The position numbers and the translations under genes were made by a program. A stretch of 64,000 nucleotides of DNA from an uncultured Candidatus Saccharibacteria bacterium. GTDB taxonomy: Bacteria; Patescibacteriota; Minisyncoccia; Phycocordibacterales; UBA9973. The notes under the pieces were generated by a model. The model was given only the letters and a program-made list of their open reading frames with translations, was not told the DNA's origin and did no database searches. Shown here piece after piece: positions 1 through 64,000 of the stretch (within the stretch, counting starts at the first letter, position 1; each line of letters opens with the position of its first letter). Location of the stretch: assembly GCA_964625065.1 (NCBI GenBank), contig CAZUZL010000002.1, positions 58,067 through 122,066 of the forward strand. Reading direction: 5' to 3'.

Positions 1-1450
1 GTTCCCCTACTTCAGTTTCAAGTCCGTTTGGAAAGTTTTCAAAAACAAAATTACAATGCGATTTTTTTATTGCATCAATAATTTCAATTTCAGTTGCATT
101 TACATTACCAAGGGTTATGATACTGCGCACTGTTCCGTTCGGAAATTCTGGTTTCTGAGGCACGTATGCAATGTGTTCACGCAAACAATGTTTAGGAATA
201 GAACTACATGGCACAGTACCTATGTGTATGTCGCCTTTTTGCACTTTTAGAAAACCAAGAAGTACGTTAACCAAAGTAGATTTACCACTGCCAGATTCGC
301 CAACTACACCGTAATGTCTGCCACCTAAAAAGTGGAAAGAAAAATCACGGATAACAGTTTGTTCTGAATCTTTACCAGCGTCAAAAGTAAAATCTACATG
401 TGACATAGTTATACTGTTGTCGTCTAAGATAATACCGTTTTGCGGAACCACATGTGATTCGCCTTCGTTCTGGTTGTTTTTGTCGTCCAGTATCTGTGCC
501 ATTTCATATGAACTAGCAAGTGCAGTACGTAGACGAAAGAAAGATTGACCGAAGTTAAACATAGAGTTCATTAACGTACCAATGTAAACTTGTACCATAA
601 CTGCCGTACCAATAGTTTCAGTTTTGTTTTGAACTGCCAGTACCATCTGATACATAACAACTATTTCAAGTCCGATCATCAGGAATTCCTGGATTGCCCA
701 TTGGTATTCGCCACATACCCATGCACGACGCGTTGCGTTCATTTCTTTTTCTGTACGTTTTTGAAAGTCAGCATATTTTTTAGGTGTACTGGCAAAAGAA
801 CGTAAATAAGAAACTGAATTTACAATACTACTGAAAAAACCCATTGTTTTAGAATCTTGTTCAGAAGCTTCTAAATCTAGCTTCATACGACGCCCTGAAA
901 AAAGGTACGTTATAAATACGAATACCAGAACCCACACCAAGAATATCGGTGCGATTTTCGGTATCGAATAGAACGAATAAACGAGCAGATAAACAACAAG
1001 GAAAAACGATGGTGTAATGGCAAATGTAAGGTGGTCTATTGTGTCTTCGGAATAGTTAGCAAACCTTTTTGATTTAGCAATAAGCCCGCCGATAGATGTG
1101 TTTTTAAAGAAAGAATAATTCTTCTTTAAAATACCTGAAAGCGTCGAGTCGCGAAGGTCTTTTATAACCCTGGATTCGGCAAATATCAAAGACCAGTGCG
1201 ACGCCCTTTTTAAAAGATACGAAACAACTACACATACGATTATCATCGTAAATGCAGGCCATGGGTTGCCACCAGATATTAACTGGTCGCACACAATTTT
1301 CCATTGTGAGGGTTTAAGCATAGCCGTAAAGTACGGCGCAAGATTGTAGCCAATAAAGGCTATTGATAGTAGTAATGCATTGTTTTTAAATGCATTTTTC
1401 CAGCCGCGCCACACTGTGGCAATAATGTTGGGTTTGGTTTTCTGATCCAT
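1..1450 (-). CDS. ABC transporter fused permease/ATP-binding protein (MsbA-like). Partial: the C-terminus runs off the window start.
   Basis: Hand translation of the minus strand from ATG at 1448-1450 gives MDQKTKPNIIATVWRGW. Several TM segments are followed by a Walker A GESGSGKST, encoded near 278-304. It is absent from the ORF track because no stop lies within the window. Confidence 0.7.
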   Translation of the reverse strand, partial: MDQKTKPNIIATVWRGWKNAFKNNALLLSIAFIGYNLAPYFTAMLKPSQWKIVCDQLISGGNPWPAFTMIIVCVVVSYLLKRASHWSLIFAESRVIKDLRDSTLSGILKKNYSFFKNTSIGGLIAKSKRFANYSEDTIDHLTFAITPSFFLVVYLLVYSFYSIPKIAPIFLVWVLVFVFITYLFSGRRMKLDLEASEQDSKTMGFFSSIVNSVSYLRSFASTPKKYADFQKRTEKEMNATRRAWVCGEYQWAIQEFLMIGLEIVVMYQMVLAVQNKTETIGTAVMVQVYIGTLMNSMFNFGQSFFRLRTALASSYEMAQILDDKNNQNEGESHVVPQNGIILDDNSITMSHVDFTFDAGKDSEQTVIRDFSFHFLGGRHYGVVGESGSGKSTLVNVLLGFLKVQKGDIHIGTVPCSSIPKHCLREHIAYVPQKPEFPNGTVRSIITLGNVNATEIEIIDAIKKSHCNFVFENFPNGLETEVGE

Positions 1451-1767
1451 TTTGTTGGGGGTTTAGAATGTTATTAAATTTTAAAGAATTGGAGATTAAA
1501 GAACTTGCTAAAACAAAAACCTGAGCTTATGTTTAGCTCAGGTTTCTCAATATTCCCCTGTTCAGGGATTAAGAAATCGACAGCCAAACACAAACGTGTT
1601 CCATAGCAAAAAATGAACCAACTAGACCAATTTGGCCTTCGGCACAGTTTGTATATGAAATTGATTTGTGTATATTTGTCATACCCTTATGTAGACGTAT
1701 GAAGTAGCTATATATTACAAGAACCACCTCCCCCTGCGGGTACTCCTCCTTGATTAAGAAGGAGATA

Positions 1768-1799
1768 TAAAAAACACCTTATTTTGTAAGGTGTTTTTT
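1768..1799 (-). terminator. Rho-independent terminator downstream of gltX.
   Basis: Hairpin aaaaaacacctta-ttttg-taaggtgtttttt with flanking T/A runs, immediately after the gltX stop. Confidence 0.6.
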
Positions 1800-1802
1800 A
1801 TA

Positions 1803-3185
1803 TTAACTTAGCAACAACTGTTCTGCGTTGCGGAGACGGGCCAATGTTTCTTCTTGACCCAGCACATATGCCAGTGTAAAAGGATCTGGGGATTTATCTG
1901 CACCTGAGAGTGCCACGCGCATAGGCCACAGTACGTCGCCACGGCCGACAGATTCGGCGTAGTCCCAGATAGCAGACTTTATAGTGTCTGCACTGGACCA
2001 GTCGGCAGATTCTAACATAGTGGCAACTTCACCCACTACTGCAGATAGATGTTCGTATTTAGTGTCTGCATCGACAAATTTTGTTTTCTTAAAGAAAAAC
2101 ATGTCGCGCACGTATTGTGGTGTGTCAAAGAAATATGCAAGTTCGCCGTCTGTCCACATAGTTTTTACATCAGCAAATTTAGCAATACGGTCGATGATGA
2201 TAGGTAAAACTTTTCGGAAACGGTCGGCACTGTACTGTGGTAAAGTCGAAGCCTCTAGTGGTAGATACTGTTCGACTAAAACATACTGTTGGTCGTGCGA
2301 AAGTTTTTTGATATGTTCGCGGTTTACCCAGTCGAGTTTTTCTGTGTTAAATATACCACCACCTGACTGAACACGTTCAATACTAAATGCCTGAATAAGT
2401 TCGGGCAATGTAAATATTTCTTGTTCAGTACCTGGGTTCCAACCTATTAATGCAAGGAAGTTTAACAAAGCTTCGGGCAAGTAGCCATGTTCGCGGTAGT
2501 CGAGTGTATTTGTTGCGCCGTTTCTTTTTGATAATTTTGTTCGGTCTGGTGCAAGTACAAGTGGTATGTGCGCATAAATAAATGGTGGAAAACCAAGAGC
2601 TTCACGGATAAGTATTTGTCTAGGTGTGTTTGAAAGATGTTCCTGTGCACGGATAATGTGTGTTATACCCATGTCGTGGTCGTCGACAACGTTTGCAAAA
2701 TGGAACATTGGCGAATTAAAGTCGCGAGCGATGATAAAGTCGCCCAGGTCTGTTGTATCTACAGACACGTCGCCACAAACTTGGTCGTTTACTGTTACAA
2801 CACGGCCAGGGTTTTTTAGACGGATAAGTTCTATCAGTACATCAGGGTTGTCTTTTGAAGGTTCGCTACTTGCGTATGCCTTACCTTCTTCAACCAACCT
2901 TTCTAAGTGGCCACGGTAAATTTCCTTTCTGTCGCTTTGTTTGTATAGTTCGTCGTATTCTAAACCAAGCCATTTGAAAGATTCTAATATAGCTTCGGTG
3001 GCTTCGTCTTTGTTGCGTGCTTCGTCAGTGTCTTCTATACGCAAGATAAATTTACCACCGTGTTTACGCGCGTAAAGGTAGTTGTATAGTGCAGTACGTA
3101 CCCCACCGATGTGCATGTTTCCAGTAGGACTGGGTGCAAAACGTGTTACGACTGGTTTACCAGCATTATTGTTGTCTGACATCAT
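1803..3185 (-). CDS. gltX: Glutamyl-tRNA synthetase.
   Basis: 460 aa. Class I HIGH-like motif (PSPTGNMHIGGVRTAL) and KMSKS-like TKLSKRNG. Confidence 0.85.
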   Translation of the reverse strand: MMSDNNNAGKPVVTRFAPSPTGNMHIGGVRTALYNYLYARKHGGKFILRIEDTDEARNKDEATEAILESFKWLGLEYDELYKQSDRKEIYRGHLERLVEEGKAYASSEPSKDNPDVLIELIRLKNPGRVVTVNDQVCGDVSVDTTDLGDFIIARDFNSPMFHFANVVDDHDMGITHIIRAQEHLSNTPRQILIREALGFPPFIYAHIPLVLAPDRTKLSKRNGATNTLDYREHGYLPEALLNFLALIGWNPGTEQEIFTLPELIQAFSIERVQSGGGIFNTEKLDWVNREHIKKLSHDQQYVLVEQYLPLEASTLPQYSADRFRKVLPIIIDRIAKFADVKTMWTDGELAYFFDTPQYVRDMFFFKKTKFVDADTKYEHLSAVVGEVATMLESADWSSADTIKSAIWDYAESVGRGDVLWPMRVALSGADKSPDPFTLAYVLGQEETLARLRNAEQLLLS

Positions 3186-3260
3186 AAGTCTATACTATAC
3201 CACAAAACCTGGAATTTTACGAGCTAGGACAATACAAATGTTTTGTAGTATAATACATAC

Positions 3261-3728
3261 ATGATAGAAAACTTTAACCAAAACTTAACTTCACAACGTG
3301 AAGCAGAAAACACCCAAGAAAATTCCCCTAGTAGAAACTGGGCAAATTTAACCAGCACTGACCTGATAGAACTACTGGGCAAACTGGGGCCTTTTGTAAA
3401 TGAAAATGGTACGTTAATACAAATGCCTGAACTAATGGTAAACGGCAATCTAGACAAAGACATGTTTGCAGGACTAATGACATACCACACACCTTCGTTC
3501 GAAACAGCAAATACCGAAACAGCTAACGAAGTTATAACATTTCTAGAAAAAGTAAATTCGAAACTAAGCAATGAAAATCTAACTGAAAGTATAGACCAAC
3601 TTAAAAATGATTCTGAAAAAATAGTTTCTGAACATGACGGCGAGAAATTTATGGAAAAGTCCTTTGGCATATACAACGAAATCTGGAACGAATACCTGGC
3701 ACCCAAAGAATACAAACCTAAAAATTAA
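3261..3728 (+). CDS. Hypothetical acidic protein.
   Basis: 155-aa ORF. TATAAT lies 6 nt upstream of the ATG (gtagTATAATacatacATG). A terminator hairpin follows at 3739-3761. Confidence 0.5.
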   Translation: MIENFNQNLTSQREAENTQENSPSRNWANLTSTDLIELLGKLGPFVNENGTLIQMPELMVNGNLDKDMFAGLMTYHTPSFETANTETANEVITFLEKVNSKLSNENLTESIDQLKNDSEKIVSEHDGEKFMEKSFGIYNEIWNEYLAPKEYKPKN

Positions 3729-3738
3729 TACAATAAAT

Positions 3739-3761
3739 AAAACCCAGTGAATCTGGGTTTT
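3739..3761. terminator. Bidirectional terminator hairpin between the 3261 ORF and murG.
   Basis: aaaacccagtgaatctgggtttt with A/T runs on both sides. Confidence 0.6.
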
Positions 3762-3776
3762 ATTTATTTCTATACC

Positions 3777-4907
3777 CTATTCGTGCATGTCAGCTACGTC
3801 GTACACGGCGCGGGCTATTAACATGGATGCGTCGGTTTTAGCAAACTTGGTTGCGGCGGCGGCCATGGCGTCGTATTTGTCTTTATGGTCTATTATTTCG
3901 TCGATGGCGTGTATTAGTTCTACTGGTTGTAGGTTGTTTTCTTCTAACACTGTACACGCACCAGCACGGGCGTAGTTGTAGGCGTTTTTACGTTGGTGGT
4001 CGCCATTAGAAACACTAATGGGTACTATAACTGAAGGCAAACCCCATGTAGCTATTTCAAATATTGTAGACCCAGCGCGAGACACAACAATGTTTGCAGA
4101 ACCTGCGGCCATCTTCATACCCAAGGCTTCTAAATATGCAAATGGTTTATAACGGTTTTTATGTTCACTGTCTTTTAAGACAACGCCTGATGTACCTTTA
4201 ACTTCGTCAAAATTTTTAACACCAACCTGGTGTACAACTTGGTATTTCTTAACCAGTTCGGGTAGTGCCTGTACAACAGTATCGTTGATAATAGTTGCCC
4301 CTTGTGAACCACCTGTAATAAATATAACTGGTGTGTGTACCTCGAGGCCCAGGTATTCGCGGGCGCCATTTAGCGTAGGTTTAGTTATGGTGCTACGCAT
4401 TGGTTGGCCTGTCCATGCAACACGTGTACCAGACGGGTCTAATATAGCGGCAACGTCTGGGTACGACACGGCTATGCGTGTAGCAAACTTGGCAGACCAG
4501 CGTGTTACACGGCCCGGCGCCGAGTCTGATTCGTGTATAACTACTGGTATGCGTAGTATGCGTGCTGCCACTAGTGCTGGAAAACTAGCGTAACAACCTT
4601 TAGAAAAAACAACATCTGGGTAAATAAGGAACATTTTCCATAAAGCTATAAATATACCAGACGCTGTTTTAAAAATATCAAAGAAATTTTGTATGGAAAA
4701 ATATATGCGTAGTTTACCAGCAGGCACACTAACAAACTGCAAACCAACTTCGTCTAATACGCGTTGGTTGTATGGGCTGTTAGACATATAATACATTTTT
4801 ACGTCTACAAGTTTTTCAGCATCAACTATTTCGCGTAGTTTTTCTGCTACTGCTATTATGGGGTAAACATGCCCCCCTGAACCACCACCTGTAAAAAGTA
4901 TTTTCAT
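3777..4907 (-). CDS. murG: UDP-N-acetylglucosamine--N-acetylmuramyl-(pentapeptide) pyrophosphoryl-undecaprenol N-acetylglucosamine transferase.
   Basis: 376 aa with a GT28 G-loop MKILFTGGGSGGHVYP. Sits in a murG-ftsW-mraY array. Confidence 0.85.
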   Translation of the reverse strand: MKILFTGGGSGGHVYPIIAVAEKLREIVDAEKLVDVKMYYMSNSPYNQRVLDEVGLQFVSVPAGKLRIYFSIQNFFDIFKTASGIFIALWKMFLIYPDVVFSKGCYASFPALVAARILRIPVVIHESDSAPGRVTRWSAKFATRIAVSYPDVAAILDPSGTRVAWTGQPMRSTITKPTLNGAREYLGLEVHTPVIFITGGSQGATIINDTVVQALPELVKKYQVVHQVGVKNFDEVKGTSGVVLKDSEHKNRYKPFAYLEALGMKMAAGSANIVVSRAGSTIFEIATWGLPSVIVPISVSNGDHQRKNAYNYARAGACTVLEENNLQPVELIHAIDEIIDHKDKYDAMAAAATKFAKTDASMLIARAVYDVADMHE

Positions 4908-4917
4908 AATATAGATA

Positions 4918-6027
4918 TTATACCGCCTTCTTTTGAAAACGTGAAATGTTAAGTATTATACCGATCAGTGCCAAAGAAAACGCTAACGATGTACCACCCT
5001 GACTGATAAACACCAATGGCACCCCTGTTAGTGGGAACAAACCAAGTATAGATGCAATGTTTAGGAATGACTGTGCTGTAAGCATTATAACTGCCCCGGC
5101 AACAAACAACTGGGCAAATGTGTCTGGTGCGTTACGTGCTATACGCAAACCACGCAACAAAAACGCACTGTATAACAAAACTATAAGTGTACAACCGACG
5201 AAACCAATCTCCTCACCCATTACGGCAAAAATAGAGTCACCTTGGGGTTCGGGCAAGTAGCTAAACTTTTGTACGCTTTGTCCATAACCACGACCAAACA
5301 CACCACCAGAACCCACCGCTATTAGCCCCTGTTGTAACTGATACGACGAACCAGATGGGTCGCGTGAAGGGTCTAGGAATGTAAACATACGATCCTTCAG
5401 ATATGGTTTATACATTAGTAATGCACCTAAACCTAAGATTAATATACCCATGGTTAAGAAAAGTTGTTTCCAAGGCACACCAGCTATAAGCAACATGCCC
5501 AGTGCAGCTGCGGCCATAAGCATAAAGCTTTTTGTGTCTGGCTGGCGGAAAAGTACAGCAGCAACAATACCCAACATTAGTACCAGTGGTATAATGCCAA
5601 ATTTTAAACCATTAACTTTGTCTTTGACCCAAGAAAGCCAACCTGCAAAATACATTATAAAAGCAATTTTAAGAAGTTCGGCTGGCTGAAAAGAAACAGG
5701 CCCCAGAGACAGCCACCGTGTTGCCCCACCGTGGCGCATACCTAACCCTGGTACAAATACCAGTGCAGTAACAGCAATAGAACCAAGGAATAAATAAAAA
5801 GAATATTTACGCCACCACAGATATGGAACTTTTAATGTTGCCCACAGTAGTATACCGCCACCAACTACACCTAGTGCAAACTGACTGAACAAAACGTTCC
5901 AGAATTTACCTTGAGATTTAGCAAACACACCGAACGATGCAGATACAAAGAAAAACAAACCTAACACAACTAGTGCTATAACGATACCAAAAAATATTTT
6001 ATCGAAAGGTTTGTTTTTTATTTGCAT
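4918..6027 (-). CDS. ftsW: SEDS-family cell division protein FtsW.
   Basis: 369-aa polytopic membrane protein between mraY and murG. Confidence 0.8.
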   Translation of the reverse strand: MQIKNKPFDKIFFGIVIALVVLGLFFFVSASFGVFAKSQGKFWNVLFSQFALGVVGGGILLWATLKVPYLWWRKYSFYLFLGSIAVTALVFVPGLGMRHGGATRWLSLGPVSFQPAELLKIAFIMYFAGWLSWVKDKVNGLKFGIIPLVLMLGIVAAVLFRQPDTKSFMLMAAAALGMLLIAGVPWKQLFLTMGILILGLGALLMYKPYLKDRMFTFLDPSRDPSGSSYQLQQGLIAVGSGGVFGRGYGQSVQKFSYLPEPQGDSIFAVMGEEIGFVGCTLIVLLYSAFLLRGLRIARNAPDTFAQLFVAGAVIMLTAQSFLNIASILGLFPLTGVPLVFISQGGTSLAFSLALIGIILNISRFQKKAV

Positions 6028-6045
6028 ATCTAATTTTTAAAAACT

Positions 6046-7110
6046 TTAGCTCATCAATGTAATAATAGTTCCTATTGCTGCAGCAAATATAGACATGATC
6101 CAGTAACGCATGGTTACTGCGGGACGCGACCAGCCTTTGGCTTCAAAATGGTGGTGTATAGGTGCCACAAGGAATATGCGTTTTTTATTAAAATATTTGT
6201 ACGACACCATTTGTGCAAAAGAAGAAAATGCCGTCATAGCCAGTGGAAAACCGATAATTAGAAATGGCAGTACTGCGTCTGTTAGAAATGCAATAACTGA
6301 CAACGTTACAGTTAGCCCCACCATACCTGTTTCGCCCATGTAGAATTTGGCTGGTGGCACATTGAACCATAGAAATACCAGAACAGAGCCACCGACTACT
6401 GCAGAGAACGCTGCCAAGTCTACTTGGTTATGGAAATACGCAATTACAGCATAAGCAAAAAATATTGGTACCATTACCCCACCAGCCAGCCCGTCGATAC
6501 CGTCGATAACTGAAGAAGAAAATATAGCCAACGTCACAGTGATAAAAAATGGTATAAACAACAAGCCCATGTTTAGCTGCCCGTCGAAAGGTATATGTAT
6601 ACCAGTAATACCAAGTTTAAATACAAACCATAAACTAACTAACAAACTAATAAATACTATTAAACCTATTTTAATTCTTCTGTTTGAAATAGCGTCGTTG
6701 GCATAACTACCAGTACCATATATCTGTACCAAGTCGTCGAACAGGCCAAGTATAGAAGAAAATATAAGCACAGCAAACGGTACCAGCGTCTGGTTTCTAG
6801 AAAGGAAGCTAAGTTTGTCTAATGTTACCGAAGGTATAACTAATGACAATATGTATAAACCAAGTATAACAATACTAACAGATGCCCATATAACAATGCC
6901 GCCTACACGTGGTGTAGAAAGTTCGTCTTTTTCATTGTGTAGTTCGCGAAAAGTATTGTTAGTTATGGTTTGGTCGGCAACGTCAGAACGGCTTTTACGT
7001 TTCCACAACCTTTGTTTTATAAACAAACGTATTAGCGGTGGCGTAATAACAAATCCTGTTATAAAGGCTAGTACGACTGGTAATAAAATTTTTACTGCAT
7101 TGGTAACCAT
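6046..7110 (-). CDS. mraY: Phospho-N-acetylmuramoyl-pentapeptide transferase.
   Basis: 354-aa membrane protein with a C-terminal HHHFE motif (VAPIHHHFEAKGW) typical of MraY. Confidence 0.85.
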   Translation of the reverse strand: MVTNAVKILLPVVLAFITGFVITPPLIRLFIKQRLWKRKSRSDVADQTITNNTFRELHNEKDELSTPRVGGIVIWASVSIVILGLYILSLVIPSVTLDKLSFLSRNQTLVPFAVLIFSSILGLFDDLVQIYGTGSYANDAISNRRIKIGLIVFISLLVSLWFVFKLGITGIHIPFDGQLNMGLLFIPFFITVTLAIFSSSVIDGIDGLAGGVMVPIFFAYAVIAYFHNQVDLAAFSAVVGGSVLVFLWFNVPPAKFYMGETGMVGLTVTLSVIAFLTDAVLPFLIIGFPLAMTAFSSFAQMVSYKYFNKKRIFLVAPIHHHFEAKGWSRPAVTMRYWIMSIFAAAIGTIITLMS

Positions 7111-7176
7111 ATATGTTTAGTTGTTAGTTTATAGTGAATAGTTTTTATACTTCGAACAGATTTTAATTTAGACTTT

Positions 7177-7743
7177 TTACGGAAGTTCTTCTGTAACCTG
7201 TAAACTGTCAGCTGTAACCTCTTCTACTATGCCTTGTAATTTAGCTTCTATAGTTTCGCGGTCGGGCAAGTTTTGTACAGAATCTACACCCATATATGTT
7301 AGCAACTGAGCAGTGGGTTCGTATATAAACGAACGGTTGTCTGACGGGTTTGTTTTCTTTTCTATCAGACCACGCATGGTTAGTGTGCGTAATATAAAAC
7401 TGGACTGCACACCGCGGATAAAGTCTATGTCAGGCCGAGATGCATGTTTTTTATAAAGTATAATTGCCAGTGTTTCGAGTGCGGCCTTAGAAAGTTCCTT
7501 TTGGTCAGAATGTTTTTGTTCTGATGCTATAAATTCTGATAGCTGTGGGTCTGTGCCTAACATGTATGTGTCGCCAGCTATAACTAAAACCAATCCACTT
7601 TCTAAAAGGTGGTTTTGTAGTTCTGAAAATACATCTGTAAAACCTTCTACTGATACACCTATAGATTCTGCTAACGAAACCGCCGACTGTGGGTCGTTTT
7701 CGATAAAAAGCAATGTTAGTAGTTTTTGTGCGTTTAAAGTCAT
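7177..7743 (-). CDS. scpB: Segregation and condensation protein B.
   Basis: 188 aa, adjacent downstream of scpA. Winged-helix ScpB-like. Confidence 0.7.
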   Translation of the reverse strand: MTLNAQKLLTLLFIENDPQSAVSLAESIGVSVEGFTDVFSELQNHLLESGLVLVIAGDTYMLGTDPQLSEFIASEQKHSDQKELSKAALETLAIILYKKHASRPDIDFIRGVQSSFILRTLTMRGLIEKKTNPSDNRSFIYEPTAQLLTYMGVDSVQNLPDRETIEAKLQGIVEEVTADSLQVTEELP

Positions 7744-7747
7744 ATAT

Positions 7748-8518
7748 TTACTGGGTTATTATATCATTTATTGTTGTATTTTCCACGGATGGTTTTGTTC
7801 TAGAAAAATGCATGTCGTCGAAAGTGTTATGCTGTACTACAGACAGTATGCCGTTACGCACCATTTCTAATAGTGCCAGGAATGATACTATGGCGTGTAC
7901 TTTTTCTGTTTTAGTTTTAGGTGTACCAGTTAAGTTACGAAAAGACATTGTCATTTCGTTTTGTATACGGTCTGTTAGACTATTCATAACTTCTTCGATA
8001 GACATTATACGTTCTGCCTTTACCTGTGGTAACACTTCTTTTTTCGGCACACTGGCCATAACACCACCTAACAATGCGTGCAGGTTTGCCACAGTTATAC
8101 CAGCGTCGGGTGTAAACACTATTACTTTTTTAATACGGCCACCAGCACCGGGGCGTATGTAGTAGGGCGACTTTAGCATACTACGCACATGTACACTGCC
8201 TTCGCGGGCAGCTTGGTAACGACGTAGTCTGTCTTCTAGGTCTACTATACTTTCTTTTTCTTCTGTAGTTAACGACAAACCTGGTAGTAGTGCTCGGGAT
8301 TTAATAAGTAGCAATGTTGCAGCAACAGACAAAAATGCAGTACTGTCGTCCAGGCTTTGACCGACGTTTTCTGTGGCCATGTTGCGAATGTGGTTTAGGT
8401 AGTCTTCGGTAACGGCGGCTAAAGCTAGTTCATTGATAAAAAGCTTACGTTTTTCGACGAGTTCTAAAAGTATTTCGAGTGGGCCTTCGAACTGACCTGT
8501 ACGAACGGTATATGACAT
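7748..8518 (-). CDS. scpA: Segregation and condensation protein A.
   Basis: 256 aa with ScpA-like N-terminus (FEGPLEILLELVEKRKL). TATAAT lies 6 nt before the ATG. Confidence 0.75.
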   Translation of the reverse strand: MSYTVRTGQFEGPLEILLELVEKRKLFINELALAAVTEDYLNHIRNMATENVGQSLDDSTAFLSVAATLLLIKSRALLPGLSLTTEEKESIVDLEDRLRRYQAAREGSVHVRSMLKSPYYIRPGAGGRIKKVIVFTPDAGITVANLHALLGGVMASVPKKEVLPQVKAERIMSIEEVMNSLTDRIQNEMTMSFRNLTGTPKTKTEKVHAIVSFLALLEMVRNGILSVVQHNTFDDMHFSRTKPSVENTTINDIITQ

Positions 8519-8555
8519 AAGTGTATTATACTGTTTTTAACACTTCCCTGATATG

Positions 8556-8584
8556 TTGACTTTATTCCATTTTGGTGCTATAAT
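8556..8584 (+). promoter_or_regulatory. Sigma70-type promoter with TGn-extended -10.
   Basis: -35 TTGACT at 8556-8561, a 17-nt spacer, then tgcTATAAT at 8579-8584. It drives the 8613 ORF. Confidence 0.6.
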
Positions 8585-8612
8585 ACCAGTAAGCACAAAT
8601 CGCAAATTAAAA

Positions 8613-8933
8613 ATGAGTATAATATCAATCGACACAAAAATTCCTGTTCTGACAGAACTATTAGATAAGGATCTATTGAAACTCAAAGACGAGTTCATTG
8701 AGATAATCAGATCAAGTAAGAATAGTACTACTCCTGAACATGTTGGAGCGAACTTTCTAAACAACTACGATCTGATCAATGGAGAAATCCGAAATCGGGT
8801 TGAAAAACTTGAAAAAAAATACGAAAGCATGTCCGAAGAGGAACTTGAAAAACTTCGCGACGAAGCTGATAAAGACTGGGAAACCAATTATATCGAACTT
8901 TGCGCGTTGCATTTTTCACCTGGACTTTTTTAG
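8613..8933 (+). CDS. Hypothetical protein (106 aa from internal Met MSIISIDTK).
   Basis: The ORF-track start at 8553 lies upstream of the predicted TSS, so I used the next ATG at 8613. It is the only plus-strand gene in a long minus-strand array. Confidence 0.45.
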   Translation: MSIISIDTKIPVLTELLDKDLLKLKDEFIEIIRSSKNSTTPEHVGANFLNNYDLINGEIRNRVEKLEKKYESMSEEELEKLRDEADKDWETNYIELCALHFSPGLF

Positions 8934-8953
8934 TAACAATGATTCAGAATGCA

Positions 8954-8988
8954 AAAAACCGTTCCTATACGTAGTAACGGTTTTTTTA
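8954..8988. terminator. Bidirectional terminator shared by the 8613 ORF and aspS.
   Basis: aaaaaaccgttcctatacgtagtaacggttttttt. Confidence 0.55.
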
Positions 8989-8994
8989 TTTTTA

Positions 8995-10431
8995 TTACTT
9001 CTGTATATCTACCTTTATAGAAAGTTCGCGAAGTTGTTTGTTAGATATTTCTGTTGGTGATTCCATCATCAGATCCTTCGCCTCACCTGTTTTAGGGAAA
9101 GCTATAACTTCACGTATGTTTGGTTCGCCTTCTAGTAACATCATCAAACGGTCAAAGCCCCAGGCAATACCACCATGTGGCGGTGTACCAGAACCAAGGG
9201 CGTCTAACATATGGCCAAAGTTTTTCTGTATGTTTTCGTCTGTATGGCCGATAATGTTTAGAACTTGTTTTAGGGCTTCTGGTTGGTGGTTACGTATACT
9301 ACCACCACCTATTTCGTAACCGTTCATGGTTATGTCGTATTGGGTTGTCAGAATTTGGCCAATGTCTTTTTTATCCATTAGATTTTGCATGTGTTCTGGT
9401 ATCGGTGCAGAAAACGGGTTATGGGTAAATGTCCATTCACCTTCTACGTCAGGGTTATCAGAAGTTTTTGTACTTTCGAAAAATGGAAAGTCTACAACCC
9501 AACAAAATGCTAACAAGTTAGCATCTGTTTTGTCAGTGCGTATATCTGGTCTGTCGTTACCGTATTTTTCCATTGCTTCTTTATATGAAATACGCGGGAA
9601 TGGAATTTGTTGTATCTTTTTCTCTGGGTAGAACTTTTGCACAATGTCTATTAACAACTGTTCGTTTACTGCCATTACGTCTTCTTTACTTACAAAAGAC
9701 ATTTCCATATCTATCTGAGTAAATTCTGGTTGTCTGTCACCACGACTGTCTTCGTCACGTAGACATTTTGCAACTTGGAAGTAACGTTCTACACCACCTG
9801 CCATTAGCAACTGTTTGTATTGTTGTGGTGACTGTGGCAATGCATAAAATGTACCTGGGTAAAGGCGGGCTGGCACCACAAAGTCACGGGCACCTTCGGG
9901 TGTAGACTTGGTTAGTAGTGGTGTTTCTATTTCAATAAAGTTTTGACTGTCTAGGTAGTTACGTATATATGTTGCAACTTTATGTCTGTTGCGTAAGTTT
10001 TTCTGTAAACGTGGACGGCGCATATCTAGGTAGCGGTATGTTAAACGAACTTCTTCGCCTATTTCATGGCCGTCTGTAGAAATGTCGAAACGTGGTGTTG
10101 TTGCCATGTTCAACACCTCGATGTTTAGGACTTCAAGTTCAATGTCGCCGTTTACTATGTCGGCTTTAATGTTTTTTTCAGGGCGTTTGTTAACTTTACC
10201 TAATACAGACACTACCCATTCTGGGCGGACTGTTTTAGCAGTTTCAATAGCGGCAGATGCTGGTAATACAACAGACTGTATTTTACCAGACATGTCGCGC
10301 AGGTCCATAAATACCATTTTACCTTGGTCGCGACGGATATCTATCCACCCGCAAATAGTAACTTCCTGGTCTATATACCCTGCCAAATCCTTTATATATG
10401 TGCGTTTCATAATGTGGTCAGTATAGCACAA
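8995..10431 (-). CDS. aspS: Aspartyl-tRNA synthetase, short form lacking the GAD insertion.
   Basis: 478 aa with an N-terminal OB fold and class II motifs (FRDEDSRGDRQPEFTQID, GGGSIR). Confidence 0.85.
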   Translation of the reverse strand: MCYTDHIMKRTYIKDLAGYIDQEVTICGWIDIRRDQGKMVFMDLRDMSGKIQSVVLPASAAIETAKTVRPEWVVSVLGKVNKRPEKNIKADIVNGDIELEVLNIEVLNMATTPRFDISTDGHEIGEEVRLTYRYLDMRRPRLQKNLRNRHKVATYIRNYLDSQNFIEIETPLLTKSTPEGARDFVVPARLYPGTFYALPQSPQQYKQLLMAGGVERYFQVAKCLRDEDSRGDRQPEFTQIDMEMSFVSKEDVMAVNEQLLIDIVQKFYPEKKIQQIPFPRISYKEAMEKYGNDRPDIRTDKTDANLLAFCWVVDFPFFESTKTSDNPDVEGEWTFTHNPFSAPIPEHMQNLMDKKDIGQILTTQYDITMNGYEIGGGSIRNHQPEALKQVLNIIGHTDENIQKNFGHMLDALGSGTPPHGGIAWGFDRLMMLLEGEPNIREVIAFPKTGEAKDLMMESPTEISNKQLRELSIKVDIQK

Positions 10432-10511
10432 CGAACCTATTTTGTGAAAAACAAAACTCTATTGCTATAAAACAATAGAGTTTGAAAAGTTTAAAAATAA
10501 AAAACAAAATC

Positions 10512-11270
10512 TTAAGATAGAACAAGCTCACGAGGACCCCGGTCAGAACTCGAATCCGCAACACCAACATTGCCCATATAAAGCCCGGAATTGTTGGAAT
10601 CAAAGCAACCGCCTGCAAGCCGGCCATCCGACCACAGTGAAGTTGTTCGAGTCCAACCCTTAATGTCCATAAAATGATTCTCATTAAATTTCTTAAAACC
10701 AGTCATAAGTAGGTACTCTTTTGCGTTTGCAAAAGGTACGCTTTCCTTAATGAATACATTATAAGATTTACCTAAATGGACAGTGTCTGGCCCATCTCCA
10801 TTTTTATATAAAAAAGGATACGGACCAACAGGTCTGTCTTGTTTGTTTTCAATGTTACCTACAATTGGTTTTTTATACCGGTAAATGTTTGCATCTTCGA
10901 ATTTTGATTCGTAGCATTCCATAATCTGGTCTTCATTAATCTGTATCGGGTTGACCATTAAGGTATCAAACCTCATTTTTTCAGGGTAAACTAGTTCCCA
11001 AATTTCTGGAATTTTAAGATCCAGAATCTCGTTCAGATACTGTTCCAGTTTTGGTAATTGCAACAATACTTTTTCTGTTTGAAATGGTAATTGGAATTCT
11101 TTGGAAATTCTTTGCAGAATTTTTTGAAAATTTTTTTTGTCCCTCATAAGCATTTCTGCTTGTTTCTGAGGCATACAACGAAACGCGCGGCCTACTTGGT
11201 AGGAAATTTCAAGAAGAATTTCTGGGGAAAGTCTTTCTTGTTCATTTGTTTGACTTTTAGTAATAGTCAT
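10512..11270 (-). CDS. Hypothetical protein.
   Basis: 252-aa ORF with no motif I recognise. Adjacent to the IS200/RAYT-like element. Confidence 0.4.
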   Translation of the reverse strand: MTITKSQTNEQERLSPEILLEISYQVGRAFRCMPQKQAEMLMRDKKNFQKILQRISKEFQLPFQTEKVLLQLPKLEQYLNEILDLKIPEIWELVYPEKMRFDTLMVNPIQINEDQIMECYESKFEDANIYRYKKPIVGNIENKQDRPVGPYPFLYKNGDGPDTVHLGKSYNVFIKESVPFANAKEYLLMTGFKKFNENHFMDIKGWTRTTSLWSDGRLAGGCFDSNNSGLYMGNVGVADSSSDRGPRELVLS

Positions 11271-11387
11271 CTTTTTGAATTATTATTAATTAAAGAATTT
11301 TAAATCTTGTTTTATGGTTGTAGCCAAAAGGTACAGATTCCAGAACTTGCGTTTATTATAGAACACACTAAGCATACTCGTCAACAT

Positions 11388-12134
11388 AAAAAACAAGGTC
11401 TTGCCTTGTTTTTTATAATGTGTGGTCTAATAATAACCAATCAAAAATCTCATTTTGAAATACTGATTTATTTTCAAAATAATTCGGGTATGGTTTTGTA
11501 TTAATGACACTACTTTGTATACGATTATTTCCTAAAAAATCTAGGTAACTTGAGTATTCGTAGTTATTTAAATATTTGATGACTGCTTCTTTATCTTGTA
11601 TTCCCTCTTCCTTCCAATTCTTTTGTATTAACTTAACGGGATTTAAGTGTATATATGAAAAAATATATTTTAAATAAGTATCATTATCTATATATTGTGA
11701 CTTGAATTTACCTTCAAACAAACCTCCTGTTCTGTTATATTTTTTATTGTAATACATTACATATGCAGTTGATAATTTTTGCATAAATTTTGAAATTCCA
11801 CCTTCTTCACGTTCTGTAAGCAATAAGTGAAAATGGTTTGGCATTAGACAATACGCACCTATGTCTACCAATAGATCTTTACGTTCTACAGAATACCTAT
11901 CGAAACTTTTAGTTTTTTCTGAAATATATAAATTTAAATTTAAGTTCGTATTACATAAATAAAGCAGACTAATAAAATGCTCGTAGTCAGATTTAGTATG
12001 GAAAATCTTTTGCTTACTATTACCACGATTATAAACATGATAAAATTCACCAGGCATAAAACTAAATTTACGTATTGACATAAAAATATTATACCACAAA
12101 TTTCAAAACAACAAGGCAAGACCTTGTTGTTTTT
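11388..12134 (-). mobile_element. IS200/IS605-family or RAYT-like HUH (Y1) transposase gene flanked by inverted copies of a 19-nt hairpin.
   Basis: The hairpin aacaaggtcttgccttgtt at 11388-11414 is the exact reverse complement of aacaaggcaagaccttgtt at 12105-12134. Confidence 0.6.
11413..12099 (-). CDS. Y1 HUH transposase (IS200-like/RAYT-like).
   Basis: 228 aa with a HUH motif (NHFHLLL) and a downstream Tyr-containing region. TATAAT lies 6 nt before the ATG. Confidence 0.7.
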   Translation of the reverse strand: MWYNIFMSIRKFSFMPGEFYHVYNRGNSKQKIFHTKSDYEHFISLLYLCNTNLNLNLYISEKTKSFDRYSVERKDLLVDIGAYCLMPNHFHLLLTEREEGGISKFMQKLSTAYVMYYNKKYNRTGGLFEGKFKSQYIDNDTYLKYIFSYIHLNPVKLIQKNWKEEGIQDKEAVIKYLNNYEYSSYLDFLGNNRIQSSVINTKPYPNYFENKSVFQNEIFDWLLLDHTL

Positions 12135-12166
12135 GTATCTATTTGACTAAAAGGTTTACGTTGTTT

Positions 12167-12604
12167 CTACCCCTTTTTAACTACAACTAGCACCTTGGTT
12201 TTTACGCCTTCGCCGTGAAGTGGTACAACGTATTCGCCTACTGATTTAATAGGTTCGTCTAGGTCCACCATTGCCTCAGTTATGGCTGCGTGGGTTTTTT
12301 CTTTTAGTGCCATAGCGATATCTTTTTTATGGATAGCAGAAAAAAGATGGCCCATTTCATTTGCTGGTACTGTAAAAAGTATTTCGGGTTTTGCACCAAG
12401 GGCTGCGCGAGTTTGTTCGTGCATGTGTTCTATTTTAGCGGCATGGTCGGCTTGTTTACGTGCAGCGTCGGCAACAACTGATACTGTTGCTGCAACTGCC
12501 AACTTTTTAGGAAATAGAAAGTTACGGGCATAGCCTTCGTTAACTTCTTTTATATCGTTTTTCTGACCAAGGTTTTTTACGTTCTGTAGGAATAATACAA
12601 GCAT
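12167..12604 (-). CDS. rplI: 50S ribosomal protein L9.
   Basis: 145 aa with typical L9 N-terminus MLVLFLQNVKNLGQKNDIKEVNEGYARNFLFPKKLA. Confidence 0.85.
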   Translation of the reverse strand: MLVLFLQNVKNLGQKNDIKEVNEGYARNFLFPKKLAVAATVSVVADAARKQADHAAKIEHMHEQTRAALGAKPEILFTVPANEMGHLFSAIHKKDIAMALKEKTHAAITEAMVDLDEPIKSVGEYVVPLHGEGVKTKVLVVVKKG

Positions 12605-12642
12605 AGGTTTAAGGTTATAGGTTACAGGTTTTAGTAATAAGT

Positions 12643-13857
12643 TTATTTTTTGTTTAGTATTTCGATTGCCTTTTTAAGTTGTACGTCGTTCTTAGGGTTT
12701 TTAGCATCTGGCTTTACAACAACATCAGGTATAATACCGACTTTTGATATAGACGTTCCGTTTGGTGTAAGCCATTTTGCAACTGTAATTTTCAACGATG
12801 TGTCGGCTGTTACTGGCACAAGTTCCTGCACAGAACCTTTACCGAAACTGGTTTCGCCCACTAATGTAGCTACACCGTTTTCTTTTAATGCACCGGCCAA
12901 TATTTCAGACGCAGATGCAGAACCGCCGTTTATAAGGATAACAGTTTTTAGCTTGTTGTCGAATATGTTGTAACCCTGACTGTAGTATACGGTGTCGGGT
13001 TTGCTTTCGCCAAAATGTTCTGAGACAACAACTTTTGATGCTGGTAGGAAGTAACTTGCCATAGATATAGCTGTATCAAGGTAACCACCTGGGTTACCAC
13101 GCAGGTCGATGATAAGTTTATGTGAACCAGATTCTACAAACTGCTGTATGGCCTTTTGGAAACGTGTGCCCGAGTCTGCTGTAAATGTATATAGACGTAT
13201 TACAAATATGCCGTCTTTGCGTAGTTCTGTTTCTAATACAGGTACGTTTATAACTGCACGTGTAAGTGTTACGTCGCGAGGTTTCTTTTCTGCTTCGCGG
13301 TAAATTTGTATTGTAACTTGTGTGCCTTCTTTACCACGGATTTGTGATATAGCCTGGTCTATAGACATACCGTCGGTTTTTGTACCGTTTATTTTTACGA
13401 TTACGTCACCTGGTTTTAGGCCGGCTTTGTATGCAGGCGTGTCTTTTAGTGGGGCTATAACGGTAAGCATACTGTTTTTATTTAAACCTATTTCCATACC
13501 TACACCTGAAAACGAACCTTGTATTTGGTCTTGGAAAGCTTGGTTTTCTTTGGGTGGAAAGAAAACAGTGTATGGGTCGCCCAACGACGAAGCCAGTCCA
13601 GTAATGGCGCCGTATACACGGTCTTGTGATGAAACGTTTTTAGCATCCGGAGATTTTTCGTCTATCATTTTCCAGACTTTCCAGAAAGCCTGCAAGTCGG
13701 CGGTGTCTTCTACACTACCACCGAAAACAGAAGCAACACTGGTAACCTGAACAGAGTTTTTACCAACATAAAAACCACTGCCAAATATAACAAATAGCAA
13801 ACATGCAACTGTTATAAACTGTATTCTTTTTCTAAATGATGTTTTTTGTGGTTCCAT
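12643..13857 (-). CDS. ctpA: Carboxy-terminal processing protease (S41 family) with PDZ domain.
   Basis: 404 aa with an N-terminal TM segment, a PDZ region (GLKPGDVIVKINGT) and an S41 catalytic region (GGSASASEILAGALK). Confidence 0.8.
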   Translation of the reverse strand: MEPQKTSFRKRIQFITVACLLFVIFGSGFYVGKNSVQVTSVASVFGGSVEDTADLQAFWKVWKMIDEKSPDAKNVSSQDRVYGAITGLASSLGDPYTVFFPPKENQAFQDQIQGSFSGVGMEIGLNKNSMLTVIAPLKDTPAYKAGLKPGDVIVKINGTKTDGMSIDQAISQIRGKEGTQVTIQIYREAEKKPRDVTLTRAVINVPVLETELRKDGIFVIRLYTFTADSGTRFQKAIQQFVESGSHKLIIDLRGNPGGYLDTAISMASYFLPASKVVVSEHFGESKPDTVYYSQGYNIFDNKLKTVILINGGSASASEILAGALKENGVATLVGETSFGKGSVQELVPVTADTSLKITVAKWLTPNGTSISKVGIIPDVVVKPDAKNPKNDVQLKKAIEILNKK

Positions 13858-13860
13858 ATT

Positions 13861-14298
13861 TTATGCAATGTCGTTACCCATTATTTTAGTACGGGGTTTA
13901 CGTACGGCACGTGTGCGCACTGGTTCTATGTTTTCTGAATATGTAGGTTGTACTGTTTCTGTATGGGCCACATGGTGTGCAGCACTAGCATGCGAAACAG
14001 TGTTAACTTTTTCTGTGCGGTTTTTTAAATGTTCTATAAAAGGCGAAGGTGCAGATACAGGCATGTCTGCCATAGTTGGTATTGGTTCGGTGTTTTTAAT
14101 TTCAGGTAGTATTTTGGGTAAAGTTTCTGTAATGGGTTCAGTTGGGCCCTTTATGTTTTTCCAGTAACGCCATGCGACTAAACAAATACACAAACCGGTT
14201 ATACCCAGTATCCATGCGCGCCATATAAATGGAAACCCAAGATATGGAAAAACCATAACCCATATACCTAATGCCAACAATGTGTATTCTTTCTTCAT
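13861..14298 (-). CDS. Hypothetical membrane protein.
   Basis: 145 aa with two N-terminal TM helices. Start overlaps the ctpA region, suggesting an operon. Confidence 0.45.
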   Translation of the reverse strand: MKKEYTLLALGIWVMVFPYLGFPFIWRAWILGITGLCICLVAWRYWKNIKGPTEPITETLPKILPEIKNTEPIPTMADMPVSAPSPFIEHLKNRTEKVNTVSHASAAHHVAHTETVQPTYSENIEPVRTRAVRKPRTKIMGNDIA

Positions 14299-14370
14299 GT
14301 ATGTATTATACCCTGCCGTAAAATTTAAACAAATATACTAAATCTAAAATTATATGGTGAAATGTTTAAA

Positions 14371-15057
14371 CTATAGAGGGCGCACAATAACAACGAATTC
14401 GCCTTTTATATAGTCTGGATGTTGTTCATATATTTCTAAAACTTCTGTTGCAGTACCATATATAAAACGTTCATGTATTTTAGTAAGTTCCTTAGCTATA
14501 CATATACCGCGTGCGGGCATGTATTTTTCTATTGATGCAAGAGTTTTAAGTAAACGATGAGGAGATTCGTAAAAAACAATTGTATGTTCTGTAGTTACCA
14601 TTTTATTAAAAATTGTTTCGCGGCCTTTTTTATGTGGTAGAAAACCAAGGTATTCTACATGGGCACTGGGTATACCACTGCCTGATAGTGCCGTGGTCAG
14701 TGCACTGGCCCCTGGTATGGGCACAACAGTGGCGTCGGTATTAGCACGTACCCAAGCCACAAGTTCTACACCTGGGTCTGATATGCCTGGCGTGCCAGCG
14801 TCTGAAATAAACGCTAGGTTTTTACCTTCATCTAACATTGATCCAACTTTAGCATAGGCAGCTTCCTTAGCATGAGCATCAAAGCGCATAAACTGTTTCT
14901 TAGGTATATTATGGTGTGCCAAAAGTTTGCCTGAAACGCGAGTGTCTTCGGCCAGTACTACGTCTACCTCAGAAAATATACGCAGTGCGCGCAGTGTTAT
15001 GTCTTCCATATTGCCTATGGGTGTAGCTACTATATATAGTGTGCCGGTTTGTGTCAT
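14371..15057 (-). CDS. rsmI: 16S rRNA (cytidine1402-2'-O)-methyltransferase.
   Basis: Tetrapyrrole-methylase fold with TLYIVATPIGNMEDITLRAL. I chose the internal Met at 15057 (MTQTGTLYIV) because TATAGT lies 6 nt upstream; the ORF-track start is 15108. Confidence 0.75.
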   Translation of the reverse strand: MTQTGTLYIVATPIGNMEDITLRALRIFSEVDVVLAEDTRVSGKLLAHHNIPKKQFMRFDAHAKEAAYAKVGSMLDEGKNLAFISDAGTPGISDPGVELVAWVRANTDATVVPIPGASALTTALSGSGIPSAHVEYLGFLPHKKGRETIFNKMVTTEHTIVFYESPHRLLKTLASIEKYMPARGICIAKELTKIHERFIYGTATEVLEIYEQHPDYIKGEFVVIVRPL

Positions 15058-15147
15058 ATATGGACTATAGCACAACAAGTTGAATTTATAAAAATAAAAA
15101 AACCACAATACATCTAATATAAATTATATGTATTGTGGTTTAATAAA

Positions 15148-15876
15148 TTAAAGATGCGACACGTCTTTGTTTTCAAAAGACCGCACCATTTTGTTCATCT
15201 TGTGCACAAAACTATTTGTGCCATATAGACCTTCACGCCATTTTATTGAAGGTATTTCTGGAAACAACATGATGTGTTTTAATTGAGAAGTGTTGCCACT
15301 TTTTAGTTGAAAAGGCATTTCCCTTTCAATTTGTTCTTTGTCTAGATAAACAAGGTGTTTGTCGATGCCGTTTACATCTTCTTCAATGGAGGAATTTTTA
15401 AAACCTACCATCCAGTTACAGTAACGACATGCATCGTTAGCAAACTTAAGAAAGCTAGCTTCATTTTTAAAACCAATCAACTGATCTTGTATGTTTTCTT
15501 TTAACGACTGTGTTAGGTGCGACTGGCTAATGTTAGCACTAACACGTATCAATAAAAAGTGCGATGTAGAATCCATAAGGCAATAGTCTGCATCTGCAGA
15601 TTTTTTATTAATGCAAAAGAAAAAGTAAAAGACTTCCCCCTGAGAAGTTTTAACTAAAAACTTCAACAGGTTTTTTCTACTACAGTTTTTAGATCTGCAG
15701 TATTTTATTATATCTTCCTTTTTTATTTCCATAAAAGATCTAGTTATTAAATCTTGTACAGACTTAATAGCATCTGTTTTTCGAGATTCGATAGTGTCGC
15801 CCTTAATAGCCCGTTCTCTTTTCTTGCGGATTTTGGCCGTAAAGCGTTTACTTTGCCTGAATTTCTTTCCTGCCAT
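15148..15876 (-). CDS. Hypothetical protein with a very basic N-terminus.
   Basis: 242-aa ORF with no motif I recognise. Confidence 0.4.
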   Translation of the reverse strand: MAGKKFRQSKRFTAKIRKKRERAIKGDTIESRKTDAIKSVQDLITRSFMEIKKEDIIKYCRSKNCSRKNLLKFLVKTSQGEVFYFFFCINKKSADADYCLMDSTSHFLLIRVSANISQSHLTQSLKENIQDQLIGFKNEASFLKFANDACRYCNWMVGFKNSSIEEDVNGIDKHLVYLDKEQIEREMPFQLKSGNTSQLKHIMLFPEIPSIKWREGLYGTNSFVHKMNKMVRSFENKDVSHL

Positions 15877-15953
15877 GTTTGTTATTTATTTTTAGGTTTA
15901 GATCTGTACCACTGCACAGATATTTAAAAACACTATACCATAGATGTAAAATA

Positions 15954-15990
15954 AAACAAGGTGGTTTATATATACCCCACCTTGTTTTAT
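15954..15990 (-). terminator. Terminator downstream of trhO.
   Basis: aaaacaaggtggtttatatataccccaccttgtttt. Confidence 0.55.
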
Positions 15991-16002
15991 ATTTACGTTA
16001 AT

Positions 16003-16899
16003 TTAAGCTTTTGCTAGTTTTTGTTCAACTGCATTTCTGCATTCTGACGAACAACAAATAAGGTTTTCATCGGTACCTGAACATTCGTCGCAGGCTATGT
16101 AGTGGCGGTGACAACTTGTGTTAACACAGTCACGGTATATTTCAGACGATGCACCACAGTGGTAACATTTACCTATAACAGTGTGGTTTTCTGGACTGTC
16201 GAAATGCATAGTTTTACGTTTGTCGAAAACATATAAAGACCCTTTAAAGTTCTGCCCTGGGAATTGCGCCATGTACGAAACTATACCCCCGTCTAGTTGG
16301 TATACATCTTTGAAGCCTTCTTTCTTTAAAAAACCAGAAGCCTTTTCACAGCGTACACCACCGGTACATACAGTTAATACTGTTTTGTCTTTTAGGTCTT
16401 TTAGTTCGTCTATTTTTTCACGTAAGTCGCGGAAGTTTTTCAAACCTGGAAATATAGTACCGTCGAATTTACCAGACTCTAGTTCGTAGTCGTTACGCAT
16501 ATCGACAATGTAAAAGTCTTTACCTTCCTTATACCATTTATCTAGTTCATGTGGTGGCAGATGTGTACCAGTAAGTACGTTTGGGTTTACGTCGCCTTCT
16601 TCGCCTAGGTGTAATGAAACTATTTCTTTACGGACTTTAACAGACAATTTAGGAAAACAGTCCCCGTTACCTGGACTAAGTTTCCAGTGTACGTGTTTGT
16701 ACATACGTTGAGACTTCATCCATTCTACATATTTTTGTATTGCTTCGGTTGTACCTTCACCTGTACCGTTTATACCTTCCTCGGCAATTATGAAACGCCC
16801 CTTGATACCGAGTATTTCTAAAACAGCACGTTGACGCGCCATTTCTAATTGAGGGTTTTCTATCGGAACGTATTTGTAAAATAAAACTATTGTATGCAT
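16003..16899 (-). CDS. trhO: Rhodanese-domain tRNA uridine(34) hydroxylase (UPF0176/YceA family).
   Basis: 298 aa with N-terminal MHTIVLFYKY, a central rhodanese Cys loop (CTGGVRCE) and a C-terminal Cys cluster. Confidence 0.7.
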   Translation of the reverse strand: MHTIVLFYKYVPIENPQLEMARQRAVLEILGIKGRFIIAEEGINGTGEGTTEAIQKYVEWMKSQRMYKHVHWKLSPGNGDCFPKLSVKVRKEIVSLHLGEEGDVNPNVLTGTHLPPHELDKWYKEGKDFYIVDMRNDYELESGKFDGTIFPGLKNFRDLREKIDELKDLKDKTVLTVCTGGVRCEKASGFLKKEGFKDVYQLDGGIVSYMAQFPGQNFKGSLYVFDKRKTMHFDSPENHTVIGKCYHCGASSEIYRDCVNTSCHRHYIACDECSGTDENLICCSSECRNAVEQKLAKA

Positions 16900-16982
16900 A
16901 AAAAAATTAAATTGATTAAGTTTTGGTCGCGCCGAGTGGATAATTGCGCGACATGATTTTAAACTGAAATCACGTGTCTTAA

Positions 16983-17097
16983 AATCGGACCAAGGGCCTC
17001 CGTCTTATAGCGGCTAGCGAGGAGCGAATAAAAAAGTAATCTTTTTTATATCGTCCGAGCGAAGACGTTATATGTAATCATATCAGGACGGCGTTCT
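16983..17097 (-). pseudogene. Partial tRNA-Ile copy (anticodon arm through T-loop) interrupted by ~75 nt in the anticodon loop.
   Basis: aatcggaccaagggcctccgtcttat at 16983-17008 and atcaggacggcgttct at 17082-17097 duplicate segments of the adjacent tRNA but are separated by unrelated sequence. The D-arm and acceptor are absent. Confidence 0.5.
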
Positions 17098-17117
17098 TAA
17101 ATATATAGACCTTGGTG

Positions 17118-17189
17118 TGCGTGTACTTGGAATCGGACCAAGGGCCTCCGTCTTATCAGGACGGCGTTCTACCACTGAACTATACACGC
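17118..17189 (-). tRNA. tRNA-Ile (anticodon GAU).
   Basis: Hand-folded cloverleaf. Acceptor is GCGTGTA/TACACGC, D-arm GTTC-AGTGGTA-GAAC, anticodon stem CCGTC/GACGG with loop CTGATAA, T-arm CTTGG-TCCGATT-CCAAG. The T-loop has an unusual C at position 55. No encoded CCA. Confidence 0.7.
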
Positions 17190-17282
17190 AATATAGCCTT
17201 TGCACTATAGCAAAAAAAAGTGTTTTTAGCAAATAAATAGCATGGTAAAAACCCTACTGTTGTAGGGTTTTTACCATGCTAT

Positions 17283-18833
17283 TTATTTAGCGCAAAGTTT
17301 TGCATTCATATGGGCTAGAGTTTTTAGGTCTATTTTAGAAGTTTTAACTTCAGCTGAATTTAAACCTATTTCTGTACTGTACATTTTTTTGTAAGCTTTT
17401 ATTGCGTTTAGTGTTCTACTACCTACGAAACCTTGTATGTTTATGTGTGAACCAGTTTCTTGGTTTAGTAGCCACTGTATTGTTTTAACAACTTGTTTTT
17501 TATATAAATCTGTTTTAGTGAAAGCTTTGTAAACTGCAGGGCATGTAGCATTTTTTGTTGGTTTTATAGTAGTGTCATCTGTTTTTACTTTTTCAGCTTC
17601 AACTTTTTTAACTTCTACTGGTGGTATATACGAACCACCGCCACCACCACCACCTGAACTTAATATACCACCACTACTACCCCTAGATATATTACCTAAA
17701 ACTTCTGCTGAATCAGCTGTAAGCAGGTTTTGTTGTGTACCGTTAGCTGGTGTGTATGCTTGTACTATATAGTACGTGTTTGCTGTAACGTTTGGTATTG
17801 TTATTGTTGCACCAGAATTTCTAGCAACTGTACCTTCTAATGTACTGTATGGTCCGCCAGAAGTTGGACTTGAATAAATTTTATACGAACCTACAGATGT
17901 GTATTCAGCGGGTGTCCAACTAACTACCATATCTGTGCCAGAACGTGTTGCAGTTAAACCAGTTGGGGCAATGGTTTGTGTTGCAGACCAGTTTGCAGAA
18001 AACTTTGTGTCTGCAGCTGTGTCCTTCGTTGTAGAACTTGTTTGTAATGAGTTTTCAGCCAATGAACCGGCTGTTAACAAGCCAAACGAACTGAAGTCTG
18101 GTATGTCGCCGGTTAGTGCGTTTTGGTTTGCGTAAAACTCTACCAAACCAGAACTTGCTGACAAAGAAGGTATAGAACCTGTAAGTTGGTTTCTATCAAA
18201 ATATACATATTCTAAAGATGTATTTGTGCTAAGTGAAGGTATAGAACCTGTAAGCTGGTTGTCCCGCACATCAAACAGTGACAGTGATGTGTTTGTAGTA
18301 AGTGCAGGTATAGAACCGGTAAGTTGGTTTGTACCAACGAAAAATTGCGATAAATTTGTATTTGTTGTAAGTGAAGGTATAGAACCTGTAAGTTGGTTGT
18401 TATGTAAATCTAGCAACTGTAGTGCAGTGTTAGATGCCAAAGAAGGTATAGAACCTGAAAGACTGTTACTGTACGCATGAAACTGTGTAAGACTAGTTAA
18501 GTTTGAAATAGAACTAGGTATAGTACCTACAAGGTTGTTACTTGCTAAGCTAATAGTGGCCACATGTGTGCTTGAACGTGTTATACCATGCCATGTGTTT
18601 ATGTCAGAAACAGTGTCCCATGCGGTATGGTCTGTCCATGATGCACCAGCTGTGTCTGTGTACAAATCTTCTAATGCCTGACATTCTGCTTGAGATATGC
18701 CGCCTAGTGTTGTACGGTGTGCACCATTAGTACAGTCAACAGTACTAAATGCAGCATTTGCGTTTTGAATTTTTACTGTAAATAAAACAAAAAATATTAA
18801 AAAAAATGTGGCTGGTATGCGTATATGTTTCAT
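17283..18833 (-). CDS. Secreted multi-domain protein: plant-type leucine-rich repeats, FN3-like domain, poly-Gly linker and C-terminal peptidoglycan-binding-like domain.
   Basis: Signal peptide, then about 8 tandem LRRs (NQLTGSIPSLxTNTxL) encoded by ~66-nt DNA tandem repeats at 18190-18480. GGGGGGGS linker. The C-terminal ~90 aa resemble PG_binding_1 and the C-terminus of the 976-aa protein. Confidence 0.65.
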   Translation of the reverse strand: MKHIRIPATFFLIFFVLFTVKIQNANAAFSTVDCTNGAHRTTLGGISQAECQALEDLYTDTAGASWTDHTAWDTVSDINTWHGITRSSTHVATISLASNNLVGTIPSSISNLTSLTQFHAYSNSLSGSIPSLASNTALQLLDLHNNQLTGSIPSLTTNTNLSQFFVGTNQLTGSIPALTTNTSLSLFDVRDNQLTGSIPSLSTNTSLEYVYFDRNQLTGSIPSLSASSGLVEFYANQNALTGDIPDFSSFGLLTAGSLAENSLQTSSTTKDTAADTKFSANWSATQTIAPTGLTATRSGTDMVVSWTPAEYTSVGSYKIYSSPTSGGPYSTLEGTVARNSGATITIPNVTANTYYIVQAYTPANGTQQNLLTADSAEVLGNISRGSSGGILSSGGGGGGGSYIPPVEVKKVEAEKVKTDDTTIKPTKNATCPAVYKAFTKTDLYKKQVVKTIQWLLNQETGSHINIQGFVGSRTLNAIKAYKKMYSTEIGLNSAEVKTSKIDLKTLAHMNAKLCAK

Positions 18834-18871
18834 ATATACAATAGTACCAAATATGCATGCGGTAGTCTATG

Positions 18872-19846
18872 TTAGTCTTCGGCAGATTCTGTACCCACGA
18901 CACCACTTAGTAGGGCGTCTACTATTTTGTCTATTTTACCAGCCATTATAGTTGGTATGCCAGACCATGACTGGCGTATCCGGTGGTCTGTTATACGGTC
19001 TTGTGGAAAGTTATATGTGCGGATTTTTTCACTTCTGTCCCCTGTACCGATCTGGTTTGCGCGGTTTTCGGCGTATTGTTTATTGTCTTCGGCGTCGCGG
19101 GCTTGTTGGATTTTTGCGGTCAATATTAGCATCGCCTTTTCGCGGTTTGCGAGTTGTGAACGCTCAGATGTAGAACGTACATCCATACCTGTTGGCTTGT
19201 GTATCAGACGAACAGCAGTTTCAACTTTGTTAACATTCTGACCACCAGCACCACCTGAACGTGAATATTCTATTTCAATATCTGCGGGGTTTATTTCTAT
19301 TGTAACTTTTTTACGCATTGGTAAAACTGCAACTGACGCAGTCGATGTATGCACTCGCCCGTTTTTTTCTGTAGCCGGTATGCGTTGCACACGGTGCACG
19401 CCAGTTTCGTAGCGGAAATATTTGTAAACTTCTTTACCTTTTATTTCGTATACGGCTTCTTTGTAGCCACCTACATCGTTTTCACTTATTTCAAGGCGCT
19501 TAACTTGGAAGCCTTTAGATTCTGCATAACCCTGGTACATGTATGCCAGTTCGTATGCAAACAACGAAGCTTCGTCACCACCAACACCAGCACGTATTTC
19601 AAGAATTATTTCATTTGGAAATTCTTCTTCTTTGTTTTCTGCTTCTGTTATAGATTCAAGTTGTTTTTCTAATGCATCTATCTGCATAGTTATTGTGTCT
19701 ATGTCTGCCTGACCAAGTTCTGCCATTGATGGGTCAGCCACGATCATGTCTTTCACCTCTTGTAATTCATTTACAAGACGCTCGTATTCAGATGCGAGGT
19801 AAGATGTTTTATGATTCTTTTTTAATGCTTCTATATCAATAGTCAT
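18872..19846 (-). CDS. prfA: Peptide chain release factor 1.
   Basis: 324 aa with a PAT tripeptide ([10 protein letters not shown]) and GGQ motif ([11 protein letters not shown]). Confidence 0.85.
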
Positions 19847-19861
19847 ATAATATCATTATAC

Positions 19862-19978
19862 AGAAAATCCCAGATTAGTCCCGGAGAGATGCCTGACGCA
19901 GGCCGACTGGGCCGAGTCGACTAAATTCGCAGCAGCGAATTATAGGTAGCATCTCGATGGGAGCTAATCTGGGATTTA
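19862..19978 (-). other. Structured palindromic intergenic element between rpmE and prfA.
   Basis: The 14-bp termini aaatcccagattag and ctaatctgggattt pair with each other and enclose nested hairpins (gagatgc/gcatctc, aattcgc/gcgaatt, ggcc...ggcc). Confidence 0.4.
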
Positions 19979-19984
19979 CTTAAG

Positions 19985-20236
19985 TTATTTCTTTCCGGCA
20001 GCAACGCGCTTTTTGAAGCGGTCTACACGTCCAGCAGTGTCTAGAACAGTTTCTTTACCAGTGTAAAACGGGTGTGATGCACTTGTAATTTCAACGCGGT
20101 ACAATGGGTATTCTTTACCATCGAACTTTGTAGTTTCTTTTGTAGCAACTGTTGAAAGTGCCAAAAATTGCTTTTGGTTAGAGTTATCTTCAAACACCAC
20201 ATAGCGGTTGTTTGTTGGGTGGATTTCTTTCTTCAT
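19985..20236 (-). CDS. rpmE: 50S ribosomal protein L31 (type B, no CxxC).
   Basis: 83 aa beginning [19 protein letters not shown]. Confidence 0.8.
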
Positions 20237-20254
20237 AGGTACGATAATAGCACG

Positions 20255-21658
20255 TTATTCTAAGGTTTGCAACTGGTCTATTGTGGCCTGGGTCTTCTTA
20301 GCTATAGCCATAACCGAGTCGCCATAAAACGCATTTGGTGGCTTACGGCCAGCCTGACATGCTGAACCAGAATAGTATTTACACGCAGCATTACGTTCGT
20401 TAGAATATGCGCCGCCAGCTGCACCGCGGTCTTGTAGGTATAGTGCGGTTGCCATTATGGCGTCTTCAGCGTTCCATGGACTAACAGCACCCTTACCTAG
20501 GGCAACAGCAATACGCGCCTTGTAACCGTTCCATGTTGGTGGAATAAACTGCGAAGGCCCCATGGCACCACCCCAGCCACCACCCGCAATTGGACATGAA
20601 AGTGGCGTACCTTCAGGACTTAGGCCAAGTTCGCCCACTATTTGTAGGTAGTCGTCTTGCCAGTTAGACTTTGCACGACCAGATGCAACTGCTTCAGGAC
20701 CAGGCATAATTACCTTCCAGTTTTTACTTGCTGGGTCGTTAGGGCGGTTACATGTACCTACATTTTTACCTAAACTAGATTCCTGTGTAATAATAGCCAG
20801 TATCATAGCTGGGCGTACACCAGTTTTTACACTAGCTTCCTTGGCATAACGTAGCGCGTCGCCAAATTCAATAGACTTTACGTCGCGAAGCGTAAACAGC
20901 TTACTTAGTATTGCCTGTTTTTGTTTTTGTTTTTCAGCAACAATTTGTTCGTAAGTTTTTTCTTGTGTTTTACTTTCGTTCAGTAAAACTTTTTTCTGAG
21001 ATTCTGTAAGTTCAACTTTTTTCTTTTGTTGTTCTAGTTCAACTTTGGCATCTAGTTGATCTGCCTTGTTGTTCTGTAGTGTTTGTTTTTCTACTTCTGT
21101 GTCAGATTTAACTTCTTTAACAACGTCTACGTGTTCTTTTAAGGAATTCTTTATCTGACTGAACGAATCTACATCATGGTAAAAATCAGAAACAGTTTGG
21201 CCTGAAAGTAATAGATGTATAGGTGTAGTGTTGTCTATTTCGCGTGTTTTGCGTAGTAGGTCTGAAATAGAGTCTTGAGTAGAACTTATTTTTTGACCAA
21301 GGTTGTTTATCTTGTCTTGGCGTTTACCTATTTCGGCTGTTAGTTTGGTTATAACCAGGTTACGGTTTTGTATTTCTAATTTTGCTTTGTTTATCTGGGC
21401 AGTTAGAACACTAATGTCCTTTGTTATAGAACCAGTTTTTTGTTTTTGTTTATTAAGTTCGGCTGTCCATTCGGCTATCTGTTTGTCTATGTCGTTAACT
21501 TCGTTTTGACATTGTTGGCGTTCTTCTGGACTAGAACTAAGTGTTAGGTCGGTTAGACAGTTAAATGCGTATACTGTAGGTGTATTGTAAAAAATACCAC
21601 CGGTACTGGTAACAATTAACATAATTATCATAAACATATGTACTATTTTCCGCATCAA
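20255..21658 (-). CDS. Membrane-anchored lytic murein transglycosylase (MltB-like) with N-terminal coiled coil.
   Basis: 467 aa with an N-terminal TM segment, a long coiled coil, and C-terminal SLT_2-like motifs (ITQESSLGKN, GAMGPSQFIPPTW). Confidence 0.7.
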   Translation of the reverse strand: MMRKIVHMFMIIMLIVTSTGGIFYNTPTVYAFNCLTDLTLSSSPEERQQCQNEVNDIDKQIAEWTAELNKQKQKTGSITKDISVLTAQINKAKLEIQNRNLVITKLTAEIGKRQDKINNLGQKISSTQDSISDLLRKTREIDNTTPIHLLLSGQTVSDFYHDVDSFSQIKNSLKEHVDVVKEVKSDTEVEKQTLQNNKADQLDAKVELEQQKKKVELTESQKKVLLNESKTQEKTYEQIVAEKQKQKQAILSKLFTLRDVKSIEFGDALRYAKEASVKTGVRPAMILAIITQESSLGKNVGTCNRPNDPASKNWKVIMPGPEAVASGRAKSNWQDDYLQIVGELGLSPEGTPLSCPIAGGGWGGAMGPSQFIPPTWNGYKARIAVALGKGAVSPWNAEDAIMATALYLQDRGAAGGAYSNERNAACKYYSGSACQAGRKPPNAFYGDSVMAIAKKTQATIDQLQTLE

Positions 21659-21675
21659 TATAGTATACCATATAA

Positions 21676-21702
21676 AAACCCAGAAAAAAATCTGGGTTTT
21701 TA
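21676..21702 (-). terminator. Terminator downstream of rplY.
   Basis: aaaacccagaaaaaaatctgggttttt. Confidence 0.6.
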
Positions 21703-21748
21703 TATTTATTGTATTTACTCTGCTGCTTGTCGGGTAGTGAAGTTACTT

Positions 21749-22393
21749 CTACTCCCCGGCTGCTTCGCCTTCTGATTCTTCTTCTTTCTTACCTTTCTTT
21801 TCTACTTCGATGTTAGCAATGTCTACTGGAGCTGATTCTTCTTTTTCTTCTACTAGTTGTGCTATCAAAGCAACAACTTCGTCAGCACCTGTTAATATAG
21901 TTACACCGGCTGGAACAACAATGTCTGAAACGTGTATTTTGTCTTGGTTTGTTACCAAACTTTCGATAGATACATGTAATGCGTGTGGAAGGTCTTTAGG
22001 TAGGGCTTCGATTTCAACTTCGTGAACGATTTTAACCAATGAACCTGTGCCAGATTTAACAGCTGGTGAAACACCTTCGAATTCAACAGGAACCATAACA
22101 GTAATTTTCTTCTTCATGTCGATAGCTAAAAAGTCTACGTGTATAGCATGGCCACGGATCGGGTCGCGGTGTACGTCTTGGACCAATACACTATATGTGT
22201 GTCCGTCTACTGTTAAGTCGACAACTTCAGATTCGCCAACTTGGGCAAATACTTTTTTAAAATCAGCTGCTGGAACAGAAACAATTGTGTTTTCTATACC
22301 AGCGCCATAGACAACTGCTGGAACCATACCGTTACTTCGTACGGTTGCCAACAAATCTGCCTTACTTCGCTTTATTGCAGTTAATGTATTCAT
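21749..22393 (-). CDS. rplY: 50S ribosomal protein L25/general stress protein Ctc.
   Basis: L25 N-terminal domain (MNTLTAIKRSKADLLATVRSNGMVPAVVYG) with an acidic, Lys-rich C-terminal tail. The ORF-track start is 22429; I prefer the internal Met at 22393. Confidence 0.75.
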   Translation of the reverse strand: MNTLTAIKRSKADLLATVRSNGMVPAVVYGAGIENTIVSVPAADFKKVFAQVGESEVVDLTVDGHTYSVLVQDVHRDPIRGHAIHVDFLAIDMKKKITVMVPVEFEGVSPAVKSGTGSLVKIVHEVEIEALPKDLPHALHVSIESLVTNQDKIHVSDIVVPAGVTILTGADEVVALIAQLVEEKEESAPVDIANIEVEKKGKKEEESEGEAAGE

Positions 22394-22553
22394 AGGCACT
22401 AGGTTACCACAAAAACCCCAATAAGGCAAATATGGTAACTACAATAATCTATCTAATAAAACCATTTGCAAATCTTACAAATATGTGTTATTGTTTTAAA
22501 AGTTTTCGAGCCCTAAAAAGCTTATTCTTTCAATTTTAAAAATTTTTATTTAA

Positions 22554-23090
22554 ATGAGTTCACAAAAAATTAACTTACTAATGCACACTGACAAAGTGTT
22601 CCATGATGAATTAGGCAAACTTTTGACCTACCCGCAACAGTGGATGCTACCCTATGACCTGTATAAATCAGGCTACGTGGAGCAAAATCTGGTAGCGGTT
22701 ATGGTAACAATTTCTGAGGTAAACGGAGAATTTAAACCGTTATCAAAAATAATTGAGATTGAATTATACCACATGGGCATAGATCCTAAAAAGCGTGAGA
22801 GACATTTGACTGCAAAATTTATCACCAATGCACAAACAGTGGAGGAATTTTTGAAACATAGTAGTTTCGGAACAAAAACCTCGATACCTAAATCTGGTGA
22901 TATTACAAAACTTTTCCGTGATTCGCCTTATGTACTTCAAAAATCTGTCATGGTGGTGCTGAAGTATTTGCAAAGTAAAAAACTCGCAAAAAAATCAGAC
23001 TTCTTTGAAAACATTTGGCATTCATTTGAATTAAACAAAAAAGCAACCGTACCAGAATTCATGAAGTTGGTGCAGCAGTTGTTAAAATAA
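22554..23090 (+). CDS. Hypothetical protein.
   Basis: 178-aa ORF, the only plus-strand gene in this neighbourhood. No motif I recognise. Confidence 0.45.
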   Translation: MSSQKINLLMHTDKVFHDELGKLLTYPQQWMLPYDLYKSGYVEQNLVAVMVTISEVNGEFKPLSKIIEIELYHMGIDPKKRERHLTAKFITNAQTVEEFLKHSSFGTKTSIPKSGDITKLFRDSPYVLQKSVMVVLKYLQSKKLAKKSDFFENIWHSFELNKKATVPEFMKLVQQLLK

Positions 23091-23144
23091 CAACTCCAAT
23101 CAAAACAAAGCCCCAATGTCGTAGAACATTGGGGCTTTTTAATT

Positions 23145-24890
23145 TTAAACTTTATGCGACAGGTCGTGTTTTTCTTTAATAATATGTTCACGAATGTATG
23201 TAACTGTGCCGCCAACTTTTTTGCCTGGGTTTAGTATATTAGATGGGTCAAAAATGTTTTTAGTTTTTTGGAACAAACTTACAACATAGTCGCCAAACAT
23301 TTGTGCTAGGTACGGTGTGCGTATTATGCCGTCGTTATGTTCGGCAGTTGTAGAACCACGGTATTCTAAAACCAGGTCGTAAACTTTTTTAGAAAGTTCA
23401 ATAATAATATCCGCAGTTTCAGGTAATGAAAAATCCATTAGCGGAATAATGTGGAAGTTACCGTTACCCGCGTGGCCGGCAATAGTGTATGTTATCGGGT
23501 ACTGGTTTAGTATAGTACGTAGTTTCGGTAAAAATTCTGGCAAAACTTGTGGTGGTACTATAATGTCGTCTATAAATGGTGCGGTATGTTTGTCCTTTAT
23601 ATGCTTACGTAGTAATGCAAAACTTTCTCGGCGTATGTCCCAGTATTTGTCCGCATCTGTTTTGTTTCTTGTTATACGGGTTTTATATTTAAATGGTTTT
23701 ATTGCATTTACTAGGTCGATAGCTTGTTTGTCTACAACAGACTGTACAGAACCAGCAAATTCAACCAGTAAAATAAGTTTTGGCATACCACCTGCTAGCA
23801 TCATTATAGCTTCTGGCCAAAAACTCCACATAAACTTTAACATGCCCCATACGCCTTTAGTTTTTAAAAAGTCTGGGAAGAATTTTATTGCCAGCTTCAT
23901 AGTAGCATCGTCGTAACTTTCTATACTTTCTGGTTTGTGTGGCAATATAGCGTCGACAAGTTCGCCTAGACGAGACAAGTCTTTCATAAAGATAACTGCA
24001 AGTTTAGAAACAGGTTTTGTACGAACAAGGTGGAATGTAATACCAGTTACAATGCCCAGTGTACCCTGTGAACCAACTATAATTTTAGTTAAATCAAAAA
24101 TATCTTTTTCTGCATCGTATACATTCCATAGATAGTAACCAGCCGAGTTTTTTGAAACTTGTGGCTTGGCACTTTTAATAACCATTTCATTGTCTTTGAT
24201 AAGGTTGTAGATTTCCTTATACACAGAACCTTCGAAATCAATTTGTGCAATTTTATTATACAATTCCTTTTTACTTAATGGTTTTACAACGTATTCATAA
24301 CCATCTGCAAAAACAACTTTTAGTTCAGCTACATAGTCTTCGGTTTTACCGTACTGCAATGTTTTTTCACCAGCAGAATTATTACCTACCATACCACCCA
24401 TGGCATTTATAGATTTAGACGCTGTGTAGCATGGCAACAACAAACCCTTTTCTAATGTTGCAGTTTCAAAGTTGCGGTAATATACACCAGGCATAACGGA
24501 TACGCGCCCTGAAATAGTTACTGGGTGTGCGTTTGGGTATTTGGGTGTAATACTAAATTCGTTTACAGTTTCAACCGGACCGATAGTGTTCATATAGCGC
24601 ATAAAGTCCATAACTATAGATTCGCCTATTGCACCACCTGACATACATGTACCAGCGGAACGTGGTGTTATAGAATACCTGTTACCCTCTAGGCCTTGCC
24701 TAGCGGAAGCTTCATTTTGTTCTTTAACCCATTTTACAACAGCACATACATCAGCAGGGTTTTTAGGAAAAACAACAACTTGTGGGCGTATTTCTAACAA
24801 ACTCGCGTCGTGCGAATAAGTAGTCAGAACTTCGTCAGAATTCTCTACGTCACCTTTTATTATTTTTTTAAGTTCTAAAACAATATCCAT
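23145..24890 (-). CDS. FAD-linked oxidase (GlcD/D-lactate dehydrogenase-like).
   Basis: 581 aa with FAD_binding_4-like N-terminal half and FAD-oxidase C-terminal half. Confidence 0.7.
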   Translation of the reverse strand: MDIVLELKKIIKGDVENSDEVLTTYSHDASLLEIRPQVVVFPKNPADVCAVVKWVKEQNEASARQGLEGNRYSITPRSAGTCMSGGAIGESIVMDFMRYMNTIGPVETVNEFSITPKYPNAHPVTISGRVSVMPGVYYRNFETATLEKGLLLPCYTASKSINAMGGMVGNNSAGEKTLQYGKTEDYVAELKVVFADGYEYVVKPLSKKELYNKIAQIDFEGSVYKEIYNLIKDNEMVIKSAKPQVSKNSAGYYLWNVYDAEKDIFDLTKIIVGSQGTLGIVTGITFHLVRTKPVSKLAVIFMKDLSRLGELVDAILPHKPESIESYDDATMKLAIKFFPDFLKTKGVWGMLKFMWSFWPEAIMMLAGGMPKLILLVEFAGSVQSVVDKQAIDLVNAIKPFKYKTRITRNKTDADKYWDIRRESFALLRKHIKDKHTAPFIDDIIVPPQVLPEFLPKLRTILNQYPITYTIAGHAGNGNFHIIPLMDFSLPETADIIIELSKKVYDLVLEYRGSTTAEHNDGIIRTPYLAQMFGDYVVSLFQKTKNIFDPSNILNPGKKVGGTVTYIREHIIKEKHDLSHKV

Positions 24891-24895
24891 AAATT

Positions 24896-25780
24896 TTATT
24901 GAATATGGTTAAACAATTTTAATCTGTCGTATACAACAGTCTGTATTGCGTCTACTGCTGGTTGTAATAGTTTATATGGGGCAACTTCGTTTGGGTGTTC
25001 GGCTATAGATTGTTTTAGCGCTTCGTCGAATGCAACACGTATTTCAGTGTTTATATGCACTATAGCAATACCCGCCTTTATACCATTTGTAAAATCTTCG
25101 TCGCGTAAACCAGAACCACCGTGTAATACCAAAGGCAAGCCTGTTACCTTTTTAATTTCAGCCACCAGTTCTGCATCTATGTGTGGTTTACCACTTTTTA
25201 TTAAACCATGGATACTACCTACAGAAGGTGCCAACATGTCTATACCAGTTGCGTCGGCAAATTCTTTGGCTTCTGTTGGTGTAGTTTTAATACCAGCGCC
25301 TTCGGGTATAGTTTCCTTGATATTAGAACCTGACCCGATGTAGCCTATTTCAGCTTCAACTAATATGTCGCGGTTTTCAAACTGGGCAACACTACGTGCG
25401 TATTCTACAACTTGTTTAGTCATGGCAATGTTTTCTTCGTGTGGTTTGTCAGCGCCGTCTATAATAACAGCATCAAAACCAGAATCTATAGCCAGTTTTG
25501 CGCGTTCGAAACTATAATGGTGGTCGGCATTTAAAAATATCGGATATTGGTCAGTTTCGCGGATTTGTTTTATCATACCCACGGCTTCAGCGCGACCAAC
25601 AAAATCTTCTTCACCTTCTGAAAGACCAATAATAACAGGGATAGTTATACCAGAATCTGTTGTAAGTTTTTTCGCGGCATTATATATACCGTGCAAACCC
25701 TCGAGATTAGAAATATTAAAATGTCCTATGGCTACACCTTTATCTTGGGCTTCGTGTACATATTCGCGTAATGTTTTCAT
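24896..25780 (-). CDS. fba: Class II fructose-bisphosphate aldolase.
   Basis: 294 aa. Metal-dependent aldolase motifs (HFNISNLEGL, VLHGGSG). Confidence 0.75.
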   Translation of the reverse strand: MKTLREYVHEAQDKGVAIGHFNISNLEGLHGIYNAAKKLTTDSGITIPVIIGLSEGEEDFVGRAEAVGMIKQIRETDQYPIFLNADHHYSFERAKLAIDSGFDAVIIDGADKPHEENIAMTKQVVEYARSVAQFENRDILVEAEIGYIGSGSNIKETIPEGAGIKTTPTEAKEFADATGIDMLAPSVGSIHGLIKSGKPHIDAELVAEIKKVTGLPLVLHGGSGLRDEDFTNGIKAGIAIVHINTEIRVAFDEALKQSIAEHPNEVAPYKLLQPAVDAIQTVVYDRLKLFNHIQ

Positions 25781-25843
25781 GGTTACATTATACCCTGCGA
25801 CAATGTTTTAACCAAACATAAAAACCTATGATATAATAACGTA

Positions 25844-26854
25844 ATGGAAAATAATAATTCTGAAAAAATACAATTTTTAGCAATCGGCGACGTTGTAACC
25901 GAACCTTTTATAAAATTAAAAGACGCACAAGTTACATGCCAACTTGACCACGAAAACTGCACATTATCTATGCGCTATGGCGACAAAATACCTTACGAAT
26001 CAGTAACACTATGCCGTGCTGTTGGTAACAGTGCAAATGCAGCAGTTGCTGCAGCACGCCTGGGTGTAAAAAGTGCACTTATGTCATACATAGGTGACGA
26101 CGAAATAGGTCGTGGCAATATAGAGGAACTGAAGAAGAATAATGTTATAACAGACTACATGGTAACTGCACCTGGGTATACATCGAACTACCATTTTGTA
26201 TTATGGTACGATGTGGACCGTACAATTCTGATTAAACACACTGAATTCCCATACGAATTTCCGATGGATTTGGCAGAACCAGAATGGATATACTTTTCTT
26301 CTATAGCAGACAACACACTGCCCTACCACCTACAAATGACAGAGTACCTAAAACAACACCCAAACGTTAAACTTGCATTCCAACCAGGAACATTCCAAAT
26401 AAAACTTGGTGCAAAAGTTTTAGCAGAATTATACCAACACACAGAAGTACTTTTCTGTAATAAAGAAGAAGCACAACGCATACTAGAAACCCCAGACGAA
26501 CACGACATGGCAGTACTGATAAAAAACCTGCACGACATAGGCCCGAAAAAAGTTGTAATAACTGACGGGGCAAAAGGTCTGGACGCATCAGACGGTGTAA
26601 ATGTATACACACTAACAGAATACCCAGACATAGCCCCACCAGTAGAACGTACTGGTGCCGGCGACGCAACAAGTTCGACCATTGTAGCCATGATGGCAAC
26701 AGGTATGTCGTTCAAAGACGCGTTACGCTATGGGCCAGTAAACTCGATGTCAGTTGTACAACACATAGGTGCCCAGGCAGGTTTGCTAAACCGAGAAAAA
26801 TTAGAAGAATACTTAAAACAAGCACCCGAAGACTACACCGTAGTAAAACTATAA
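25844..26854 (+). CDS. PfkB-family carbohydrate kinase.
   Basis: 336 aa with C-terminal TGAGDATSS motif. TATAAT lies 6 nt before the ATG. Confidence 0.7.
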   Translation: MENNNSEKIQFLAIGDVVTEPFIKLKDAQVTCQLDHENCTLSMRYGDKIPYESVTLCRAVGNSANAAVAAARLGVKSALMSYIGDDEIGRGNIEELKKNNVITDYMVTAPGYTSNYHFVLWYDVDRTILIKHTEFPYEFPMDLAEPEWIYFSSIADNTLPYHLQMTEYLKQHPNVKLAFQPGTFQIKLGAKVLAELYQHTEVLFCNKEEAQRILETPDEHDMAVLIKNLHDIGPKKVVITDGAKGLDASDGVNVYTLTEYPDIAPPVERTGAGDATSSTIVAMMATGMSFKDALRYGPVNSMSVVQHIGAQAGLLNREKLEEYLKQAPEDYTVVKL

Positions 26855-26860
26855 AATAAA

Positions 26861-26888
26861 ACACCTCGCATATGCGAGGTGTTTTATT
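26861..26888. terminator. Bidirectional terminator.
   Basis: aaaacacctcgcatatgcgaggtgtttt. Confidence 0.6.
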
Positions 26889-26894
26889 TTATTA

Positions 26895-27587
26895 TTAAAC
26901 AGTTTGTTCTATTGTTGTTTCCGAGACTGTAACTGTTTCTGTTGTTGTAATTGTAGGTGTATGCTCTACAATGTTTGTGGTGTCCATGGCACCAGTACTA
27001 CCTGCTTCAAAATTTTTCTTAACATCTTCATAGAATTTTGCGCGAGTCGCTTGTATATAAGGTGCTAGCCATATAAAACCGATACCAAGTGTTAGTACAC
27101 ATAACAATGCCCAACCTATAAAACGAAGCCCAAGGTAGAACAACTTTGCTTTGTTTCCATACATCATTTTCTTACTTTTGCGAAGTGCTTCTAGTGGTTT
27201 TAAATTTGGTTCGTCAACTAATATGTAATACACCAGAGAATAACTGTATGCAGCTATAATACCAGGTATAATCAGCAGCAAAGTCCATAGCATTACGAAC
27301 AATACACACAATAGGTATGTTCCAAGTGTTCTGCCGTAGTGGTTAAAACCATCAAAAATATTATTTACAGATGCTTCTTTACCTCTTGAAAGGTTTAAGA
27401 AAAATACTGCCATACCAAACATAAATGCACCTGTTATAAAATATGTCGCCAAAAAACCTATAACTGGTATAAGCTGAACAACCATAACGATAACAACTGA
27501 CAATAAACTAGCACCAATTGCCTTACCCCAATTACCTTTTAATGTTTCGCGCGCTTGTGCCATTAGCACTTTGTTTTCTGTTTTCAT
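26895..27587 (-). CDS. DUF975-like integral membrane protein.
   Basis: 230 aa with several TM helices and a C-terminal Thr-rich tail. Confidence 0.5.
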   Translation of the reverse strand: MKTENKVLMAQARETLKGNWGKAIGASLLSVVIVMVVQLIPVIGFLATYFITGAFMFGMAVFFLNLSRGKEASVNNIFDGFNHYGRTLGTYLLCVLFVMLWTLLLIIPGIIAAYSYSLVYYILVDEPNLKPLEALRKSKKMMYGNKAKLFYLGLRFIGWALLCVLTLGIGFIWLAPYIQATRAKFYEDVKKNFEAGSTGAMDTTNIVEHTPTITTTETVTVSETTIEQTV

Positions 27588-27828
27588 GGACGCAGTATAC
27601 TACAAAGCAGAAAATAAAACCACAGAACTAGTCTAGATTAGTAGAATTAAAACTTTTTTCTAAGTTGTCAGAAAAAGCATTTGCAGAATGTATAATAAAC
27701 ATAGCAAGTAAACAACTTACCACTACTATCAGCAACATACTGTAGATCAAATTTACCTGCTTTTTCATATAGACTTAATTATAAAACGGCTTGGAAATAA
27801 AGGCAATATGTGGTATAATAGCACCTAC

Positions 27829-29100
27829 ATGTCGATTATACTTATACTGTTTTATATGCTTACTTTTTTGGCCGTCTTTGTACAGGTCTTCTTCTTAGTA
27901 ACATATTTTGAAAACCGTAAAAAAATAGTTATACGTAGCGGGCCCATAGAACTGGCCCACTACCCTACTGTTACCGTTATAGTACCGTGCTATAACGAAG
28001 AAAAAACTGTTTCGATAACAGTAGACTCGTTGTTAGCCATGTCGTACCCTGCAGACAAACTACGCATTATAGTTGTAGACGACGGTTCGAAAGACGGAAC
28101 ATGGGAAGCATTACAACAATACAAAGACAACGCCCGTGTTGAAATATACAAAAAACAAAATGGTGGCAAACACACAGCACTAAACTTTGGTTTAGAACAT
28201 ACAACTAGCGAACTTGTTGGCTGTTTAGATTCAGATTCTTCTGTACACCCAGAAGCATTGAAACGCATTGTTACTGTTTTCGACAACCCTAAAACCATGG
28301 CCGTAGCACCGTCTATAGTTGTACGCGACCCTAAAACCATAACCGAATACGCACAACGTGCCGAATACGACATGGCACACTACAACAAAAAAATGCTGGC
28401 ATTTATGGAAGGCATACATGTTACACCTGGGCCTTTTTCTATTTTCCGTAAAAAAGTTTTTGACCAAATCGGACCATACCGTAAAGCCCACCAAACCGAA
28501 GACCAAGAAATAGCACTGCGTATGCACAAACACGGTTTAGCTATAGACCACTGCCCTGATGCATATGTGTACACAAAAGGCCAACAAAGCATACCTAAAC
28601 TTTACCGCCAACGTGTACGCTGGATTTATGGTTTTATTAAAAATGCACAAGACTACCGTGAACTAATATTCCGACCAAAATATGGTGCAGTTGGCATGTT
28701 TACCATACCATCAGGACTTATATCAGTTTCTGCAACACTGGTACTACTTACGTTTATGGTGTCACGTATATACACATACGTAAGCCATAAAGCCATGCAA
28801 CTAAGTACAGTTGGTTTTGGTTCGTTTACACGCCCAAACTTTTCTTTTGATTTATTTTATGTTGATACGCGCGCGTTCTTGTTTTTATCTATAATGTTGT
28901 ATATATTAATAGTCGTTGCCCTACTAAACGGACGTCGTATGATATATGGGCGTAAGGCACTATCTTGGGACATAGCTTTGTTTTTTATTGTATACACCAT
29001 AGTTGCCCCGTTTTGGGTGCTAAAAGCAATATGGAACGCAGTAACTAGACACGAAGCTAGTTGGACAGACGAAAGAGATTATTCACTAAAACAAATTTAA
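27829..29100 (+). CDS. Family 2 glycosyltransferase (membrane-bound; cellulose/chitin-synthase-like topology).
   Basis: GT-A motifs (VIVPCYNEE, DDGSKDGT, DSD). QRVRW-like motif QRVRWIYGF. I chose the start at internal Met 27829 (MSIILI) because TATAAT lies at 27814-27819. Confidence 0.75.
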   Translation: MSIILILFYMLTFLAVFVQVFFLVTYFENRKKIVIRSGPIELAHYPTVTVIVPCYNEEKTVSITVDSLLAMSYPADKLRIIVVDDGSKDGTWEALQQYKDNARVEIYKKQNGGKHTALNFGLEHTTSELVGCLDSDSSVHPEALKRIVTVFDNPKTMAVAPSIVVRDPKTITEYAQRAEYDMAHYNKKMLAFMEGIHVTPGPFSIFRKKVFDQIGPYRKAHQTEDQEIALRMHKHGLAIDHCPDAYVYTKGQQSIPKLYRQRVRWIYGFIKNAQDYRELIFRPKYGAVGMFTIPSGLISVSATLVLLTFMVSRIYTYVSHKAMQLSTVGFGSFTRPNFSFDLFYVDTRAFLFLSIMLYILIVVALLNGRRMIYGRKALSWDIALFFIVYTIVAPFWVLKAIWNAVTRHEASWTDERDYSLKQI

Positions 29101-29108
29101 ATTAATTT

Positions 29109-29801
29109 ATGAAAAACGATTGGGGCAGATACATAGTAGTTTTCTTTATAACAGTAGCATTGTTTGCTGTTGCTGGCGGACTGTCAAACTTTTTTTCTAA
29201 TAAAAAAGTAGAATCTATTCGTGTTGCTCAGGACAAACTTTCTACAGACATACTGTCTTCTGAAACACAGTTTGCCCTACTGTCTGAACTTTCATGTACC
29301 CAAGACGACGGTGAAGAAAACCTTTCCGCAGAACTTAGTGACTTGTCTGACAAAATAGAATACAGCGACAAAAACCTAAAAGGTAACGCCGACGCACTAC
29401 AGCTAAAACGCTACTATTCTTTACTTGAAATAAAAGACTACCTACTGACTAAAAAAATAAACGAACGTTGTGGTTTAAAACGTATACCAGTACTTTACTT
29501 TTATACAACAGCTGAAAACTGTACAGAATGTACAAAACAAGGTTACGTGTTAACAGAACTACGCAACAAATACCCCAACATGCGCGTGTATTCGTTTGAC
29601 TACAGTTTAGACCTATCTGCACTGCGTGCCCTACTTAAAATATACCGCATAGAAGACACTAAACTACCAGCTATGGTTATAAACGAACATAAAGTTACAG
29701 GTTTCCAGTCTGTAGAAGACATTGAAAAAATAGAACCTAAAATACTAAAAATCGAAGCCCAGAAAAAAACTACAACTGACACTGCTACAAAAACACAATA
29801 A
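29109..29801 (+). CDS. Membrane-anchored thioredoxin-like protein with CxxC.
   Basis: 230 aa with an N-terminal TM segment and a CTEC motif in YFYTTAENCTECTKQGY. Probably co-transcribed with the GT2 gene. Confidence 0.45.
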   Translation: MKNDWGRYIVVFFITVALFAVAGGLSNFFSNKKVESIRVAQDKLSTDILSSETQFALLSELSCTQDDGEENLSAELSDLSDKIEYSDKNLKGNADALQLKRYYSLLEIKDYLLTKKINERCGLKRIPVLYFYTTAENCTECTKQGYVLTELRNKYPNMRVYSFDYSLDLSALRALLKIYRIEDTKLPAMVINEHKVTGFQSVEDIEKIEPKILKIEAQKKTTTDTATKTQ

Positions 29802-29807
29802 AAAAAT

Positions 29808-29845
29808 AAAAGCGATTATATAAATATAATCGCTTTTATTTTTTT
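29808..29845. terminator. Bidirectional terminator.
   Basis: aaaaaataaaagcgattatataaatataatcgcttttattttttt. Confidence 0.6.
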
Positions 29846-29849
29846 ATTT

Positions 29850-30854
29850 TTATAAAATTTCTTTTACTTTTGATATTATTCCGTCTACACCCATACCGTA
29901 GTGTTCTATCAGTTCTGCTGGTGTGCCTGACTGACCAAACCTATCGTTAACGCCTACAAACCCCATATGCACTGGGTGGTTTTTAGCCAAGCATTCGGCC
30001 ACTGCACTGCCCATGCCGCCGGCAATTTGGTGTTCCTCCACAGTTACAATTTTACCTGTTTCTATTGCTAGTTTTGTTACAGCTTCAACATCAAGTGGTT
30101 TTATTGTTGCCAGGTTCATAACCTTAACATTTATACCTTCTTGTTCTAATTTACTTGCAGCCAGTAGAGCCTTGTGTACCAATGCACCTGTAGCAATAAT
30201 ACCCACGACGGCTTTGCCATTTTTCGGTTCAAACATTATTTGTGCCTTACCTAAAACAAAAGGTGTGTCAGTAGTTGTAATGATAGGTGTTTTCTCGCGA
30301 GCTAAACGTAGATATGCAGGTTTACCAAGCGCCGCTAGTGCCAGTGTAGCTTTCTTCGATTCATTAGCGTCACAAGGCGAAACCACGATCATGTTTGGTA
30401 TAACACGAGTTATGGCAATGTCCTCTATTGCCTGGTGTGTACCACCGTCTGGACCTACAGAAACACCAGCATGACTACCGGCAATAATTACCCCGCGGTC
30501 GTTGTAGGCTATAGTTGTACGAATCTGTTCCCAGTTTCTACCTGGACTAAACATTGCATAAGAAGATATAAAAGGTATTTTACCCATTGCTGCCATACCG
30601 GAGGCCACAGATGCCAAGTTTTGTTCTGCAATTCCTACTTGTATAAAACGGCTTGGAAATGTGTCTCGGAACAAATGCATTTGCGTAGACTCGGTCAAAT
30701 CTGCGCATAAACCAACAACACGTTCGTCTAACTTGCCTGCCTCGAGCAATCCGTCACCAAAACCTTTACGTATTGGAACTTGTTCCACAGAGTCGGAAAA
30801 TAGATTTTCATTAAGTTTTAAATCTGGGTTTAGCATAAATTTATTGGTGTTCAC
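29850..30854 (-). CDS. Transketolase C-terminal subunit (split tkt).
   Basis: 334 aa with Pyr and C-terminal transketolase domains. Overlaps the N-terminal subunit gene by 14 nt. Confidence 0.8.
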   Translation of the reverse strand: MNTNKFMLNPDLKLNENLFSDSVEQVPIRKGFGDGLLEAGKLDERVVGLCADLTESTQMHLFRDTFPSRFIQVGIAEQNLASVASGMAAMGKIPFISSYAMFSPGRNWEQIRTTIAYNDRGVIIAGSHAGVSVGPDGGTHQAIEDIAITRVIPNMIVVSPCDANESKKATLALAALGKPAYLRLAREKTPIITTTDTPFVLGKAQIMFEPKNGKAVVGIIATGALVHKALLAASKLEQEGINVKVMNLATIKPLDVEAVTKLAIETGKIVTVEEHQIAGGMGSAVAECLAKNHPVHMGFVGVNDRFGQSGTPAELIEHYGMGVDGIISKVKEIL

Positions 30855-31734
30855 TTTTAATTTTACCTCCTAATGTACGCAATTCGTTAAATGCATGTTT
30901 ATAGTCCTCTACTGCAGTCTTAGCATTTGGGGCGTAACCATGCCAATGGTAGTCGCGTTCAAATTCAGGTACACCCTTGCCAGGTATAGTGCGGGCAATT
31001 ATAACTGAAGGCTTTTCAAATATTGCTTTGGCGCGGTTTACAGCATTATCAATGTCTGCAAAATTATGGCCGTCTATTTCCTGGACATGCCAGTTGAAAG
31101 ATTCCCATTTTTTAGCAACACTGTCTACAGGCATTACATCTTCGGTATAACCGTCGATCTGTATGTTGTTACGGTCGACAATGGCAATAATGTTATGTAA
31201 TTTATATTTTGCTGCTAGCATTATTGCTTCCCAGTTTTGACCTTCGTCTAGTTCGCCGTCACCCAGTAAACAGTAAATTGTTTTTTCAGTTTTTGCGCCA
31301 GAATCAATACGGTCCGCTAATGCCATACCAACAGCTTGCGACAAACCAGAACCAAGCGGGCCTGAAGAGTTTTCTAAATATGGTAAAAACTCGCGGTGTG
31401 GGTGACCCTGCAAACGACTGCCAAACTTGCGTAATGTTTTTAATTCTTCAACTGGAAAATACCCACTGTGGGCCATAGCTGCATATAACACAGGGTTTAT
31501 GTGGCCGTTAGATAGTACCAACCTGTCACGTTCGGGCCATAGTGGGTTTACAGGGTCGTGGCGCATGCCATGGAAATATAAATACGTAAACACGTCTGCC
31601 ATACCCAACGGACCCGCTGTGTGGCCACTGCCGGCTGCTAGTAACATAGTAATAATAGACTCACGTACATCGTTAGCTTTTTCTTGTAGATCAAGTATTT
31701 GCTTGTCGTTTAACATGTATACATTATACACCAT
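30841..31734 (-). CDS. Transketolase N-terminal (TPP-binding) subunit.
   Basis: 297 aa with TPP-binding motifs (GHTAGPLGMADV, GDGELDEGQNWEA). Confidence 0.8.
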   Translation of the reverse strand: MVYNVYMLNDKQILDLQEKANDVRESIITMLLAAGSGHTAGPLGMADVFTYLYFHGMRHDPVNPLWPERDRLVLSNGHINPVLYAAMAHSGYFPVEELKTLRKFGSRLQGHPHREFLPYLENSSGPLGSGLSQAVGMALADRIDSGAKTEKTIYCLLGDGELDEGQNWEAIMLAAKYKLHNIIAIVDRNNIQIDGYTEDVMPVDSVAKKWESFNWHVQEIDGHNFADIDNAVNRAKAIFEKPSVIIARTIPGKGVPEFERDYHWHGYAPNAKTAVEDYKHAFNELRTLGGKIKSEHQ

Positions 31735-31787
31735 ACAACTGAACTGTAATAGTAAAAATACTACACACAGCGTAGTATTTTTACTAT

Positions 31788-31940
31788 TTATTTTTTCTTT
31801 TGTGTAGGTTTTTTAACCTCAATTAAATCTTGCAGTTCTTTTAGTAGTTTTTTATCTTTCACCACCAATGCCGCCACAGTAACCGGCCCAGCTACCGGCC
31901 CCCGCCCCACTTCGTCTATGCCTACCACGTATTTTTTCAT
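31788..31940 (-). pseudogene. rnhB: Truncated RNase HII N-terminal fragment.
   Basis: Hand translation gives MKKYVVGIDEVGRGPVAGPVTVAALVV... (50 aa then stop), matching the RNase HII catalytic N-terminus. The segment is locally GC-rich. Confidence 0.4.
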
Positions 31941-31958
31941 ATATTTATAATACCACAC

Positions 31959-32690
31959 CCAGATAGTGCTTCAGGCACTATCTGGTAAATTATCTTCTTC
32001 TAACAATGACTGTTTACCCCGTTCTTTTCTTATTATAGAAACTATTTCTTTACAGTATTTTTCAAAACCTTTTACACCACCAAATGTTTTTAATATATTT
32101 TCACCTTCTGTTTTTGATATTACATTAAAATTATTATTTTTATATTCTGAACTACCAGCGAAAACTAGGTGTGATTTTTCCAAAGGTACATCATGTACTT
32201 CATTGTTAAAATTTACATAACCAATTAATTTCTTAAAATAATTATCATCATAGATATGATGCGACTTAAAAGTTCCTTGGAACAATGACCCTGTTCGTGA
32301 ATATTTCGCATTAAAATAATTTGTGTAACCTCCTAATGATTTTTGCATAAACTTAGAAATACCTCCATTTTCCAACTGTTTCAAAATAAAATGAAAATGA
32401 TTCGGATTTAAACAACACGCTGCTATAGCAACTAATGACTGATTACCAGATAGGACTTTAGGTCCTATCTGGTTCTTTGTTTTTCTTACGTTTGACAAAC
32501 TATTTACAATTTCAACATCATTAAACTCGAGAATACTTTCAATAAATCGTTCTAAATCTTCCTTACACATAAAAATATCACGCTTATCAACACCACGATT
32601 GTATATATGATAATATTCTCCTGTTACTAATGCTTCTTTTCTCATAAAGTAATTATACTACTTTCTAGATAGGACCTAAAGTCCTATCTG
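31959..32690 (-). mobile_element. Second IS200/RAYT-like element with flanking palindromes.
   Basis: A paralogous transposase lies within. A palindrome at 31959-31985 overlaps its stop. The hairpin agataggacctaaagtcctatct sits at 32667-32689, and an exact inverted copy of it lies inside the CDS at 32449-32471. Confidence 0.5.
31971..32645 (-). CDS. Y1 HUH transposase (IS200-like/RAYT-like), paralogue of the 11413-12099 gene.
   Basis: 224 aa with GEYYHIYNRG and NHFHFIL HUH motifs. TATAAT lies 6 nt before the ATG. Confidence 0.7.
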   Translation of the reverse strand: MRKEALVTGEYYHIYNRGVDKRDIFMCKEDLERFIESILEFNDVEIVNSLSNVRKTKNQIGPKVLSGNQSLVAIAACCLNPNHFHFILKQLENGGISKFMQKSLGGYTNYFNAKYSRTGSLFQGTFKSHHIYDDNYFKKLIGYVNFNNEVHDVPLEKSHLVFAGSSEYKNNNFNVISKTEGENILKTFGGVKGFEKYCKEIVSIIRKERGKQSLLEEDNLPDSA

Positions 32691-32746
32691 TGGATATTTC
32701 AACAAAAAAAACCGAACAACAATGTTGTTCGGTTTAGTATTAAATT

Positions 32747-33067
32747 TTATAGTCGATGCGATATAAGCAACAACGTTAGTATATTGTCATGGCAACTTGG
32801 GTGTGGTATGGCTCTAATGTCAGTTTCTAATAAGAAATGTTTTGGGTGGTGCATTTGTTGATGCATAAAGTAAAGTCTAATCAGTGCTTTGCTTATCTTC
32901 CTCCAGGTTTTATCTAATTCACAATTTCTTTCGAAATGACCCCAAAATCTATCATTTCGGACCCAATCTATTTGTTGAGCTAACCGAAACTCTAGATCTT
33001 GTATTTCTTGCCAAATGTCTTCTTCTTTTTTATTTGAAGTATTTTTTATTAATATTTTATGTATCAT
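32747..33067 (-). CDS. Hypothetical protein.
   Basis: 106-aa His-rich ORF adjacent to the transposase. Confidence 0.35.
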   Translation of the reverse strand: MIHKILIKNTSNKKEEDIWQEIQDLEFRLAQQIDWVRNDRFWGHFERNCELDKTWRKISKALIRLYFMHQQMHHPKHFLLETDIRAIPHPSCHDNILTLLLISHRL

Positions 33068-33281
33068 ATTACTTAGTTATTTTGACCTAACTTTACCCAT
33101 ATACAACCCGTTTGTCAACATTTCGTCAGTTCGAGTAAAAGCGTATAATAGTGTCACATGGATCCCGTTAGAAGCCGCGGCCGCAGTTACTGGGAATTAT
33201 TATGAAAACATACACAAAACCAAATTACAAACATAATCAAGCAAATCGCGCTCTGTTGACCGCGACCTGCTTCTAAACGGG

Positions 33282-36200
33282 ATGGACGCCCCTTTTACCC
33301 ATCTACATACCCATTCGCACTATTCCCTACTAGATGGGCTTTCTAAAATACCCCAGCTTGTTAAGGCTGCAAAGGCCGACAACATGCAAGCAATTGCATT
33401 AACCGACCACGGCAACCTATATGGCGCCATCGAGTTCTACCAGGAATGCAAAAAGAAAGAAATAAAACCCATCATAGGTGTCGAAGCATATGTTGCACCA
33501 CGCGGACGTAATGACAAGGACCCCGGCATCGACAACAAACGTTACCACCTGACGCTGCTGGCAGAAAACATGACTGGTTATAAAAACATTATTAAACTAG
33601 TTTCGTTAGCGTACACCGAAGGTTTTTATTACAAACCACGCATGGACAAAGAAATACTTCGCACATACAGCGAAGGTATAATTTGTTTAACTGGTTGCCC
33701 TGGTGGTGAACTAGCACAGATGTTGTTGCAAAAAAATATTCCAAAAGCTAAAGAAGTTTTAGAAGAATGGATAGATATTTTCGGTAAAAATAATTTGTAT
33801 ATCGAAGTAATGAACCATGCCGAAATCGAAGGTTACCAAGAAGTTATACAACACCTTATTGCCTTGTCCAAGGAATACAACGTACCACTAGTTGGCACAT
33901 GGGACGCACACTACCTACACGTTAGCGACGCCGAGGCCCAAGACACATTGGTAGCTATAAACACCGGTAGCGACCTGGCAAACATGAAGATGAGTATGAA
34001 GAACGGAAACTATTCGTTTATTACATCTGCCGAAGCATACGAGTTTTTCAAAGACATTCCTGGTGCATACGACAACACAGCTGTTATAGCAGAACGTTGT
34101 AATTTAGAACTTACATTAGGCAAATTCTTCTTCCCAGAATTTATATTACCCCCAGGTGCTAATGCAGACGACGTACTACGCGACACTGCATATGCAGGTA
34201 TACAAACACGCAGAATAGAAATGGACGAAACTGTAAAGGAACGCCTGAACTACGAACTAGAAGTTATAAAAACCAAAGGTTATTCGTCGTATTTCTTAAT
34301 CATGCACGACCTGATGCGCCATGCACGTGAAAACGGAATTTTAACAAACACTCGTGGATCAGCGGCGGGGTCTTTTGTTTCGTATGTATGTGGCATTACA
34401 AACGTTGACCCAATTTTATATAAACTACCTTTTGAACGTTTCCTAAACCCATTCCGTCCATCCGCACCCGACATCGACCTGGACATTGCAGACGACAGAC
34501 GCGACGAACTTATCGAGTATGCTAGACAAAAATACGGTGCAGAAAAAGTAGCCCAGATCGGTACGTTCGGTACTATGGCTGCCCGCGGTGCTGTACGCGA
34601 CGTAGCACGCGCGTTAGGTTACCCATACACTACAGGCGACAGAATAAGTAAAATGATACCCATGGGTAGCCAAGGTTTTCCAATGACACTAGACCATGCA
34701 TTAGAAATTGTACCTGAACTTAAAGAAGCATATGACAGTGAACGTGATGTAAAAACCATTATTGATCTAGCTAAAAAAATAGAAGGCTCTGCACGCCACA
34801 TTTCTGTGCACGCTGCCGGCGTGGTTATTGCCCCTGGTCCACTAACAGACTTTACACCCGTACAGTTCGACCCCAAGGGTGGCAAACTTATAACCCAGTA
34901 CGACATGTATTCAGTCGGTGAAGACGGCGTTGGTTTAACTAAATTCGACTTCCTGGGTATTCGTAACCTGGCATTTCTTGCATCCAGCGTACTACTACTT
35001 GAAAAAATAACTGGCAAAGTTATAGACCTAGACACTGTACCAATAGACGACAAAAAAACTTTTGAAATGCTTGCCCGCGGAGAAACAGAAGGTTTGTTCC
35101 AACTTAACGGTTCAGGCATGACACAGGCACTGAAGAAACTAAAGCCAACAACCATACACGACATAAACGTTATGGTGGCACTGTACCGCCCGGGTCCGAT
35201 GCAGACGATAGACGAATACATTGCACGTAAAAACGGAGAAAAACCAGTTATATTCTACCACCCAAAAATGAAGGACTACCTTCTAACAACATTCGGTTTG
35301 CTTGTGTACCAAGACGACTTATTGTTTACGGCTATCGAACTAGCTGGTTACGACTGGGGTGAAGTGGACAAATTCCGTAAAGCCGTTGGTAAAAAGATTC
35401 CTGAAGAAATGGCCAAACAACACGTAAAGTTCGTTGAAGGTTGTCAAAAATGTTCTGGACTAACACCACAACAAGCCGAAAAAATATGGACACTGTTTGA
35501 ACCTTTCCAAGGTTACGGTTTTAACAAAGCCCATGCTGCGTCATATGGCAAGGTTGCGTACCAGACTGCATATATGAAGGCTAACTACCCTGTTTACTAT
35601 ATGACAGCCATGTTAACAGCTGAATCAGGCGACATTGAAACCATTGGTATATACATCAACGAATGTCGGCGTATGGGTCTGAATATACTACCCCCATCTA
35701 TAAACGAAAGTTTCCACGCTTTTACTATTGCTAAGGAAGACGGTGTGGCATTAGACAAAAGTCGTACAATACGTTTCGGTTTATATACAATTAAAAACCT
35801 CGGTGGCGACATCGCCGACGCTATAATAGCCGAACGTAAAGCCCGTGGACCGTTTACTACCATAGACAACTTCCTAGACCGTATGACCCATAAAAACTTG
35901 AACAAGAAATCTATGGAAGCACTTATAAAGTCTGGTGCATTCGACGACCTGGGTGAACGTAACCAACTACTAGTAAACTCTGAAGCGTTATTAGAATATA
36001 ACCGCGAATACGCCCGCAAATCAGACAGCCAATCTTCACTATTTTCTATAGGACTTACCCAACACCAACTTCAACTAGCTGAAACTGAACCAGCAACATT
36101 AACAGAAAAACTAAACTGGGAAAAGGAACTGTTAGGTTTGTACATTTCCGGCCACCCATTAGACAACTTTGCAAAAAGACTCGAAGGCAAAAACACTATC

Positions 36201-36476
36201 GAAGAAATTAAAAAATCTAAGAAAAAAACTGGCATAGTACAGTTAGGTGCAATTATCGAGGAAATACGAAAAGTACAAACTAAAACAGGCGAATTCATGG
36301 CATTCCTTAAACTGTCAGACAAAACAGGTTCTATAGAAGCTGTAATATTTCCAAAAAACTTCCGTGAATTTATAAAAATAGTCGAGTCGTCACCCACACT
36401 AGGCATCGCCGGCCGGACAACAGTACGCAACGACGAAAAAAGTATTGTTATAGAAAAAGTTATAGCGCTAGTTTAG
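33282..36476 (+). CDS. dnaE: DNA polymerase III alpha subunit.
   Basis: 1064 aa with PHP domain (HLHTHSHYSLLDG), polymerase core and C-terminal OB fold. Confidence 0.9.
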   Translation: MDAPFTHLHTHSHYSLLDGLSKIPQLVKAAKADNMQAIALTDHGNLYGAIEFYQECKKKEIKPIIGVEAYVAPRGRNDKDPGIDNKRYHLTLLAENMTGYKNIIKLVSLAYTEGFYYKPRMDKEILRTYSEGIICLTGCPGGELAQMLLQKNIPKAKEVLEEWIDIFGKNNLYIEVMNHAEIEGYQEVIQHLIALSKEYNVPLVGTWDAHYLHVSDAEAQDTLVAINTGSDLANMKMSMKNGNYSFITSAEAYEFFKDIPGAYDNTAVIAERCNLELTLGKFFFPEFILPPGANADDVLRDTAYAGIQTRRIEMDETVKERLNYELEVIKTKGYSSYFLIMHDLMRHARENGILTNTRGSAAGSFVSYVCGITNVDPILYKLPFERFLNPFRPSAPDIDLDIADDRRDELIEYARQKYGAEKVAQIGTFGTMAARGAVRDVARALGYPYTTGDRISKMIPMGSQGFPMTLDHALEIVPELKEAYDSERDVKTIIDLAKKIEGSARHISVHAAGVVIAPGPLTDFTPVQFDPKGGKLITQYDMYSVGEDGVGLTKFDFLGIRNLAFLASSVLLLEKITGKVIDLDTVPIDDKKTFEMLARGETEGLFQLNGSGMTQALKKLKPTTIHDINVMVALYRPGPMQTIDEYIARKNGEKPVIFYHPKMKDYLLTTFGLLVYQDDLLFTAIELAGYDWGEVDKFRKAVGKKIPEEMAKQHVKFVEGCQKCSGLTPQQAEKIWTLFEPFQGYGFNKAHAASYGKVAYQTAYMKANYPVYYMTAMLTAESGDIETIGIYINECRRMGLNILPPSINESFHAFTIAKEDGVALDKSRTIRFGLYTIKNLGGDIADAIIAERKARGPFTTIDNFLDRMTHKNLNKKSMEALIKSGAFDDLGERNQLLVNSEALLEYNREYARKSDSQSSLFSIGLTQHQLQLAETEPATLTEKLNWEKELLGLYISGHPLDNFAKRLEGKNTIEEIKKSKKKTGIVQLGAIIEEIRKVQTKTGEFMAFLKLSDKTGSIEAVIFPKNFREFIKIVESSPTLGIAGRTTVRNDEKSIVIEKVIALV

Positions 36477-36495
36477 TACAGATACAAAATGTAAA

Positions 36496-36522
36496 AACCC
36501 TCGCGGATAGCGAGGGTTTTTA
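36496..36522. terminator. Bidirectional terminator between convergent dnaE and the hydrolase gene.
   Basis: aaaaaccctcgcggatagcgagggttttt. Confidence 0.6.
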
Positions 36523-36531
36523 CTAGTTCTA

Positions 36532-37095
36532 TTATGCTTGTACGTTTTTAATTTTTGTCATGATAGACATAACTTGGTTAGCGTACTGAGGCACAACAGA
36601 TGGTGGGTTGTAAGTTCGGAGGATACCCTTTACATCTTTGTCTTTATAATAAGACGCTGTTTTAGGGTGGTTACCACCTAGGTGCTGACCAATTTTTTCA
36701 ATTGCAACATCCATTGTTTCAAAACCTACTTTACATGACGCCCATCCCCAGTAGTTGTTGTCATGTGTTTTACATGCAAACTTACCTCCGGTAGATTCAC
36801 GTACTGCAATTGCAGGAATTAGGTATGGGTCAAGGTCGTTTTCGTATGCAACTTCTACCATCTTTGCGCCGTAGCCAGCTAGTGGCATGTTGCGGTCAGA
36901 AAGGTATGTGTCGATTTTAGCGGCTATATCTGCACGTTCGCGCATATCAGCTTCACTTAAAACGGGTACTTGATTCTGTGCATTTACTTCTGTTAAGATC
37001 GTAGCGCTTCCTGGAGTCGCTTGCGCGATGCTCATTGCCATAAGCGGCATTACTATCATTGACTGAAGAAATGTTAAATTGATTTTGTGTTTCAT
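36532..37095 (-). CDS. Secreted peptidoglycan hydrolase, glucosaminidase (GH73)-like.
   Basis: 187 aa with a signal peptide and a region IPAIAVRESTGGKFACKTHDNNYWGW that resembles the GH73 ESGWG signature. Confidence 0.5.
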   Translation of the reverse strand: MKHKINLTFLQSMIVMPLMAMSIAQATPGSATILTEVNAQNQVPVLSEADMRERADIAAKIDTYLSDRNMPLAGYGAKMVEVAYENDLDPYLIPAIAVRESTGGKFACKTHDNNYWGWASCKVGFETMDVAIEKIGQHLGGNHPKTASYYKDKDVKGILRTYNPPSVVPQYANQVMSIMTKIKNVQA

Positions 37096-37211
37096 AGGTG
37101 GGGGTTTTGCTCCCTTAAACCAGTGGTAGAAATATTTTGCCTAAAAAGCAAAAAAACCTATAATCAATTAGTTGTACAAAATACTACCAATTGACTATTC
37201 GGTTATGAGTC

Positions 37212-37246
37212 AAGTATAGCAAATCGAGGTCTAAAAGTCAAGCCCT
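37212..37246 (-). promoter_or_regulatory. Sigma70-type promoter for the 36532-37095 gene.
   Basis: Minus strand: TTGACT, 17 nt, tgcTATACT. Followed by a ~110-nt leader. Confidence 0.5.
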
Positions 37247-37288
37247 AAACATTGACTTTATACTGTTTTGTGTTGTATTGAAATATAA

Positions 37289-37316
37289 AAAACCCTTATT
37301 TTATAAGGGTTTTTTA
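37289..37316 (-). terminator. Terminator downstream of secA.
   Basis: aaaaaacccttattttataagggtttttt. Confidence 0.6.
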
Positions 37317-37321
37317 GTGTT

Positions 37322-39670
37322 TTAACCTTGATTTTGTTGTGTTCGTATGGTCTCGATTAGGTTCAATGTTTCAGCCTTTAGACTGGCTTCCATGGACTTG
37401 AACAGGCGTAGGCCTTCTTTCTTGTATTCTATCAACGGGTCGCGTTGGCCATATGCCCGAAGGTTAACAGAACTGCGCATATAGTCCATAGTTTCTAGGT
37501 GTTCTACCCACAAATTGTCTGTAACTGTAAGTAAAATGCGTCGCAGTACGTCGAAAAATGCATCTTCACCTACTTCTTTGACTTTACCGGCTACTATTTC
37601 TGGTGCACGTTCGTCTATTTCTGATAGAGATTCTATATATGATGTTAATACGGCTCTGTCGCCTTCTACGATGCTGTTACGGCGGTTATATATGGCAGTA
37701 CGCTGGGTATTTAACACATCGTCGTATTCCAAAGTACTTTTACGTGCATCAAAATGAAAACCTTCTATTTTTGCCTGCGCGTTTTCTAGTGTGCGGCTGA
37801 TTATTTTGTTTTCTATAGGGGTTTCCTCTGGTATACCAAAACGGCCCATCATAGACTTCATTTTTTCACCACCGAATATACGAATTAGGTCGTCTTCTAA
37901 TGAAACATAGAATACTGTTTCGCCCATGTCGCCCTGACGGCCTGAACGACCACGCAACTGGTTGTCTATACGACGTGCTTCGTGGCGTTCTGTACCTAGA
38001 ACAAACAAACCACCTAGGTTGCGTATTTCTTCGCTCTGTTCTTTGGTTGAAGGTTTGCCACCTAACATAATGTCCACACCACGACCTGCCATGTTTGTAG
38101 CAACAACAACACTACCCTTGCGTCCAGATTGAGCGATTATTTCACCTTCTTTTTCGTGGTTTTTAGCATTTAGAACTGTATGTGCCACACCAGACTGGTG
38201 TAGGTATGCAGAAAGCATTTCACTTTTTTCTATAGACACAGTACCTATTAGTACAGGTTGGCCTTTTGTTTGTAGTTCTTTGACTTTGTCTGCTATTGCT
38301 TTGAATTTACCTTGTTCAGTTTGGAAAATCTGGTCTACATGGTCTATACGTTTTACTGGTAGGTGTGTGGGTATTTGTAATACGTCTAGTTTGTAGACTT
38401 TATAGAATTCTTCGGCAGAAGTTTCTGCGGTACCTGTCATGCCGCCTAGGGTTTTATAGAAACGGAAATAGTTTTGGTATGTTATAGACGCTACAGAACG
38501 TGTTTCGTTTTCTATTTTTACAGATTCTTTGGCTTCTACAGCTTGGTGTAGACCTTCAGACCAACGACGGCCCGGTTGCATACGGCCAGTAAATGGGTCG
38601 ACTATTATAACTTCGCCGTTTTTAACAACATAGTCTTTGTCCTTTATATATAGCGCATGTGCACGCACAGCAGTTTCAATATGGTGTACGTATTTGATAC
38701 CTTTTTCAGTATATATATCTGTTACACCTAGTAATTCTTCGACATGGTTTATACCTTCGTTAGTTAGTTGTATTGCTTTGACTTTTTCGTCTATTGTATA
38801 GTCGACTTCTTTTTGTAGTTTTTTAGCTATGTTTGCAGAAGTTTTATAAAGTTCGTCAGATTTTTCTGCTTCAGAGGAAATAATTAACGGTGTACGTGCT
38901 TCATCTATTAGTATAGAGTCTATTTCGTCGACTATTGCATATATATGTCCGCGTTGTGTACGTTGTTCTGGTAGGTATACCAAATTGTCGCGCAAATAGT
39001 CGAAACCAAATTCGCTGTTAGTACCATATGTTATGTCTGCCAGATAGGCTTCAGTTCTGGTACATGGACGAAGTTTTTCGTAAACAACACGGAAAGATTC
39101 TTCGTCGTTTGTGTCTTCTGGTGCGCTATGTGACGCGTCATATATATATGAAGTCTGTTGGCCATTAATAACAGACGTAGACACACCTAGAAATGAGAAA
39201 ATTTGGCCCATCCATGTTGCGTCGCGACGTGCTAGGTAGTCGTTAACTGTAACAATGTGTACACCCAGGCCTGTTATGGCATGTAGATATGCAGGTAGTG
39301 TTGCAACGAGTGTTTTACCTTCACCTGTACGCATTTCTGCAATCATACCGCGGTGTATAGCTATACCACCTATTAGTTGTTCGTCGTAGTGGCGCTGGCC
39401 TATAACACGACGTGCAGATTCACGCACTAATGCATATGCACGTGGTAGAACTTCGTCGAGAGTTTTACCTGACTTTATTTGTTCTTTTAGCTTGTTAGTT
39501 TCAATAGGAAAATCTGCATCGGATAGTGCTTGCATTTCAGGCTCAAAAGACGCAACCGATGCAATGATCGGCTTGTATGAAATAACGGTTTTTTCGTGTT
39601 TGTTTTTAAATAGATTCAGTAATGACATGTGTGTATTATAGCACAGAAAAACCCGATACGCTATCGACAT
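37322..39670 (-). CDS. secA: Preprotein translocase ATPase SecA.
   Basis: 782 aa with DEAD-like motor motifs and SecA N/C architecture. TATAAT lies 6 nt before the ATG. Confidence 0.9.
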   Translation of the reverse strand: MSIAYRVFLCYNTHMSLLNLFKNKHEKTVISYKPIIASVASFEPEMQALSDADFPIETNKLKEQIKSGKTLDEVLPRAYALVRESARRVIGQRHYDEQLIGGIAIHRGMIAEMRTGEGKTLVATLPAYLHAITGLGVHIVTVNDYLARRDATWMGQIFSFLGVSTSVINGQQTSYIYDASHSAPEDTNDEESFRVVYEKLRPCTRTEAYLADITYGTNSEFGFDYLRDNLVYLPEQRTQRGHIYAIVDEIDSILIDEARTPLIISSEAEKSDELYKTSANIAKKLQKEVDYTIDEKVKAIQLTNEGINHVEELLGVTDIYTEKGIKYVHHIETAVRAHALYIKDKDYVVKNGEVIIVDPFTGRMQPGRRWSEGLHQAVEAKESVKIENETRSVASITYQNYFRFYKTLGGMTGTAETSAEEFYKVYKLDVLQIPTHLPVKRIDHVDQIFQTEQGKFKAIADKVKELQTKGQPVLIGTVSIEKSEMLSAYLHQSGVAHTVLNAKNHEKEGEIIAQSGRKGSVVVATNMAGRGVDIMLGGKPSTKEQSEEIRNLGGLFVLGTERHEARRIDNQLRGRSGRQGDMGETVFYVSLEDDLIRIFGGEKMKSMMGRFGIPEETPIENKIISRTLENAQAKIEGFHFDARKSTLEYDDVLNTQRTAIYNRRNSIVEGDRAVLTSYIESLSEIDERAPEIVAGKVKEVGEDAFFDVLRRILLTVTDNLWVEHLETMDYMRSSVNLRAYGQRDPLIEYKKEGLRLFKSMEASLKAETLNLIETIRTQQNQG

Positions 39671-39695
39671 ATCGGGCTTTTCTTTACTTAAAAGA

Positions 39696-39800
39696 CTATA
39701 TTTTTTTTGTCTTTTTTGCAGCTTTTTTAACAGCCTTTTTTGCTGATTTTTTTACTGCTTTCTTTGCAGTCTTTTTAACTGCTTTCTTTTTTGTTGCCAT
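39696..39800 (-). CDS. 34-aa lysine-rich histone H1-like/AlgP-like mini-protein.
   Basis: Hand translation gives MATKKKAVKKTAKKAVKKSAKKAVKKAAKKTKKI. It is below the 60-aa ORF-track cutoff. Confidence 0.4.
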   Translation of the reverse strand: MATKKKAVKKTAKKAVKKSAKKAVKKAAKKTKKI

Positions 39801-40104
39801 AAAAATTAATTTGTGTGTGTATTTTTATTGATAAGCATAATGCACGACCTTTCATAATTAAATGAGATTTGCATTACTGCTACATTCATTATCGCAAACA
39901 TTATTATCACTCGCAAATATTTTTACACAAAAACTGTGGATAACTCACACAAAAAATATTTTTTAATTTTAAAAAAAATATTTTATTAAAATAATAATGT
40001 AAAGTAAACTATACACGATATAAAAATGTGTTTTTCTAGTTATATAATATAGCATTAGATTTACAAATTTTATAAAATTTATAAATTTCTAAAAATAAAA
40101 TATA

Positions 40105-40225
40105 AAAAACCAACAAATTTGTTGGTTTTTTATATTTTAAGAAAATTATACACTCAGTGCAGAAAACGGGGCAAACTCCACAAAGCCTATGTGAGTGCAA
40201 CCGTTTTCTGCACAAAATGTACAAT
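40105..40225 (-). ncRNA. Candidate small RNA: own promoter, 13-bp hairpin and intrinsic terminator.
   Basis: Minus-strand promoter has -35 TTGATT (40254-40259) and -10 TATAAT (40232-40237). The transcript holds hairpin gtgcagaaaacgg...ccgttttctgcac and terminator aaaaaaccaacaaatttgttggtttttt (40108-40135). No ORF. Confidence 0.4.
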
Positions 40226-40261
40226 GGGTTTATTATATAGCATATTTAGATTTAATCAACA

Positions 40262-40345
40262 AAAAACCACCCGAAGGTGGTTTTTTGCGGCTTTCAGGAA
40301 AATCAATTTAAAAATATCTTTTCCTGTTGTGGAGTTTATAACTCA
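40262..40345 (-). ncRNA. Candidate small RNA, or terminator-associated unit, immediately after the PD40 gene stop.
   Basis: Minus-strand promoter has -35 TTGACA (40374-40379), a 16-nt spacer, and -10 TATACT (40352-40357). Downstream are hairpin CAGGAAAA...UUUUCCUG and terminator aaaaaaccaccttcgggtggtttttt (40262-40287). Confidence 0.35.
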
Positions 40346-40383
40346 CAAGACTAGTATAGCAAAACTGCAGGATTTGTCAAGTT

Positions 40384-43314
40384 TTATAAATTTTGTTTAT
40401 TGAATTTGTTTATAAACTTAATAGTTTTGGCATTCATTGTACCGTCTGCTTTTAGTTTGTTAGCCTTTTGGTAGTTTATAAGAGCTTTTTTAGTAGCTTT
40501 ACCAAAGTATTTGGTTTCGTACCCTACAGACCCCCACCCTACAGTAGATACTATAAACCCATTTTTATTTAAGAACTTTTGCAATTCCAATACTTCTACA
40601 TTTCTACTGCCTACACGTGTATTTTTTACAAACACAAATGCAGGTAATGGTGCTGAAGTTGTAACAGGAACTTCATTTTGGTTTTTAGGTTGTTCTGTGG
40701 TAGTTATTAATTTGTTTGGAGGTAATTCTGTTAATATACCACCAGCGCTGTTTGAGCTTGTTGTTGGTGTAGTTTCTACTTCAGCAACGGGTAATGTGAC
40801 TATGTAATAGTTTTTAAATGCATTAGGCGACACTGCTTCTGAAACAAATGCAACCTTAGAACCGTCAGGTGACAGTGTTGGATAAAAAGTGCCACCTTCT
40901 GTTGCTTGGCCAGTAAAAAATGTAGGTAATCTGATTATACTGTTATCTAGCATATTTTTAACATACACATCATACGCACCATTTGAACCTAAACTTCCCG
41001 CGTTTGAAGCAAAAGATATGTATTTACCATCTGCAGATATACTTGAGCCACTTACAGAACTATCAGTCTGTGTTCCGTCTGCCGCTACAGAAACAATTGT
41101 TGTAGTGCCGAGTTGCATGTCGCGAACAAATATATCCGGGATATTGTTTAGATCACCATTTACTAAATCTGAAGCGCTAGATTCAAATGTAATATATCGC
41201 CCATCTGGTGACATAATTGGGTAAATAGATTCACCATTAGCAGACGCGGTACCGGCTGAATTTATAGATACTAGTGTAGTAGTTCCTAGAAGCGTGTCGC
41301 GGATAAAAACATCAGATTGACTGTTTGTATCTATATCAGGCACAACATCGTCTATTGGTGCGTCGAAAGCAACATAACGACCATCTTCAGATATTACAGG
41401 GTTATACGATGAAGCTAATATTTCAGTGCCGTCGTTTTTTAATGATACACGCGTAGTTGTGTTTTCTTGTAAATCACGTACAAAAACGTCATATAAACCA
41501 TTTGTGTCCCCTGCGACCAGGTTTGTGGCAGAACTTGTAAATGCTACATAACGTCCATTTGCAGACATGTCTGCAATATATGAATAGTCGTCAGATTCTA
41601 CACCAGCAGTAGACAGTGACACACGTGTGGTTGTACCTAGTTGCATGTCGCGAACAAATACATCTCCTTTATTGTTTGTGTCCCCTGCGACCAGGTTTGT
41701 GGCATCAGAAAGAAATGCTACATACCGCCCGTCGGCAGACATAGAAGGCATATAAGAAATACTGTTACCCTGTACACCTGCAGTAGATACAGAAATACGT
41801 GTAGCTGTGTTTAGTTGTGTGTCGCGAACAAATATGTCAGAAATACCGTTAGTGTCATTATTGACTAAGTTTCCAGAATATGAACTGAATGCAACATACC
41901 TACCGTCTGTAGACATGTTGTTTCTATATTGAGAAAAATCGTCTGGTGAGGAACCAAAAGCAATTGAGGTATAAACATTCGATATATGTGTCGTTGTACC
42001 AGTTTGTGTGTCGTGTATAAACATGTCGTCACTGTCTGGAATAACATCGTTATCAAACAAGTTAGAAGCAACTGAACCAAAAGTTATATAGCGTCCATTT
42101 GGTGATATAGACGGAGTATACGAATCTGAATTGGCTTCTGCGCCACCAGTTACTACAGAAACTCGTGTTGTAGTGTTTAGTTGTGTGTCACGGACAAAAA
42201 CATCTGTAATAACACTGGTGTCGTCTGCAACTAGGTTACTTGCTGTTGATTGAAATGCTATATAGCGCCCATCAGCAGATATAGATGCATATGTAGAATC
42301 AAGGTTACCTTCTACGCCAGCAGTAGAAACAGACACACGAGTTGTTGTGCTAGTTAATGTGTCGCGCATAAACACATCTGTTTTTGCGTTTGTGTCACCC
42401 ACAACTAAATTTGAAGCATCAGAATGAAATACTACATACCGGCCATCTGCAGATATTATTGCAAAATTAGACTGGTTATTAGATTCAGTACCATCAGTTG
42501 CAACTGATACACGTGTTGTAGTGTTTAGTTGTGTGTCGCGCATAAAAATATCTGTATACCCGTTTGTATCGTCAGCAACCAGACCTGTACCTGATGATTC
42601 GAAACTAACATAACGGCCATCAGCAGATATACTGGCACCAACTGCGCCTTCTATTTCTTCATCACCGGCGGTGTTAACTGAAACACGTGATGTAGTGTTT
42701 AGAACAGTGTCGCGAACAAAAACATCAGGGTTACCATTAGTGTCGCCCACAACTAAGTTCGATGCGATTGACTCAAAAGCCACATACCGGCCATCGTCTG
42801 AAATAGACGGTGTCCTTGAGTCACCATTGGCTTCTGTGCCGTCTGCTGCAACTGACACGCGTTTAGTTGTACCTAGTTGGGTGTCGCGTACAAATATGTC
42901 CAAGTTACCTAAAGTGTCGCCGTCGACAAGGTTTGTAGCATACGAATAAAATGCAATGTAACGCCCGTCTGGTGTATAAGCCAAATCTAAAGAATCAGCA
43001 TTACCCATTTCACCAGCACTGTTTACAGAAACTATTTCAGTAGCACCAGTTGCATGGGTATATTTATATATTTGGTAATTATATGGACTAAGCGACGACA
43101 CGCCGTAGAACAATGCGTCGCCGTTATCTAGAACGCCTTTACCACCATCTGAGATTGCTGTTGTGTGCCGTATAGGTACAGTTGCGTCACCTATATCTAT
43201 TTGAACTATATCAGATGTTGCTGCAAATGACTGTGTACCTAAAAAAGGTAATACGCAAACCAAGTATATACCCAGCACTGACATAGTTATGTGTTGTAGT
43301 TTTTTCATATACAA
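40384..43314 (-). CDS. Secreted PD40 (TolB-like) beta-propeller repeat protein with C-terminal peptidoglycan-binding domain.
   Basis: 976 aa with a signal peptide. About 16 repeats of ~44 aa (DGRYVAFxSxASNLVxGDTNGxxDVFVRDTQLNTTTRVSV). The C-terminal ~80 aa are PG_binding_1-like. Confidence 0.7.
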   Translation of the reverse strand: MYMKKLQHITMSVLGIYLVCVLPFLGTQSFAATSDIVQIDIGDATVPIRHTTAISDGGKGVLDNGDALFYGVSSLSPYNYQIYKYTHATGATEIVSVNSAGEMGNADSLDLAYTPDGRYIAFYSYATNLVDGDTLGNLDIFVRDTQLGTTKRVSVAADGTEANGDSRTPSISDDGRYVAFESIASNLVVGDTNGNPDVFVRDTVLNTTSRVSVNTAGDEEIEGAVGASISADGRYVSFESSGTGLVADDTNGYTDIFMRDTQLNTTTRVSVATDGTESNNQSNFAIISADGRYVVFHSDASNLVVGDTNAKTDVFMRDTLTSTTTRVSVSTAGVEGNLDSTYASISADGRYIAFQSTASNLVADDTSVITDVFVRDTQLNTTTRVSVVTGGAEANSDSYTPSISPNGRYITFGSVASNLFDNDVIPDSDDMFIHDTQTGTTTHISNVYTSIAFGSSPDDFSQYRNNMSTDGRYVAFSSYSGNLVNNDTNGISDIFVRDTQLNTATRISVSTAGVQGNSISYMPSMSADGRYVAFLSDATNLVAGDTNNKGDVFVRDMQLGTTTRVSLSTAGVESDDYSYIADMSANGRYVAFTSSATNLVAGDTNGLYDVFVRDLQENTTTRVSLKNDGTEILASSYNPVISEDGRYVAFDAPIDDVVPDIDTNSQSDVFIRDTLLGTTTLVSINSAGTASANGESIYPIMSPDGRYITFESSASDLVNGDLNNIPDIFVRDMQLGTTTIVSVAADGTQTDSSVSGSSISADGKYISFASNAGSLGSNGAYDVYVKNMLDNSIIRLPTFFTGQATEGGTFYPTLSPDGSKVAFVSEAVSPNAFKNYYIVTLPVAEVETTPTTSSNSAGGILTELPPNKLITTTEQPKNQNEVPVTTSAPLPAFVFVKNTRVGSRNVEVLELQKFLNKNGFIVSTVGWGSVGYETKYFGKATKKALINYQKANKLKADGTMNAKTIKFINKFNKQNL

Positions 43315-43362
43315 ATATTATACTACAAATTAAGACAAAATGTAGACTAGAAAAGAGTAAAA

Positions 43363-43388
43363 ACCTTTCCGTTAGGAAAGGTTTTTAC
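43363..43388. terminator. Terminator hairpin after the rnpB 3' end.
   Basis: aaacctttccgttaggaaaggttttt. Confidence 0.6.
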
Positions 43389-43389
43389 A

Positions 43390-43720
43390 TATTCTGTGCT
43401 CGTAAGCCGAATTCTGTTCTAATGGTATTTATCTAGGAATAGTATTACTACTACCCTCAAGCGACTCTTTCCGACTTGCGTCGGAACACGGTCTTGCACA
43501 CGAGTAAGGATTTAGCCGTTTCACCCCTGAAGTTACCATCAGGGCTCACCCACCGATTGCTCGTCGGGTGTCTTTTCCTTTCGGAAAAAGACGTCTCTGC
43601 TCGCACCTCTTAGTTTGTACTAGATGGGTGTTACCCACTACTTGTACTAATTAAATAGTTATGTGTTCGGACTTTCCTCACCCAAACTTACGTTTAGGCG
43701 TAACCACTTCGGCACAGAAC
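43390..43720 (-). ncRNA. rnpB: RNase P RNA.
   Basis: Minus-strand read contains GAGGAAAGUCCGAAC (P4 5' strand) and ACAGAAUUCGGCUUA (P4 3' strand). P1 pairing UUCUGUGC/GCACAGAA. Own promoter TTGTCA-17-tgcTATACT at 43727-43760. Confidence 0.8.
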
Positions 43721-43748
43721 TTTGTTAGTATAGCACAGTACAACACAC

Positions 43749-43776
43749 TTGACAATAGTAAATAAAGGTGTATAAT
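43749..43776 (+). promoter_or_regulatory. Sigma70-type promoter for the 43806 ORF, divergent from the rnpB promoter.
   Basis: -35 TTGACA (43749-43754), 16 nt, -10 gtgTATAAT (43771-43776). Confidence 0.55.
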
Positions 43777-43805
43777 TTAGTTAACTTAATAACATAGTTT
43801 TTATT

Positions 43806-44093
43806 ATGATAAATATAGCAAATATGGATGAAGCCCGTAAAAATAATATGCTTCAATTGTCTTTACAGATTTTAGGAATAATGATGGTAGAACTCCATTG
43901 GACACCTATTAAAGCAATAGATTATGTTCTAGAAGTATACCAGGACCCGAAGGAGGGAATTATAAACCCCTACCCGATTGAGGAGATCAGGAATTTTTTA
44001 TACATAATTGTAAATGAAAACCCTGAAATAGGTGGCCCAGTTAACGGGGAAAGAAAAGACGTACCAGGACTACTTGAGGTTTTAGAATCTTAA
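43806..44093 (+). CDS. Hypothetical small protein.
   Basis: 95-aa ORF downstream of a strong promoter. Confidence 0.45.
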   Translation: MINIANMDEARKNNMLQLSLQILGIMMVELHWTPIKAIDYVLEVYQDPKEGIINPYPIEEIRNFLYIIVNENPEIGGPVNGERKDVPGLLEVLES

Positions 44094-44186
44094 AGTTTAC
44101 TCGCCCAACCATTGTAAAAACGATGAGCTTACTCAAGCCCATCGTTTTTTTGTTTTTAATCTGTCACCTATAAACTGTAACCTGGT

Positions 44187-46505
44187 TTAGATTTCACAAA
44201 CTCCACCTACACATGCCAATTCCTTTTTCACTTCTGTTTCGTCTGTAACTTCGTATGTCATTATTTTTGAGAAGTCGATGTTTGCAACAGTGCCCTTTAG
44301 TTCATTATAACGTTGTTCGGTTATGGCTTCGTATGGGGCTAGTTGGTAAATGTGGTTTGAACGTGGTAGGAATGAAAGTCCGCCAACTATGTCCCAGTTT
44401 TTGTAAACCCAACTTGCTACTTCTATCCATTCGTCGTCGCCTACTGAAACTGTTACTGAAGGGTTATGTTCAGTGTAGTTTACTTTTACAACTTTCCAGT
44501 GTTCTAGTTGGTCGATGGCGTTTATGTCGTCTTTGAACACACCACCCTTTGGTGCCTTAACTGGGAATTCTAGAACGAAAGTATGCGCTGTGTCGTAAGT
44601 TTGTCCAACTTCTGGGAAGTGTGGCACACCTTGGTCTTTCAACATTTTAAACAATGCGTCGTTAGCTGATATACGAACACGGCGTATGTAGTACTGACTG
44701 TGGCGTGGGTGCATACCAGAAGACGAGTCTACTGTTTGAGAAAGGTTACCTGAAGGCTTAACACATGTTATACATGTAGATTCAGATACACCAAGGCGCT
44801 TAGCATATAGTTTGTTTATGCGTATTGTTTCAGCGCGTAGTTTTGCTAGCACTTTTGGTGCACGAGCAACCTTACTGTCCCATTGGCCAGTTATAGATAC
44901 ACCTAGCAAACGCTCCTTTTCACAGTTTTCTTTCCATTCTTTTGAAAGGTAGCCGAATTTTGTTAATGAAGACTGGTATGTACCTAGTATAGTTGCGATG
45001 CGGATTTTCTTCATCAATGTTGCCTCGGTGTCCTCTGCGCGGGCTACAACTTCAGATAGGTTGCAGAACTGTTTTGAACGAAGAATAATTTCGCCACATG
45101 GGTTTGTACCGATAGAACCAACAACATGGTTTGCTGCATCTATGTAGCCATCTTTTTTAAGTAGTTCTACACGGCGTTTTGGTAGTTGGTCTGGTAAACC
45201 ACCGCGGTTAAATATGCCACGTTCGCCTGAACCAGACTTCATCAACGCTACCCATTCGTCCATGAATTCTTCGGTACTTGGTTTGTTGTTGTAAACTGCC
45301 GAGTTATTAGCCAACATACGTTGTCCGTCTGTGTTCCAGAACTGACCTTTTTTAGCGTCACGCATTGCGTCGTCGTCTAGATCAGAAAGTGATATTAGCG
45401 CACTGCGACGTACACCACCTGAGACTACAACTTCGCCTATTTTACATATTATGTCGTGTGCGTCTATGTTAGTTAGACGGCGGCCTTGGCGGTGTAGAAC
45501 CTTGGCACGAGTAAAATCAAGCAGGTCTACCAGTGGTTGTGGGCCAGAAGACTTGCCCCCCATAGTAGCTAAACGCGCACCAGACGGACGTAGTTGTGAA
45601 AAGTTAAACTTGATGTCGTTACCGTCGAACCAAGTTTGCATACCTACAGCAAATGCGTCTGCCCAACCTTCTTTTGAATCTGCCACTGTATATGTAGGCA
45701 ACATTTTACCTGTTTGGTAGGCTATCTGTGGCAGTGCCTGAATGTTTTGACTTTCTATAGAAAAACCAACGCCAGTACCACACATAGATATGTATATTAT
45801 TTCAGCAAAATCCTGAATAGATTTTGGCGCAGTAAACGAACAGTTATATGCACATACATTTGTTGCACGTGCTGGTTTGCCAGCAAACTGCATTAGACGC
45901 ATAGAAGGCATGGCTTCTTGGTTTAGAATAGATTCACGTATTTCTTCGTATTCTTTTTTGTTTAATGCGTCACCTATGTTTTCACGCATAAAGTCCATGT
46001 AACGGTCGACTGTTTCTATCCAACATTCGCGGCGACCTTCTTCTTCGATCCAACGTGCATATGTACGGTAGTAAACAAGTTCAGCAAGCTTGTTTTTGAA
46101 ATATTTTGAAGATTCTTCAGCTTTTTTCTTAAAATCCTTGGTAACCACTACACCTTCTTCGCGAAGTTCACTACGGCGACTGCGGAACAATATGTACGAC
46201 TTGGCAGTTTCCAGAAAACCAGCACGCATAAGTTCAGCTTCTACTATGTCTTGGGCCATTTCAACAGAAGGTATAAATTTGCCTTTTTTGTTTTCTTTTT
46301 GCAAAGCAAGTAAACCCTTAAACACAGCATGAGCTATAGCAACTGCTTCGTCTTCGCCAGCGTTTTTTTCTTTTGTGTCTAAGAAAGCTTTGTATACTGC
46401 ATTAGTAATGCGGTGTACATCAAAAGCTATTACTTCGCCTAGGCGGTTACGAAACTGTTTTATTTTTGCTAGTTCTGCTTTCGAGAAACTTACTTTTTTG
46501 GTCAT
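44187..46505 (-). CDS. nrdJ: Adenosylcobalamin-dependent (class II) ribonucleoside-diphosphate/triphosphate reductase with N-terminal ATP-cone.
   Basis: 772 aa with an ATP-cone N-terminus and a class II signature NPCGEI (GTNPCGEIILRS). Confidence 0.8.
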   Translation of the reverse strand: MTKKVSFSKAELAKIKQFRNRLGEVIAFDVHRITNAVYKAFLDTKEKNAGEDEAVAIAHAVFKGLLALQKENKKGKFIPSVEMAQDIVEAELMRAGFLETAKSYILFRSRRSELREEGVVVTKDFKKKAEESSKYFKNKLAELVYYRTYARWIEEEGRRECWIETVDRYMDFMRENIGDALNKKEYEEIRESILNQEAMPSMRLMQFAGKPARATNVCAYNCSFTAPKSIQDFAEIIYISMCGTGVGFSIESQNIQALPQIAYQTGKMLPTYTVADSKEGWADAFAVGMQTWFDGNDIKFNFSQLRPSGARLATMGGKSSGPQPLVDLLDFTRAKVLHRQGRRLTNIDAHDIICKIGEVVVSGGVRRSALISLSDLDDDAMRDAKKGQFWNTDGQRMLANNSAVYNNKPSTEEFMDEWVALMKSGSGERGIFNRGGLPDQLPKRRVELLKKDGYIDAANHVVGSIGTNPCGEIILRSKQFCNLSEVVARAEDTEATLMKKIRIATILGTYQSSLTKFGYLSKEWKENCEKERLLGVSITGQWDSKVARAPKVLAKLRAETIRINKLYAKRLGVSESTCITCVKPSGNLSQTVDSSSGMHPRHSQYYIRRVRISANDALFKMLKDQGVPHFPEVGQTYDTAHTFVLEFPVKAPKGGVFKDDINAIDQLEHWKVVKVNYTEHNPSVTVSVGDDEWIEVASWVYKNWDIVGGLSFLPRSNHIYQLAPYEAITEQRYNELKGTVANIDFSKIMTYEVTDETEVKKELACVGGVCEI

Positions 46506-46668
46506 AGGTATTTTGTTGATAATTGCTAATAAATTTTTGTCTAACCATTGTACCGTGTTTCGTTTAAAAATTTAAGCATATGCAACGTTTTTACAGCCAA
46601 AAAAGACCATAACAAACCAATTTGGCCCTGATGTAAAGCAAAACGGAAAAATGTTTTTATATAGTTAG

Positions 46669-47181
46669 CTATTTTTTGCCAAGGTATACTATGTCCCCGA
46701 CTTTTATGTTTTGTTTTAGTATTTCACCTGCTGTAACCTCGATTACGGCGTTGGCAATATTGACATTTGTAAAAGTTTTTGGGTACGTTTCTGGTTGTAC
46801 GTTTTGTTCTGTGTATACAACACTGCCTACGCCGTCTGAGCTAACGTTTACCCATATTATGTCTATTGCATAGCGCATGTCTTTCATCCAGAAACCGTAT
46901 TTACCGGGTGTATCAAAAACAAAAAGCATTCCAGTTTGTGGTTCTAGTTTTTTAGTTCCTGACAAACCTTGTTCACGGCGTTCTACTGTGTCTGCAACTG
47001 ACACATTGTATGTAGTACTGCCCACTAAAATGCGTTTTTGTTGTAATGGTGCATTGTCGTAAACTACTGCTCGTGGTTCTTCTTTACTATATATAACAAA
47101 ACCAATACCAACCATGCATACAACAGCAATTATGCCAGATATTATTTTGTTTTTTATTTTTTTATTTTTGAACTTTTTCAT
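46669..47181 (-). CDS. DUF192 (COG1430) family protein.
   Basis: 170 aa with an N-terminal TM segment and the motif LFVFDTPGKYGFWMKDMRYAIDIIWV. Confidence 0.55.
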   Translation of the reverse strand: MKKFKNKKIKNKIISGIIAVVCMVGIGFVIYSKEEPRAVVYDNAPLQQKRILVGSTTYNVSVADTVERREQGLSGTKKLEPQTGMLFVFDTPGKYGFWMKDMRYAIDIIWVNVSSDGVGSVVYTEQNVQPETYPKTFTNVNIANAVIEVTAGEILKQNIKVGDIVYLGKK

Positions 47182-47264
47182 ATAGATTTATTATTATAGT
47201 ATTATAGCAAATAAAAAAACCAAGCCATAATATGTACTTGGTCTTTTGTAAGGATTACAATTTT

Positions 47265-47804
47265 TTATTCCGGAAAATTAATTGGAATTCTAAGATAATC
47301 AAACAAATCTTTTGCTTCATCCATTGTCATTACTTTTGACCATGATAAAGAAAGGTGCTGTGAATCGCTATTGTTTATAGCACAATCAATAATGGCCTGT
47401 TCAATGTCTTTCCATGTTGGTTTTTCCAAAGCCCATTTTGATGCCAAAGGTTCACTTTTTAACAAATGATTCTTAAGAAAAAATTTCTTAGCAGCTTTTT
47501 TAACAACCTCAAAGGACTTCAACTTGTCTTCCTTTTTTGTAAAATTATGCGTTGCATCAAGTATTACGTACACACGTTTTTTAGAGTGGTAATAGATGTG
47601 AATCTGATAAGCGTCATCATCACTACCTTTTTCACCACTCCACCTTTCACCATTATACTGACCAGGGAATATCGAACACATAAGATTTATTTCCCCGCCT
47701 GATTCTTCTTCTGTAAACTGTCCGGGAGTTCTAGAAAAATCATTTTCAAACATTTTACAAGGATTAGTATCCTTTGTTTCATCGGAACTGTAACTATTAT
47801 TCAT
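47265..47804 (-). CDS. Hypothetical protein.
   Basis: 179-aa ORF. Upstream promoter TTGACA-17-TATAAA on the minus strand at about 47830-47860. Confidence 0.4.
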   Translation of the reverse strand: MNNSYSSDETKDTNPCKMFENDFSRTPGQFTEEESGGEINLMCSIFPGQYNGERWSGEKGSDDDAYQIHIYYHSKKRVYVILDATHNFTKKEDKLKSFEVVKKAAKKFFLKNHLLKSEPLASKWALEKPTWKDIEQAIIDCAINNSDSQHLSLSWSKVMTMDEAKDLFDYLRIPINFPE

Positions 47805-47936
47805 GGTATATTTAATTTAATTGTTTTAAAGAGCCACTTCTTTATATCATGTATAAATATTATTGTCAAGAATTTTTAGCACCCTTATTAACTACGATAA
47901 AAACCCTTACATATGTAAGGGTTTTGTTTTATATAT

Positions 47937-49556
47937 TTACTTCTTAGTTGCAAAGTAATGTCTAGATAGTACGATCAGTAGTAACAACATGAACGTTAGT
48001 AGCAACCAACCGAACAATGATGTTGGGAAAAACCCAGTACCGAAACCAAACAATGCAGCAGCACCCTGGCCGTTACCGTAACCAAAAGGGTCGGCAGCTT
48101 TGTCTAGTATGGTACTGTTACCTTTTACTGAACCAGTTTGAACTTTGGTAGAACCACTAGTAGATGCAGTGTTCAAAGTTTTAACATAGTTAGTGTCGCC
48201 ACGAGACACAGTAGACTGGTCCATAGCAACTGCACGGTAGTAGTATGTAGTGCCAGGTTTAAGACCGGTTATGTTTGCAGAAAAAACATACGAATTGTTT
48301 ATAGCCACATACTGTTGTGCTGTAGTTTGGCCTAATGCTGTAGTTGGACCGTATTCGAACCAAACGCGTGCGTTAGTTGCAGTACCATAAACTATACCAC
48401 TGACAACAATACTTTTTGTTGTAGCAGATTTAGCTAATATAGTAGTTGCACTGATGTGGTTTGTGTTTGAACCACCACCACCGTTACCGCCACCGCCGTT
48501 TCCACCACCACCATTGCCACCGCCGCCGTTACCGCCGTTGTACGCTAATGTGTCAAAGAATAAAATGTTTCCGGCATATACTGTACCTACACTGTTTGTT
48601 GCAACAGCACGGTAATAGTATCTAGTAGATGGAAACAAACTAGAAGCAAAATGTATACAGTTACCACCAGTACCTAGTACTTGACTTGTTGTACGGTATG
48701 GCATGGCACTGTTTTCGCCATATTCAAAATACACGTTTACAGTAGAGTCGCTACCAGTTGTATATGCACAAGAAATATTTGCACTATTAAAAGTAATATT
48801 AGAAGCTGAGCTATTATATACAGTTGGCAACACGTTTGAACCGCCACCGCCTCCTCCACCGCCACCGCCACCGCCATTTGTAGGTGATGTGGTAAATTGA
48901 CCTATAGTTACAGCAGTAGTTGTACCAACGGTGTTTGTTGCAACAGCACGGTAGTAGTATTTAGTACTTGGGTTTAAACCAGTAACGTATGAGGTACATG
49001 TTGCACCTGTTGTAAGTGTTTGTGGATTTGTTTTAGTTGCTAGTGTTGTAACAGATGTGCCGTATTCAAAATACACAGAGGCAGTGTTGTCGCTACCTGT
49101 GTTTATAGCACATGTAAGGTTAACACTATTTGCAGATGGGTTTACTGCACCGGTAGTCATAACTGATGGTTTTGCACTAACTGTTATGTCTGTTACCAAA
49201 GTTGCGGTAGAACCAGTTGGAAACAACCCATGGCCTTCGCCTAATATACGATAGTAATAACGTTTACCTGAAGTTAGTCCAGTTATAGTTTTACTGTATG
49301 ACAAATTTACGCCAGTTACGGCTTCGTGTGGTGTGTCTGTAGAACCAATAAAAGCACCGTTGTCTGCATATTCAAACCAAACGTTCATAACAGAACCGTC
49401 TGTGTTGTATGTACCGTTCAGAGTTGCAGTAGTTGCAGTTGCCGTATACGAACCGGTTTGCATATATGGCGCAGCCATAGCCTGACTGGCACCGAACATA
49501 GCAAAAGCCGCACAAAATGCGAAAACAAAGCTAAATTTTTGGATTGTATTTTTCAT
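47937..49556 (-). CDS. Cell-surface protein with four FN3-like repeats, poly-Gly linkers and C-terminal TM anchor.
   Basis: 539 aa with a signal peptide. Four ~90-aa repeats end in YYYRAVATN. Linkers are GGGGGGGGGGGG and (NGGGG)4. C-terminal hydrophobic anchor plus KK. Confidence 0.65.
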   Translation of the reverse strand: MKNTIQKFSFVFAFCAAFAMFGASQAMAAPYMQTGSYTATATTATLNGTYNTDGSVMNVWFEYADNGAFIGSTDTPHEAVTGVNLSYSKTITGLTSGKRYYYRILGEGHGLFPTGSTATLVTDITVSAKPSVMTTGAVNPSANSVNLTCAINTGSDNTASVYFEYGTSVTTLATKTNPQTLTTGATCTSYVTGLNPSTKYYYRAVATNTVGTTTAVTIGQFTTSPTNGGGGGGGGGGGGSNVLPTVYNSSASNITFNSANISCAYTTGSDSTVNVYFEYGENSAMPYRTTSQVLGTGGNCIHFASSLFPSTRYYYRAVATNSVGTVYAGNILFFDTLAYNGGNGGGGNGGGGNGGGGNGGGGSNTNHISATTILAKSATTKSIVVSGIVYGTATNARVWFEYGPTTALGQTTAQQYVAINNSYVFSANITGLKPGTTYYYRAVAMDQSTVSRGDTNYVKTLNTASTSGSTKVQTGSVKGNSTILDKAADPFGYGNGQGAAALFGFGTGFFPTSLFGWLLLTFMLLLLIVLSRHYFATKK

Positions 49557-49612
49557 ATGTATATTATATCGTATTTATAAGGATATTTTAGCATTATAGC
49601 AAATTTATATGT

Positions 49613-49653
49613 TTTGTCAAGTTTAGGCTTGACTTTTAAGGCTAAATCTGCTA
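49613..49653. promoter_or_regulatory. Back-to-back divergent sigma70 promoters for the 47937-49556 and 49714-51249 genes.
   Basis: The palindrome gtcaagtttaggcttgac supplies -35 TTGACA (minus) and TTGACT (plus). The -10 boxes are tgcTATAAT (minus) and tgcTATACT (plus). Confidence 0.55.
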
Positions 49654-49713
49654 TACTACAGATAGAAAATTCAATTAAATTTCACAAGTTTTTTTCAAAA
49701 TAATAAATCAAAT

Positions 49714-51249
49714 ATGCGTAAACTCATCATTCTATTCACTGCCCTATTGGGCCTTGTTGGAGCTGCACAAGCTCAAATCACTACTTCTAATGTTACCCTA
49801 TTCTCTGCACAAGGTGTCGAAAAAGGGATAATCACAACTACTAACATACGAGGTATTAAAGATACTTTGTATAGTGTAAACATCTGTATTTCCGCTACTA
49901 GTAGTGGATCACTGAGTTCAATAAAAACGTACACAATACGTGGCAACGATTCGGTTACAACAGTTGTTGATACAATAACTGATGCCAACTCGAACGGAGG
50001 TATACCATCTGCATGGTGGTATGTAAAAGTAAAATTGTATTCTGCGGGAATCGTAGATACAGTTTCTAATGTGGTAGGGCCTGTTAATGTAACAGATTCT
50101 ATTAAAAAACCTTCTGTTACATTGGTCGGAAAGCCATATGTTGACAGCCTTGGCAATGTTTCTTCGTACGCGAAAGTTACAACAAACGGAGATGCTGTGA
50201 TTTACTGGTATGCTGCGTACGATAGTACAAAAGTATATCGTGAACAGAACAGATACTACGACACTATCAAAGTTGGTTCGGGCACAGTAAATGGACTTGT
50301 AAATTTGGTTTTTGGAAACATTCCACTTAATAAAACAATATTTTGTGGAGTCAAAATAAAAAACAAAGCAGGTTCTGACAGTGTAACTGCAACAAAAAGT
50401 GATGTATACATGAACAAGCAAAAACCGAGTTGCGATATCGATTCGGTGTACAGATATGTGGATCATTTTAAAGTTAGATTACGAGTTGTAGGTTTTAAAT
50501 TAAGCACAACAAACGGATTAAATTTTAGAAAACTTGGAACGTCAGTATGGTTATCCGGCGACAGTGCCGTAATAACCGGTGACAGCATTCAATATCCGAT
50601 TATAAATACGCCAAACATTTTAGAACCAGAATCTGGTTATGAAATTCAGGCGTGGAGTAGAAATGCACTGGGTACAAGTTACTCAGTACCCCAAACTTGG
50701 TATACTACCAAGACATCTAGCCCAGGTTTCTTTTCAATAAAAGTTACTAAGGCTGTAGCAGGTATTAGAAAAGACTTAGATGTAAACTTTACCGTAACTA
50801 CTGCAAACGGAACAACAGCAAGTGTTACGCCGAAATTTTCAAAAAGTGCTGATTTTTATACAAGCTCAATGTCAGCTTCGTATGATATAAATTCATCTAC
50901 TGAAAACAGAAGTGAAAAAGTTGTGATACCAAATGCAGTGGACACAGGAAACTATTTCTTTACAATGCAAGGTATGGATAGTAAAGGTGTGCAGATATTA
51001 ATATCTGATATATACACCATCAAAGTTCGTAACTGGACCATGGGTATAGACCCGAACTACCAATTTATTGATTTTCAAACAGAACCAGGTACTATTTACC
51101 AAGTGTTTGATATCAATGGGAAAATAGTAAAAGAAGGGATAATGGTTGAAGCACATGAACAAATTAGTTTAGCTGAACTGCCAGCAGGTATCTATGTGTA
51201 TTCATTACACACAGGAAACTTGTTTACAACAGGTAAAATAATAAAATAA
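49714..51249 (+). CDS. Secreted protein with a T9SS-type C-terminal sorting domain (Por_Secre_tail-like).
   Basis: 511 aa with a signal peptide. The C-terminus VFDINGKIVKEGIMVEAHEQISLAELPAGIYVYSLHTGNLFTTGKIIK resembles type A T9SS CTDs. Confidence 0.55.
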   Translation: MRKLIILFTALLGLVGAAQAQITTSNVTLFSAQGVEKGIITTTNIRGIKDTLYSVNICISATSSGSLSSIKTYTIRGNDSVTTVVDTITDANSNGGIPSAWWYVKVKLYSAGIVDTVSNVVGPVNVTDSIKKPSVTLVGKPYVDSLGNVSSYAKVTTNGDAVIYWYAAYDSTKVYREQNRYYDTIKVGSGTVNGLVNLVFGNIPLNKTIFCGVKIKNKAGSDSVTATKSDVYMNKQKPSCDIDSVYRYVDHFKVRLRVVGFKLSTTNGLNFRKLGTSVWLSGDSAVITGDSIQYPIINTPNILEPESGYEIQAWSRNALGTSYSVPQTWYTTKTSSPGFFSIKVTKAVAGIRKDLDVNFTVTTANGTTASVTPKFSKSADFYTSSMSASYDINSSTENRSEKVVIPNAVDTGNYFFTMQGMDSKGVQILISDIYTIKVRNWTMGIDPNYQFIDFQTEPGTIYQVFDINGKIVKEGIMVEAHEQISLAELPAGIYVYSLHTGNLFTTGKIIK

Positions 51250-51340
51250 AAAACTCTGCGGAGTTTAAGCCCCGACACAATTGTGTTGGGGTTTTTTAAT
51301 TTCTAATAATAGGTAGTGTGTTTTTAAAAGGCAAAATACG

Positions 51341-51838
51341 ATGTATAATAAAACAAATATCTTTTTCAATATGAAACACACACTGATTATACTGTTTTGT
51401 TTTTTTACATTGCTATGTAATAGCCAAACCAATACCGATGTAGATCGGGAAATGGTTAAAACACAGGTGGTTAAAGTTGTTAAACTCCTAGAAGAAAAGT
51501 ACCCTAAAACACTGACCGACCCAGATCCAATGAACACGGTTAGTGCATGGATAGAGGTAACTGATTCTGGTGCCCAGGGTGTACGCACAACCGGTTTGTA
51601 TTATTATAAAAATGGTACAAAAGATTTGTGGTTAAGTTTAAAATACTACGACGCCGGTGCAAACGGATGGGGTGAAGTTTGTGTACCCGGCCAGTATGTA
51701 GACTGCGACGGTATGCCACCAGGTGTACCCCAGCAATTTACAAACTGGACACTAGCAGACAGACAGAAATATTTGAATGAATATTTCTGTGAACTAGAGT
51801 ACTGGCAGGCAATACTAACATACACACCAGCCAACTAA
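51341..51838 (+). CDS. Small secreted Cys-containing protein.
   Basis: 165-aa ORF. The likely start is the internal Met at 51371 (MKHTLIILFCFFTLLC), which begins a signal peptide. Confidence 0.45.
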   Translation: MYNKTNIFFNMKHTLIILFCFFTLLCNSQTNTDVDREMVKTQVVKVVKLLEEKYPKTLTDPDPMNTVSAWIEVTDSGAQGVRTTGLYYYKNGTKDLWLSLKYYDAGANGWGEVCVPGQYVDCDGMPPGVPQQFTNWTLADRQKYLNEYFCELEYWQAILTYTPAN

Positions 51839-51859
51839 ATACAAAACCCGTTCTATAGC

Positions 51860-52210
51860 ATGAACGGGTTTTTTGATTGCCAACACAATATAACTATGCT
51901 ATGGTTAGAAAAAATACAAAACATCATGGCTCTATTTGAAAACACGAAACCCGTCATAATGTGGTTGCCTGTATGGTACACCTGCCGTTGTGGTGGCGAT
52001 ATACTACAAAAAGTTGAAAAACGTAAAAAGATTTGGGCTTATGGTGGTAGATACGCTGGTGCTTCAAACCCTTACTACATACCTGAATATATTAATATGC
52101 GAGAGTATAAATGTTCAGAATGCGAAAAGAAATTTAAAACTACGATCTTTCTTAGAAAGAAAACAAAACCTACTTTGGTTTTAGAAAATGGTGAATTTAA
52201 ATTCACCTAG
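51860..52210 (+). CDS. Hypothetical zinc-ribbon protein.
   Basis: 116 aa with a CxC...CSEC Cys pattern. A terminator hairpin gccggaaatttatttccggc follows at 52222-52245. Confidence 0.4.
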   Translation: MNGFFDCQHNITMLWLEKIQNIMALFENTKPVIMWLPVWYTCRCGGDILQKVEKRKKIWAYGGRYAGASNPYYIPEYINMREYKCSECEKKFKTTIFLRKKTKPTLVLENGEFKFT

Positions 52211-52509
52211 TGAATAGTACTAAGCCGGAAATTTATTTCCGGCTTTTTTATTTTATACACTATAACGGAATTTAACGGTCGTTAATTTCCGTTACCATTA
52301 CACACAAATAACAAAAACCACCTTTCGGTGGTTTTTGTAGAGGATACAAACTTTCTTTTGTTTCGTTCTGACCGGGACTTTCCCCGGCGTCAACATGGTT
52401 AAGGTCACAACATGCTTGGACCATTATGCACTCGATCGAGCTGCACAATATCGACACCATAAGTGTATATCTGGTTGAATAGATATAAACACGGTTTCAA
52501 ATTGAATTA

Positions 52510-54083
<1,574 letters not shown>

Positions 54084-54394
54084 ATATAAGAGGTAAATTT
54101 TAGTTTATCTCTTCGTAAAAAGAGACAAGATAAAGAATATTATTGTATATGTTGTTTGCACAAAGATGAATATATGTAAGGACCGTTTGACCGGCCTTTT
54201 ACCAGATATTCTACTTTGTTATTGTTTTGTCAAAGTACTTTTTACCTTTAGGGCACAAGGCATTTTAGCTCCCCCTGCCCTCAAAATAAAACCCCTATTC
54301 AAGAGGTAGAGAGTATTCTATACGAAGTAAAATATAAGTCAAGCGGTTAACCTAGACTTATAAATATGGTGTTAAACGCGCTTTCAATTTAAAA

Positions 54395-54425
54395 AGCCAC
54401 TCGGAAATTCAGAGTGGCTTTTTAA
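54395..54425. terminator. Terminator downstream of secF.
   Basis: aaaaagccactctgaatttccgagtggcttttt. Confidence 0.6.
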
Positions 54426-54435
54426 ATTGAATTAT

Positions 54436-55362
54436 CTAAGAAATCGACTGATCTAAGAGCTTCTTATCCTGTCGCTTCTTCAAACTAACAAGCATTGGTG
54501 ATGCAAAGAAAATTGAAGAGTAAGTTCCAGCGATGACTCCGAAGATGAGAGCGAGTGCGAAATATTTTGTTGAATCTCCTCCAATGAAGAAAATACATAA
54601 GAGTGAGATTAGCGTTGTACACGAAGTGTTTATGGATCGTGACGCAGTCTGCATCAAACTGTCTCCAACAATGGAGTCGAAGTTTTCTTTTCGATCTTTG
54701 TCAGAATACCTCAAGAGATTTTCGCGTATTCGATCAAATACGATAATAGTGTCGTTAATCGAATACCCGAGAATTACAAGAATCGCGACGACAAACAGTG
54801 AATCGACTTCCACTCCGTAGAAATGACCAAGGAATGAAAAGACTCCGACAGGAATCAGTATGTCGTGAACGAGTGTTGCGATAGCTACAAACCCATATTT
54901 CCACGAAGAAACTGGGCGGGACACGTGCCTAAAAGCGTACGCAATGAACAATGTGATAAGTAATACCACAGCGATGAAGGAGAAGATAGCCTTTTTCTGA
55001 AGCTCATTTCCGAGTGTTGGTCCAATCGTATTAAATTTCTTCTCAGAAACTTTGCCGACTGTTGCAAGAGCAGTCATAAGCGCATTCTTTTGAACTTCTT
55101 CAATTGTTTTTGATCTCAAAGTAAAACCCATATCCCCTGTCTCGCGAATTGAATAATCACCAAGATCGATATTCTGGGAAAGAACTGTAGTTTCAACTAG
55201 CTGCTTTTCAGGACGATTACCCTCGAATGCAAATTCAAGAACTGAGCCACCAGTGAAATCAACTCCAAATTTAACCCCCCAAGTTGCCAAGAAAATAATC
55301 GATAGGCCGAGCAAGACACCAGACAGCGCATAAAATATTTTTCGTTTATTGATGATCCACAT
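54436..55362 (-). CDS. secF: Protein translocase subunit SecF.
   Basis: 308-aa membrane protein adjacent to secD with the SecF TM pattern. Confidence 0.8.
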   Translation of the reverse strand: MWIINKRKIFYALSGVLLGLSIIFLATWGVKFGVDFTGGSVLEFAFEGNRPEKQLVETTVLSQNIDLGDYSIRETGDMGFTLRSKTIEEVQKNALMTALATVGKVSEKKFNTIGPTLGNELQKKAIFSFIAVVLLITLFIAYAFRHVSRPVSSWKYGFVAIATLVHDILIPVGVFSFLGHFYGVEVDSLFVVAILVILGYSINDTIIVFDRIRENLLRYSDKDRKENFDSIVGDSLMQTASRSINTSCTTLISLLCIFFIGGDSTKYFALALIFGVIAGTYSSIFFASPMLVSLKKRQDKKLLDQSIS

Positions 55363-55365
55363 ATA

Positions 55366-56712
55366 TTATTTCTTAGCGAATAAAACTTGTAATTTTGAGC
55401 CGACTTTTTTGGTGCTGATTGCAAGCAACAACCATTTCGAAATCACTATCGCGGTAAACATACTCACGATGACACCAAGGGCAAACACGAGTGAGAAACC
55501 TTTGACAAGTGATGAGCCGGACATCCAGAACAAAATCACCGCGGAAATAAGGCTTGATAGGTTACCATCACGGATCGAAGACCACGCGCGTCGAGTACTT
55601 TCGCTGACAGCTTCGAAGACTGAAAGACCCAGGCGCAATTCTTCTTTTAATCGAGCAAAAATCAAAATATTCGCATCAACCGCCATACCGAGTGACAAGA
55701 CAAATCCTGCGAGACCAGCGGATGTCAAAATCACCGGAATGAACTTAAAGAGTGCGAGCATAATTACCACGTACATCATGAGAGAAATCGAAGCAATCAC
55801 ACCCGGTAATCGATACAACAAAATCATAAAAATAAAGATGAATGCAAGAGACCACGTAAGTGCCTTGACCCCTTTGTCCAATGTATTCTGACCAAGTGAT
55901 GCTCCGATTGACTCAGTTTCAAGTAATTTGATTGGTAAAGGTAACGCACCAAAATTCAAATTTTGAACAAGTTTTTTTGCTTCTGCCGGAGAAAAGTCCC
56001 CAGTAATTTGGGCCGTACCAGCAGTAATTTCATCACGGATAACGGGAGAAGAAATTGGTGTTCCGTCGAGGAAAATCGCCATAATACGACCAACATTATC
56101 CTTGGTTAATTTCGAGAGAAGTTCCTTGCCCTCTGTATTAAATTCAATCGAAACAATTGGTTGGCGGCTATAGTTATCAAAAACCAAGCTTGCGCGCTTC
56201 ATCTGTGCCCCAGTAAGTCCAGTTGGGATATACATTTTCGATTGCACTTCAGCAATCTGTTCAGGAGTTGATGTTGCAGTAACTGAATCGAGTACAGCAG
56301 TATCATTTGTCAGGATTTTAAATTCCAAAAGTGGCGTCTGACCAATCATGCGAATCGCTTCATTCACATCAGTCACACCTGGCAATTCCACAGTTAGACG
56401 ATTTTCTGACGCATCATCTCCGAGAAATCCAGATTTTTCAACTTGAATAATTGGCTCTGAAACACCCAAAATATTCACGCGCTTTTCGATAGTCTGACGC
56501 AAAGCATCCATAGCACCGTCGATATCTTTTTCCTCTACAGCCCTCGTATCCGCACCATATGTTAAATGTGTTCCGCCATCCAAGTCCAAACCGAGCTTAA
56601 ATTTAAAAGCTGAATTTGGATTAACTTCACTTGAATAAACAAACCACGCTATTAAAACACCGCCAATTAATAATGCCAAAGCTACTAATCTTGTTTTCAA
56701 CATATTTCGCAA
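55366..56712 (-). CDS. secD: Protein translocase subunit SecD.
   Basis: 448 aa with a large periplasmic domain and C-terminal TM bundle. Confidence 0.8.
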   Translation of the reverse strand: MRNMLKTRLVALALLIGGVLIAWFVYSSEVNPNSAFKFKLGLDLDGGTHLTYGADTRAVEEKDIDGAMDALRQTIEKRVNILGVSEPIIQVEKSGFLGDDASENRLTVELPGVTDVNEAIRMIGQTPLLEFKILTNDTAVLDSVTATSTPEQIAEVQSKMYIPTGLTGAQMKRASLVFDNYSRQPIVSIEFNTEGKELLSKLTKDNVGRIMAIFLDGTPISSPVIRDEITAGTAQITGDFSPAEAKKLVQNLNFGALPLPIKLLETESIGASLGQNTLDKGVKALTWSLAFIFIFMILLYRLPGVIASISLMMYVVIMLALFKFIPVILTSAGLAGFVLSLGMAVDANILIFARLKEELRLGLSVFEAVSESTRRAWSSIRDGNLSSLISAVILFWMSGSSLVKGFSLVFALGVIVSMFTAIVISKWLLLAISTKKVGSKLQVLFAKK

Positions 56713-56768
56713 TTATACGAGCGTTTTGAGGTAAAATCCAGATGACAATATCAATATTTTGTGTTGTT

Positions 56769-58082
56769 TTAACGACCACTTCGTAGAATAATTGTCCGGG
56801 CGGTCTTTAAGAAAATCTCAAAATCCAAGAAAAGTGACCGATTTTTAACATAAAATAAATCATACGCGAGCTTATTTTTTGTCTCTATAACATCTAATTC
56901 GTGATGTGGGTGATTTTCATGATAAATTTGTGCCCAACCAGAAAGTCCCGGTTTGATCAAATGACGAATATTGTAATATGGAATCTGTGCATTATACGAT
57001 GCAACCATGTCGACTTTTTCAGGACGAGGTCCAATGAGTGACAAATCCCCCCGTATCACATTCCAAATTTGCGGCAATTCGTCGATGCGGGTTTTGCGCA
57101 GAAAATTTCCTACCGATGTTACCTTATCATCTGCCATAGATCGAAACTTATAAATTTTAATCTTTTTGTTATCTTTTCCAATTCTTTCTTGAGTAAAAAA
57201 GATCGATCCACCGTCCTGCATTTTGATAGCGAGACACACAAAAGGATAGAAAATGAGTGAGACAAGCCCAATCGCAAGTCCAATCATTACATCAACCACG
57301 CGTTTAATCCCATCGTACATCATATGAGTATCAGTAGTAATATGTCTCAAAAACCATCCATGACCAACAATGGAAATCGGGATCTTTGCAAATACCTGTT
57401 CATACACTGTATGCATATCAACAAAACGAACTTTTGAAAACATTAAATTGTAGAACCGATTGAGAAGTGGTTGGATTTTGACATTTTCTGAATCAATCAC
57501 CACATTTTTGATATCTTCGGAGTAAATGAAAGCGACGATTTCGTCTTGTAAATTGAGCGAATCAACTTTATCCAGATTAATGTAGTTTGTGAAATAAAAA
57601 CCGTATTTACCACGATTCACCTCATTCTTTAATTCAATCATCTCTTCCCCATGTGCGATAAGAAGAGATTTTTCGCGCTCACCGCGATAAAAAAGCGGTC
57701 GAACAAAAATTCTCCAGCCTGCAAGTAAACCAAGCGAAACAATCAGGTAAATAAACAACGTAATTTTAGGTGTAATCGAAAAAGCCGGAATGAAATAGAA
57801 AAAGACAATCGCAAGAACAATATTCACAATTTGCGTAGTAACGAGGAGTTTTGGTAGATGTCTTTTGGCAACTACATTAAAACGGTCATAGAGGCCTGCG
57901 ACATAGAAAATCGCTATCCAAGCCAAAAATAGTATAGAAAATGGTTGAATGTGACCAATAAGCCCACCCAAGTCTGGTAACTCGATATGACGAACCAGCA
58001 AGGTAATCCAAATAGAAACATAAAGCACAAATAGGTCTCCACACAACAGAATCAGGGGTTCTTTTTTGTTGACTATATTCAT
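56769..58082 (-). CDS. Polyprenyl-phosphate sugar phosphotransferase (WbaP/bacterial sugar transferase family).
   Basis: C-terminal sugar-transferase domain with DELPQIWNVIRGDLSLIGPRPE. The ORF-track start 58139 overlaps the divergent GT4 gene, so I chose the internal Met at 58082 (MNIVNKK). Confidence 0.7.
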   Translation of the reverse strand: MNIVNKKEPLILLCGDLFVLYVSIWITLLVRHIELPDLGGLIGHIQPFSILFLAWIAIFYVAGLYDRFNVVAKRHLPKLLVTTQIVNIVLAIVFFYFIPAFSITPKITLFIYLIVSLGLLAGWRIFVRPLFYRGEREKSLLIAHGEEMIELKNEVNRGKYGFYFTNYINLDKVDSLNLQDEIVAFIYSEDIKNVVIDSENVKIQPLLNRFYNLMFSKVRFVDMHTVYEQVFAKIPISIVGHGWFLRHITTDTHMMYDGIKRVVDVMIGLAIGLVSLIFYPFVCLAIKMQDGGSIFFTQERIGKDNKKIKIYKFRSMADDKVTSVGNFLRKTRIDELPQIWNVIRGDLSLIGPRPEKVDMVASYNAQIPYYNIRHLIKPGLSGWAQIYHENHPHHELDVIETKNKLAYDLFYVKNRSLFLDFEIFLKTARTIILRSGR

Positions 58083-58116
58083 ATTGCTATAATATAGATA
58101 TACTATACTAAATTCA

Positions 58117-59148
58117 ATGAAAACTCTATACGTAATCACAAAATCAAATTGGGGTGGTGCTCAGAAATATGTGTACGACCAAGCTGCGATGCGAGCCAGA
58201 TATCCTGATGCAAAAGTAGCGGTGCTTGCTGGAGGTAACGGTGAATTATGTGATCGTCTCGAAAAAATAGGTGTACCAGTTTATCACATACCAAACTTGG
58301 AAAGGGATATTAACATCTTCAAGGAATTTTCTGTTTTCGCTACACTACTCAAAACATATCGCAGCACGAAACCAAACATTATCCATTTAAATAGTTCCAA
58401 AATTGGAGCAATCGGGGCTTTAGCTGGTCGACTTCATAACCTTTTTTCAAAACAAAAAGCTAAAATAATCTTTACTGCGCACGGATGGGCTTTCAATGAA
58501 GATCGTAATCCAATTAGCAAATTTATAATTACAGTAATTTCATATTTCACTATCTTGATGTGTCACGAAGTTATTGTGCTATCTAATTTTGAACGCGATC
58601 AAGTATCTCGATGGCGGGGGTGCTCAAGAAAGATTCGTGTGGAAAAACTGCGAATCGCACCGATTGATTTCTCCATTACATCCGATGCACGAAATATTCT
58701 CACCAGCAAGCTCCCCGCTCTGCGCGAACATATCAATAAAAGATGGGTTGGAACAATAGCCGAACTTCACAAAAACAAAGGTCTCGGGTTCGGCATCGAG
58801 GCAATCAGAAATATTCGTGATCAAAATTTCGTCTGGGTGATTATTGGAGAGGGTGAAGCGCGCACAATACTCCAACGTGAAATTCTGAAGTACAATCTAC
58901 AAAATAAAATATTTCTAGTTGGATACGTATCGGATGCATCAAAATTACTCGGGGCTTTTGACATGTTTCTCCTCCCTTCTATCAAAGAGGGATTGCCATA
59001 TGTTTTATTAGAAGCAGAGCAAGCAAAATTACCGATAATCGCAACTGAGGTCGGCGGAATTCCGGAATATTTTAACAAAACTCCAAATATAATCGTGCCC
59101 CCAAGAGATCCCCAATCTCTATCCAATGCTATTTTAAAAATGATATAA
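58117..59148 (+). CDS. Group 1 (GT4) glycosyltransferase.
   Basis: 343 aa with the EX7E-type region EGLPYVLLEAEQAKLPIIATEVGGIPE. Confidence 0.7.
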   Translation: MKTLYVITKSNWGGAQKYVYDQAAMRARYPDAKVAVLAGGNGELCDRLEKIGVPVYHIPNLERDINIFKEFSVFATLLKTYRSTKPNIIHLNSSKIGAIGALAGRLHNLFSKQKAKIIFTAHGWAFNEDRNPISKFIITVISYFTILMCHEVIVLSNFERDQVSRWRGCSRKIRVEKLRIAPIDFSITSDARNILTSKLPALREHINKRWVGTIAELHKNKGLGFGIEAIRNIRDQNFVWVIIGEGEARTILQREILKYNLQNKIFLVGYVSDASKLLGAFDMFLLPSIKEGLPYVLLEAEQAKLPIIATEVGGIPEYFNKTPNIIVPPRDPQSLSNAILKMI

Positions 59149-59156
59149 TATTTTTC

Positions 59157-59684
59157 ATGTCTAATACCAACAAAAAATATGGTTTCACCCTCATTGAACT
59201 ACTCGTAGTTGTCTCCATTATCGCATTACTTTCAAGTGTCATTTTGGGCGCACTCCAGGACGCACGCGTAAAAGCACGGGATCGCGCGCTCTTTTCGGGA
59301 GTTTTAGAATTACAAAAAGCAGTCGAGTTATATAAGTTAAAGTATGGGGTGTACCCGCAAAGATCCGATGGACAAGCAAACGTAAATATTACTCGAGATT
59401 CGGATGGGGCATATTCATCAAATAATGATGTCCAGCGCGACTACATACTACCTCAAATTAGAGAATTTATTCCAGATATGCCTCAACCAACTGCTGTTGG
59501 TGGTTTTGTTTCATTTTATCATAGTCCTAGCTTCACTTGTACTGACAACCTAACAGCGCCATACATGATCCTATTCACACCTGAAAATATGAGTTCATTT
59601 TCAAACCTACCGAGTGGTCGCAGAACTACTACCACAGGAGCGATCTCTTTTGCTAGTTATGCTAAGTGTCTCTCTGGCAAATAA
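59157..59684 (+). CDS. Type IV pilin-like protein (prepilin N-terminal methylation domain).
   Basis: MSNTNKKYG|FTLIELLVVVSIIALL, a class III signal with G-1/F+1/E+5. TATAAT lies 7 nt before the ATG. Confidence 0.7.
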   Translation: MSNTNKKYGFTLIELLVVVSIIALLSSVILGALQDARVKARDRALFSGVLELQKAVELYKLKYGVYPQRSDGQANVNITRDSDGAYSSNNDVQRDYILPQIREFIPDMPQPTAVGGFVSFYHSPSFTCTDNLTAPYMILFTPENMSSFSNLPSGRRTTTTGAISFASYAKCLSGK

Positions 59685-59729
59685 AAGATGGTTGGCCTCA
59701 TCCGCTAATCATATGATATAATTTAAAAC

Positions 59730-59984
59730 ATGAGCGATATACAATTCGAGGATTCAAATTATCGGGTGCAAAGTTACTCAACAAATTCCAACACTGGCCT
59801 CACTAGCTGGTTGGTTAGAAAAGGTTTGGTCAAAAACGAAGCTGCGGCAGAAATATTCCTTCTTATTATGGCAATTATATTCTTCATTCTTGCAGCCATG
59901 ATGTTTTTCAATGACAACAAAAGTATCATACCGATCGGAGATATCGACACAGAATTATTAGATGCAGAAGCTAACAATATATAA
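59730..59984 (+). CDS. Small membrane protein between the two pilin genes.
   Basis: 84 aa with one TM helix. TATAAT lies 7 nt before the ATG. Confidence 0.45.
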   Translation: MSDIQFEDSNYRVQSYSTNSNTGLTSWLVRKGLVKNEAAAEIFLLIMAIIFFILAAMMFFNDNKSIIPIGDIDTELLDAEANNI

Positions 59985-59988
59985 TTAC

Positions 59989-60489
59989 ATGAGAGGCAAC
60001 ACATCCAAACAAGGTTTTACTTTAATCGAACTTCTAGTTGTAGTTTCTATCATCTCACTCTTATCCATCGTCATTCTCGGTGCTCTGAATGATGCACGAG
60101 CAAAGGCACGGGATCGAGCACTATTTTCTGGAGTTTTGGAGTTACAAAAAGCGGTAGAGTCATATAAGTTGAAGTATGGGGTGTATCCAGCAGGAGGTAC
60201 TTACGCTTCCTACATAGCGAGAAATTATCTTGGTACATATTCTGGTGCTCCTGGTTACGCAACAGTCCTGACAAACATACAGGAATTTATCCCAAACATA
60301 CCCCAACCAACCACGGGATCTGTAGGATTTTACACTCAATCCAATATAAAATGTGTCGGTCAAGAAAATGCCCCTTATGCAATTTCTTTTACACCAGAAA
60401 ATTTATCTACTTTTGCACATCTACCCTTCTACAACAACTCAAATAACGCAGCACCGTCAACTACAGTAAAATGTGTAACGAGCGAATAA
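59989..60489 (+). CDS. Type IV pilin-like protein, paralogue of the 59157 gene.
   Basis: MRGNTSKQG|FTLIELLVVVSIISLL. The start moved to internal Met 59989 because TATAAT sits immediately upstream. Shares LFSGVLELQKAVE(L/S)YKLKYGVYP with the first pilin. Confidence 0.7.
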   Translation: MRGNTSKQGFTLIELLVVVSIISLLSIVILGALNDARAKARDRALFSGVLELQKAVESYKLKYGVYPAGGTYASYIARNYLGTYSGAPGYATVLTNIQEFIPNIPQPTTGSVGFYTQSNIKCVGQENAPYAISFTPENLSTFAHLPFYNNSNNAAPSTTVKCVTSE

Positions 60490-60507
60490 GTCTGATATCT
60501 CTACCGA

Positions 60508-64000: not shown

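Follow-up and report, generated by a model that had tools for sequence, protein, structure and literature searches.

A split copy of tRNA-Ile(GAU) upstream of trhO, probably the dead outer shell of a nested tRNA gene, and the recurrence of such nests in CPR bacteria

Integrative elements of the P4/HP1 type use a tRNA gene as attB, with sublocations in the anticodon loop and the T loop, and replace the part of the gene that they displace. Bacterial group I introns occupy the anticodon loops of tRNA genes, as in cyanobacterial tRNA-Leu and tRNA-fMet, Azoarcus tRNA-Ile and Agrobacterium tRNA-Arg. Archaeal tRNA genes can be disrupted by non-canonical introns, or encoded as split tRNAs with complementary leader sequences, and bacterial tRNA genes were described in the same 2014 review as structurally uniform, with self-splicing introns as the sole notable exception (PMC4033280). 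Searches of the accessible full-text literature, subscription-only papers lying outside their reach, brought up no account of tRNA genes that are nested, or flanked by tRNA fragments, in bacteria of the candidate phyla radiation (CPR). The recurrent nested architecture of tRNA genes in CPR bacteria reported here, to which a small relic next to a tRNA-Ile gene drew attention, is apparently unreported.

The stretch of DNA analysed, referred to below as the window, is 64,000 nucleotides (64 kb) long. ARAGORN and Rfam/Infernal both place an intact tRNA-Ile(GAU) of 72 nt, with no encoded CCA, on its minus strand at 17118..17189 (Infernal 71 bits, E 1.6e-13), where a preliminary description made from the sequence had put it; this gene, read from 17189 to 17118, is the sole tRNA called in the window. 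A promoter-like site (TTGCTA, 17 nt, TG-TATAGT; 17204..17232, minus strand) adjoins it on the upstream side, and a perfect 27-nt inverted repeat of terminator-like look (17231..17288, no strand assigned) ends the upstream LRR-protein gene and forms the upstream border of the tRNA unit. The intact tRNA is the working copy, and translation relies on this promoter-proximal copy. The downstream neighbour, outside the element, is a gene for a TrhO/YceA-type rhodanese with UPF0176_N, Rhodanese and Rhodanese_C domains (16003..16899, minus strand), whose start at 16899 lies downstream of the split copy. An extra leader of ~46 nt (16926..16970, minus strand), absent from the two relatives L003 and L113 discussed below, contains an AT-rich palindrome and the GC hairpin that had already been pointed out (gtcgcgc...gcgcgac, 16926-16952); the hairpin exists, occurs once in the window and was not called terminator-like. 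As for the other RNA genes of the window, the 16S gene is unlinked from the 23S-5S genes, the 23S gene has an intron-like insert detected by the Intron_gpI model, and the RNase P RNA belongs to class A. The unlinked rRNA genes and the class of the RNase P RNA, together with the closest public locus and the named TrhO homologs described below, mark the window as part of a genome of CPR/Patescibacteria type.

The partial tRNA copy noted earlier on the 3' side of the intact gene is real. A repeat finder and a blastn-short search against the whole 64-kb window returned two collinear direct repeats of tRNA-Ile(GAU) in the same orientation, at most 210 nt from the tRNA, namely AGAACGCCGTCCTGATA (17/17 identical, E 1e-3) and ATAAGACGGAGGCCCTTGGTCCGATT (26/26, E 4.4e-9). 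Because the spacings from the tRNA to these repeats are 73 and 148 nt, a difference of 75 nt, the split copy has 75 extra nucleotides at the anticodon loop, in keeping with the ~75 nt originally claimed. They are made up of a 72-nt insert (17009..17080, minus strand) and an ATA duplicated at both junctions. No other copy of the insert was found in the 64-kb window by blastn-short.

The two pieces of the copy can be assigned to parts of the cloverleaf. A 20-nt spacer, caccaaggtctatatattta (17098..17117, minus strand), separates the intact tRNA from the 5' shell fragment (17081..17097, minus strand), which is 17/17 identical to linear positions 20-36 and covers the D-stem 3' strand, the anticodon-stem 5' strand and the loop as far as canonical A37. 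The 72-nt gene has no canonical position 17, so that linear position n (n >= 17) is canonical n+1, and the motif CCTGATA therefore ends at A37. The 3' shell fragment (16983..17008, minus strand) is 26/26 identical to linear positions 34-59, that is, the rest of the loop, the 3' strand of the anticodon stem, the variable loop, the 5' strand of the T-stem and the T loop. It runs on into a degenerate continuation (ttaag-acacgtg, 16971..16982, minus strand), which resembles the 3' strands of the T-stem and the acceptor, with 2 T-stem substitutions, 1 deletion and an altered end. The description of the copy as anticodon arm, variable loop and T-arm has to be widened, since the 5' piece also includes the 3' strand of the D-stem. 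Likewise, the D-arm and acceptor are not missing altogether, as had been stated; linear positions 1-19 alone are truly absent, and positions 60-72 are degenerate, the 3' strands of T-stem and acceptor persisting at 16982..16971.

ARAGORN called no second tRNA in intron mode at default thresholds, and hence no complete intron-containing tRNA of the kind that the preliminary description had proposed to look for; a lowered threshold gave spurious overlapping calls only, and Infernal found no second tRNA in 16500-17600 even at E<=10. With its insert removed, the split copy does not yield a complete cloverleaf, as positions 1-19 are absent and positions 60-72 degenerate. The missing second call, the absent positions and the mutated 3' end together mean that the window copy is not functional, and it is a relic that cannot be called as an intron-containing tRNA. 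The fold of fragment plus insert is of ordinary stability (z -0.38), and the fold of the whole leader reaches only z -2.3. At permissive thresholds, Rfam gave no match to any intron, ribozyme, T-box or leader family in the window region or in loci L002-L004.

The origin of the insert becomes apparent by comparison with the closest public locus, that of a metagenome-reconstructed Candidatus Nomurabacteria genome (L003), which shares about 88% identity with the window across 1.2 kb, trhO included. In L003, the promoter is followed by fragment A (positions 1-15), a 62-nt insert, fragment B (1-36), an arm X of 52 nt and a complete tRNA-Ile, and then by an arm X' of 105 nt, fragment C (34-72), 25 nt and trhO. 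The homologous insert in L003 hence keeps a complete tRNA-Ile, on a long leader/trailer stem, between the 5' and 3' halves of the tRNA. The promoter-like region of the window is 95.6% identical to the L003 sequence upstream of fragment A, and the 27-nt inverted repeat has its counterpart upstream of the L003 nest. The 5' shell fragment of the window aligns to fragment B, the stretch just before ATATAAC aligns to fragment B and the start of X, and from ATATAAC on the insert and the shell piece after it are about 91% identical (93/102) to X' plus fragment C. Since the window segments align in this way to B+X and to X'+C, the 72-nt 'intron' is the leftover of both arms of an L003-type cassette, a remnant from which the inner tRNA has been deleted. 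The deletion junction falls within or close to the motif TTCGCTCG(G/T)A, which is repeated in both arms, and its exact point is ambiguous because the arms are partly palindromic. The comparison with related genomes, suggested earlier as a search for an integrated element, thus uncovered a nested tRNA in L003 and no kb-scale element.

A third state is found in L113, a strain-level relative whose TrhO is 98% identical to that of the window. Here, the 3' part of an intact tRNA lies 25 nt before trhO, and the split copy is absent. The L113 contig opens within the tRNA, precisely with the first 31-mer to include tRNA position 37, as one would expect of a de Bruijn assembly if the 5' half occurs twice in the genome. 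The window, L003 and L113 are three different states of one locus. Synteny traced via TrhO homologs shows that the tRNA-trhO neighbourhood is kept in only one close relative, L113; TrhO homologs of 68% identity adjoin ATP synthase genes, and the named homologs come from Nomurabacteria and Parcubacteria.

Nests of this kind recur in CPR bacteria. When one genome of each species was scanned for the split pattern CGTCCTGATA-N58-88-TAAGACGGAGG, three CPR loci were returned, with the pattern spanning a nested structure in each. A metagenome scan with the intact anticodon arm CGCCGTCCTGATAAGACGGAGG yielded 102 loci, a sample that is biased because the search pattern required that arm to be intact; all analysable loci carry a CPR-type tRNA-Ile(GAU). 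In the viral collection, the anticodon-arm pattern matched only tRNA arrays of jumbo phages, which have no nests, and the 3'-half pattern matched nothing. Spliced alignment places shells beside 35 of the 102 tRNA-Ile(GAU) loci (~1/3), and when each tRNA is compared with its surrounding +-600 nt by blastn-short, 39/104 loci show extra tRNA fragments. At E<=1e-4, fragments flank 29/102 tRNA-Ile(GAU) genes vs 7/191 other tRNAs of the same loci (Fisher p 2e-9, only indicative, like the other p-values of this survey, since the loci are not phylogenetically independent). The other tRNAs concerned include tRNA-Ala(UGC), which has a full nest in L061. The order in L004 is 5' half, X, tRNA, X', 3' half; L002 has several nested layers, and up to three or four layers are seen (L025, L002, L048).

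We use 'nested tRNA cassette' as a descriptive class defined in this analysis. X is complementary to X' in 10 of 12 two-sided nests (0/300 shuffles as good, z -4.5 to -10.7), and the X/X' helix extends the acceptor stem outward. Such a leader/trailer helix occurs in 9/12 nested loci, compared with 3/56 loci without a shell (p 9e-7, again only indicative), and is a property of nests, not of tRNA-Ile precursors generally. An encoded CCA follows the cassette tRNA in 6/12 cases vs 11/57 (p 0.06); as this CCA belongs to the helix, it says nothing for or against an RNA intermediate. Breakpoints cluster in loops: 47 of 64 junctions touch one (42% expected), 33 of them being in the anticodon loop, with a second cluster in the T loop, and a short hairpin of variable sequence often adjoins one junction of a nest. 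By sequence, the arms fall into at least nine unrelated families, and within the roughly 830 kb of sequence retrieved they occur at tRNA loci only. The junctions are heterogeneous: those of the window, L003 and L004 have a duplicated TA or ATA, the GAAATAATTTT family has a clean U36|A37 cut without duplication, and no single known transposition chemistry fits both types. The window belongs to the class by its collinear fragments, broken in the anticodon loop, and by the homology of its insert to the L003 arms. No helix surrounds its intact tRNA, the flanks of which are unpaired (z +0.9). As its cassette is emptied and one-sided, the window represents a derived form, not an intact member.

The cassettes share with P4/HP1-type elements that tRNA-gene loops are targeted, that incoming DNA restores a working tRNA, and that displaced fragments stand as direct repeats. 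Unlike those elements, they are about 100-230 bp long and geneless, carry a whole tRNA rather than just its 3' part, and displace both halves of the old gene, one to each side, while base-pairing links the two flanks of the carried tRNA; their junctions lack a 6-8 bp overlap duplication, and no recombinase was found nearby. The likeness to disrupted archaeal tRNA genes lies in the interruption of D-, anticodon and T-loops, in complementary sequences beside the halves and in the presence of several interruptions per gene. However, the hosts are bacterial, no bulge-helix-bulge is evident by inspection, the insert holds a complete tRNA, an uninterrupted copy is always present, and the outer copies decay. 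Bacterial group I introns are likewise inserted in anticodon loops, and one cassette family inserts directly after U36, but the cassette inserts of 38-230 nt have no ribozyme core and do not end in G, and the window copy has no complete exons. Elements of the REPIN/MITE type are also short, non-coding and hairpin-forming, and the window, L003 and L004 may have a TA duplication in common with them; the cassettes differ from them in not being dispersed, in having complementary arms off the exact termini, and in carrying a tRNA as cargo. A MITE/IS-derived element was considered for the window and rejected, as the arms are confined to tRNA loci and the insert has no second copy in the window and no terminal inverted repeats, a TA/ATA duplication being possible.

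Outer shells can enclose foreign alleles. In L100, the inner acceptor is GGGCGCG/CGCGCCC and the outer one GGGCGAT/ATCGCCC, with 7/7 pairs; L048 has the same two acceptor alleles in reversed order, and L016 has another pair of inner and outer alleles. In two diverged lineages (L065/L082 and L019/L045), a tRNA-Ile with its arms sits in the anticodon loop of a tRNA-Thr; after in silico removal of the inserts, ARAGORN calls tRNA-Thr(GGU) and tRNA-Thr(CGU) (L065, L019). Moreover, the arm family TCCTCGATAA...TTATCGGGA surrounds tRNA-Ala in L061 and L023 and is found emptied in the tRNA-Ile shell of L016. The differing alleles, the tRNA-Thr hosts and the common arm family argue against simple local duplication, and also against spread purely by homologous recombination between tRNA-Ile copies.

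Other loci look like stages in the decay of nests. L053, L004 and L078 have their upstream region in common, but L053 has a plain tRNA, L004 a two-sided nest and L078 a nest with the 5' side only, the outcome that would be expected from deletion between direct tRNA repeats. The 38-nt insert gaaaatttttgctaaaattttccgctcacgaatcgcga, located at U36|A37 of the shell and common to L010, L055 and L100, retains only the outer ends of GAAATAATTTT-type arms, as would be expected from palindrome collapse. In L061, two identical [5' half + X] units stand in tandem.

Together, these data suggest that the split copy in the window is probably the dead outer shell of an earlier tRNA-Ile(GAU) copy, interrupted by a small protein-less cassette. 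A palindromic cassette carrying a tRNA would insert into the loop-coding DNA of a tRNA gene, and the hit would be tolerated because the cassette brings an intact tRNA of its own, a proposal that we term 'insert and rescue'. The intact inner copy could then be hit again, which would build up Russian-doll layers, while recombination between the direct tRNA repeats might generate one-sided forms and collapse of the palindromic arms might generate emptied forms such as that of the window. There, the middle of the cassette, including the tRNA, would have been lost, leaving the 5' fragment, 72 nt of arm remnants and the decaying 3' fragment. Both L003 and the window could be derived from a promoter-tRNA-trhO arrangement by loop insertion, repeat deletion and palindrome collapse. 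For the window, a first event may have been a D-loop cassette whose 5' side was deleted, which would have left the intact tRNA at the promoter together with the 20-nt spacer; caccaaggtctatatattta may accordingly be the trailer arm of this lost second cassette. The second event would be the cassette, now emptied, in the anticodon loop. The steps by which the intact tRNA came to lie upstream of the shell have no unique reconstruction, and other orders are possible.

Extended to the group as a whole, the model is more tentative. CPR bacteria may harbour protein-less palindromic cassettes of ~100-230 bp that carry a tRNA on a long stem and home into the loops of tRNA genes, the window being a decayed example; we consider this a possibility worth pursuing rather than the likely state of affairs. 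The cassette explanation, for the window as for the group, has against it the heterogeneous junctions, the tRNA-Thr cases, in which the cassette does not rescue its target, and the facts that the arms are not dispersed repeats and that the neighbouring genes are housekeeping genes. Nor did an enzyme, a circular intermediate or a donor form come to light.

The preliminary description had itself offered an att scar as one reading of the locus. On this explanation, integrative elements with a tyrosine or serine recombinase used the anticodon loop and the T loop as attB, carried a replacement part of the tRNA and were later deleted, so that short remnants stayed between the tRNA and the fragments displaced from it. 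The breakpoints do lie in these two loops. Williams reportedly named them in 2002 as the classical sublocations of integrases in tRNA genes. In the window, a direct repeat of part of the tRNA adjoins the intact gene, and both the window and L010 present an intact tRNA followed by a 5'-truncated copy; in L016, L017 and L102, only a 3' fragment lies downstream of the tRNA. The separation of a tRNA fragment from a tRNA gene by insertion of a mobile element is, moreover, an already known pattern, which speaks for the scar (PMC4033280). Nevertheless, Pfam identified no integrase or transposase among the nine proteins neighbouring the window locus, there is no kb-scale element near it, and just 20 nt and 72 nt of non-coding DNA, with no recombinase element, lie between the window repeats. 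The gene clusters enriched near nests comprise lineage-specific housekeeping genes and no integrase or recombinase. No repeat of a tRNA half lies more than 650 nt from its tRNA in about 100 loci. Displaced 5' halves are found upstream as often as 3' halves downstream, the flanks of inner tRNAs are mutually complementary, which two independent scars would not yield, and the junctions share 0-3 nt instead of an overlap of 6-8 bp. The two pieces in the window, 72 nt apart, do not form one contiguous block of identity, only ATA being common. What survives of the earlier suggestion is that something did target the tRNA and left the insert as its remnant; this something is a cassette of ~100-230 bp without genes, and with a whole tRNA in the relatives. 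A scar as integrases leave it, with duplication of the 3' half only across a kb-scale element and an integrase nearby, is not what the locus contains, and we consider this explanation unlikely.

The main alternative is that outer copies are expressed and that their inserts are removed from the RNA. The interrupted genes would then be real, inserts including those that bear a tRNA would be excised so that one transcript gives two tRNAs, and the window copy would be a degenerate member of an intron-bearing family. The outer exons are indeed ordered and often intact despite several inserts (L016, L036, L065), and the recovery of tRNA-Thr by ARAGORN in L065 and L019 is in line with this idea. The Thr outer exons are 81% identical between the two lineages, the flanks being unalignable, and the lineages have opposite bases in pair 30:40 (C:G versus G:C). 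Identity of outer exons to the inner tRNA often reaches 100%, or the exons stay tRNA-like across lineages, which could reflect selection on the outer gene, as opposed to a dead relic. The complementary arms are also reminiscent of the leader pairing of split tRNAs, and insert positions in the D-, anticodon and T-loops resemble those of archaeal tRNA introns (PMC4033280). However, there is no group I core (no match to Intron_gpI, RF00028, in 16500-17600 at E<=10 or in L002-L004 at E<=1), and inspection by hand of the window, L003, L004, L035 and L078 revealed no bulge-helix-bulge with a 4-bp helix and two 3-nt bulges at the junctions. Splicing would be superfluous, since the tRNA concerned always exists as an intact copy too. 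Many shells lack anticodon-loop nucleotides (L055, L036) or whole arms, the window copy being without positions 1-19 and the T arm of L019 being broken. Once RNase P/Z had released the inner tRNA, the arms still attached to the exons would need to be removed as well, and we know of no bacterial pathway that does this. Finally, the window copy is absent from L113 despite the 98% identity in TrhO. We therefore regard excision from RNA as quite improbable. The preliminary suggestion of a decayed intron-containing paralogue can be retained for a decayed paralogue with an insertion in its anticodon loop, but not for a classical intron, given that no second tRNA, group I core or bulge-helix-bulge was found.

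Could the nests have arisen by purely local rearrangement, that is, by tandem duplication or slippage together with random deletions and insertions, without any mobile cassette? Direct repeats of this type do recombine, as the tandem units of L061 indicate, and close relatives exhibit three structural states. On the other hand, the breakpoints are non-random, the arms are complementary and, in the loci examined, bear no relation to the outer flanks, the inner allele differs from the outer one, tRNA-Ile is found inside tRNA-Thr in L065 and L019, and at least nine arm families are unrelated to one another. All this makes a purely local origin very doubtful.

Hardly credible is a role of the split copy as a tRNA-mimicking regulatory leader of trhO, the gene for a tRNA-modifying enzyme; the copy does share its strand with the tRNA and trhO and sits between the former and the start codon of the latter, an interval in which no terminator-like site was called, but it is absent in L113 with its 98% identical TrhO, differs in structure in L003 and matches no Rfam leader family, the TrhO homologs of 68% identity have other neighbours, this lack of conservation contradicting a conserved leader, and tRNA-Ile(GAU), having G34, is not a substrate for hydroxylation of U34.

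The dead shell left by a cassette remains our preferred reading of the window, and this relic is of value for bringing to light a tRNA-gene architecture that recurs in CPR bacteria. The shells break short-read assemblies, as in L113, where the contig starts inside the tRNA, and they may mislead the annotation of tRNAs in CPR genomes. If the nested layout holds true, a large and little-studied radiation routinely embeds its tRNA genes in fragments of its own or other tRNA genes. It would also provide a testable link to archaea and a concrete system for how disrupted and split tRNA genes arise. A protein-less cassette that homes into tRNA genes, building up Russian-doll tRNA genes as it does so, would amount to a selfish element of a natural 'disrupt-and-rescue' kind. 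Its persistence strategy, if true, would be new, in that a geneless element survives in an essential single-copy gene by bringing a spare copy, the logic that underlies engineered cleave-and-rescue gene drives.

In two lineages of related loci, L065 with L082 and L019 with L045, a tRNA-Thr gene is interrupted in its anticodon loop by a tRNA-Ile(GAU) together with its complementary leader and trailer arms (in L065, the nest occupies about 2380-2620 on the minus strand). When the inserts are deleted in silico, ARAGORN calls the outer gene as tRNA-Thr(GGU) in L065 and as tRNA-Thr(CGU) in L019. The outer tRNA-Thr exons of one lineage are 81% identical to those of the other, and the flanks are unalignable. 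The nested layout also occurs at tRNA-Ala(UGC), in locus L061, with the break between G35 and C36; there, the unit of 5' half plus arm is present in two identical tandem copies. Its arm family, TCCCGAT...ATCGNGGA TCCTCGATAA...TTATCGGGA, recurs within the tRNA-Ile shell of L016, where it has been emptied of its inner tRNA.

The outer copies of L078, L016 and L065 carry a GC-rich hairpin of the family CC[CT]GCC[CT]G...C[AG]GGC[GA]GG. Its insertion point is always the D-loop/D-stem boundary, after GGT[AT]A, in three differing contexts (two tRNA-Ile shells and one outer tRNA-Thr gene). Because the same point was hit in all three, comparison of the loci suggests that the hairpin is a small insert with site specificity.

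In the window, a perfect 27-nt inverted repeat follows the LRR-protein gene (17231-17288). It is retained in the closest relative, L003 (1-58), with a single position changed in both arms, a G to A paired with a C to T. Judged from sequence, this matched change is the pattern expected of a terminator hairpin under maintenance.

The window's tRNA-Ile(GAU) is solitary, about 35 kb from the rRNA genes, which lie on the minus strand at 52500-54087 (16S) and 62743-64000 (23S-5S). These are themselves unlinked: 8.6 kb separates the 5S gene from the 16S gene, which lies downstream of it on their shared strand, and no tRNA is located between the 16S and 23S-5S genes. In the 23S gene, 1020 nt cover 629 model positions, and its 3' part contains a group-I-intron-like insert (63283-63540, minus strand; RF00028, 36.9 bits, E 2.6e-7, a score under the gathering threshold). 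The long hairpin directly downstream of the 5S gene (62601-62736) was flagged solely by matches to microRNA precursors, which are spurious; it is probably an operon terminator or processing stem.

In L113, a relative with a 98%-identical TrhO, the Logan contig begins at tRNA linear position 7 (L113 1-66), and this start coincides with the first 31-mer that contains position 37. If the genome repeats the 5' half of the tRNA, this is the break point to be expected. Assemblies built from short reads may thus be broken up at nested tRNA loci.

Follow-up and report, generated by a model that had tools for sequence, protein, structure and literature searches.

The locus investigated in this study raises the question of what is encoded in a non-coding gap of 583 nt that separates two genes of a CPR bacterium. 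It is part of a stretch of 64,000 nucleotides, here termed the window, whose SecA shares 92–98% identity with proteins of MAGs labelled Nomurabacteria, Minisyncoccia or Paceibacterota. CPR bacteria, or Patescibacteria, have tiny genomes and few known regulators, and to our knowledge almost none of their non-coding RNAs have been characterised besides rRNA, tRNA and RNase P RNA. On the minus strand, the gap is located downstream of a gene whose product combines PD40 repeats with a PG_binding_1 domain and upstream of a short Lys-rich ORF, in the following order:

43720–43387, minus strand: RNase P RNA gene
43314–40384, minus strand: gene of the 976-aa PD40/PG_binding_1 protein, with its stop codon TAA at 40386–40384
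40380–40104, minus strand, within the 583-nt gap between the PD40 gene and the Lys-rich ORF: two units, each consisting of promoter, structured RNA and terminator, here termed u1 and u2
39800–39696, minus strand: Lys-rich ORF of 34 aa, with secA next in gene order

A previous sequence-only reading of the gap had recognised two successive promoter-hairpin-terminator units and taken them for small RNAs, about 85 and 120 nt long, that are each transcribed on their own. The elements it listed are all found on the minus strand, either exactly in place or displaced by 1–2 nt. The first promoter, of the form TTGACA-16-TATACT, lies directly after the stop of the PD40 gene (40380–40353) and matches the consensus in 11 of 12 positions in addition to a TG extension, and the terminator of the same unit was located at 40286–40261. 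The second promoter (TTGATT-16-TATAAT, 40259–40232), with 10 of 12 matches, abuts the tail of the u1 terminator and is followed by the second terminator at 40135–40108. The constituents of both units are listed below, with the ends of the transcripts predicted from promoter and terminator consensus:

40353–40380, minus strand: u1 promoter, −35 TTGACA (40380–40375), 16-nt spacer, TG-extended −10 TGcTATACT (40361–40353)
40259–40346, minus strand: u1 small RNA, about 88 nt, predicted ends
40347–40341, minus strand: u1 segment A, 5'-terminal, UGUGAGU
40337–40327, minus strand: u1 segment C, AAACUCCACAA, forming hairpin 1 with segment A
40326–40295, minus strand: u1 hairpin 2, a covarying stem with the conserved loop GAUAUUUUUAAAUUGA
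40294–40289, minus strand: u1 segment B, single-stranded, AAAGCC
40288–40259, minus strand: u1 terminator region
40261–40286, minus strand: u1 intrinsic terminator, AAAAAACCACC-UUCG-GGUGGUUUUUU
40232–40259, minus strand: u2 promoter, −35 TTGATT (40259–40254), 16-nt spacer, −10 TATAAT (40237–40232), with TGCTATA before the −10
40104–40225, minus strand: u2 small RNA, about 122 nt, predicted ends, a long hairpin followed by its own terminator
40225–40145, minus strand: u2 long hairpin, about 81 nt
40213–40201 and 40169–40157, minus strand: u2 13-bp stem, GUGCAGAAAACGG/CCGUUUUCUGCAC
40170–40200, minus strand: conserved u2 apex, in the order A'-B'-C'
40196–40190, minus strand: u2 A', ACUCACA, complement of u1 A
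40187–40182, minus strand: u2 B', GGCUUU, complement of u1 B
40183–40173, minus strand: u2 C', UUGUGGAGUUU, complement of u1 C
40108–40135, minus strand: u2 intrinsic terminator, AAAAAACCAACAAAUUUGUUGGUUUUUU

The properties of these units were compared in 80 genome loci and 80 metagenome loci, all of which were anchored on secA, and since every locus was collected in this way the sampling is biased towards one syntenic neighbourhood. The sampled relatives are all CPR bacteria (Paceibacteria-like). A promoter scan found 12 sites overall compared with 7.7 ± 2.5 in shuffled sequences and thus no enrichment; we judge the promoters to be real because they are conserved in relatives rather than from the scan. 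The hexamers TTGACA and TATACT of u1 do not vary across L002–L005, and in other lineages every u1 is preceded by a −35-like hexamer and TGnTAnnnT, with GUGAG typically beginning 6–8 nt past the −10 (4–5 nt in L029), which coincides with the predicted transcription start. Similarly, all u2 homologues contain a −10 box upstream of the hairpin, which is often TG-extended. In dozens of related genomes, both units retain −35 and −10 elements as well as a terminator of their own.

The fold of u1 consists of two hairpins and the terminator, with a minimum free energy of −31.7 kcal/mol and a z-score of −6.0 against 200 dinucleotide shuffles. Across homologues its general layout comprises an invariant 5'-terminal GUGAGU(G), one or two variable hairpins, a short single-stranded stretch and the terminator. 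In an alignment of five close relatives, 91% of the structure is paired and compensatory changes are observed in nine pairs, a result reached by none of 500 shuffles. In the subfamily of the window, these changes are found in hairpin 2 and the terminator, and conservation of sequence is seen in hairpin 1 and in the 16-nt loop of hairpin 2. The terminator stem covaries, appearing as CCACC/GGUGG, CGCCC/GGGCG or CCGCC/GGCGG.

For the second RNA the minimum free energy is −57.3 kcal/mol (z = −11.5), and both units fold much more stably than shuffled sequences. The second RNA had been described as a 13-bp hairpin with a loop of 33 nt, of which the stem is correct, and is prolonged by an 11-bp basal stem into a hairpin of about 81 nt whose internal loops measure only 1–3 nt, whereas the presumed loop is a structured apex and the most conserved part of the RNA. 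This apex follows the pattern GCACUCACA - variable loop - UUGGAGCUCGC (UUGGAG...GC), in which CUCAC and GGAG are invariant among 27 sequences; its stretch GCACTCAC occurs only once in the window. The alignment of these 27 sequences (A3) defines a structure of 25 pairs with 94.3% of cells paired, and 19 of the 25 pairs show compensatory changes (166 cells), compared with none of 500 shuffles and with 36–47% of paired cells in slid controls. A separate terminator is found in most homologues, which in L004 and L005 is replaced by a U8 run directly after the long hairpin.

Neither unit appears to code for protein. A conserved ORF was found in neither RNA, the longest ones among homologues extending over 0–12 codons in u1 and 0–33 codons in u2, as expected from the first description of both units as devoid of ORFs. 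A type I toxin-antitoxin or small-protein gene was rejected on the same grounds and for stems that covary without codon constraint. In contrast, the excess of G.U over A.C combinations on the proposed strand (43:11) indicates that selection acts on an RNA transcribed from this strand. Both units thus display the sequence features of a stand-alone trans-acting small RNA, namely a near-consensus sigma-70-type promoter of its own, an intrinsic terminator at the 3' end, composed of a GC-rich hairpin with covarying stem and a run of U, and no conserved ORF.

The same bias in base pairs bears on the question of whether the long inverted repeats within this AT-rich spacer would act as DNA, as repeat or MITE, as end of a mobile element, as phage remnant or as part of an origin, the latter suggested by a perfect DnaA box 200 bp downstream. 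We assign next to no probability to such a DNA-level element, which would not account for selection at the level of RNA. The DnaA box is the only one and neither a switch in GC skew nor in gene orientation is found, which led us to discard a replication origin; a mobile or phage element equally appears unlikely, as the region is present in a single copy in the window (for u1 also by nhmmer) and once per fetched locus, with no match among 2.9 million viral contigs.

Conservation of the units extends over a large evolutionary distance. In searches with blastn and nhmmer, the closest relatives matched over the entire u1-u2 region, whereas in more distant genomes each of the two units was recovered by itself, and both are kept near secA in relatives whose SecA is 56–93% identical. 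A covariance model of u2 (R1) has a single match in the window (40151–40217, 65.6 bits, E 2e-13) and identified about 37 distinct u2 homologues in relatives at 42–78 bits, together with two weaker ones. In about 30 of the roughly 35 lineages with enough flanking sequence, u1 is located within a few hundred nucleotides of u2. In five lineages with u2 (L107, L088, L023/L103, L091 and L105), a search of the fetched flanks for promoter, seed and terminator and with an HMM did not find u1 near u2, which implies that u2 can exist without an adjacent u1.

The surroundings of the pair differ between genomes, which is pertinent to its potential role in cis, either as terminator or insulator of the upstream gene or as leader or attenuator for the Lys-rich ORF and secA. 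Such a role would be consistent with the placement of the units between convergently ordered genes on one strand, with two strong terminators flanked on both sides by A- and U-tracts, and with the Lys-rich ORF and secA frequently lying downstream of them. However, the upstream gene varies and may be the PD40 gene, rnpB, a TPR-like gene or others; in L003, where the PD40 gene is absent, the gene immediately before u1 is that of RNase P RNA. Between the units and the next gene downstream lie from about 0.1 to more than 2.5 kb, and in L008 and L010 the pair is oppositely oriented, resides beside rnpB and faces away from the Lys-rich ORF and secA. Moreover, each unit contains a promoter, as do the Lys-rich ORF and secA, which are in addition separated by a terminator, and an alternative antiterminator fold is not evident. 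We thus consider the chance of a function in cis to be very slight. A riboswitch or attenuation leader was rejected for the terminators carried by the units, the variable distance to downstream genes and the flips in orientation. The terminator-insulator arrangement, which had been offered as fallback to two separate RNAs, is unsupported because conservation extends far beyond the terminators.

Their own promoters and terminators, the changing neighbours and an inversion of u1 relative to u2 in L100 together imply that each unit is a separate gene. The proposal of two independently transcribed RNAs is thus supported by conserved signals, covarying stems, the G.U bias and the variable genomic context, and from these comparisons we consider it very probable that u1 and u2 are two genuine small RNA genes.

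These genes do not resemble families that are already described. In the region 39650–40450, none of the 4227 models of Rfam release 15 matches at its gathering score, and even at E ≤ 10 the best hit in these 801 nt reaches 24.4 bits compared to a cutoff of 80 bits and covers only a terminator. The sub-threshold likenesses, to IS128, AgrB and SpF25 at 17–24 bits, encompass the terminator hairpins alone, so that the search of Rfam, which the sequence-only reading had suggested, found no family for either RNA body. ARAGORN located no tRNA or tmRNA at u1 or u2, its sole match in the window being a tRNA-Ile at 17117–17189.

A further reading takes u2, or u1, for a known housekeeping RNA, for instance 6S or SRP RNA, that has diverged so strongly in CPR bacteria as to be missed by the Rfam models. 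The long hairpin of u2 and its conserved apex superficially resemble a 4.5S/SRP RNA, the neighbours of the pair include rnpB in L003, L009 and L010 (by cmscan) and in L008 (by eye) and the 3' end of 16S rRNA in L008 and L010, and SRP, 6S and tmRNA have no matches in the window, although a stretch of 64 kb is too short for this absence to count. The small SRP RNA is characterised by an apical GNAR tetraloop flanked by a symmetric loop with AGG on the 5' and AGCA on the 3' side, and 6S RNA forms a rod of about 160–200 nt with a large central bubble between long helices. We rejected both identities for u2, the first as its apex contains neither the tetraloop nor the AGG/AGCA loop, the second as its hairpin of about 81 nt lacks a large central bubble, unlike 6S RNAs of approximately 180 nt, and matches to either family were absent from the 801-nt region at E ≤ 10. 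A diverged housekeeping RNA thus appears very improbable.

The relationship between the two RNAs is revealed in their sequences, which are mutually complementary in two or three blocks. Segment A at the 5' end of u1 (GUGAGUGC) complements A' (GCACUCAC), which forms the 5' strand at the apex of u2. In the 7-bp core of this interaction, six positions are paired in every one of 28 lineages, the seventh being paired in 23 of them (82%). Double changes convert U-A to C-G in L009, L011 and L085 and G-C to A-U in L127, and altogether seven pairs are changed on both sides compared to 4.1 ± 0.9 in shuffles (1 of 500), a covariation signal that is modest because A and A' are nearly invariant. The second block connects segment B, located before the u1 terminator, with the apical loop B' of u2 in perfect runs of 5–14 bp, whose sequences are wholly different between lineages, as illustrated by AAAGUAAACAACU : AGUUGUUUACUUU in L086 and CAAUUGCCUA : UAGGCAAUUG in L008; the match in the window (AAAGCC : GGCUUU) extends over only 6 bp. 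When each u1 is compared with 20 distinct u2 loops, the cognate loop ranks first for 14 of 26 u1 RNAs and among the top two for 20 of 26, and the mean energy of cognate duplexes of −11.24 kcal/mol compares to −6.12 ± 0.54 kcal/mol for permuted partners, a value that was attained in none of 20,000 permutations. The third block, C:C', forms an 11-bp perfect match in the window (AAACUCCACAA : UUGUGGAGUUU) and is weaker across lineages, with a mean z-score of −1.65 against shuffles and weak complementarity in many of them. In the lineage of the window, the interaction would consequently rest more on C:C' than on the short B:B'. For the body of u1 against B'C', the mean z-score is −4.2, and in total the complementarity spans nearly the whole u2 apex with energies between −15 and −31 kcal/mol.

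The co-variation that is expected of a small RNA pairing with its partner is found in the permutation analysis, in the ranking of cognate loops and in the changes of A:A', and it is likely, judging from these patterns, that u1 and u2 base-pair with each other. Alternatively, u1 and u2 might be unrelated in function and act independently, without pairing in vivo, their complementarity stemming either from common descent, after an ancient duplication of the apex in inverted or tandem form, or from a single protein that binds the same helix in both. In this respect, A:C in hairpin 1 of u1 and A':C' in the apex of u2 indeed constitute the same helix with loops at opposite ends, and a duplication could have produced the circular permutation of blocks described below. 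However, such an origin leaves unexplained why B and B' stay perfectly complementary while their sequences diverge completely between lineages, and why double changes in A:A' concern positions that within u2 itself are either unpaired or under no more than a wobble constraint, and we thus regard it as improbable. A class of cis-encoded antisense RNAs does not apply, since u1 and u2 do not overlap and are usually located on the same strand.

A further feature of this complementarity concerns the order of its blocks, which is A-C-B in u1 compared to C-B-A in the antisense of the u2 apex and thus a circular permutation. Since the blocks are permuted, no single simple duplex can contain all of them and either a closed, pseudoknot-like complex or alternative pairings have to be assumed. 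In a model of the complex, C-B would form an ordinary antiparallel duplex with B'-C', which in the window would be interrupted by hairpin 2 of u1 to generate a three-way junction, whereas the addition of A:A' would demand a closed, pseudoknot-like arrangement or alternative states. Free u1 is predicted to pair A with C in hairpin 1 and free u2 to pair A' with C', two helices that would have to open when the RNAs pair with each other. RNAcofold of u1 with u2 shows no net gain, which is uninformative because pairing between a loop and a strand is a pseudoknot in that model. The complementarity of the two RNAs had escaped the sequence-only reading of the gap.

Partners of u1 and u2 other than each other were also considered. 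The target of the u1 seed, CACTCAC, is essentially restricted to u2 and, as its reverse complement, to u1 itself, with no recurrent third site in 29 loci covering 314 kb, and complementarity of either RNA to RNase P RNA, 5S rRNA and the 3' end of 16S rRNA is no better than in shuffles. A pairing of the loop of u1 hairpin 2 with codons 4–9 of secA or with the AT-rich spacer is AU-rich and unconserved in the L004 lineage and was judged to be due to chance. No cas or other effector gene and no repeat array was found near the units, nor is any protein gene consistently linked to the pair across the compared loci.

We incline, with moderate confidence and on the strength of the sequence comparison, to view u1 and u2 as adjacent, independently transcribed small RNA genes that form one co-evolving module, in which one RNA would titrate or remodel the other. 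In the mechanism we propose, segment B of u1 would nucleate pairing with the exposed apical loop B' of u2, segment A would subsequently invade the 5' strand of the apex at A', and in the lineage of the window segment C would pair with C' as well. The conserved apex of u2 would be opened in this process, so that the availability of one RNA would be controlled by the other. The view we favour assigns to u1 the role of a dedicated antisense regulator of the u2 apex, whose invariant CUCAC/GGAG helix is presumably recognised by a protein or by a further RNA. The opposite case, with u2 acting as sponge for the 5' seed of u1, would fit equally well; we favour u2 as the primary functional RNA because its detection extends further among relatives and it can occur where no u1 lies beside it. 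To antagonism as the specific mode of action we would give about an even chance. We infer expression of both RNAs, their association in vivo, the order in which the blocks pair and the regulatory outcome.

Rather than as regulator and target, u1 and u2 could act as halves of a stable bipartite RNA, a heterodimer or RNP scaffold following the logic of crRNA:tracrRNA or of two-piece tmRNA. This would agree with the tight linkage of the genes and the strong, constitutive-looking promoters on both of them, with a complementarity that involves nearly all of the u2 apex at the energies described above, and with the conservation of A, A' and C' in sequence beyond what pairing would require, as if the complex, once assembled, were recognised by a third partner. 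Conversely, the five lineages that contain u2 without an adjacent u1, the permuted order of blocks that makes a fully paired single complex sterically difficult and the lack of a consistently linked protein gene render a bipartite RNA unlikely. A more elaborate reading, which we put forward tentatively, is that of an undescribed two-RNA module shared by the sampled Paceibacteria-like lineages, in which u1, with its 5' seed, would serve as circularly permuted antisense (A-C-B) of the u2 apex (A'-B'-C'). The two would assemble into a complex that is either closed and pseudoknot-like or contains a three-way junction and in which the conserved strand with GGAG is exposed, and the module would act as housekeeping RNP or RNA switch.

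The module of two separate RNAs that we favour shares features with several known systems, among them the sponges of small RNAs described in enterobacteria, such as SroC for GcvB, the chbBC spacer for ChiX and the 3'ETS-leuZ for RyhB and RybB. As in these pairs, two separately made RNAs show limited, block-wise complementarity, one of them begins at its extreme 5' end with a seed that is conserved and single-stranded and also has a Rho-independent terminator, and pairing is expected to titrate one of the partners. Most known sponges arise as by-products from mRNAs or tRNA precursors and are genetically unlinked to their small RNA, whereas u1 and u2 are stand-alone genes that have stayed next to each other throughout a deep lineage; the u2 partner is moreover a rod-like hairpin of 20–30 bp, the complementary blocks are permuted and an mRNA target was not found in the 314 kb of the 29 loci.

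Antisense control by a loop on a long stem is familiar from RNA-OUT/RNA-IN of IS10, CopA/CopT of R1 and RNAI/RNAII of ColE1, where a stable stem-loop equally presents a recognition loop and the 5' end or a single strand of the partner nucleates pairing before it invades the top of the stem, as we infer for A and B of u1 with A' and B' of u2. Those pairs belong to plasmids or transposons and are perfectly and colinearly complementary because both partners are encoded in cis by the two strands of one piece of DNA, whereas u1 and u2 belong to the chromosome as two distinct genes, which are usually arranged in tandem, with a complementarity that is maintained by co-evolution. Finally, crRNA:tracrRNA resembles our pair in that two small RNAs of neighbouring genes form an imperfect duplex of about 20 bp, with long perfect duplex regions that would be substrates of RNase III. 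It differs in the repeat array and the cas or effector gene, neither of which was found near our pair, and in that the variable blocks B and B' are matched to one another and not to foreign DNA.

Collectively, a search of the literature found no description of such RNAs for CPR bacteria, and the predicted RNAs u1 and u2 are by sequence a new, deeply conserved and co-evolving pair on the known theme of a small RNA and its partner RNA. It would be unusual that two strongly promoted small RNAs are kept together over a divergence at which the identity of SecA drops to about 56%, and that loop and seed sequences co-evolve between them. The permuted complementary blocks present an unusual geometry of RNA-RNA recognition, and the interaction itself is testable. 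The families of u1 and u2 could be added to RNA family databases and thus improve the annotation of CPR genomes. The pair would likely be a core piece of RNA-based regulation, or a new RNP, in these bacteria and, should the reading as a two-RNA module hold true, no conserved system of riboregulation would have been characterised in CPR bacteria before it.

The small predicted RNA gene u1 and secA are linked by a stretch of the minus strand that contains the following elements, among them a conserved short reading frame rich in lysine:

40301-40322, minus strand: conserved loop of hairpin 2 of u1, GAUAUUUUUAAAUUGA
39935-39943, minus strand: DnaA box TTATCCACA, a single and perfect match within the AT-rich spacer
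~39815-39885, minus strand: leader of the Lys-rich ORF, with a hairpin that holds the conserved motif AAGGUCGUG in its loop
39696-39800, minus strand: Lys-rich ORF of 34 aa (MATKKKAVKKTAKK...), made of 12-nt repeats
39640-39658 and 39670-39688, minus strand: arms of the ORF's own terminator
within 39626-39690, minus strand: promoter TGtGCTATAAT, located 3' of this terminator

The Lys-rich ORF is kept 5' of secA across many relatives and has no match in Pfam, and its 5' leader may constitute an unrecognised cis-regulatory element. In two related loci (L008:~3790-3810 and L010:~1770-1790, both plus strand), the 5' end of the Lys-rich mRNA is apparently GUGAGUGUGAU, which equals the 5' motif of u1 and is complementary to A', the block in the apex of the neighbouring RNA u2 that reads ACUCACA in the window; a Lys-rich mRNA with this start was not seen in the window. 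For secA, the most likely start is the ATG at 39628 (MSLLNLFKNKHEK), which is located just 6-7 nt past the -10 element, so that its mRNA would, given this start, be leaderless. The mechanically listed start at 39670 falls within the terminator of the Lys-rich ORF.

As this DnaA box is the only one and there is no GC-skew switch, it probably serves in regulation and does not mark oriC. Its extended motif, AGTTATCCACA, recurs 5' of the Lys-rich ORF in related loci (L002, L003, L007-L010, L012, L085 and L108). The loop of u1 hairpin 2 shows an AU-rich complementarity of 14-18 nt to codons 4-9 of secA (39603-39616) and to the AT-rich spacer (39951-39968), which is not kept in the L004 lineage and which probably reflects chance.

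The rRNA genes are unlinked in the window, with 23S-5S residing about 8.6 kb upstream of 16S and protein genes intervening:

52500-54087, minus strand: 16S rRNA
62743-62849, minus strand: 5S rRNA
62981-64000, minus strand: 23S rRNA match

CCUCC, the usual 3' tail of 16S rRNA, was not seen in the last 40 nt at the 3' end of the 16S match. In domain V, the 23S alignment contains an insertion of ~404 nt (model positions ~2620-2624, window ~63260-63670, minus strand), which may represent an intron or intervening sequence like those described in the rRNAs of CPR bacteria; at the gathering threshold, it had no match among the intron families of Rfam.

The RNase P RNA of the window scores 105 bits versus a cutoff of 100. 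Whereas u1 is located immediately 3' of the gene for this RNA in the related locus L003:4647-5300, the two are separated in the window by the 976-aa PD40 / PG_binding_1 gene (40384-43314, minus strand; 40384-43720 together with the RNase P RNA gene), which thus looks like a lineage-specific insertion.

Follow-up and report, generated by a model that had tools for sequence, protein, structure and literature searches.

Several families of Gram-positive proteins are held non-covalently on the cell wall, including Listeria InlB (LRR and GW modules), the C. difficile CWB2 family with the SlpA cassette, and the SLH proteins. As at the locus described here, these systems combine one conserved anchor with interchangeable, strain-variable exposed domains; their anchor folds (GW, CWB2, and SLH) are unrelated to the PG_binding_1 domain considered below, and the present organism is an ultra-small Patescibacterium. 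To our knowledge, few surface proteins have been tied to the recognition and holding of partner cells by Patescibacteria, a process that is still poorly understood. The PG_binding_1 domain itself is familiar from cell-wall enzymes such as SleB (6tci, 4fet), CtpB (4c2c), endolysins (7rum, 3bkh, 5nm7), and a C. difficile protein (5tv7), where the same three-helix domain targets the enzyme to the wall, whereas in the proteins analyzed here it is predicted to carry non-catalytic binding scaffolds. Uncharacterized PD40 arrays with PG_binding_1 tails (COG0823, ‘Tol biopolymer transport system component’) also occur in Patescibacteria, e.g. P0022, P0050, and P0071. They resemble our protein in their 58-aa unit (SxDGRYVAFxSxAxNLVxGDTNGxxDVFVRD...), signal peptide, and C-terminal PG_binding_1 domain, but are only 40-43% identical to it, contain 11-19 units, and end in other anchor subtypes. 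We found no paper on PD40 proteins in Patescibacteria by title or abstract.

We analyzed a 64-kb stretch of DNA (hereafter, the window) for which the nearest GTDB species-representative genome is a Candidatus Nomurabacteria assembly. One gene for a PD40/PG_binding_1 surface protein was identified, and a second PD40 gene was looked for in the window and not found. In the list of open reading frames this gene starts with a TTG at 43314 (40384-43314, minus strand, 976 aa); the likely start codon is the ATG at 43308, as suggested by the relative P0004, which begins with MKKLQH. Counted from this ATG, the gene occupies 40384..43308 of the minus strand and encodes 974 aa plus a stop. On the same strand, a promoter-like site, TCTACA-18-TATAAT (43317..43346), was assigned by consensus match only. 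Since its -10 element ends 8 nt upstream of the ATG and a Shine-Dalgarno sequence is absent, the mRNA may be leaderless. A terminator-like hairpin, AAAAAACCACC-TTCG-GGTGGTTTTTT (40261..40286, minus strand), was read from the sequence about 100 nt past the stop codon. The gene is monocistronic, and Pfam gave no match for the small ORFs that lie in the gaps on either side of it (43806-44093 and 39696-39800). The gene order is kept in relatives: FN3 protein, DUF192, RNR, RNase P RNA, and the PD40 gene.

The encoded protein, all of whose parts are listed here by their minus-strand coordinates, begins with a putative signal peptide (aa 1-29, MKKLQHITMSVLGIYLVCVLPFLGTQSFA/ATSD, 43222..43308), which was read from the sequence and is modeled by AF2 as a helix at aa 2-22; the protein has neither a lipobox nor an LPXTG motif. 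It is followed by a degenerate N-terminal blade (aa 30-109, 42982..43221; AF2 strands within 34-92) and by two groups of canonical PD40 units. Unit analysis and the AF2 model delimit propeller 1 (units 1-6, aa 110-466, 41911..42981), whose 64-aa unit 6 holds the inter-propeller junction, and, together with the allele comparison, propeller 2 (units 7-13, aa 467-838, 40795..41910). A Thr/Pro-rich linker (aa 839-892, 40633..40794), predicted to be disordered (AF2 pLDDT <50 at aa 843-903), leads to the C-terminal PG_binding_1 domain (aa 893-974, 40387..40632).

The initial annotation had described a giant protein with about 16 near-identical PD40 blades of about 44 aa and a PG_binding_1-like end. 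Both domain assignments are confirmed by Pfam: PD40 (PF07676) matches in 8 stretches with E=3e-38 (129.4 bits; gathering threshold, GA, 20.9), and PG_binding_1 (PF01471) matches at aa 906-967 of the whole protein with E=2.4e-10 (40.9 bits against GA 23), the tail alone reaching 46 bits. The repeat description has to be revised, as there are 13 clear units with a period of 58 aa (174 nt) plus the degenerate one, and, at only 976 aa, the protein can hardly be called giant. Nor are the repeats near-identical: canonical units share pairwise 55-77% of amino acids and 58-72% of nucleotides, the longest exact common word is 30 nt, and TRF reports just one 174-nt pair in the gene, at 75% nucleotide identity. 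Loops of the form D-x-N-G-x-x-D are conserved in the protein.

Structure prediction, which had been put forward as a check, is consistent with the propeller assignment. The full-length AF2 model has a mean pLDDT of 80, exceeding 90 in the blades, with four strands per unit arranged in two strand blocks (aa 34-449 and 471-838); the PG_binding_1 domain is modeled at low confidence (pLDDT 35-57). The protein probably forms two tandem propellers with 7+7 blades, a count that we derive from the strand counts and that would leave propeller 1 of the relative P0004 with only five blades. The top Foldseek matches of the model comprise the tandem propellers of tricorn (1k32), the two 7-bladed propellers of Aip1 (1nr0), GH74, and TolB. 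PDB sequence searches with the whole protein and with its 50-sequence profile found nothing.

Tricorn, the best of these structural matches (E=5.7e-21), shares the tandem PD40-type propellers, but is cytoplasmic, is only 12% identical, and carries PDZ and catalytic domains that are absent from our protein. TolB of the Tol-Pal system is similar in that its PD40 blades lie outside the cytoplasm next to peptidoglycan; it differs in having an N-terminal alpha/beta domain, a single six-bladed propeller, no PG_binding_1 domain, and a Pal partner in diderms. The structural ranking of tricorn, the faint Pfam matches to Tricorn_N and Tricorn_2nd, and the weak matches to Dpp5 (E=6.7e-18), TolB (E=2e-6), and DPPIV_N would be compatible with a housekeeping envelope or peptide-handling factor, either a TolB-like wall organizer or a propeller that gates substrates for a separate peptidase in the manner of tricorn and the DPP/S9 enzymes. 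We consider such a role very unlikely. The profile scores are far under their cut-offs (64.6 versus 900 for Dpp5, 27 versus 405 for TolB NF002183, and below GA for DPPIV_N), and profile searches in Pfam and NCBIfam matched no catalytic family. The absence of the N-terminal TolB domain and of a Pal-like neighbor argues against a TolB, and that of any protease, peptidase, or PDZ domain against a tricorn or S9/DPP peptidase; among the neighboring genes we saw neither Pal nor a peptidase adjoining the PD40 gene. A conserved interaction is also difficult to reconcile with the strain-level variation of the propellers described next.

The combination of PD40 units with a PG_binding_1 domain is ordinary. 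What is new is that the propeller part constitutes a mosaic, hypervariable cassette, its divergence between closely related strains being far above that of the tail and the neighboring genes. The comparison covers four alleles, all from metagenome assemblies. Relative to L001, the flanks are 94-95.5% identical in nucleotide sequence (99.2% aa identity for RNR), with dS of 0.13-0.19, and the PG-binding domain has dS of 0.23 (95% aa identity). For the propellers, dS rises to 0.93-1.41 and dN to 0.14-0.28, so that synonymous divergence is 5-8 times that of the protein's own anchor and of the neighbor genes. Identity to L001 drops after ~43300 and recovers at ~40730. Among the alleles, the PG_binding_1 domain is 91-95% identical, the degenerate N-terminal blade 77-92%, and the linker motif SNSAGGILT is invariant in all four, while propeller 2 is the part that diverges most.

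The pattern within the propellers is uneven. The proteins P0002 and P0003 are 88-98% identical over units 4-11 and 75-79% over units 1-3; the window protein is 83-93% identical to P0002 over units 1-6 and 53-67% over units 8-13. Moreover, the best match of window unit 8 is the fourth unit in both P0002 and P0003, and for unit 2 of P0004 window unit 9 is almost equally close; we take these as signs of unit replacement among blades. Blade number varies as well. The ~95%-identical relative compared above has exactly two blades fewer: P0004 has 11 units against the 13 of the window, with an exact in-register gap of 116 aa. Hence the length variation anticipated by the initial annotation is present in the PD40 gene. 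Slippage driven by near-identical repeats was rejected as its cause because the units are at most 75% identical at the nucleotide level. Gene conversion among diverged blades could in part account for the high dS of the propellers. Selection is the cause that we infer for the propeller variation; pervasive positive selection is unsupported, with propeller dN/dS at 0.14-0.21 and below 1 everywhere.

An artefact of chimeric assembly or paralogue confusion, or a special mutational process such as a diversity-generating retroelement (DGR), might in principle mimic this pattern, given that every sequence comes from a metagenome assembly, that the relatives' contigs stop at or near the PD40 gene, and that the gene is internally repetitive. 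We regard this as highly improbable. For two alleles, independent assemblies yielded the same sequence: L005 matches the window at 100% identity over 3265 nt, and the P0002 allele turned up in assemblies of two distinct sequencing runs. Synteny points to a single orthologous locus, and assembly collapse is unlikely because the blades do not exceed 75% nucleotide identity and share exact words of 30 nt at most. A DGR would be at odds with a divergence that hits synonymous sites along the whole propeller, and the remainder of the window contains no template-like copy of any part of the PD40 gene. Scans of metagenome contigs with peptide patterns and with a degenerate 32-nt anchor pattern found no relatives.

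Taken jointly, these data are reasonably likely to reflect a Sec-exported, wall-anchored double propeller with an exchangeable cassette and a binding role. In a Candidatus Nomurabacteria-like cell (Patescibacteria), the PD40 protein, which lacks a catalytic domain, would be exported by the Sec pathway; after cleavage of the signal peptide, the PG_binding_1 domain would hold it non-covalently on peptidoglycan. A disordered Thr/Pro stalk of ~55 aa would then carry the two tandem propellers outward to the cell surface, where they may act as a platform that binds a partner, a host surface, or another ligand. The propeller-coding part would be an exchangeable cassette between conserved recombination arms, the 5' arm being formed by the promoter and signal peptide and the 3' arm by the linker end and the anchor. 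Recombination, either allelic or segmental, would diversify this cassette, as would the addition and removal of blades in register.

The conserved anchor and variable exposed part would also be expected of an S-layer or other major lattice-forming envelope protein, since S-layer cassettes of Gram-positive bacteria likewise join a conserved wall anchor to a strain-variable exposed domain. A preprint (10.1101/2024.05.28.596244) reports both S-layer proteins from Patescibacteria and, from Dehalococcoides, one that is a beta-propeller. The monocistronic gene with its near-consensus -10 element and strong terminator hairpin would fit such a function, too. Nevertheless, the protein matches no S-layer family in Pfam and NCBIfam profile searches, and homologous PD40 arrays, which number in the thousands, end in widely differing domains (dockerin, cadherin, Ig, SLH), so that a general binding scaffold fits better; we therefore rate an S-layer protein as quite unlikely.

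The wall-anchored binding platform that we favor makes the PD40 locus a concrete candidate for partner-cell attachment. A bolder proposal, which we consider unlikely, is that attachment to a partner or host depends mainly on the double propeller in the Nomurabacteria lineage, or that the latter is an S-layer or a phage target, and that co-existing strains exchange whole segments of it through homologous recombination via the signal-peptide and PG-anchor arms. If so, the locus would be a specificity cassette, setting the host range of an uncultivated episymbiont or its susceptibility to phages. Should its variation follow the specificity for hosts or phages, this locus would be useful as a marker and as a handle for experiments.

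The window encodes a second surface protein that may follow the same design with a remotely related PG_binding_1 subtype. This LRR/FN3-like protein (516 aa, 17283..18833, minus strand, as are its features below; identified as an ORF with Pfam matches) has the putative signal peptide MKHIRIPATFFLIFFVLFTVKIQNANA/A, and its exact sequence was absent from the records in an exact look-up. Repeat analysis revealed seven NxLTGSIPSL-type LRR units at 18078..18563, each 23 aa (69 nt) long, in place of the near-identical ~66-nt units noted initially; they are roughly 72% alike, sharing 35-75% of nucleotides and a longest common word of 26 nt. The LRR assignment is well supported (LRR_4 E=3e-13, 49.8 bits versus GA 27; LRR_1 39.5 versus 20.6), whereas the FN3-like domain (aa 289-361, 17751..17969) falls just under its threshold (fn3, PF00041, 22.3 bits, GA 25, E=1.6e-4). 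The protein is not hypervariable, and the expected length variation is absent from its gene: P0121, a relative at 96% identity, likewise contains 7 LRR units.

The C-terminal module of the LRR protein (aa 421-516, 17286..17573) is a divergent, Cys-bracketed PG_binding_1-like domain, as suggested by phmmer, a custom profile, and AF2. The Pfam PG_binding_1 profile misses it (14.7 bits versus GA 23, E=0.035, profile positions 4-41 only). A phmmer search of 1.84 billion proteins gave 37 matches at E<=1e-3, 32 of which carry PF01471, and the aligned stretches correspond to the PG_binding_1 helices. AF2 predicts three helices (pLDDT 72), for which the top 7 Foldseek matches are PG_binding_1 domains at non-significant E=0.8-7. 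A word-indexed search with this tail gave zero matches, and its profile found nothing among PDB sequences. The PD40 tail, in turn, resembles the cell-wall enzyme domains by sequence profile, with SleB 6tci (E=8.7e-4), endolysin 7rum, and CtpB 4c2c among its PDB matches, and the LRR tail by predicted fold. Compared with those domains, the loop between helices 1 and 2 of the PD40 tail is extended by an 8-residue insertion, while DG motifs are missing from the LRR tail, which two cysteines bracket.

The two tails had been regarded as one homologous module combined with different repeat scaffolds. Homology is upheld at the level of the superfamily: a custom PG_binding_1 profile (92 instances) matched just two of the 260 ORFs in the window, the LRR protein (E=6e-11) and the PD40 protein (E=4e-7), and in both a putative signal peptide and, further on, a disordered linker precede the tail. 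The two C-termini, judged by these profile matches, thus belong to the PG_binding_1 superfamily as remote subtypes. As a directly shared module they were rejected, since similarity between the tails is not significant by BLASTP (E=0.38), hhalign (probability 1% over 10 columns), or phmmer, which with either tail recovered only its own protein among the window ORFs.

Within each subtype, sequence comparison does bear out the view that one anchor is combined with varied scaffolds. The LRR-type tail recurs at 55% identity in P0123, an NHL propeller with Big_13, and at 55% in the beta-helix-like protein P0122. The PD40-type tail is found behind an FN3/SASA ORF (P0158, locus L002), the single match of a word-indexed search. 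A PG_binding_1 subtype missed by Pfam is therefore the tail of LRR, NHL-propeller, and beta-helix-like proteins, and recognizing its Cys-bracketed form would improve the annotation of surface proteins in CPR bacteria (Patescibacteria). The tails of the PD40 arrays P0022 and P0050 are also of the Cys-bracketed type, unlike that of the PD40 protein in the window.

The PD40 gene lies on a minus-strand ORF at 40384-43314 among housekeeping genes (SecA, DnaE, class II RNR and RNase P RNA), in a genome whose nearest GTDB species representative is a Candidatus Nomurabacteria assembly. In relatives, the order FN3 protein, DUF192, RNR, RNase P RNA and PD40 gene is conserved. The TTG codon at which the ORF list starts the gene is an unlikely start; we prefer the ATG at 43308, because it gives a typical signal peptide (MKKLQHITMSVLGIYLVCVLPFLGTQSFA, followed by ATSD) and because the orthologue P0004, encoded at 6001-8598 of the ~95%-identical Candidatus Nomurabacteria contig L001, begins in the same way. 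A promoter-like site (43346-43317, minus strand) contains a near-consensus -10 box, TATAAT (43322-43317), with 8 nt between its end and the ATG. As no Shine-Dalgarno sequence is present upstream of this ATG (43306-43346, minus strand), the transcript may be leaderless. With the promoter-like site on one side and a terminator hairpin (40286-40261) on the other, the gene appears to be monocistronic.

Pfam searches confirmed both domain assignments of the initial annotation, PD40 (E=3e-38) and a C-terminal PG_binding_1 (E=2.4e-10, above threshold). The repeat anatomy had to be revised: in place of ~16 blades of ~44 aa, we found 13 units, repeating every 58 aa (174 nt) when anchored on the DGRY motif, one of them 64 aa long and two shortened, preceded by a degenerate N-terminal blade. 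Canonical units share pairwise identities of 55-77% (aa) and 58-72% (nt), with a longest exact common word of 30 nt, and TRF reported a single 174-nt pair only (75%). In the LRR gene, the repeat region (18078-18563) comprises seven units, each of 23 aa and thus 69 nt rather than ~66 nt, with 35-75% nt identity (72% by TRF). Given these values, the description of the repeats as near-identical is wrong for both genes.

An AlphaFold2 model of the PD40 protein, built with a 50-sequence alignment, has a mean pLDDT of 80 (>90 in the blades) and four strands per unit. The strands fall into two blocks (aa 34-449 and 471-838) with a low-confidence junction between them, followed by a disordered linker (aa 843-903) and a helical C-terminal domain; by unit count, the propellers would have 7+7 blades. 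PDB sequence searches found nothing, and the best Foldseek matches in the PDB were tricorn tandem propellers, Aip1 (which has 'two seven-bladed beta-propeller domains'), GH74 and TolB. The protein is nevertheless unlikely to act like TolB or together with a peptidase: it falls far short of the TolB and Dpp5 equivalog cut-offs, and no catalytic family matched it. Its architecture fits a known, uncharacterised kind. Homologous PD40 arrays, numbering thousands in many phyla, carry other tails such as dockerin, cadherin, Ig and SLH. Less probably, the protein could have an S-layer role.

The main new result is that the propeller part is a hypervariable mosaic cassette at the strain level. The flanks are 94-95.5% identical (nt) to L001, and the neighbouring proteins are 99.2% (RNR), 96.9% (FN3 protein) and 91% (DUF192) identical; the PD40 protein is just 67% identical to its counterpart. 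In 100-nt steps, identity is 93-100% at 43503-43304, falls to 52-86% across the propellers, and from ~40730 rises again to 86%, 92% and 97%. Nei-Gojobori estimates between the window and L001 follow the same division: dS is 0.13-0.19 (dN 0.005-0.039) in flanking genes, 0.23 (0.021) in the PG-binding domain, 0.35 (0.111) in the linker, and 0.93-1.41 (0.14-0.28) in the signal peptide, N-terminal blade and propellers. Old or imported alleles, or gene conversion, would explain the elevated propeller dS better than rapid point substitution. Positive selection on the propellers is unsupported, as dN/dS is ~0.14-0.21 across the signal peptide, N-terminal blade and propellers.

The four available alleles (the window, P0002, P0003 and P0004) are mosaics. 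Between P0002 and P0003, units 4-11 are 88-98% identical and units 1-3 75-79%; between the window and P0002, units 1-6 are 83-93% identical and units 8-13 53-67%. Exactly two units (116 aa) are missing, in register, from P0004; as the inter-propeller junction unit is conserved, its first propeller would keep just five blades. Some units match non-positional units of other alleles better, or nearly as well, suggesting that units have been converted or replaced. Independent assemblies yielded identical sequences for two of the alleles, and no DGR-like template for the gene was found elsewhere in the window. Most likely, the protein is exported by Sec and serves as an adhesin- or receptor-like scaffold that the PG_binding_1 tail would hold non-covalently on peptidoglycan, while recombination between conserved arms would swap and resize the exposed propellers. 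The strain-level cassette behaviour of this locus deserves follow-up.

The initial annotation also proposed that the PD40 and LRR proteins (LRR ORF at 17283-18833, minus strand) share a homologous C-terminal module. Both do end in PG_binding_1-type domains, but these are remote subtypes without significant direct similarity. Apart from a loop insertion of 8 residues, the PD40 tail is a standard PG_binding_1 domain, and its matches include the PG-binding domains of SleB, CtpB and endolysins. The LRR tail, bracketed by two cysteines, scores 14.7 bits against the PG_binding_1 threshold of 23 in Pfam; its membership in the superfamily is supported by other evidence. When 1.84 billion proteins were searched exhaustively with phmmer, 37 matched at E<=1e-3, 32 of them PG_binding_1 proteins aligned on the canonical V..lQ.LLN...DG.fG..T..AvkaFQ helices. 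A custom profile of 92 other PG_binding_1 instances from the matched proteins, which were themselves chosen by similarity to the LRR tail, matched exactly two of 260 six-frame window ORFs, the LRR tail (E=6e-11) and the PD40 tail (E=4e-7); the next-best ORF had E=2.3. AlphaFold2 predicts three helices for the LRR tail (pLDDT 72), and its top seven Foldseek matches are all PG_binding_1 domains (2.3-3.2 Å rmsd, E-values not significant).

The proposal of a common anchor on varied scaffolds holds within each tail subtype, though not across the two window tails. The LRR-type tail recurs at 55% identity in P0123, on an NHL six-bladed propeller with Big_13, and in P0122, on a Thr/Ser/Gly-rich, beta-helix-like scaffold without a Pfam match. 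The PD40-type tail recurs at 68% identity in P0158, a 108-aa PG_binding_1 protein on the Minisyncoccia contig L002. There (2540-2660), it follows, in the same frame, an FN3/SASA/GDSL ORF that is cut off by the contig end and is at least 855 aa long; the one TAA between them may reflect a nonsense mutation or a sequencing error, or may be read through.

Pfam upheld the LRR assignment, with an fn3 match just under threshold, and the relative P0121, at 96% identity, also has these seven units. The units resemble the plant-specific type 'NxLTGSIP', and the Cys-containing cap before them (aa ~28-90, window 18564-18750; CTNG...ECQALEDLY...W..HTAWD...W.G) recalls LRRNT_2. A tRNA-Ile(GAT) gene (17117-17189, minus strand) lies just downstream, and an SLT_2 lytic transglycosylase (20255-21658, minus strand) two genes upstream, beyond prfA. 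Among the 260 window ORFs, the motif S-x-GGIL-[ST], defined post hoc with roughly one chance match expected, is confined to the PD40 protein ('SNSAGGILT', aa ~857-865, ~40714-40740) and the LRR protein ('GSSGGILSS', aa ~385-393, ~17655-17681), in each at the scaffold/linker boundary; it is invariant across the four PD40 alleles, while the remaining linker is variable.

Directly upstream of the PD40 gene is the bacterial class A RNase P RNA (43387-43720, minus strand; 105.3 bits, gathering score 100), with a 14-bp hairpin after it (43357-43388). Its segment 43504-43603 is 57% identical to L001, and the next 100 nt 100%. L001 lacks ~400 nt that the window has between RNR and this RNA (~43750-44150); they contain a 95-aa ORF (43806-44093, plus strand) without a Pfam match. 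The 713-nt gap from the PD40 gene to secA holds a 34-aa Lys/Ala-rich ORF (39696-39800, minus strand; MATKKKAVKKTAKKAVKKSAKKAVKKAAKKTKKI) that looks histone-H1/Hc1-like, also without a Pfam match. The rRNA genes, all on the minus strand, are at 52500-54087 (16S), 62743-62849 and 62981-64000 (5S gene and 23S 3' end); the operon is unlinked, as ~8.6 kb with protein-length ORFs (54436-62389) separates 16S from 5S/23S.

Follow-up and report, generated by a model that had tools for sequence, protein, structure and literature searches.

[quoted passage not shown] The T9SS C-terminal domain (CTD) is usually taken to be diagnostic for type IX secretion in Bacteroidota and the FCB group, to which the T9SS is described as confined (PMC10202324, PMC11205867). 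The few CPR bacteria characterised so far are described as monoderm (PMC8871954), and we found no report of a T9SS or a CTD in CPR, Patescibacteria or Parcubacteria in the literature. A first-pass annotation of a 64-kb stretch of DNA (64,000 nucleotides, hereafter the window) had noted a type A-like CTD at the end of one open reading frame of a genome that looked CPR-like. It offered three explanations, namely a genome nearer the FCB group than its 16S suggests, a CTD fold serving a different pathway, or horizontal acquisition.

A secreted string of beta-sandwich domains

The target gene is located at 49714..51249 on the forward strand and encodes 511 aa, and both its coordinates and the tail quoted in the first-pass annotation are exactly as in the ORF list. 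A Sec signal peptide is followed by four Ig/FN3-like beta-sandwich domains, and the protein ends in a T9SS type A-like CTD. Read from the sequence, the signal peptide (49714..49773, forward strand) is MRKLIILFTALLGLVGAAQA followed by Q, an SPase I type with an AQA-Q site. It corresponds to a helix at residues 2-18 in the structural model and is kept in the family alignment. Domains 1-4 form a hypervariable body cassette (49772..50957, forward strand), delimited by blastn of the window against the closest genome, L008. The CTD (aa 441-511; 51034..51246, forward strand) is a 7-strand sandwich, identified by HMM, by the model and by fold and PDB profile matches. The AlphaFold model of the whole protein (pLDDT 71.7) contains five beta-sandwich units, and Foldseek matched it to strings of FN3/macroglobulin domains, with no enzyme domain among the matches. 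We identified no other anchor in the protein, whether TM helix, lipobox, LPXTG or a domain that binds the cell wall.

We found a promoter-like site for the target at 49629..49657 (forward strand), about 55 nt upstream of the ATG. It reads TTGACT-17-TATACT with an extended -10 TG and scored 10/12 in the consensus scan. Back to back with it, the divergent partner gene has the promoter-like site TTGACA-16-TATAAT at 49593..49620 on the reverse strand (12/12). On reading the sequence ahead of the target, we found no Shine-Dalgarno sequence. Directly 3' of the stop codon, the terminator scan identified an intrinsic terminator-like hairpin with a T-run (51267..51304, forward strand; 12-bp stem, 6 GC pairs). 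The target looks monocistronic.

The tail is a homologue of the type A T9SS CTD

TIGR04183 matched aa 455-511 of the target at 32.3 bits (E 7e-8), above its curated cutoff of 23 bits, and PF18962, whose gathering score is 27, fell slightly short at 25.7 bits (E 1.5e-5). Of the two models named as a check by the first-pass annotation, one thus recognised the window protein and the other narrowly failed to do so. The TIGR04183 cutoff was passed by 9 of the 11 family members tested (the window protein and 8 of 10 relatives). Furthermore, the distant members P0016, P0024 and P0108 reached 35-39 bits with PF18962, in full-length matches above the gathering score.

Using the definitions of motifs A, B, D and E from PMC10202324 and PMC10994853, we identified DPN (a degenerate A), DINGKIV (B), LPAGIYVY (D) and TGKIIK (E, with Lys508) in the window CTD. 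The terminal TGKIIK is identical to the end of FspA, and 14 of 15 family members have K or R at the basic position of motif E. The subclade of the window has the degenerate DPN as its motif A; the canonical form (V/I)(Y/F)PNP is present in the distant members P0007, P0016, P0024, L011 and P0108. The conserved CTD motifs are mainly fold determinants (PMC10994853), whereas the motif E Lys is not a fold determinant and is functionally important in T9SS secretion (PMC10994853, PMC10202324). All of the ~15 family members have the signal peptide at the start and the CTD at the extreme C-terminus, even where the body has extra domains (P0016 and P0024, ~725 aa).

The CTD-only AlphaFold model (pLDDT 81, pTM 0.69) has 7 strands; the predicted structures were built on a 7-sequence alignment. 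Its best solved neighbours were T9SS CTDs and Bacteroides DUF3244 (TM 0.72-0.82), at Foldseek E-values that are weak for this small domain (1e-3 to 3e-2). Specifically, the T9SS CTDs of FspA, NucA, RemA, RgpB and mirolase were matched at TM 0.72-0.79 and rmsd 2.2-3.0 A; for FspA-CTD, as solved within the SprA-PorV complex, identity was 27% and rmsd 2.3 A. The DUF3244 (PF11589) proteins BT_1867 and BT_3571 gave the best structural matches (TMq 0.81-0.82), but they are small, stand-alone proteins with 15% sequence identity to the tail. Searched against PDB sequences, the tail profile matched the NucA and FspA T9SS CTDs, and also the C-terminal ~60 residues of lipase 7pzj, a candidate CTD, at E 5e-9 to 1e-5.

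The motif quoted by the first-pass annotation, D..G+.V ... G.Y.v, is also common to the prealbumin-like repeats of SpaA, Cna-B and CarboxypepD_reg, so the pattern alone is not specific. The tail might then be a prealbumin-like, Cna-B-type or other Ig-like domain that shares D-x-x-G-K-x-V ... G-x-Y-x-V by convergence. Such a reading agrees with the PF18962 score slightly under the gathering threshold, with the many SpaA/SdrD_B/CarboxypepD_reg repeat proteins matched by the full-length profile via positions ~450-495, and with the collagen-adhesin Cna-B domains matched by the tail profile at E 1e-5 to 1e-4. The Cna-B/SpaA repeats of Gram-positive adhesins and pilins also share the short motif, a monoderm surface and the beads-on-a-string arrangement with the target. 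However, those proteins are anchored by LPXTG and sortase, and the similarity is confined to the central motif. The PDB Cna-B matches span profile positions 21-61 only, whereas the T9SS CTD matches take in the last strand and reach the C-terminus. On the target, Pfam gave no match to SpaA, Cna_B or CarboxypepD_reg even at E <= 1, and neither PF17802/PF05738-type HMMs nor the Cna-B fold placed it in that group. T9SS CTDs and DUF3244, not Cna-B, head the structural neighbours, and distant members with motifs A, B, D and E, including YPNP, match the models from position 1. We therefore consider a generic resemblance very unlikely. The score above the TIGR04183 cutoff and the T9SS CTDs among the fold neighbours confirm that the tail is a genuine homologue of the type A T9SS CTD, as the first-pass annotation had proposed.

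An exhaustive profile search also returned internal "CTD repeats" in giant proteins. These were rejected as SpaA/SdrD_B/CarboxypepD_reg repeats by Pfam, with summed weak scores.

The target gene is resident in a Nomurabacteria genome

The lineage of the host was examined by an RNR-anchored scan that covered 185,579 species genomes. The top match of the neighbouring RNR was a Candidatus Nomurabacteria MAG (99% identity), and nearly all other matches were Parcubacteria/Paceibacterota; the source records of the relatives are freshwater and groundwater. The window carries further CPR-type traits (unlinked 16S, an insertion in the 23S, type IV pilins, Sec genes and peptidoglycan genes). Judged by these markers, the source genome is truly CPR, as it had appeared to be, and the option of a genome nearer the FCB group found no support.

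The divergent partner (47937..49556, reverse strand; 539 aa) has a signal peptide, FN3/PhoD_N-like repeats by Pfam, poly-Gly linkers and a C-terminal anchor composed of GFFPTSLFGWLLL, a TM helix and a basic tail. It adjoins the target divergently wherever that flank is assembled. The anchor motif is limited to 13 partner orthologs among 2221 ORFs, which rules it out as a general multi-cargo signal. On the other side, the locus is flanked by the 16S rRNA gene (52500..54087, reverse strand; Rfam RF00177, 1340 bits), which adjoins the target in L003, L006, L011 and L015. The order RNR, DUF192, partner, target, usually then 16S, recurs across independent assemblies. This syntenic position is kept in ~10 of them at RNR identities of 70-99%, and every one of the ~15 family members, from independent assemblies, has the terminal tail. 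A scan of viral contigs found no relatives.

Going by this gene order, the target gene is resident, and represents neither contamination nor recent horizontal transfer. Horizontal acquisition, as envisaged by the first-pass annotation, thus fails for a recent event, while an ancient FCB-to-CPR transfer at the base of the clade is plausible. The tail itself probably goes back to such an early event, with an FCB bacterium as donor.

Codon usage and tetranucleotide composition switch at the 16S gene; the left 52 kb, where the target lies, is uniform in composition. This switch and the low 16S identity to L003 raised the possibility of a chimeric join there. The suspicion was weakened, though not eliminated, because this 16S is no outlier: all 16S pairs in the clade are 75-85% identical. 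L003 independently shows the order target, 16S, secF.

No T9SS machinery and a single CTD cargo family in the DNA examined

The T9SS components at issue are SprA/Sov, PorV, PorK/L/M/N (GldK-N), PorU/Q/Z and PorT. Among the 41 ORFs scanned in the 64-kb window (~10 small ORFs lay outside the scan), we found no T9SS, Bam, Lpt or OMP gene, so the earlier statement that the window holds no T9SS machinery stands for the ORFs scanned. A broadened CTD HMM, which recovers FCB controls at E 7e-15 to 1e-7, revealed no second CTD cargo family, either in the window or in the ~1.2 Mb sampled across 76 Patescibacteria species; with ~10-20 kb per genome, the power of this search is limited. The target family is the only CTD-bearing family in this sampled Patescibacteria DNA. 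A CTD-only word-index search found no further CPR cargo and returned only short PF18962 proteins, whose contexts look FCB-like, with SprB and Fib_succ_major.

The body is a hypervariable cassette

In the blastn comparison with L008, the flanks of the target are 94-95% identical in nucleotides and the body has no detectable DNA similarity. The high identity runs through the signal-peptide segment and ends at 49771. The CTD is 67% identical in this comparison, where the body shows no DNA match, and protein identity to the L008 allele is 35%. Between alleles, body and CTD identities are discordant, which points to recombination. Pairwise identities within the family average 0.32 for the CTD and 0.28-0.33 for the body domains, so that conservation of the CTD does not exceed that of the body. 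Between the close alleles of the window and L088, dN/dS is 0.14 overall, 0.07-0.16 in the body and 0.35 in the CTD. As far as these ratios go, the body is shown to be under purifying selection while hypervariable.

The suggestion that the target diverges far faster than housekeeping genes (RNR 96% protein identity) was toned down, the RNR being 86% identical in nucleotides to L002/L007. The robust contrast in divergence is that with L008, whose flanks are 94-95% identical in nucleotides.

Downstream of the target, the ORF list contains a small secreted Cys-containing ORF of 165 aa (51341..51838, forward strand), for which we found no Pfam or NCBIfam match. Its translation is conserved in L088, which has the same target allele type, and it has no DNA match in L008. 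It is thus possibly part of the variable cassette. This cassette, the divergent FN3 pair and the position of the target as the sole CTD family in the sampled Patescibacteria DNA had not been seen in the first-pass annotation.

A proposed role of the CTD without a T9SS

We propose, as a reasonably probable account, that the target is a Sec-exported, strain-variable Nomurabacteria surface protein in a resident two-gene module, and that its true CTD works without a T9SS, probably in retention or docking. The protein would be an all-beta, beads-on-a-string surface protein of a Candidatus Nomurabacteria bacterium. The module, presumably inherited vertically, would combine the membrane-anchored FN3-repeat partner with the secreted Ig-string protein, and back-to-back promoters would drive the two genes. 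The mature region may represent old, highly divergent alleles exchanged between strains by recombination, as is characteristic of antigens or adhesins that are exposed on the surface to hosts or phages. Given the monoderm description of the phylum, and with neither T9SS nor outer-membrane genes among the ORFs scanned, Sec export would by itself put the protein outside the cell, and its location is probably the cell surface. Judging from the 64 kb of the window, the genome as a whole probably lacks both a T9SS and an outer membrane.

The CTD itself would act without a T9SS and keep or dock the protein on the cell surface. The protein might be attached to the envelope, or to the anchored partner with which it would be co-expressed. 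Between the window and L008, however, the partner is 97% identical and the CTDs are 43% identical; this rules out co-evolution of partner and CTD as a tight pair and counts against docking. Retention or docking is thus an inferred role. Of the three explanations offered at the outset, a CTD fold serving a pathway other than the T9SS is the one that the evidence appears to leave standing.

Other accounts of the tail were weighed against this proposal. The target might be an ordinary T9SS cargo with SprA/PorV-dependent export, if the contig were FCB or contaminated, or if the Nomurabacteria clade had an unrecognised T9SS and an outer membrane. A tail that is a textbook type A CTD fits such a cargo, and so does its motif E lysine, which secretion requires and the fold does not; the AQAQ-type signal peptide is likewise similar to that of Bacteroidota cargo. 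The genome was inspected over only 64 kb, and the compositional switch at the 16S casts some doubt on the contig right of the locus. Nevertheless, the target is linked to CPR housekeeping genes (RNR, SecA, DUF192, 16S) in ~10 independent assemblies and lies in the compositionally uniform left 52 kb. None of the 41 scanned ORFs is a T9SS, Bam, Lpt or OMP gene, and the ~1.2 Mb of Patescibacteria DNA holds no second cargo, against tens in T9SS organisms. With the T9SS described as Bacteroidota/FCB-confined (PMC10202324, PMC11205867) and described CPR cells being monoderm (PMC8871954), we find ordinary cargo hardly credible. A functionless relic deserves more weight, although we still hold it unlikely: the gene would descend from an ancestral FCB cargo gene, and the CTD would be a stable terminal Ig-like domain, a structural cap without sorting, anchoring or recognition. 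That the CTD motifs mainly specify the fold (PMC10994853), that the CTD is conserved no more highly than the body domains, and that a single cargo family occurs with no machinery all agree with a relic, and so does a body that consists of similar beta-sandwiches in a row. On the other hand, the tail is kept C-terminally in every member, over RNR identities of 70-99% and on bodies of 4 or more domains. Its dN/dS of 0.35 is below 1, and K/R is retained at motif E in 14 of 15 members though it is not a fold determinant. The CTD also behaves as a separately exchanged module in a protein with no other anchor, and these observations speak against a relic.

Host-directed mimicry would give the tail a different target. 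An epibiont would show the type A CTD, on a strain-variable Ig stalk, to the PorV/SprA or attachment complex of a Bacteroidota host, for adhesion or for hijacking via the secretion signal of that host. The secretion-relevant motifs D and E with the Lys are retained in an organism with no apparent T9SS of its own, and the exposed body is strain-variable, as expected of an interaction protein. The source records are freshwater and groundwater, habitats in which Flavobacteriia are abundant. Against this, the CTD is at the C-terminal end of the protein, which may or may not be the end distal to the cell, and the T9SS binds the CTD from the periplasmic side inside the SprA pore (PMC10994853), making an external approach topologically awkward. 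We regard mimicry as most improbable. A milder version is also possible, in which the CTD would mark proteins of monoderm Patescibacteria for surface anchoring by an undescribed route that is independent of the T9SS.

Comparison with known systems

Like the type A CTD cargo of Bacteroidota (FspA, NucA and RemA/RemZ of F. johnsoniae, RgpB of P. gingivalis), the target has a terminal 7-strand sandwich of ~70 aa. It shares with them the N-terminal Sec signal peptide and motifs B, D and E, with motif A in distant members. Unlike them, it belongs to a Patescibacterium in whose scanned ORFs neither T9SS nor outer-membrane genes were found, its tail is found on one cargo family and not on tens, and motif A is DPN in the subclade of the window. 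The PorU cleavage and A-LPS attachment of Bacteroidota cannot apply to the target as described.

Poribacteria are diderm. They carry orphan TIGR04183 tails on repeat-rich surface or secreted proteins, and no Por/T9SS structural genes were found in them (PMC3909097). As with the target, a T9SS-type sorting domain occurs in a phylum where the machinery was not found, and the tail described here is not the first case of an orphan CTD. In Poribacteria, however, the tail is on many different proteins, whereas the target represents a single syntenic hypervariable family of a monoderm-described phylum with a reduced genome.

The S-layer proteins TfsA and TfsB of T. forsythia are T9SS cargo with CTDs and depend on PorK/PorT/Sov. 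The likeness is that of a pair of large beta-rich surface proteins in which a CTD places a surface coat protein (PMC4175972, PMC8869499); both TfsA and TfsB bear CTDs, whereas here one of the pair does and the other has a TM anchor. No body homology between the target and TfsA/TfsB was detected.

Implications for Nomurabacteria surface biology

We describe a conserved, selected, textbook CTD in a lineage expected to have neither the T9SS machine nor an outer membrane. The T9SS crosses the outer membrane, which the CPR group is thought to lack, so the CTD probably does a different job here. Because this CTD was found outside a T9SS setting, automatic annotation as "T9SS cargo" is unsafe for such genomes. 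The locus offers a tractable test of what a CTD recognises without SprA and PorV. Mimicry, if true, would mean that a host secretion signal has been turned into an adhesion or hijacking device. The surface biology and the hosts of Nomurabacteria are almost unknown; for their interaction with hosts or phages, this hypervariable two-gene surface module with its strong promoters is a candidate determinant.

Identification of a type A C-terminal domain

The ORF at 49714-51249 (+) encodes a target protein of 511 aa, whose C-terminal end is the sequence that the first-pass annotation had likened to the C-terminal domain (CTD) of type A T9SS cargo. This resemblance was borne out by a significant NCBIfam match of aa 455-511 to TIGR04183, the T9SS type A sorting domain (32.3 bits vs cutoff 23, E 7e-8). 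The Pfam model PF18962 matched aa 462-510 with 25.7 bits, slightly under its gathering score of 27 (E 1.5e-5). The tail contains motif B as D-I-N-G-K-I-V, motif D as L-P-A-G-I-Y-V-Y, and motif E as T-G-K-I-I-K, the last identical to the C-terminal end of FspA (TGKIIK). Most conserved CTD residues specify the fold, whereas the lysine in motif E has a functional role and is needed for secretion (PMC10994853, PMC10202324). Among PDB sequences, the tail profile matched the NucA CTD, the FspA CTD, and the last ~60 residues of lipase 7pzj, a candidate CTD (E 5e-9 to 1e-5).

The short motif that the annotation had given is present in the tail but is not specific to T9SS, since SpaA/SdrD_B/CarboxypepD_reg repeats and Cna-B domains match as well. 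In an exhaustive search, the family profile matched giant proteins at 10-22 internal stretches (profile positions ~450-495), which Pfam identifies as SpaA/SdrD_B/CarboxypepD_reg prealbumin-like repeats. The Cna-B domains of collagen adhesins matched the tail profile's central motif (E 1e-5 to 1e-4). No SpaA or Cna-B Pfam match was found on the target itself.

The full-length AlphaFold model (pLDDT 71.7) comprises a signal-peptide helix, a body of four beta-sandwich domains, and a terminal seven-strand unit. Foldseek matches for the body were confined to FN3/Ig/macroglobulin domain strings, with no enzymatic domain among them. Modeled alone, the CTD folds into seven strands (pLDDT 81.1, pTM 0.69); the solved structures closest to it are Bacteroides DUF3244 proteins and the CTDs of mirolase, FspA, NucA, RemA, RemZ, RgpB, and PorZ. 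The E-values of these structural matches are modest because the domain is small; the FspA-CTD of the SprA-PorV complex aligned with TM 0.78/0.79, 27% identity, and an rmsd of 2.3 A. Taken together, the curated HMM scores, the matches spanning the last strand, the lack of SpaA or Cna-B Pfam matches, and the structural neighbours identify the tail as a real type A CTD. We consider it improbable that the likeness to T9SS CTDs arose by convergence.

A word-index search retrieved 7 full-length relatives of about 510 aa (28-87% identity). Scanning of fetched loci added L008 (the closest genome), L011, L014, and L015, and the exhaustive profile search added P0016, P0024, P0099, and P0108. The TIGR04183 cutoff was passed by 9/11 members tested, with the match starting at model position 1 in P0007 and L011, and P0016, P0024, and P0108 passed the Pfam gathering score with full-length matches. 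P0016 and P0024 (~725 aa) have a longer body, and the domain nonetheless lies at the extreme C-terminus. Motif A is the canonical (V/I)(Y/F)PNP in distant members and a degenerate DPN in the window's subclade; the motif E lysine position is K or R in 14/15 members. The CTD match is a property of the family, not chance.

Organism and genomic context

We scanned one genome per GTDB species, anchored on the neighbouring class II RNR, and found 76 loci, nearly all from Patescibacteria. The top RNR match was Ca. Nomurabacteria Kiruna_bin-09228 (99%), followed by matches at 96%, 92%, and 76% (Nomurabacteria RIFCSPHIGHO2_02_FULL_38_15), then Paceibacterota, Parcubacteria, Campbellbacteria, and others. 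The proposal that the genome lies nearer the FCB group than its 16S gene suggests was therefore rejected. The RNR (44187-46505 (-)) is 96-99% identical in protein to those of three relatives (L002, L007, L008), though DNA identity falls to ~86% and 16S identity to ~85%; every 16S identity within this Nomurabacteria set lies at 75-85%.

Rfam located the 16S gene at 52500-54087 (-) (1588 nt vs a 1533-position model), the 5S at 62743-62849 (-), the 3' part of the 23S at 62981-64000 (-) (1020 nt for 629 model positions), and an RNase P RNA. Between the 16S and the 5S/23S lie about 8.6 kb of protein-coding genes. The 23S 3' end carries a ~390-nt insertion, which may be an intron. Window proteins include housekeeping and peptidoglycan synthesis proteins, SecA/SecD/SecF, and type IV pilins.

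At the 16S gene (~52000-54400; right part 54436-62389), tetranucleotide composition and codon usage switch sharply. The left 52 kb correlates with the left-hand tetranucleotide centroid at 0.91-0.97 and the right part at about 0.70, and CAI is 0.70-0.78 on the left vs 0.51-0.61 on the right (secF, secD, glycosyltransferases, pilins, ftsW). This switch could still be a chimeric join or a foreign segment; the target-16S-secF adjacency seems real, because the L003 locus has the same order. Shine-Dalgarno sequences are nearly absent before window genes. For many (murG 4907, scpA 8518, prfA 19846, PD40 43314, DUF192 47181, partner 49556), the distance from the end of a TATAAT box to the start codon is no more than about 5-10 nt, a spacing that suggests leaderless transcripts are common in this organism. 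The target differs in having a predicted leader of about 55 nt. At 11413-12099 (-) and 31971-32645 (-), two ORFs of about 225 aa that look like paralogs weakly match Y1/REP-associated tyrosine transposases (IS200-like).

A resident locus with a conserved partner

In every assembly with a family member and flank present, the target adjoins a divergent FN3/PhoD_N-like partner (here 47937-49556 (-), 539 aa). DUF192 and RNR are also close by in most, and the 16S gene is adjacent in several. This conserved synteny rules out contamination and recent horizontal acquisition. The partner combines a signal peptide with FN3-like repeats and poly-Gly linkers, and it ends in a conserved anchor, AAALFGxGxGFFP(T/Q)(S/T)xxxGWLLL followed by a TM helix and a basic tail. 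The anchor motif occurs in 13/13 partner orthologs (including L002, L005-L011, L086, and L087) and nowhere else among 2221 ORFs. No NCBIfam or Pfam model recognises this signal, which looks like an undescribed sortase-/exosortase-like anchor motif or a family-specific one. Back-to-back promoter-like sites (12/12 and 10/12 consensus matches) lie within the 157 bp that separate target and partner, and a strong terminator-like element directly follows the target.

Two small nearby ORFs belong to no family and vary from strain to strain. One (47265-47804 (-), 179 aa) lies where relatives have an opposite-strand His_Phos_1 gene; the other (51341-51838 (+), 165 aa), with a signal peptide and several Cys, is kept in L088 and absent from L008.

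Hypervariability of the target

Between the window and L008, DNA identity is 95.5% across RNR and DUF192 and 94.2% from the partner through the intergenic region and the target signal peptide. No match is detectable for 49772-50957; identity is then 67% in the CTD and 88% downstream. For the L008 allele, protein identity is 35% (body) and 43% (CTD), vs 97% for the partner. Body and CTD identities are 70% and 34% for L007 and 42% and 67% for L002, and P0006 combines a CTD like that of L007 with a body like that of L005. These discordant similarities indicate modular recombination. The closest pair of alleles, those of the window and L088, gives a dN/dS of 0.14 overall; in the CTD the ratio is 0.35 and dS is lower. 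Judged by these comparisons, the alleles are functional, old, and exchanged between strains, in the pattern expected of an exposed surface antigen or adhesin. That the CTD is an inert relic or a structural cap is unlikely, though it deserves some weight.

Another variable envelope protein is encoded near this locus at 40384-43314 (-). It is 976 aa long and internally repetitive, with PD40 beta-propeller repeats and, at its C-terminus, a PG_binding_1 domain. L009 and L010 lack it at the syntenic position, and in L008 its nt identity is 64-81% vs ~95% in the flanks.

T9SS machinery and the role of the CTD

In line with the first-pass annotation, no T9SS machinery was found in the window: the 41 ORFs scanned include no gene for T9SS or for outer-membrane biogenesis. 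Built from the tails of 15 family members, a CTD HMM recognised FCB-type control CTDs on contigs L084 and L085 (E 7e-15, 2e-12, 1e-7); across about 1.2 Mb of DNA from 76 Patescibacteria species, it detected no CTD tail outside the family. T9SS has been placed in Bacteroidota/FCB (PMC10202324, PMC11205867), and the few characterised CPR are described as monoderm (PMC8871954). It is very doubtful that the target is ordinary cargo of a hidden T9SS; mimicry of a host's T9SS cargo is a little less remote, yet also improbable. We found no literature reports of CTDs in CPR. Poribacteria offer a precedent, with TIGR04183 tails and no Por genes (PMC3909097). An S41 C-terminal processing peptidase (12643-13857 (-), Prc/CtpA-like, TIGR00225 318 bits) could conceivably act on exported proteins by trimming their C-terminal tails.

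Sec export alone would put the target outside a monoderm cell, so a translocation signal would be unnecessary. Neither a TM helix nor a lipobox, LPXTG, or wall-binding domain was identified in the target, leaving the CTD as the only candidate for retention or docking. We propose that the CTD would retain or dock the target on the envelope or on the partner; a specific CTD-partner lock is disfavoured, because the partner is nearly invariant where CTDs differ strongly.

Thus the initial observation of a type A CTD in a CPR genome is confirmed. Its interpretation is partly supported: FCB affinity does not stand, nor does horizontal acquisition as a recent event. We showed that the target joins a Sec signal, an all-beta adhesin-like body, and a genuine CTD beside a membrane-anchored partner, with strain-variable alleles under purifying selection. 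The CTD is resident and under selection, yet none of its usual machinery was found among the 41 window ORFs scanned.
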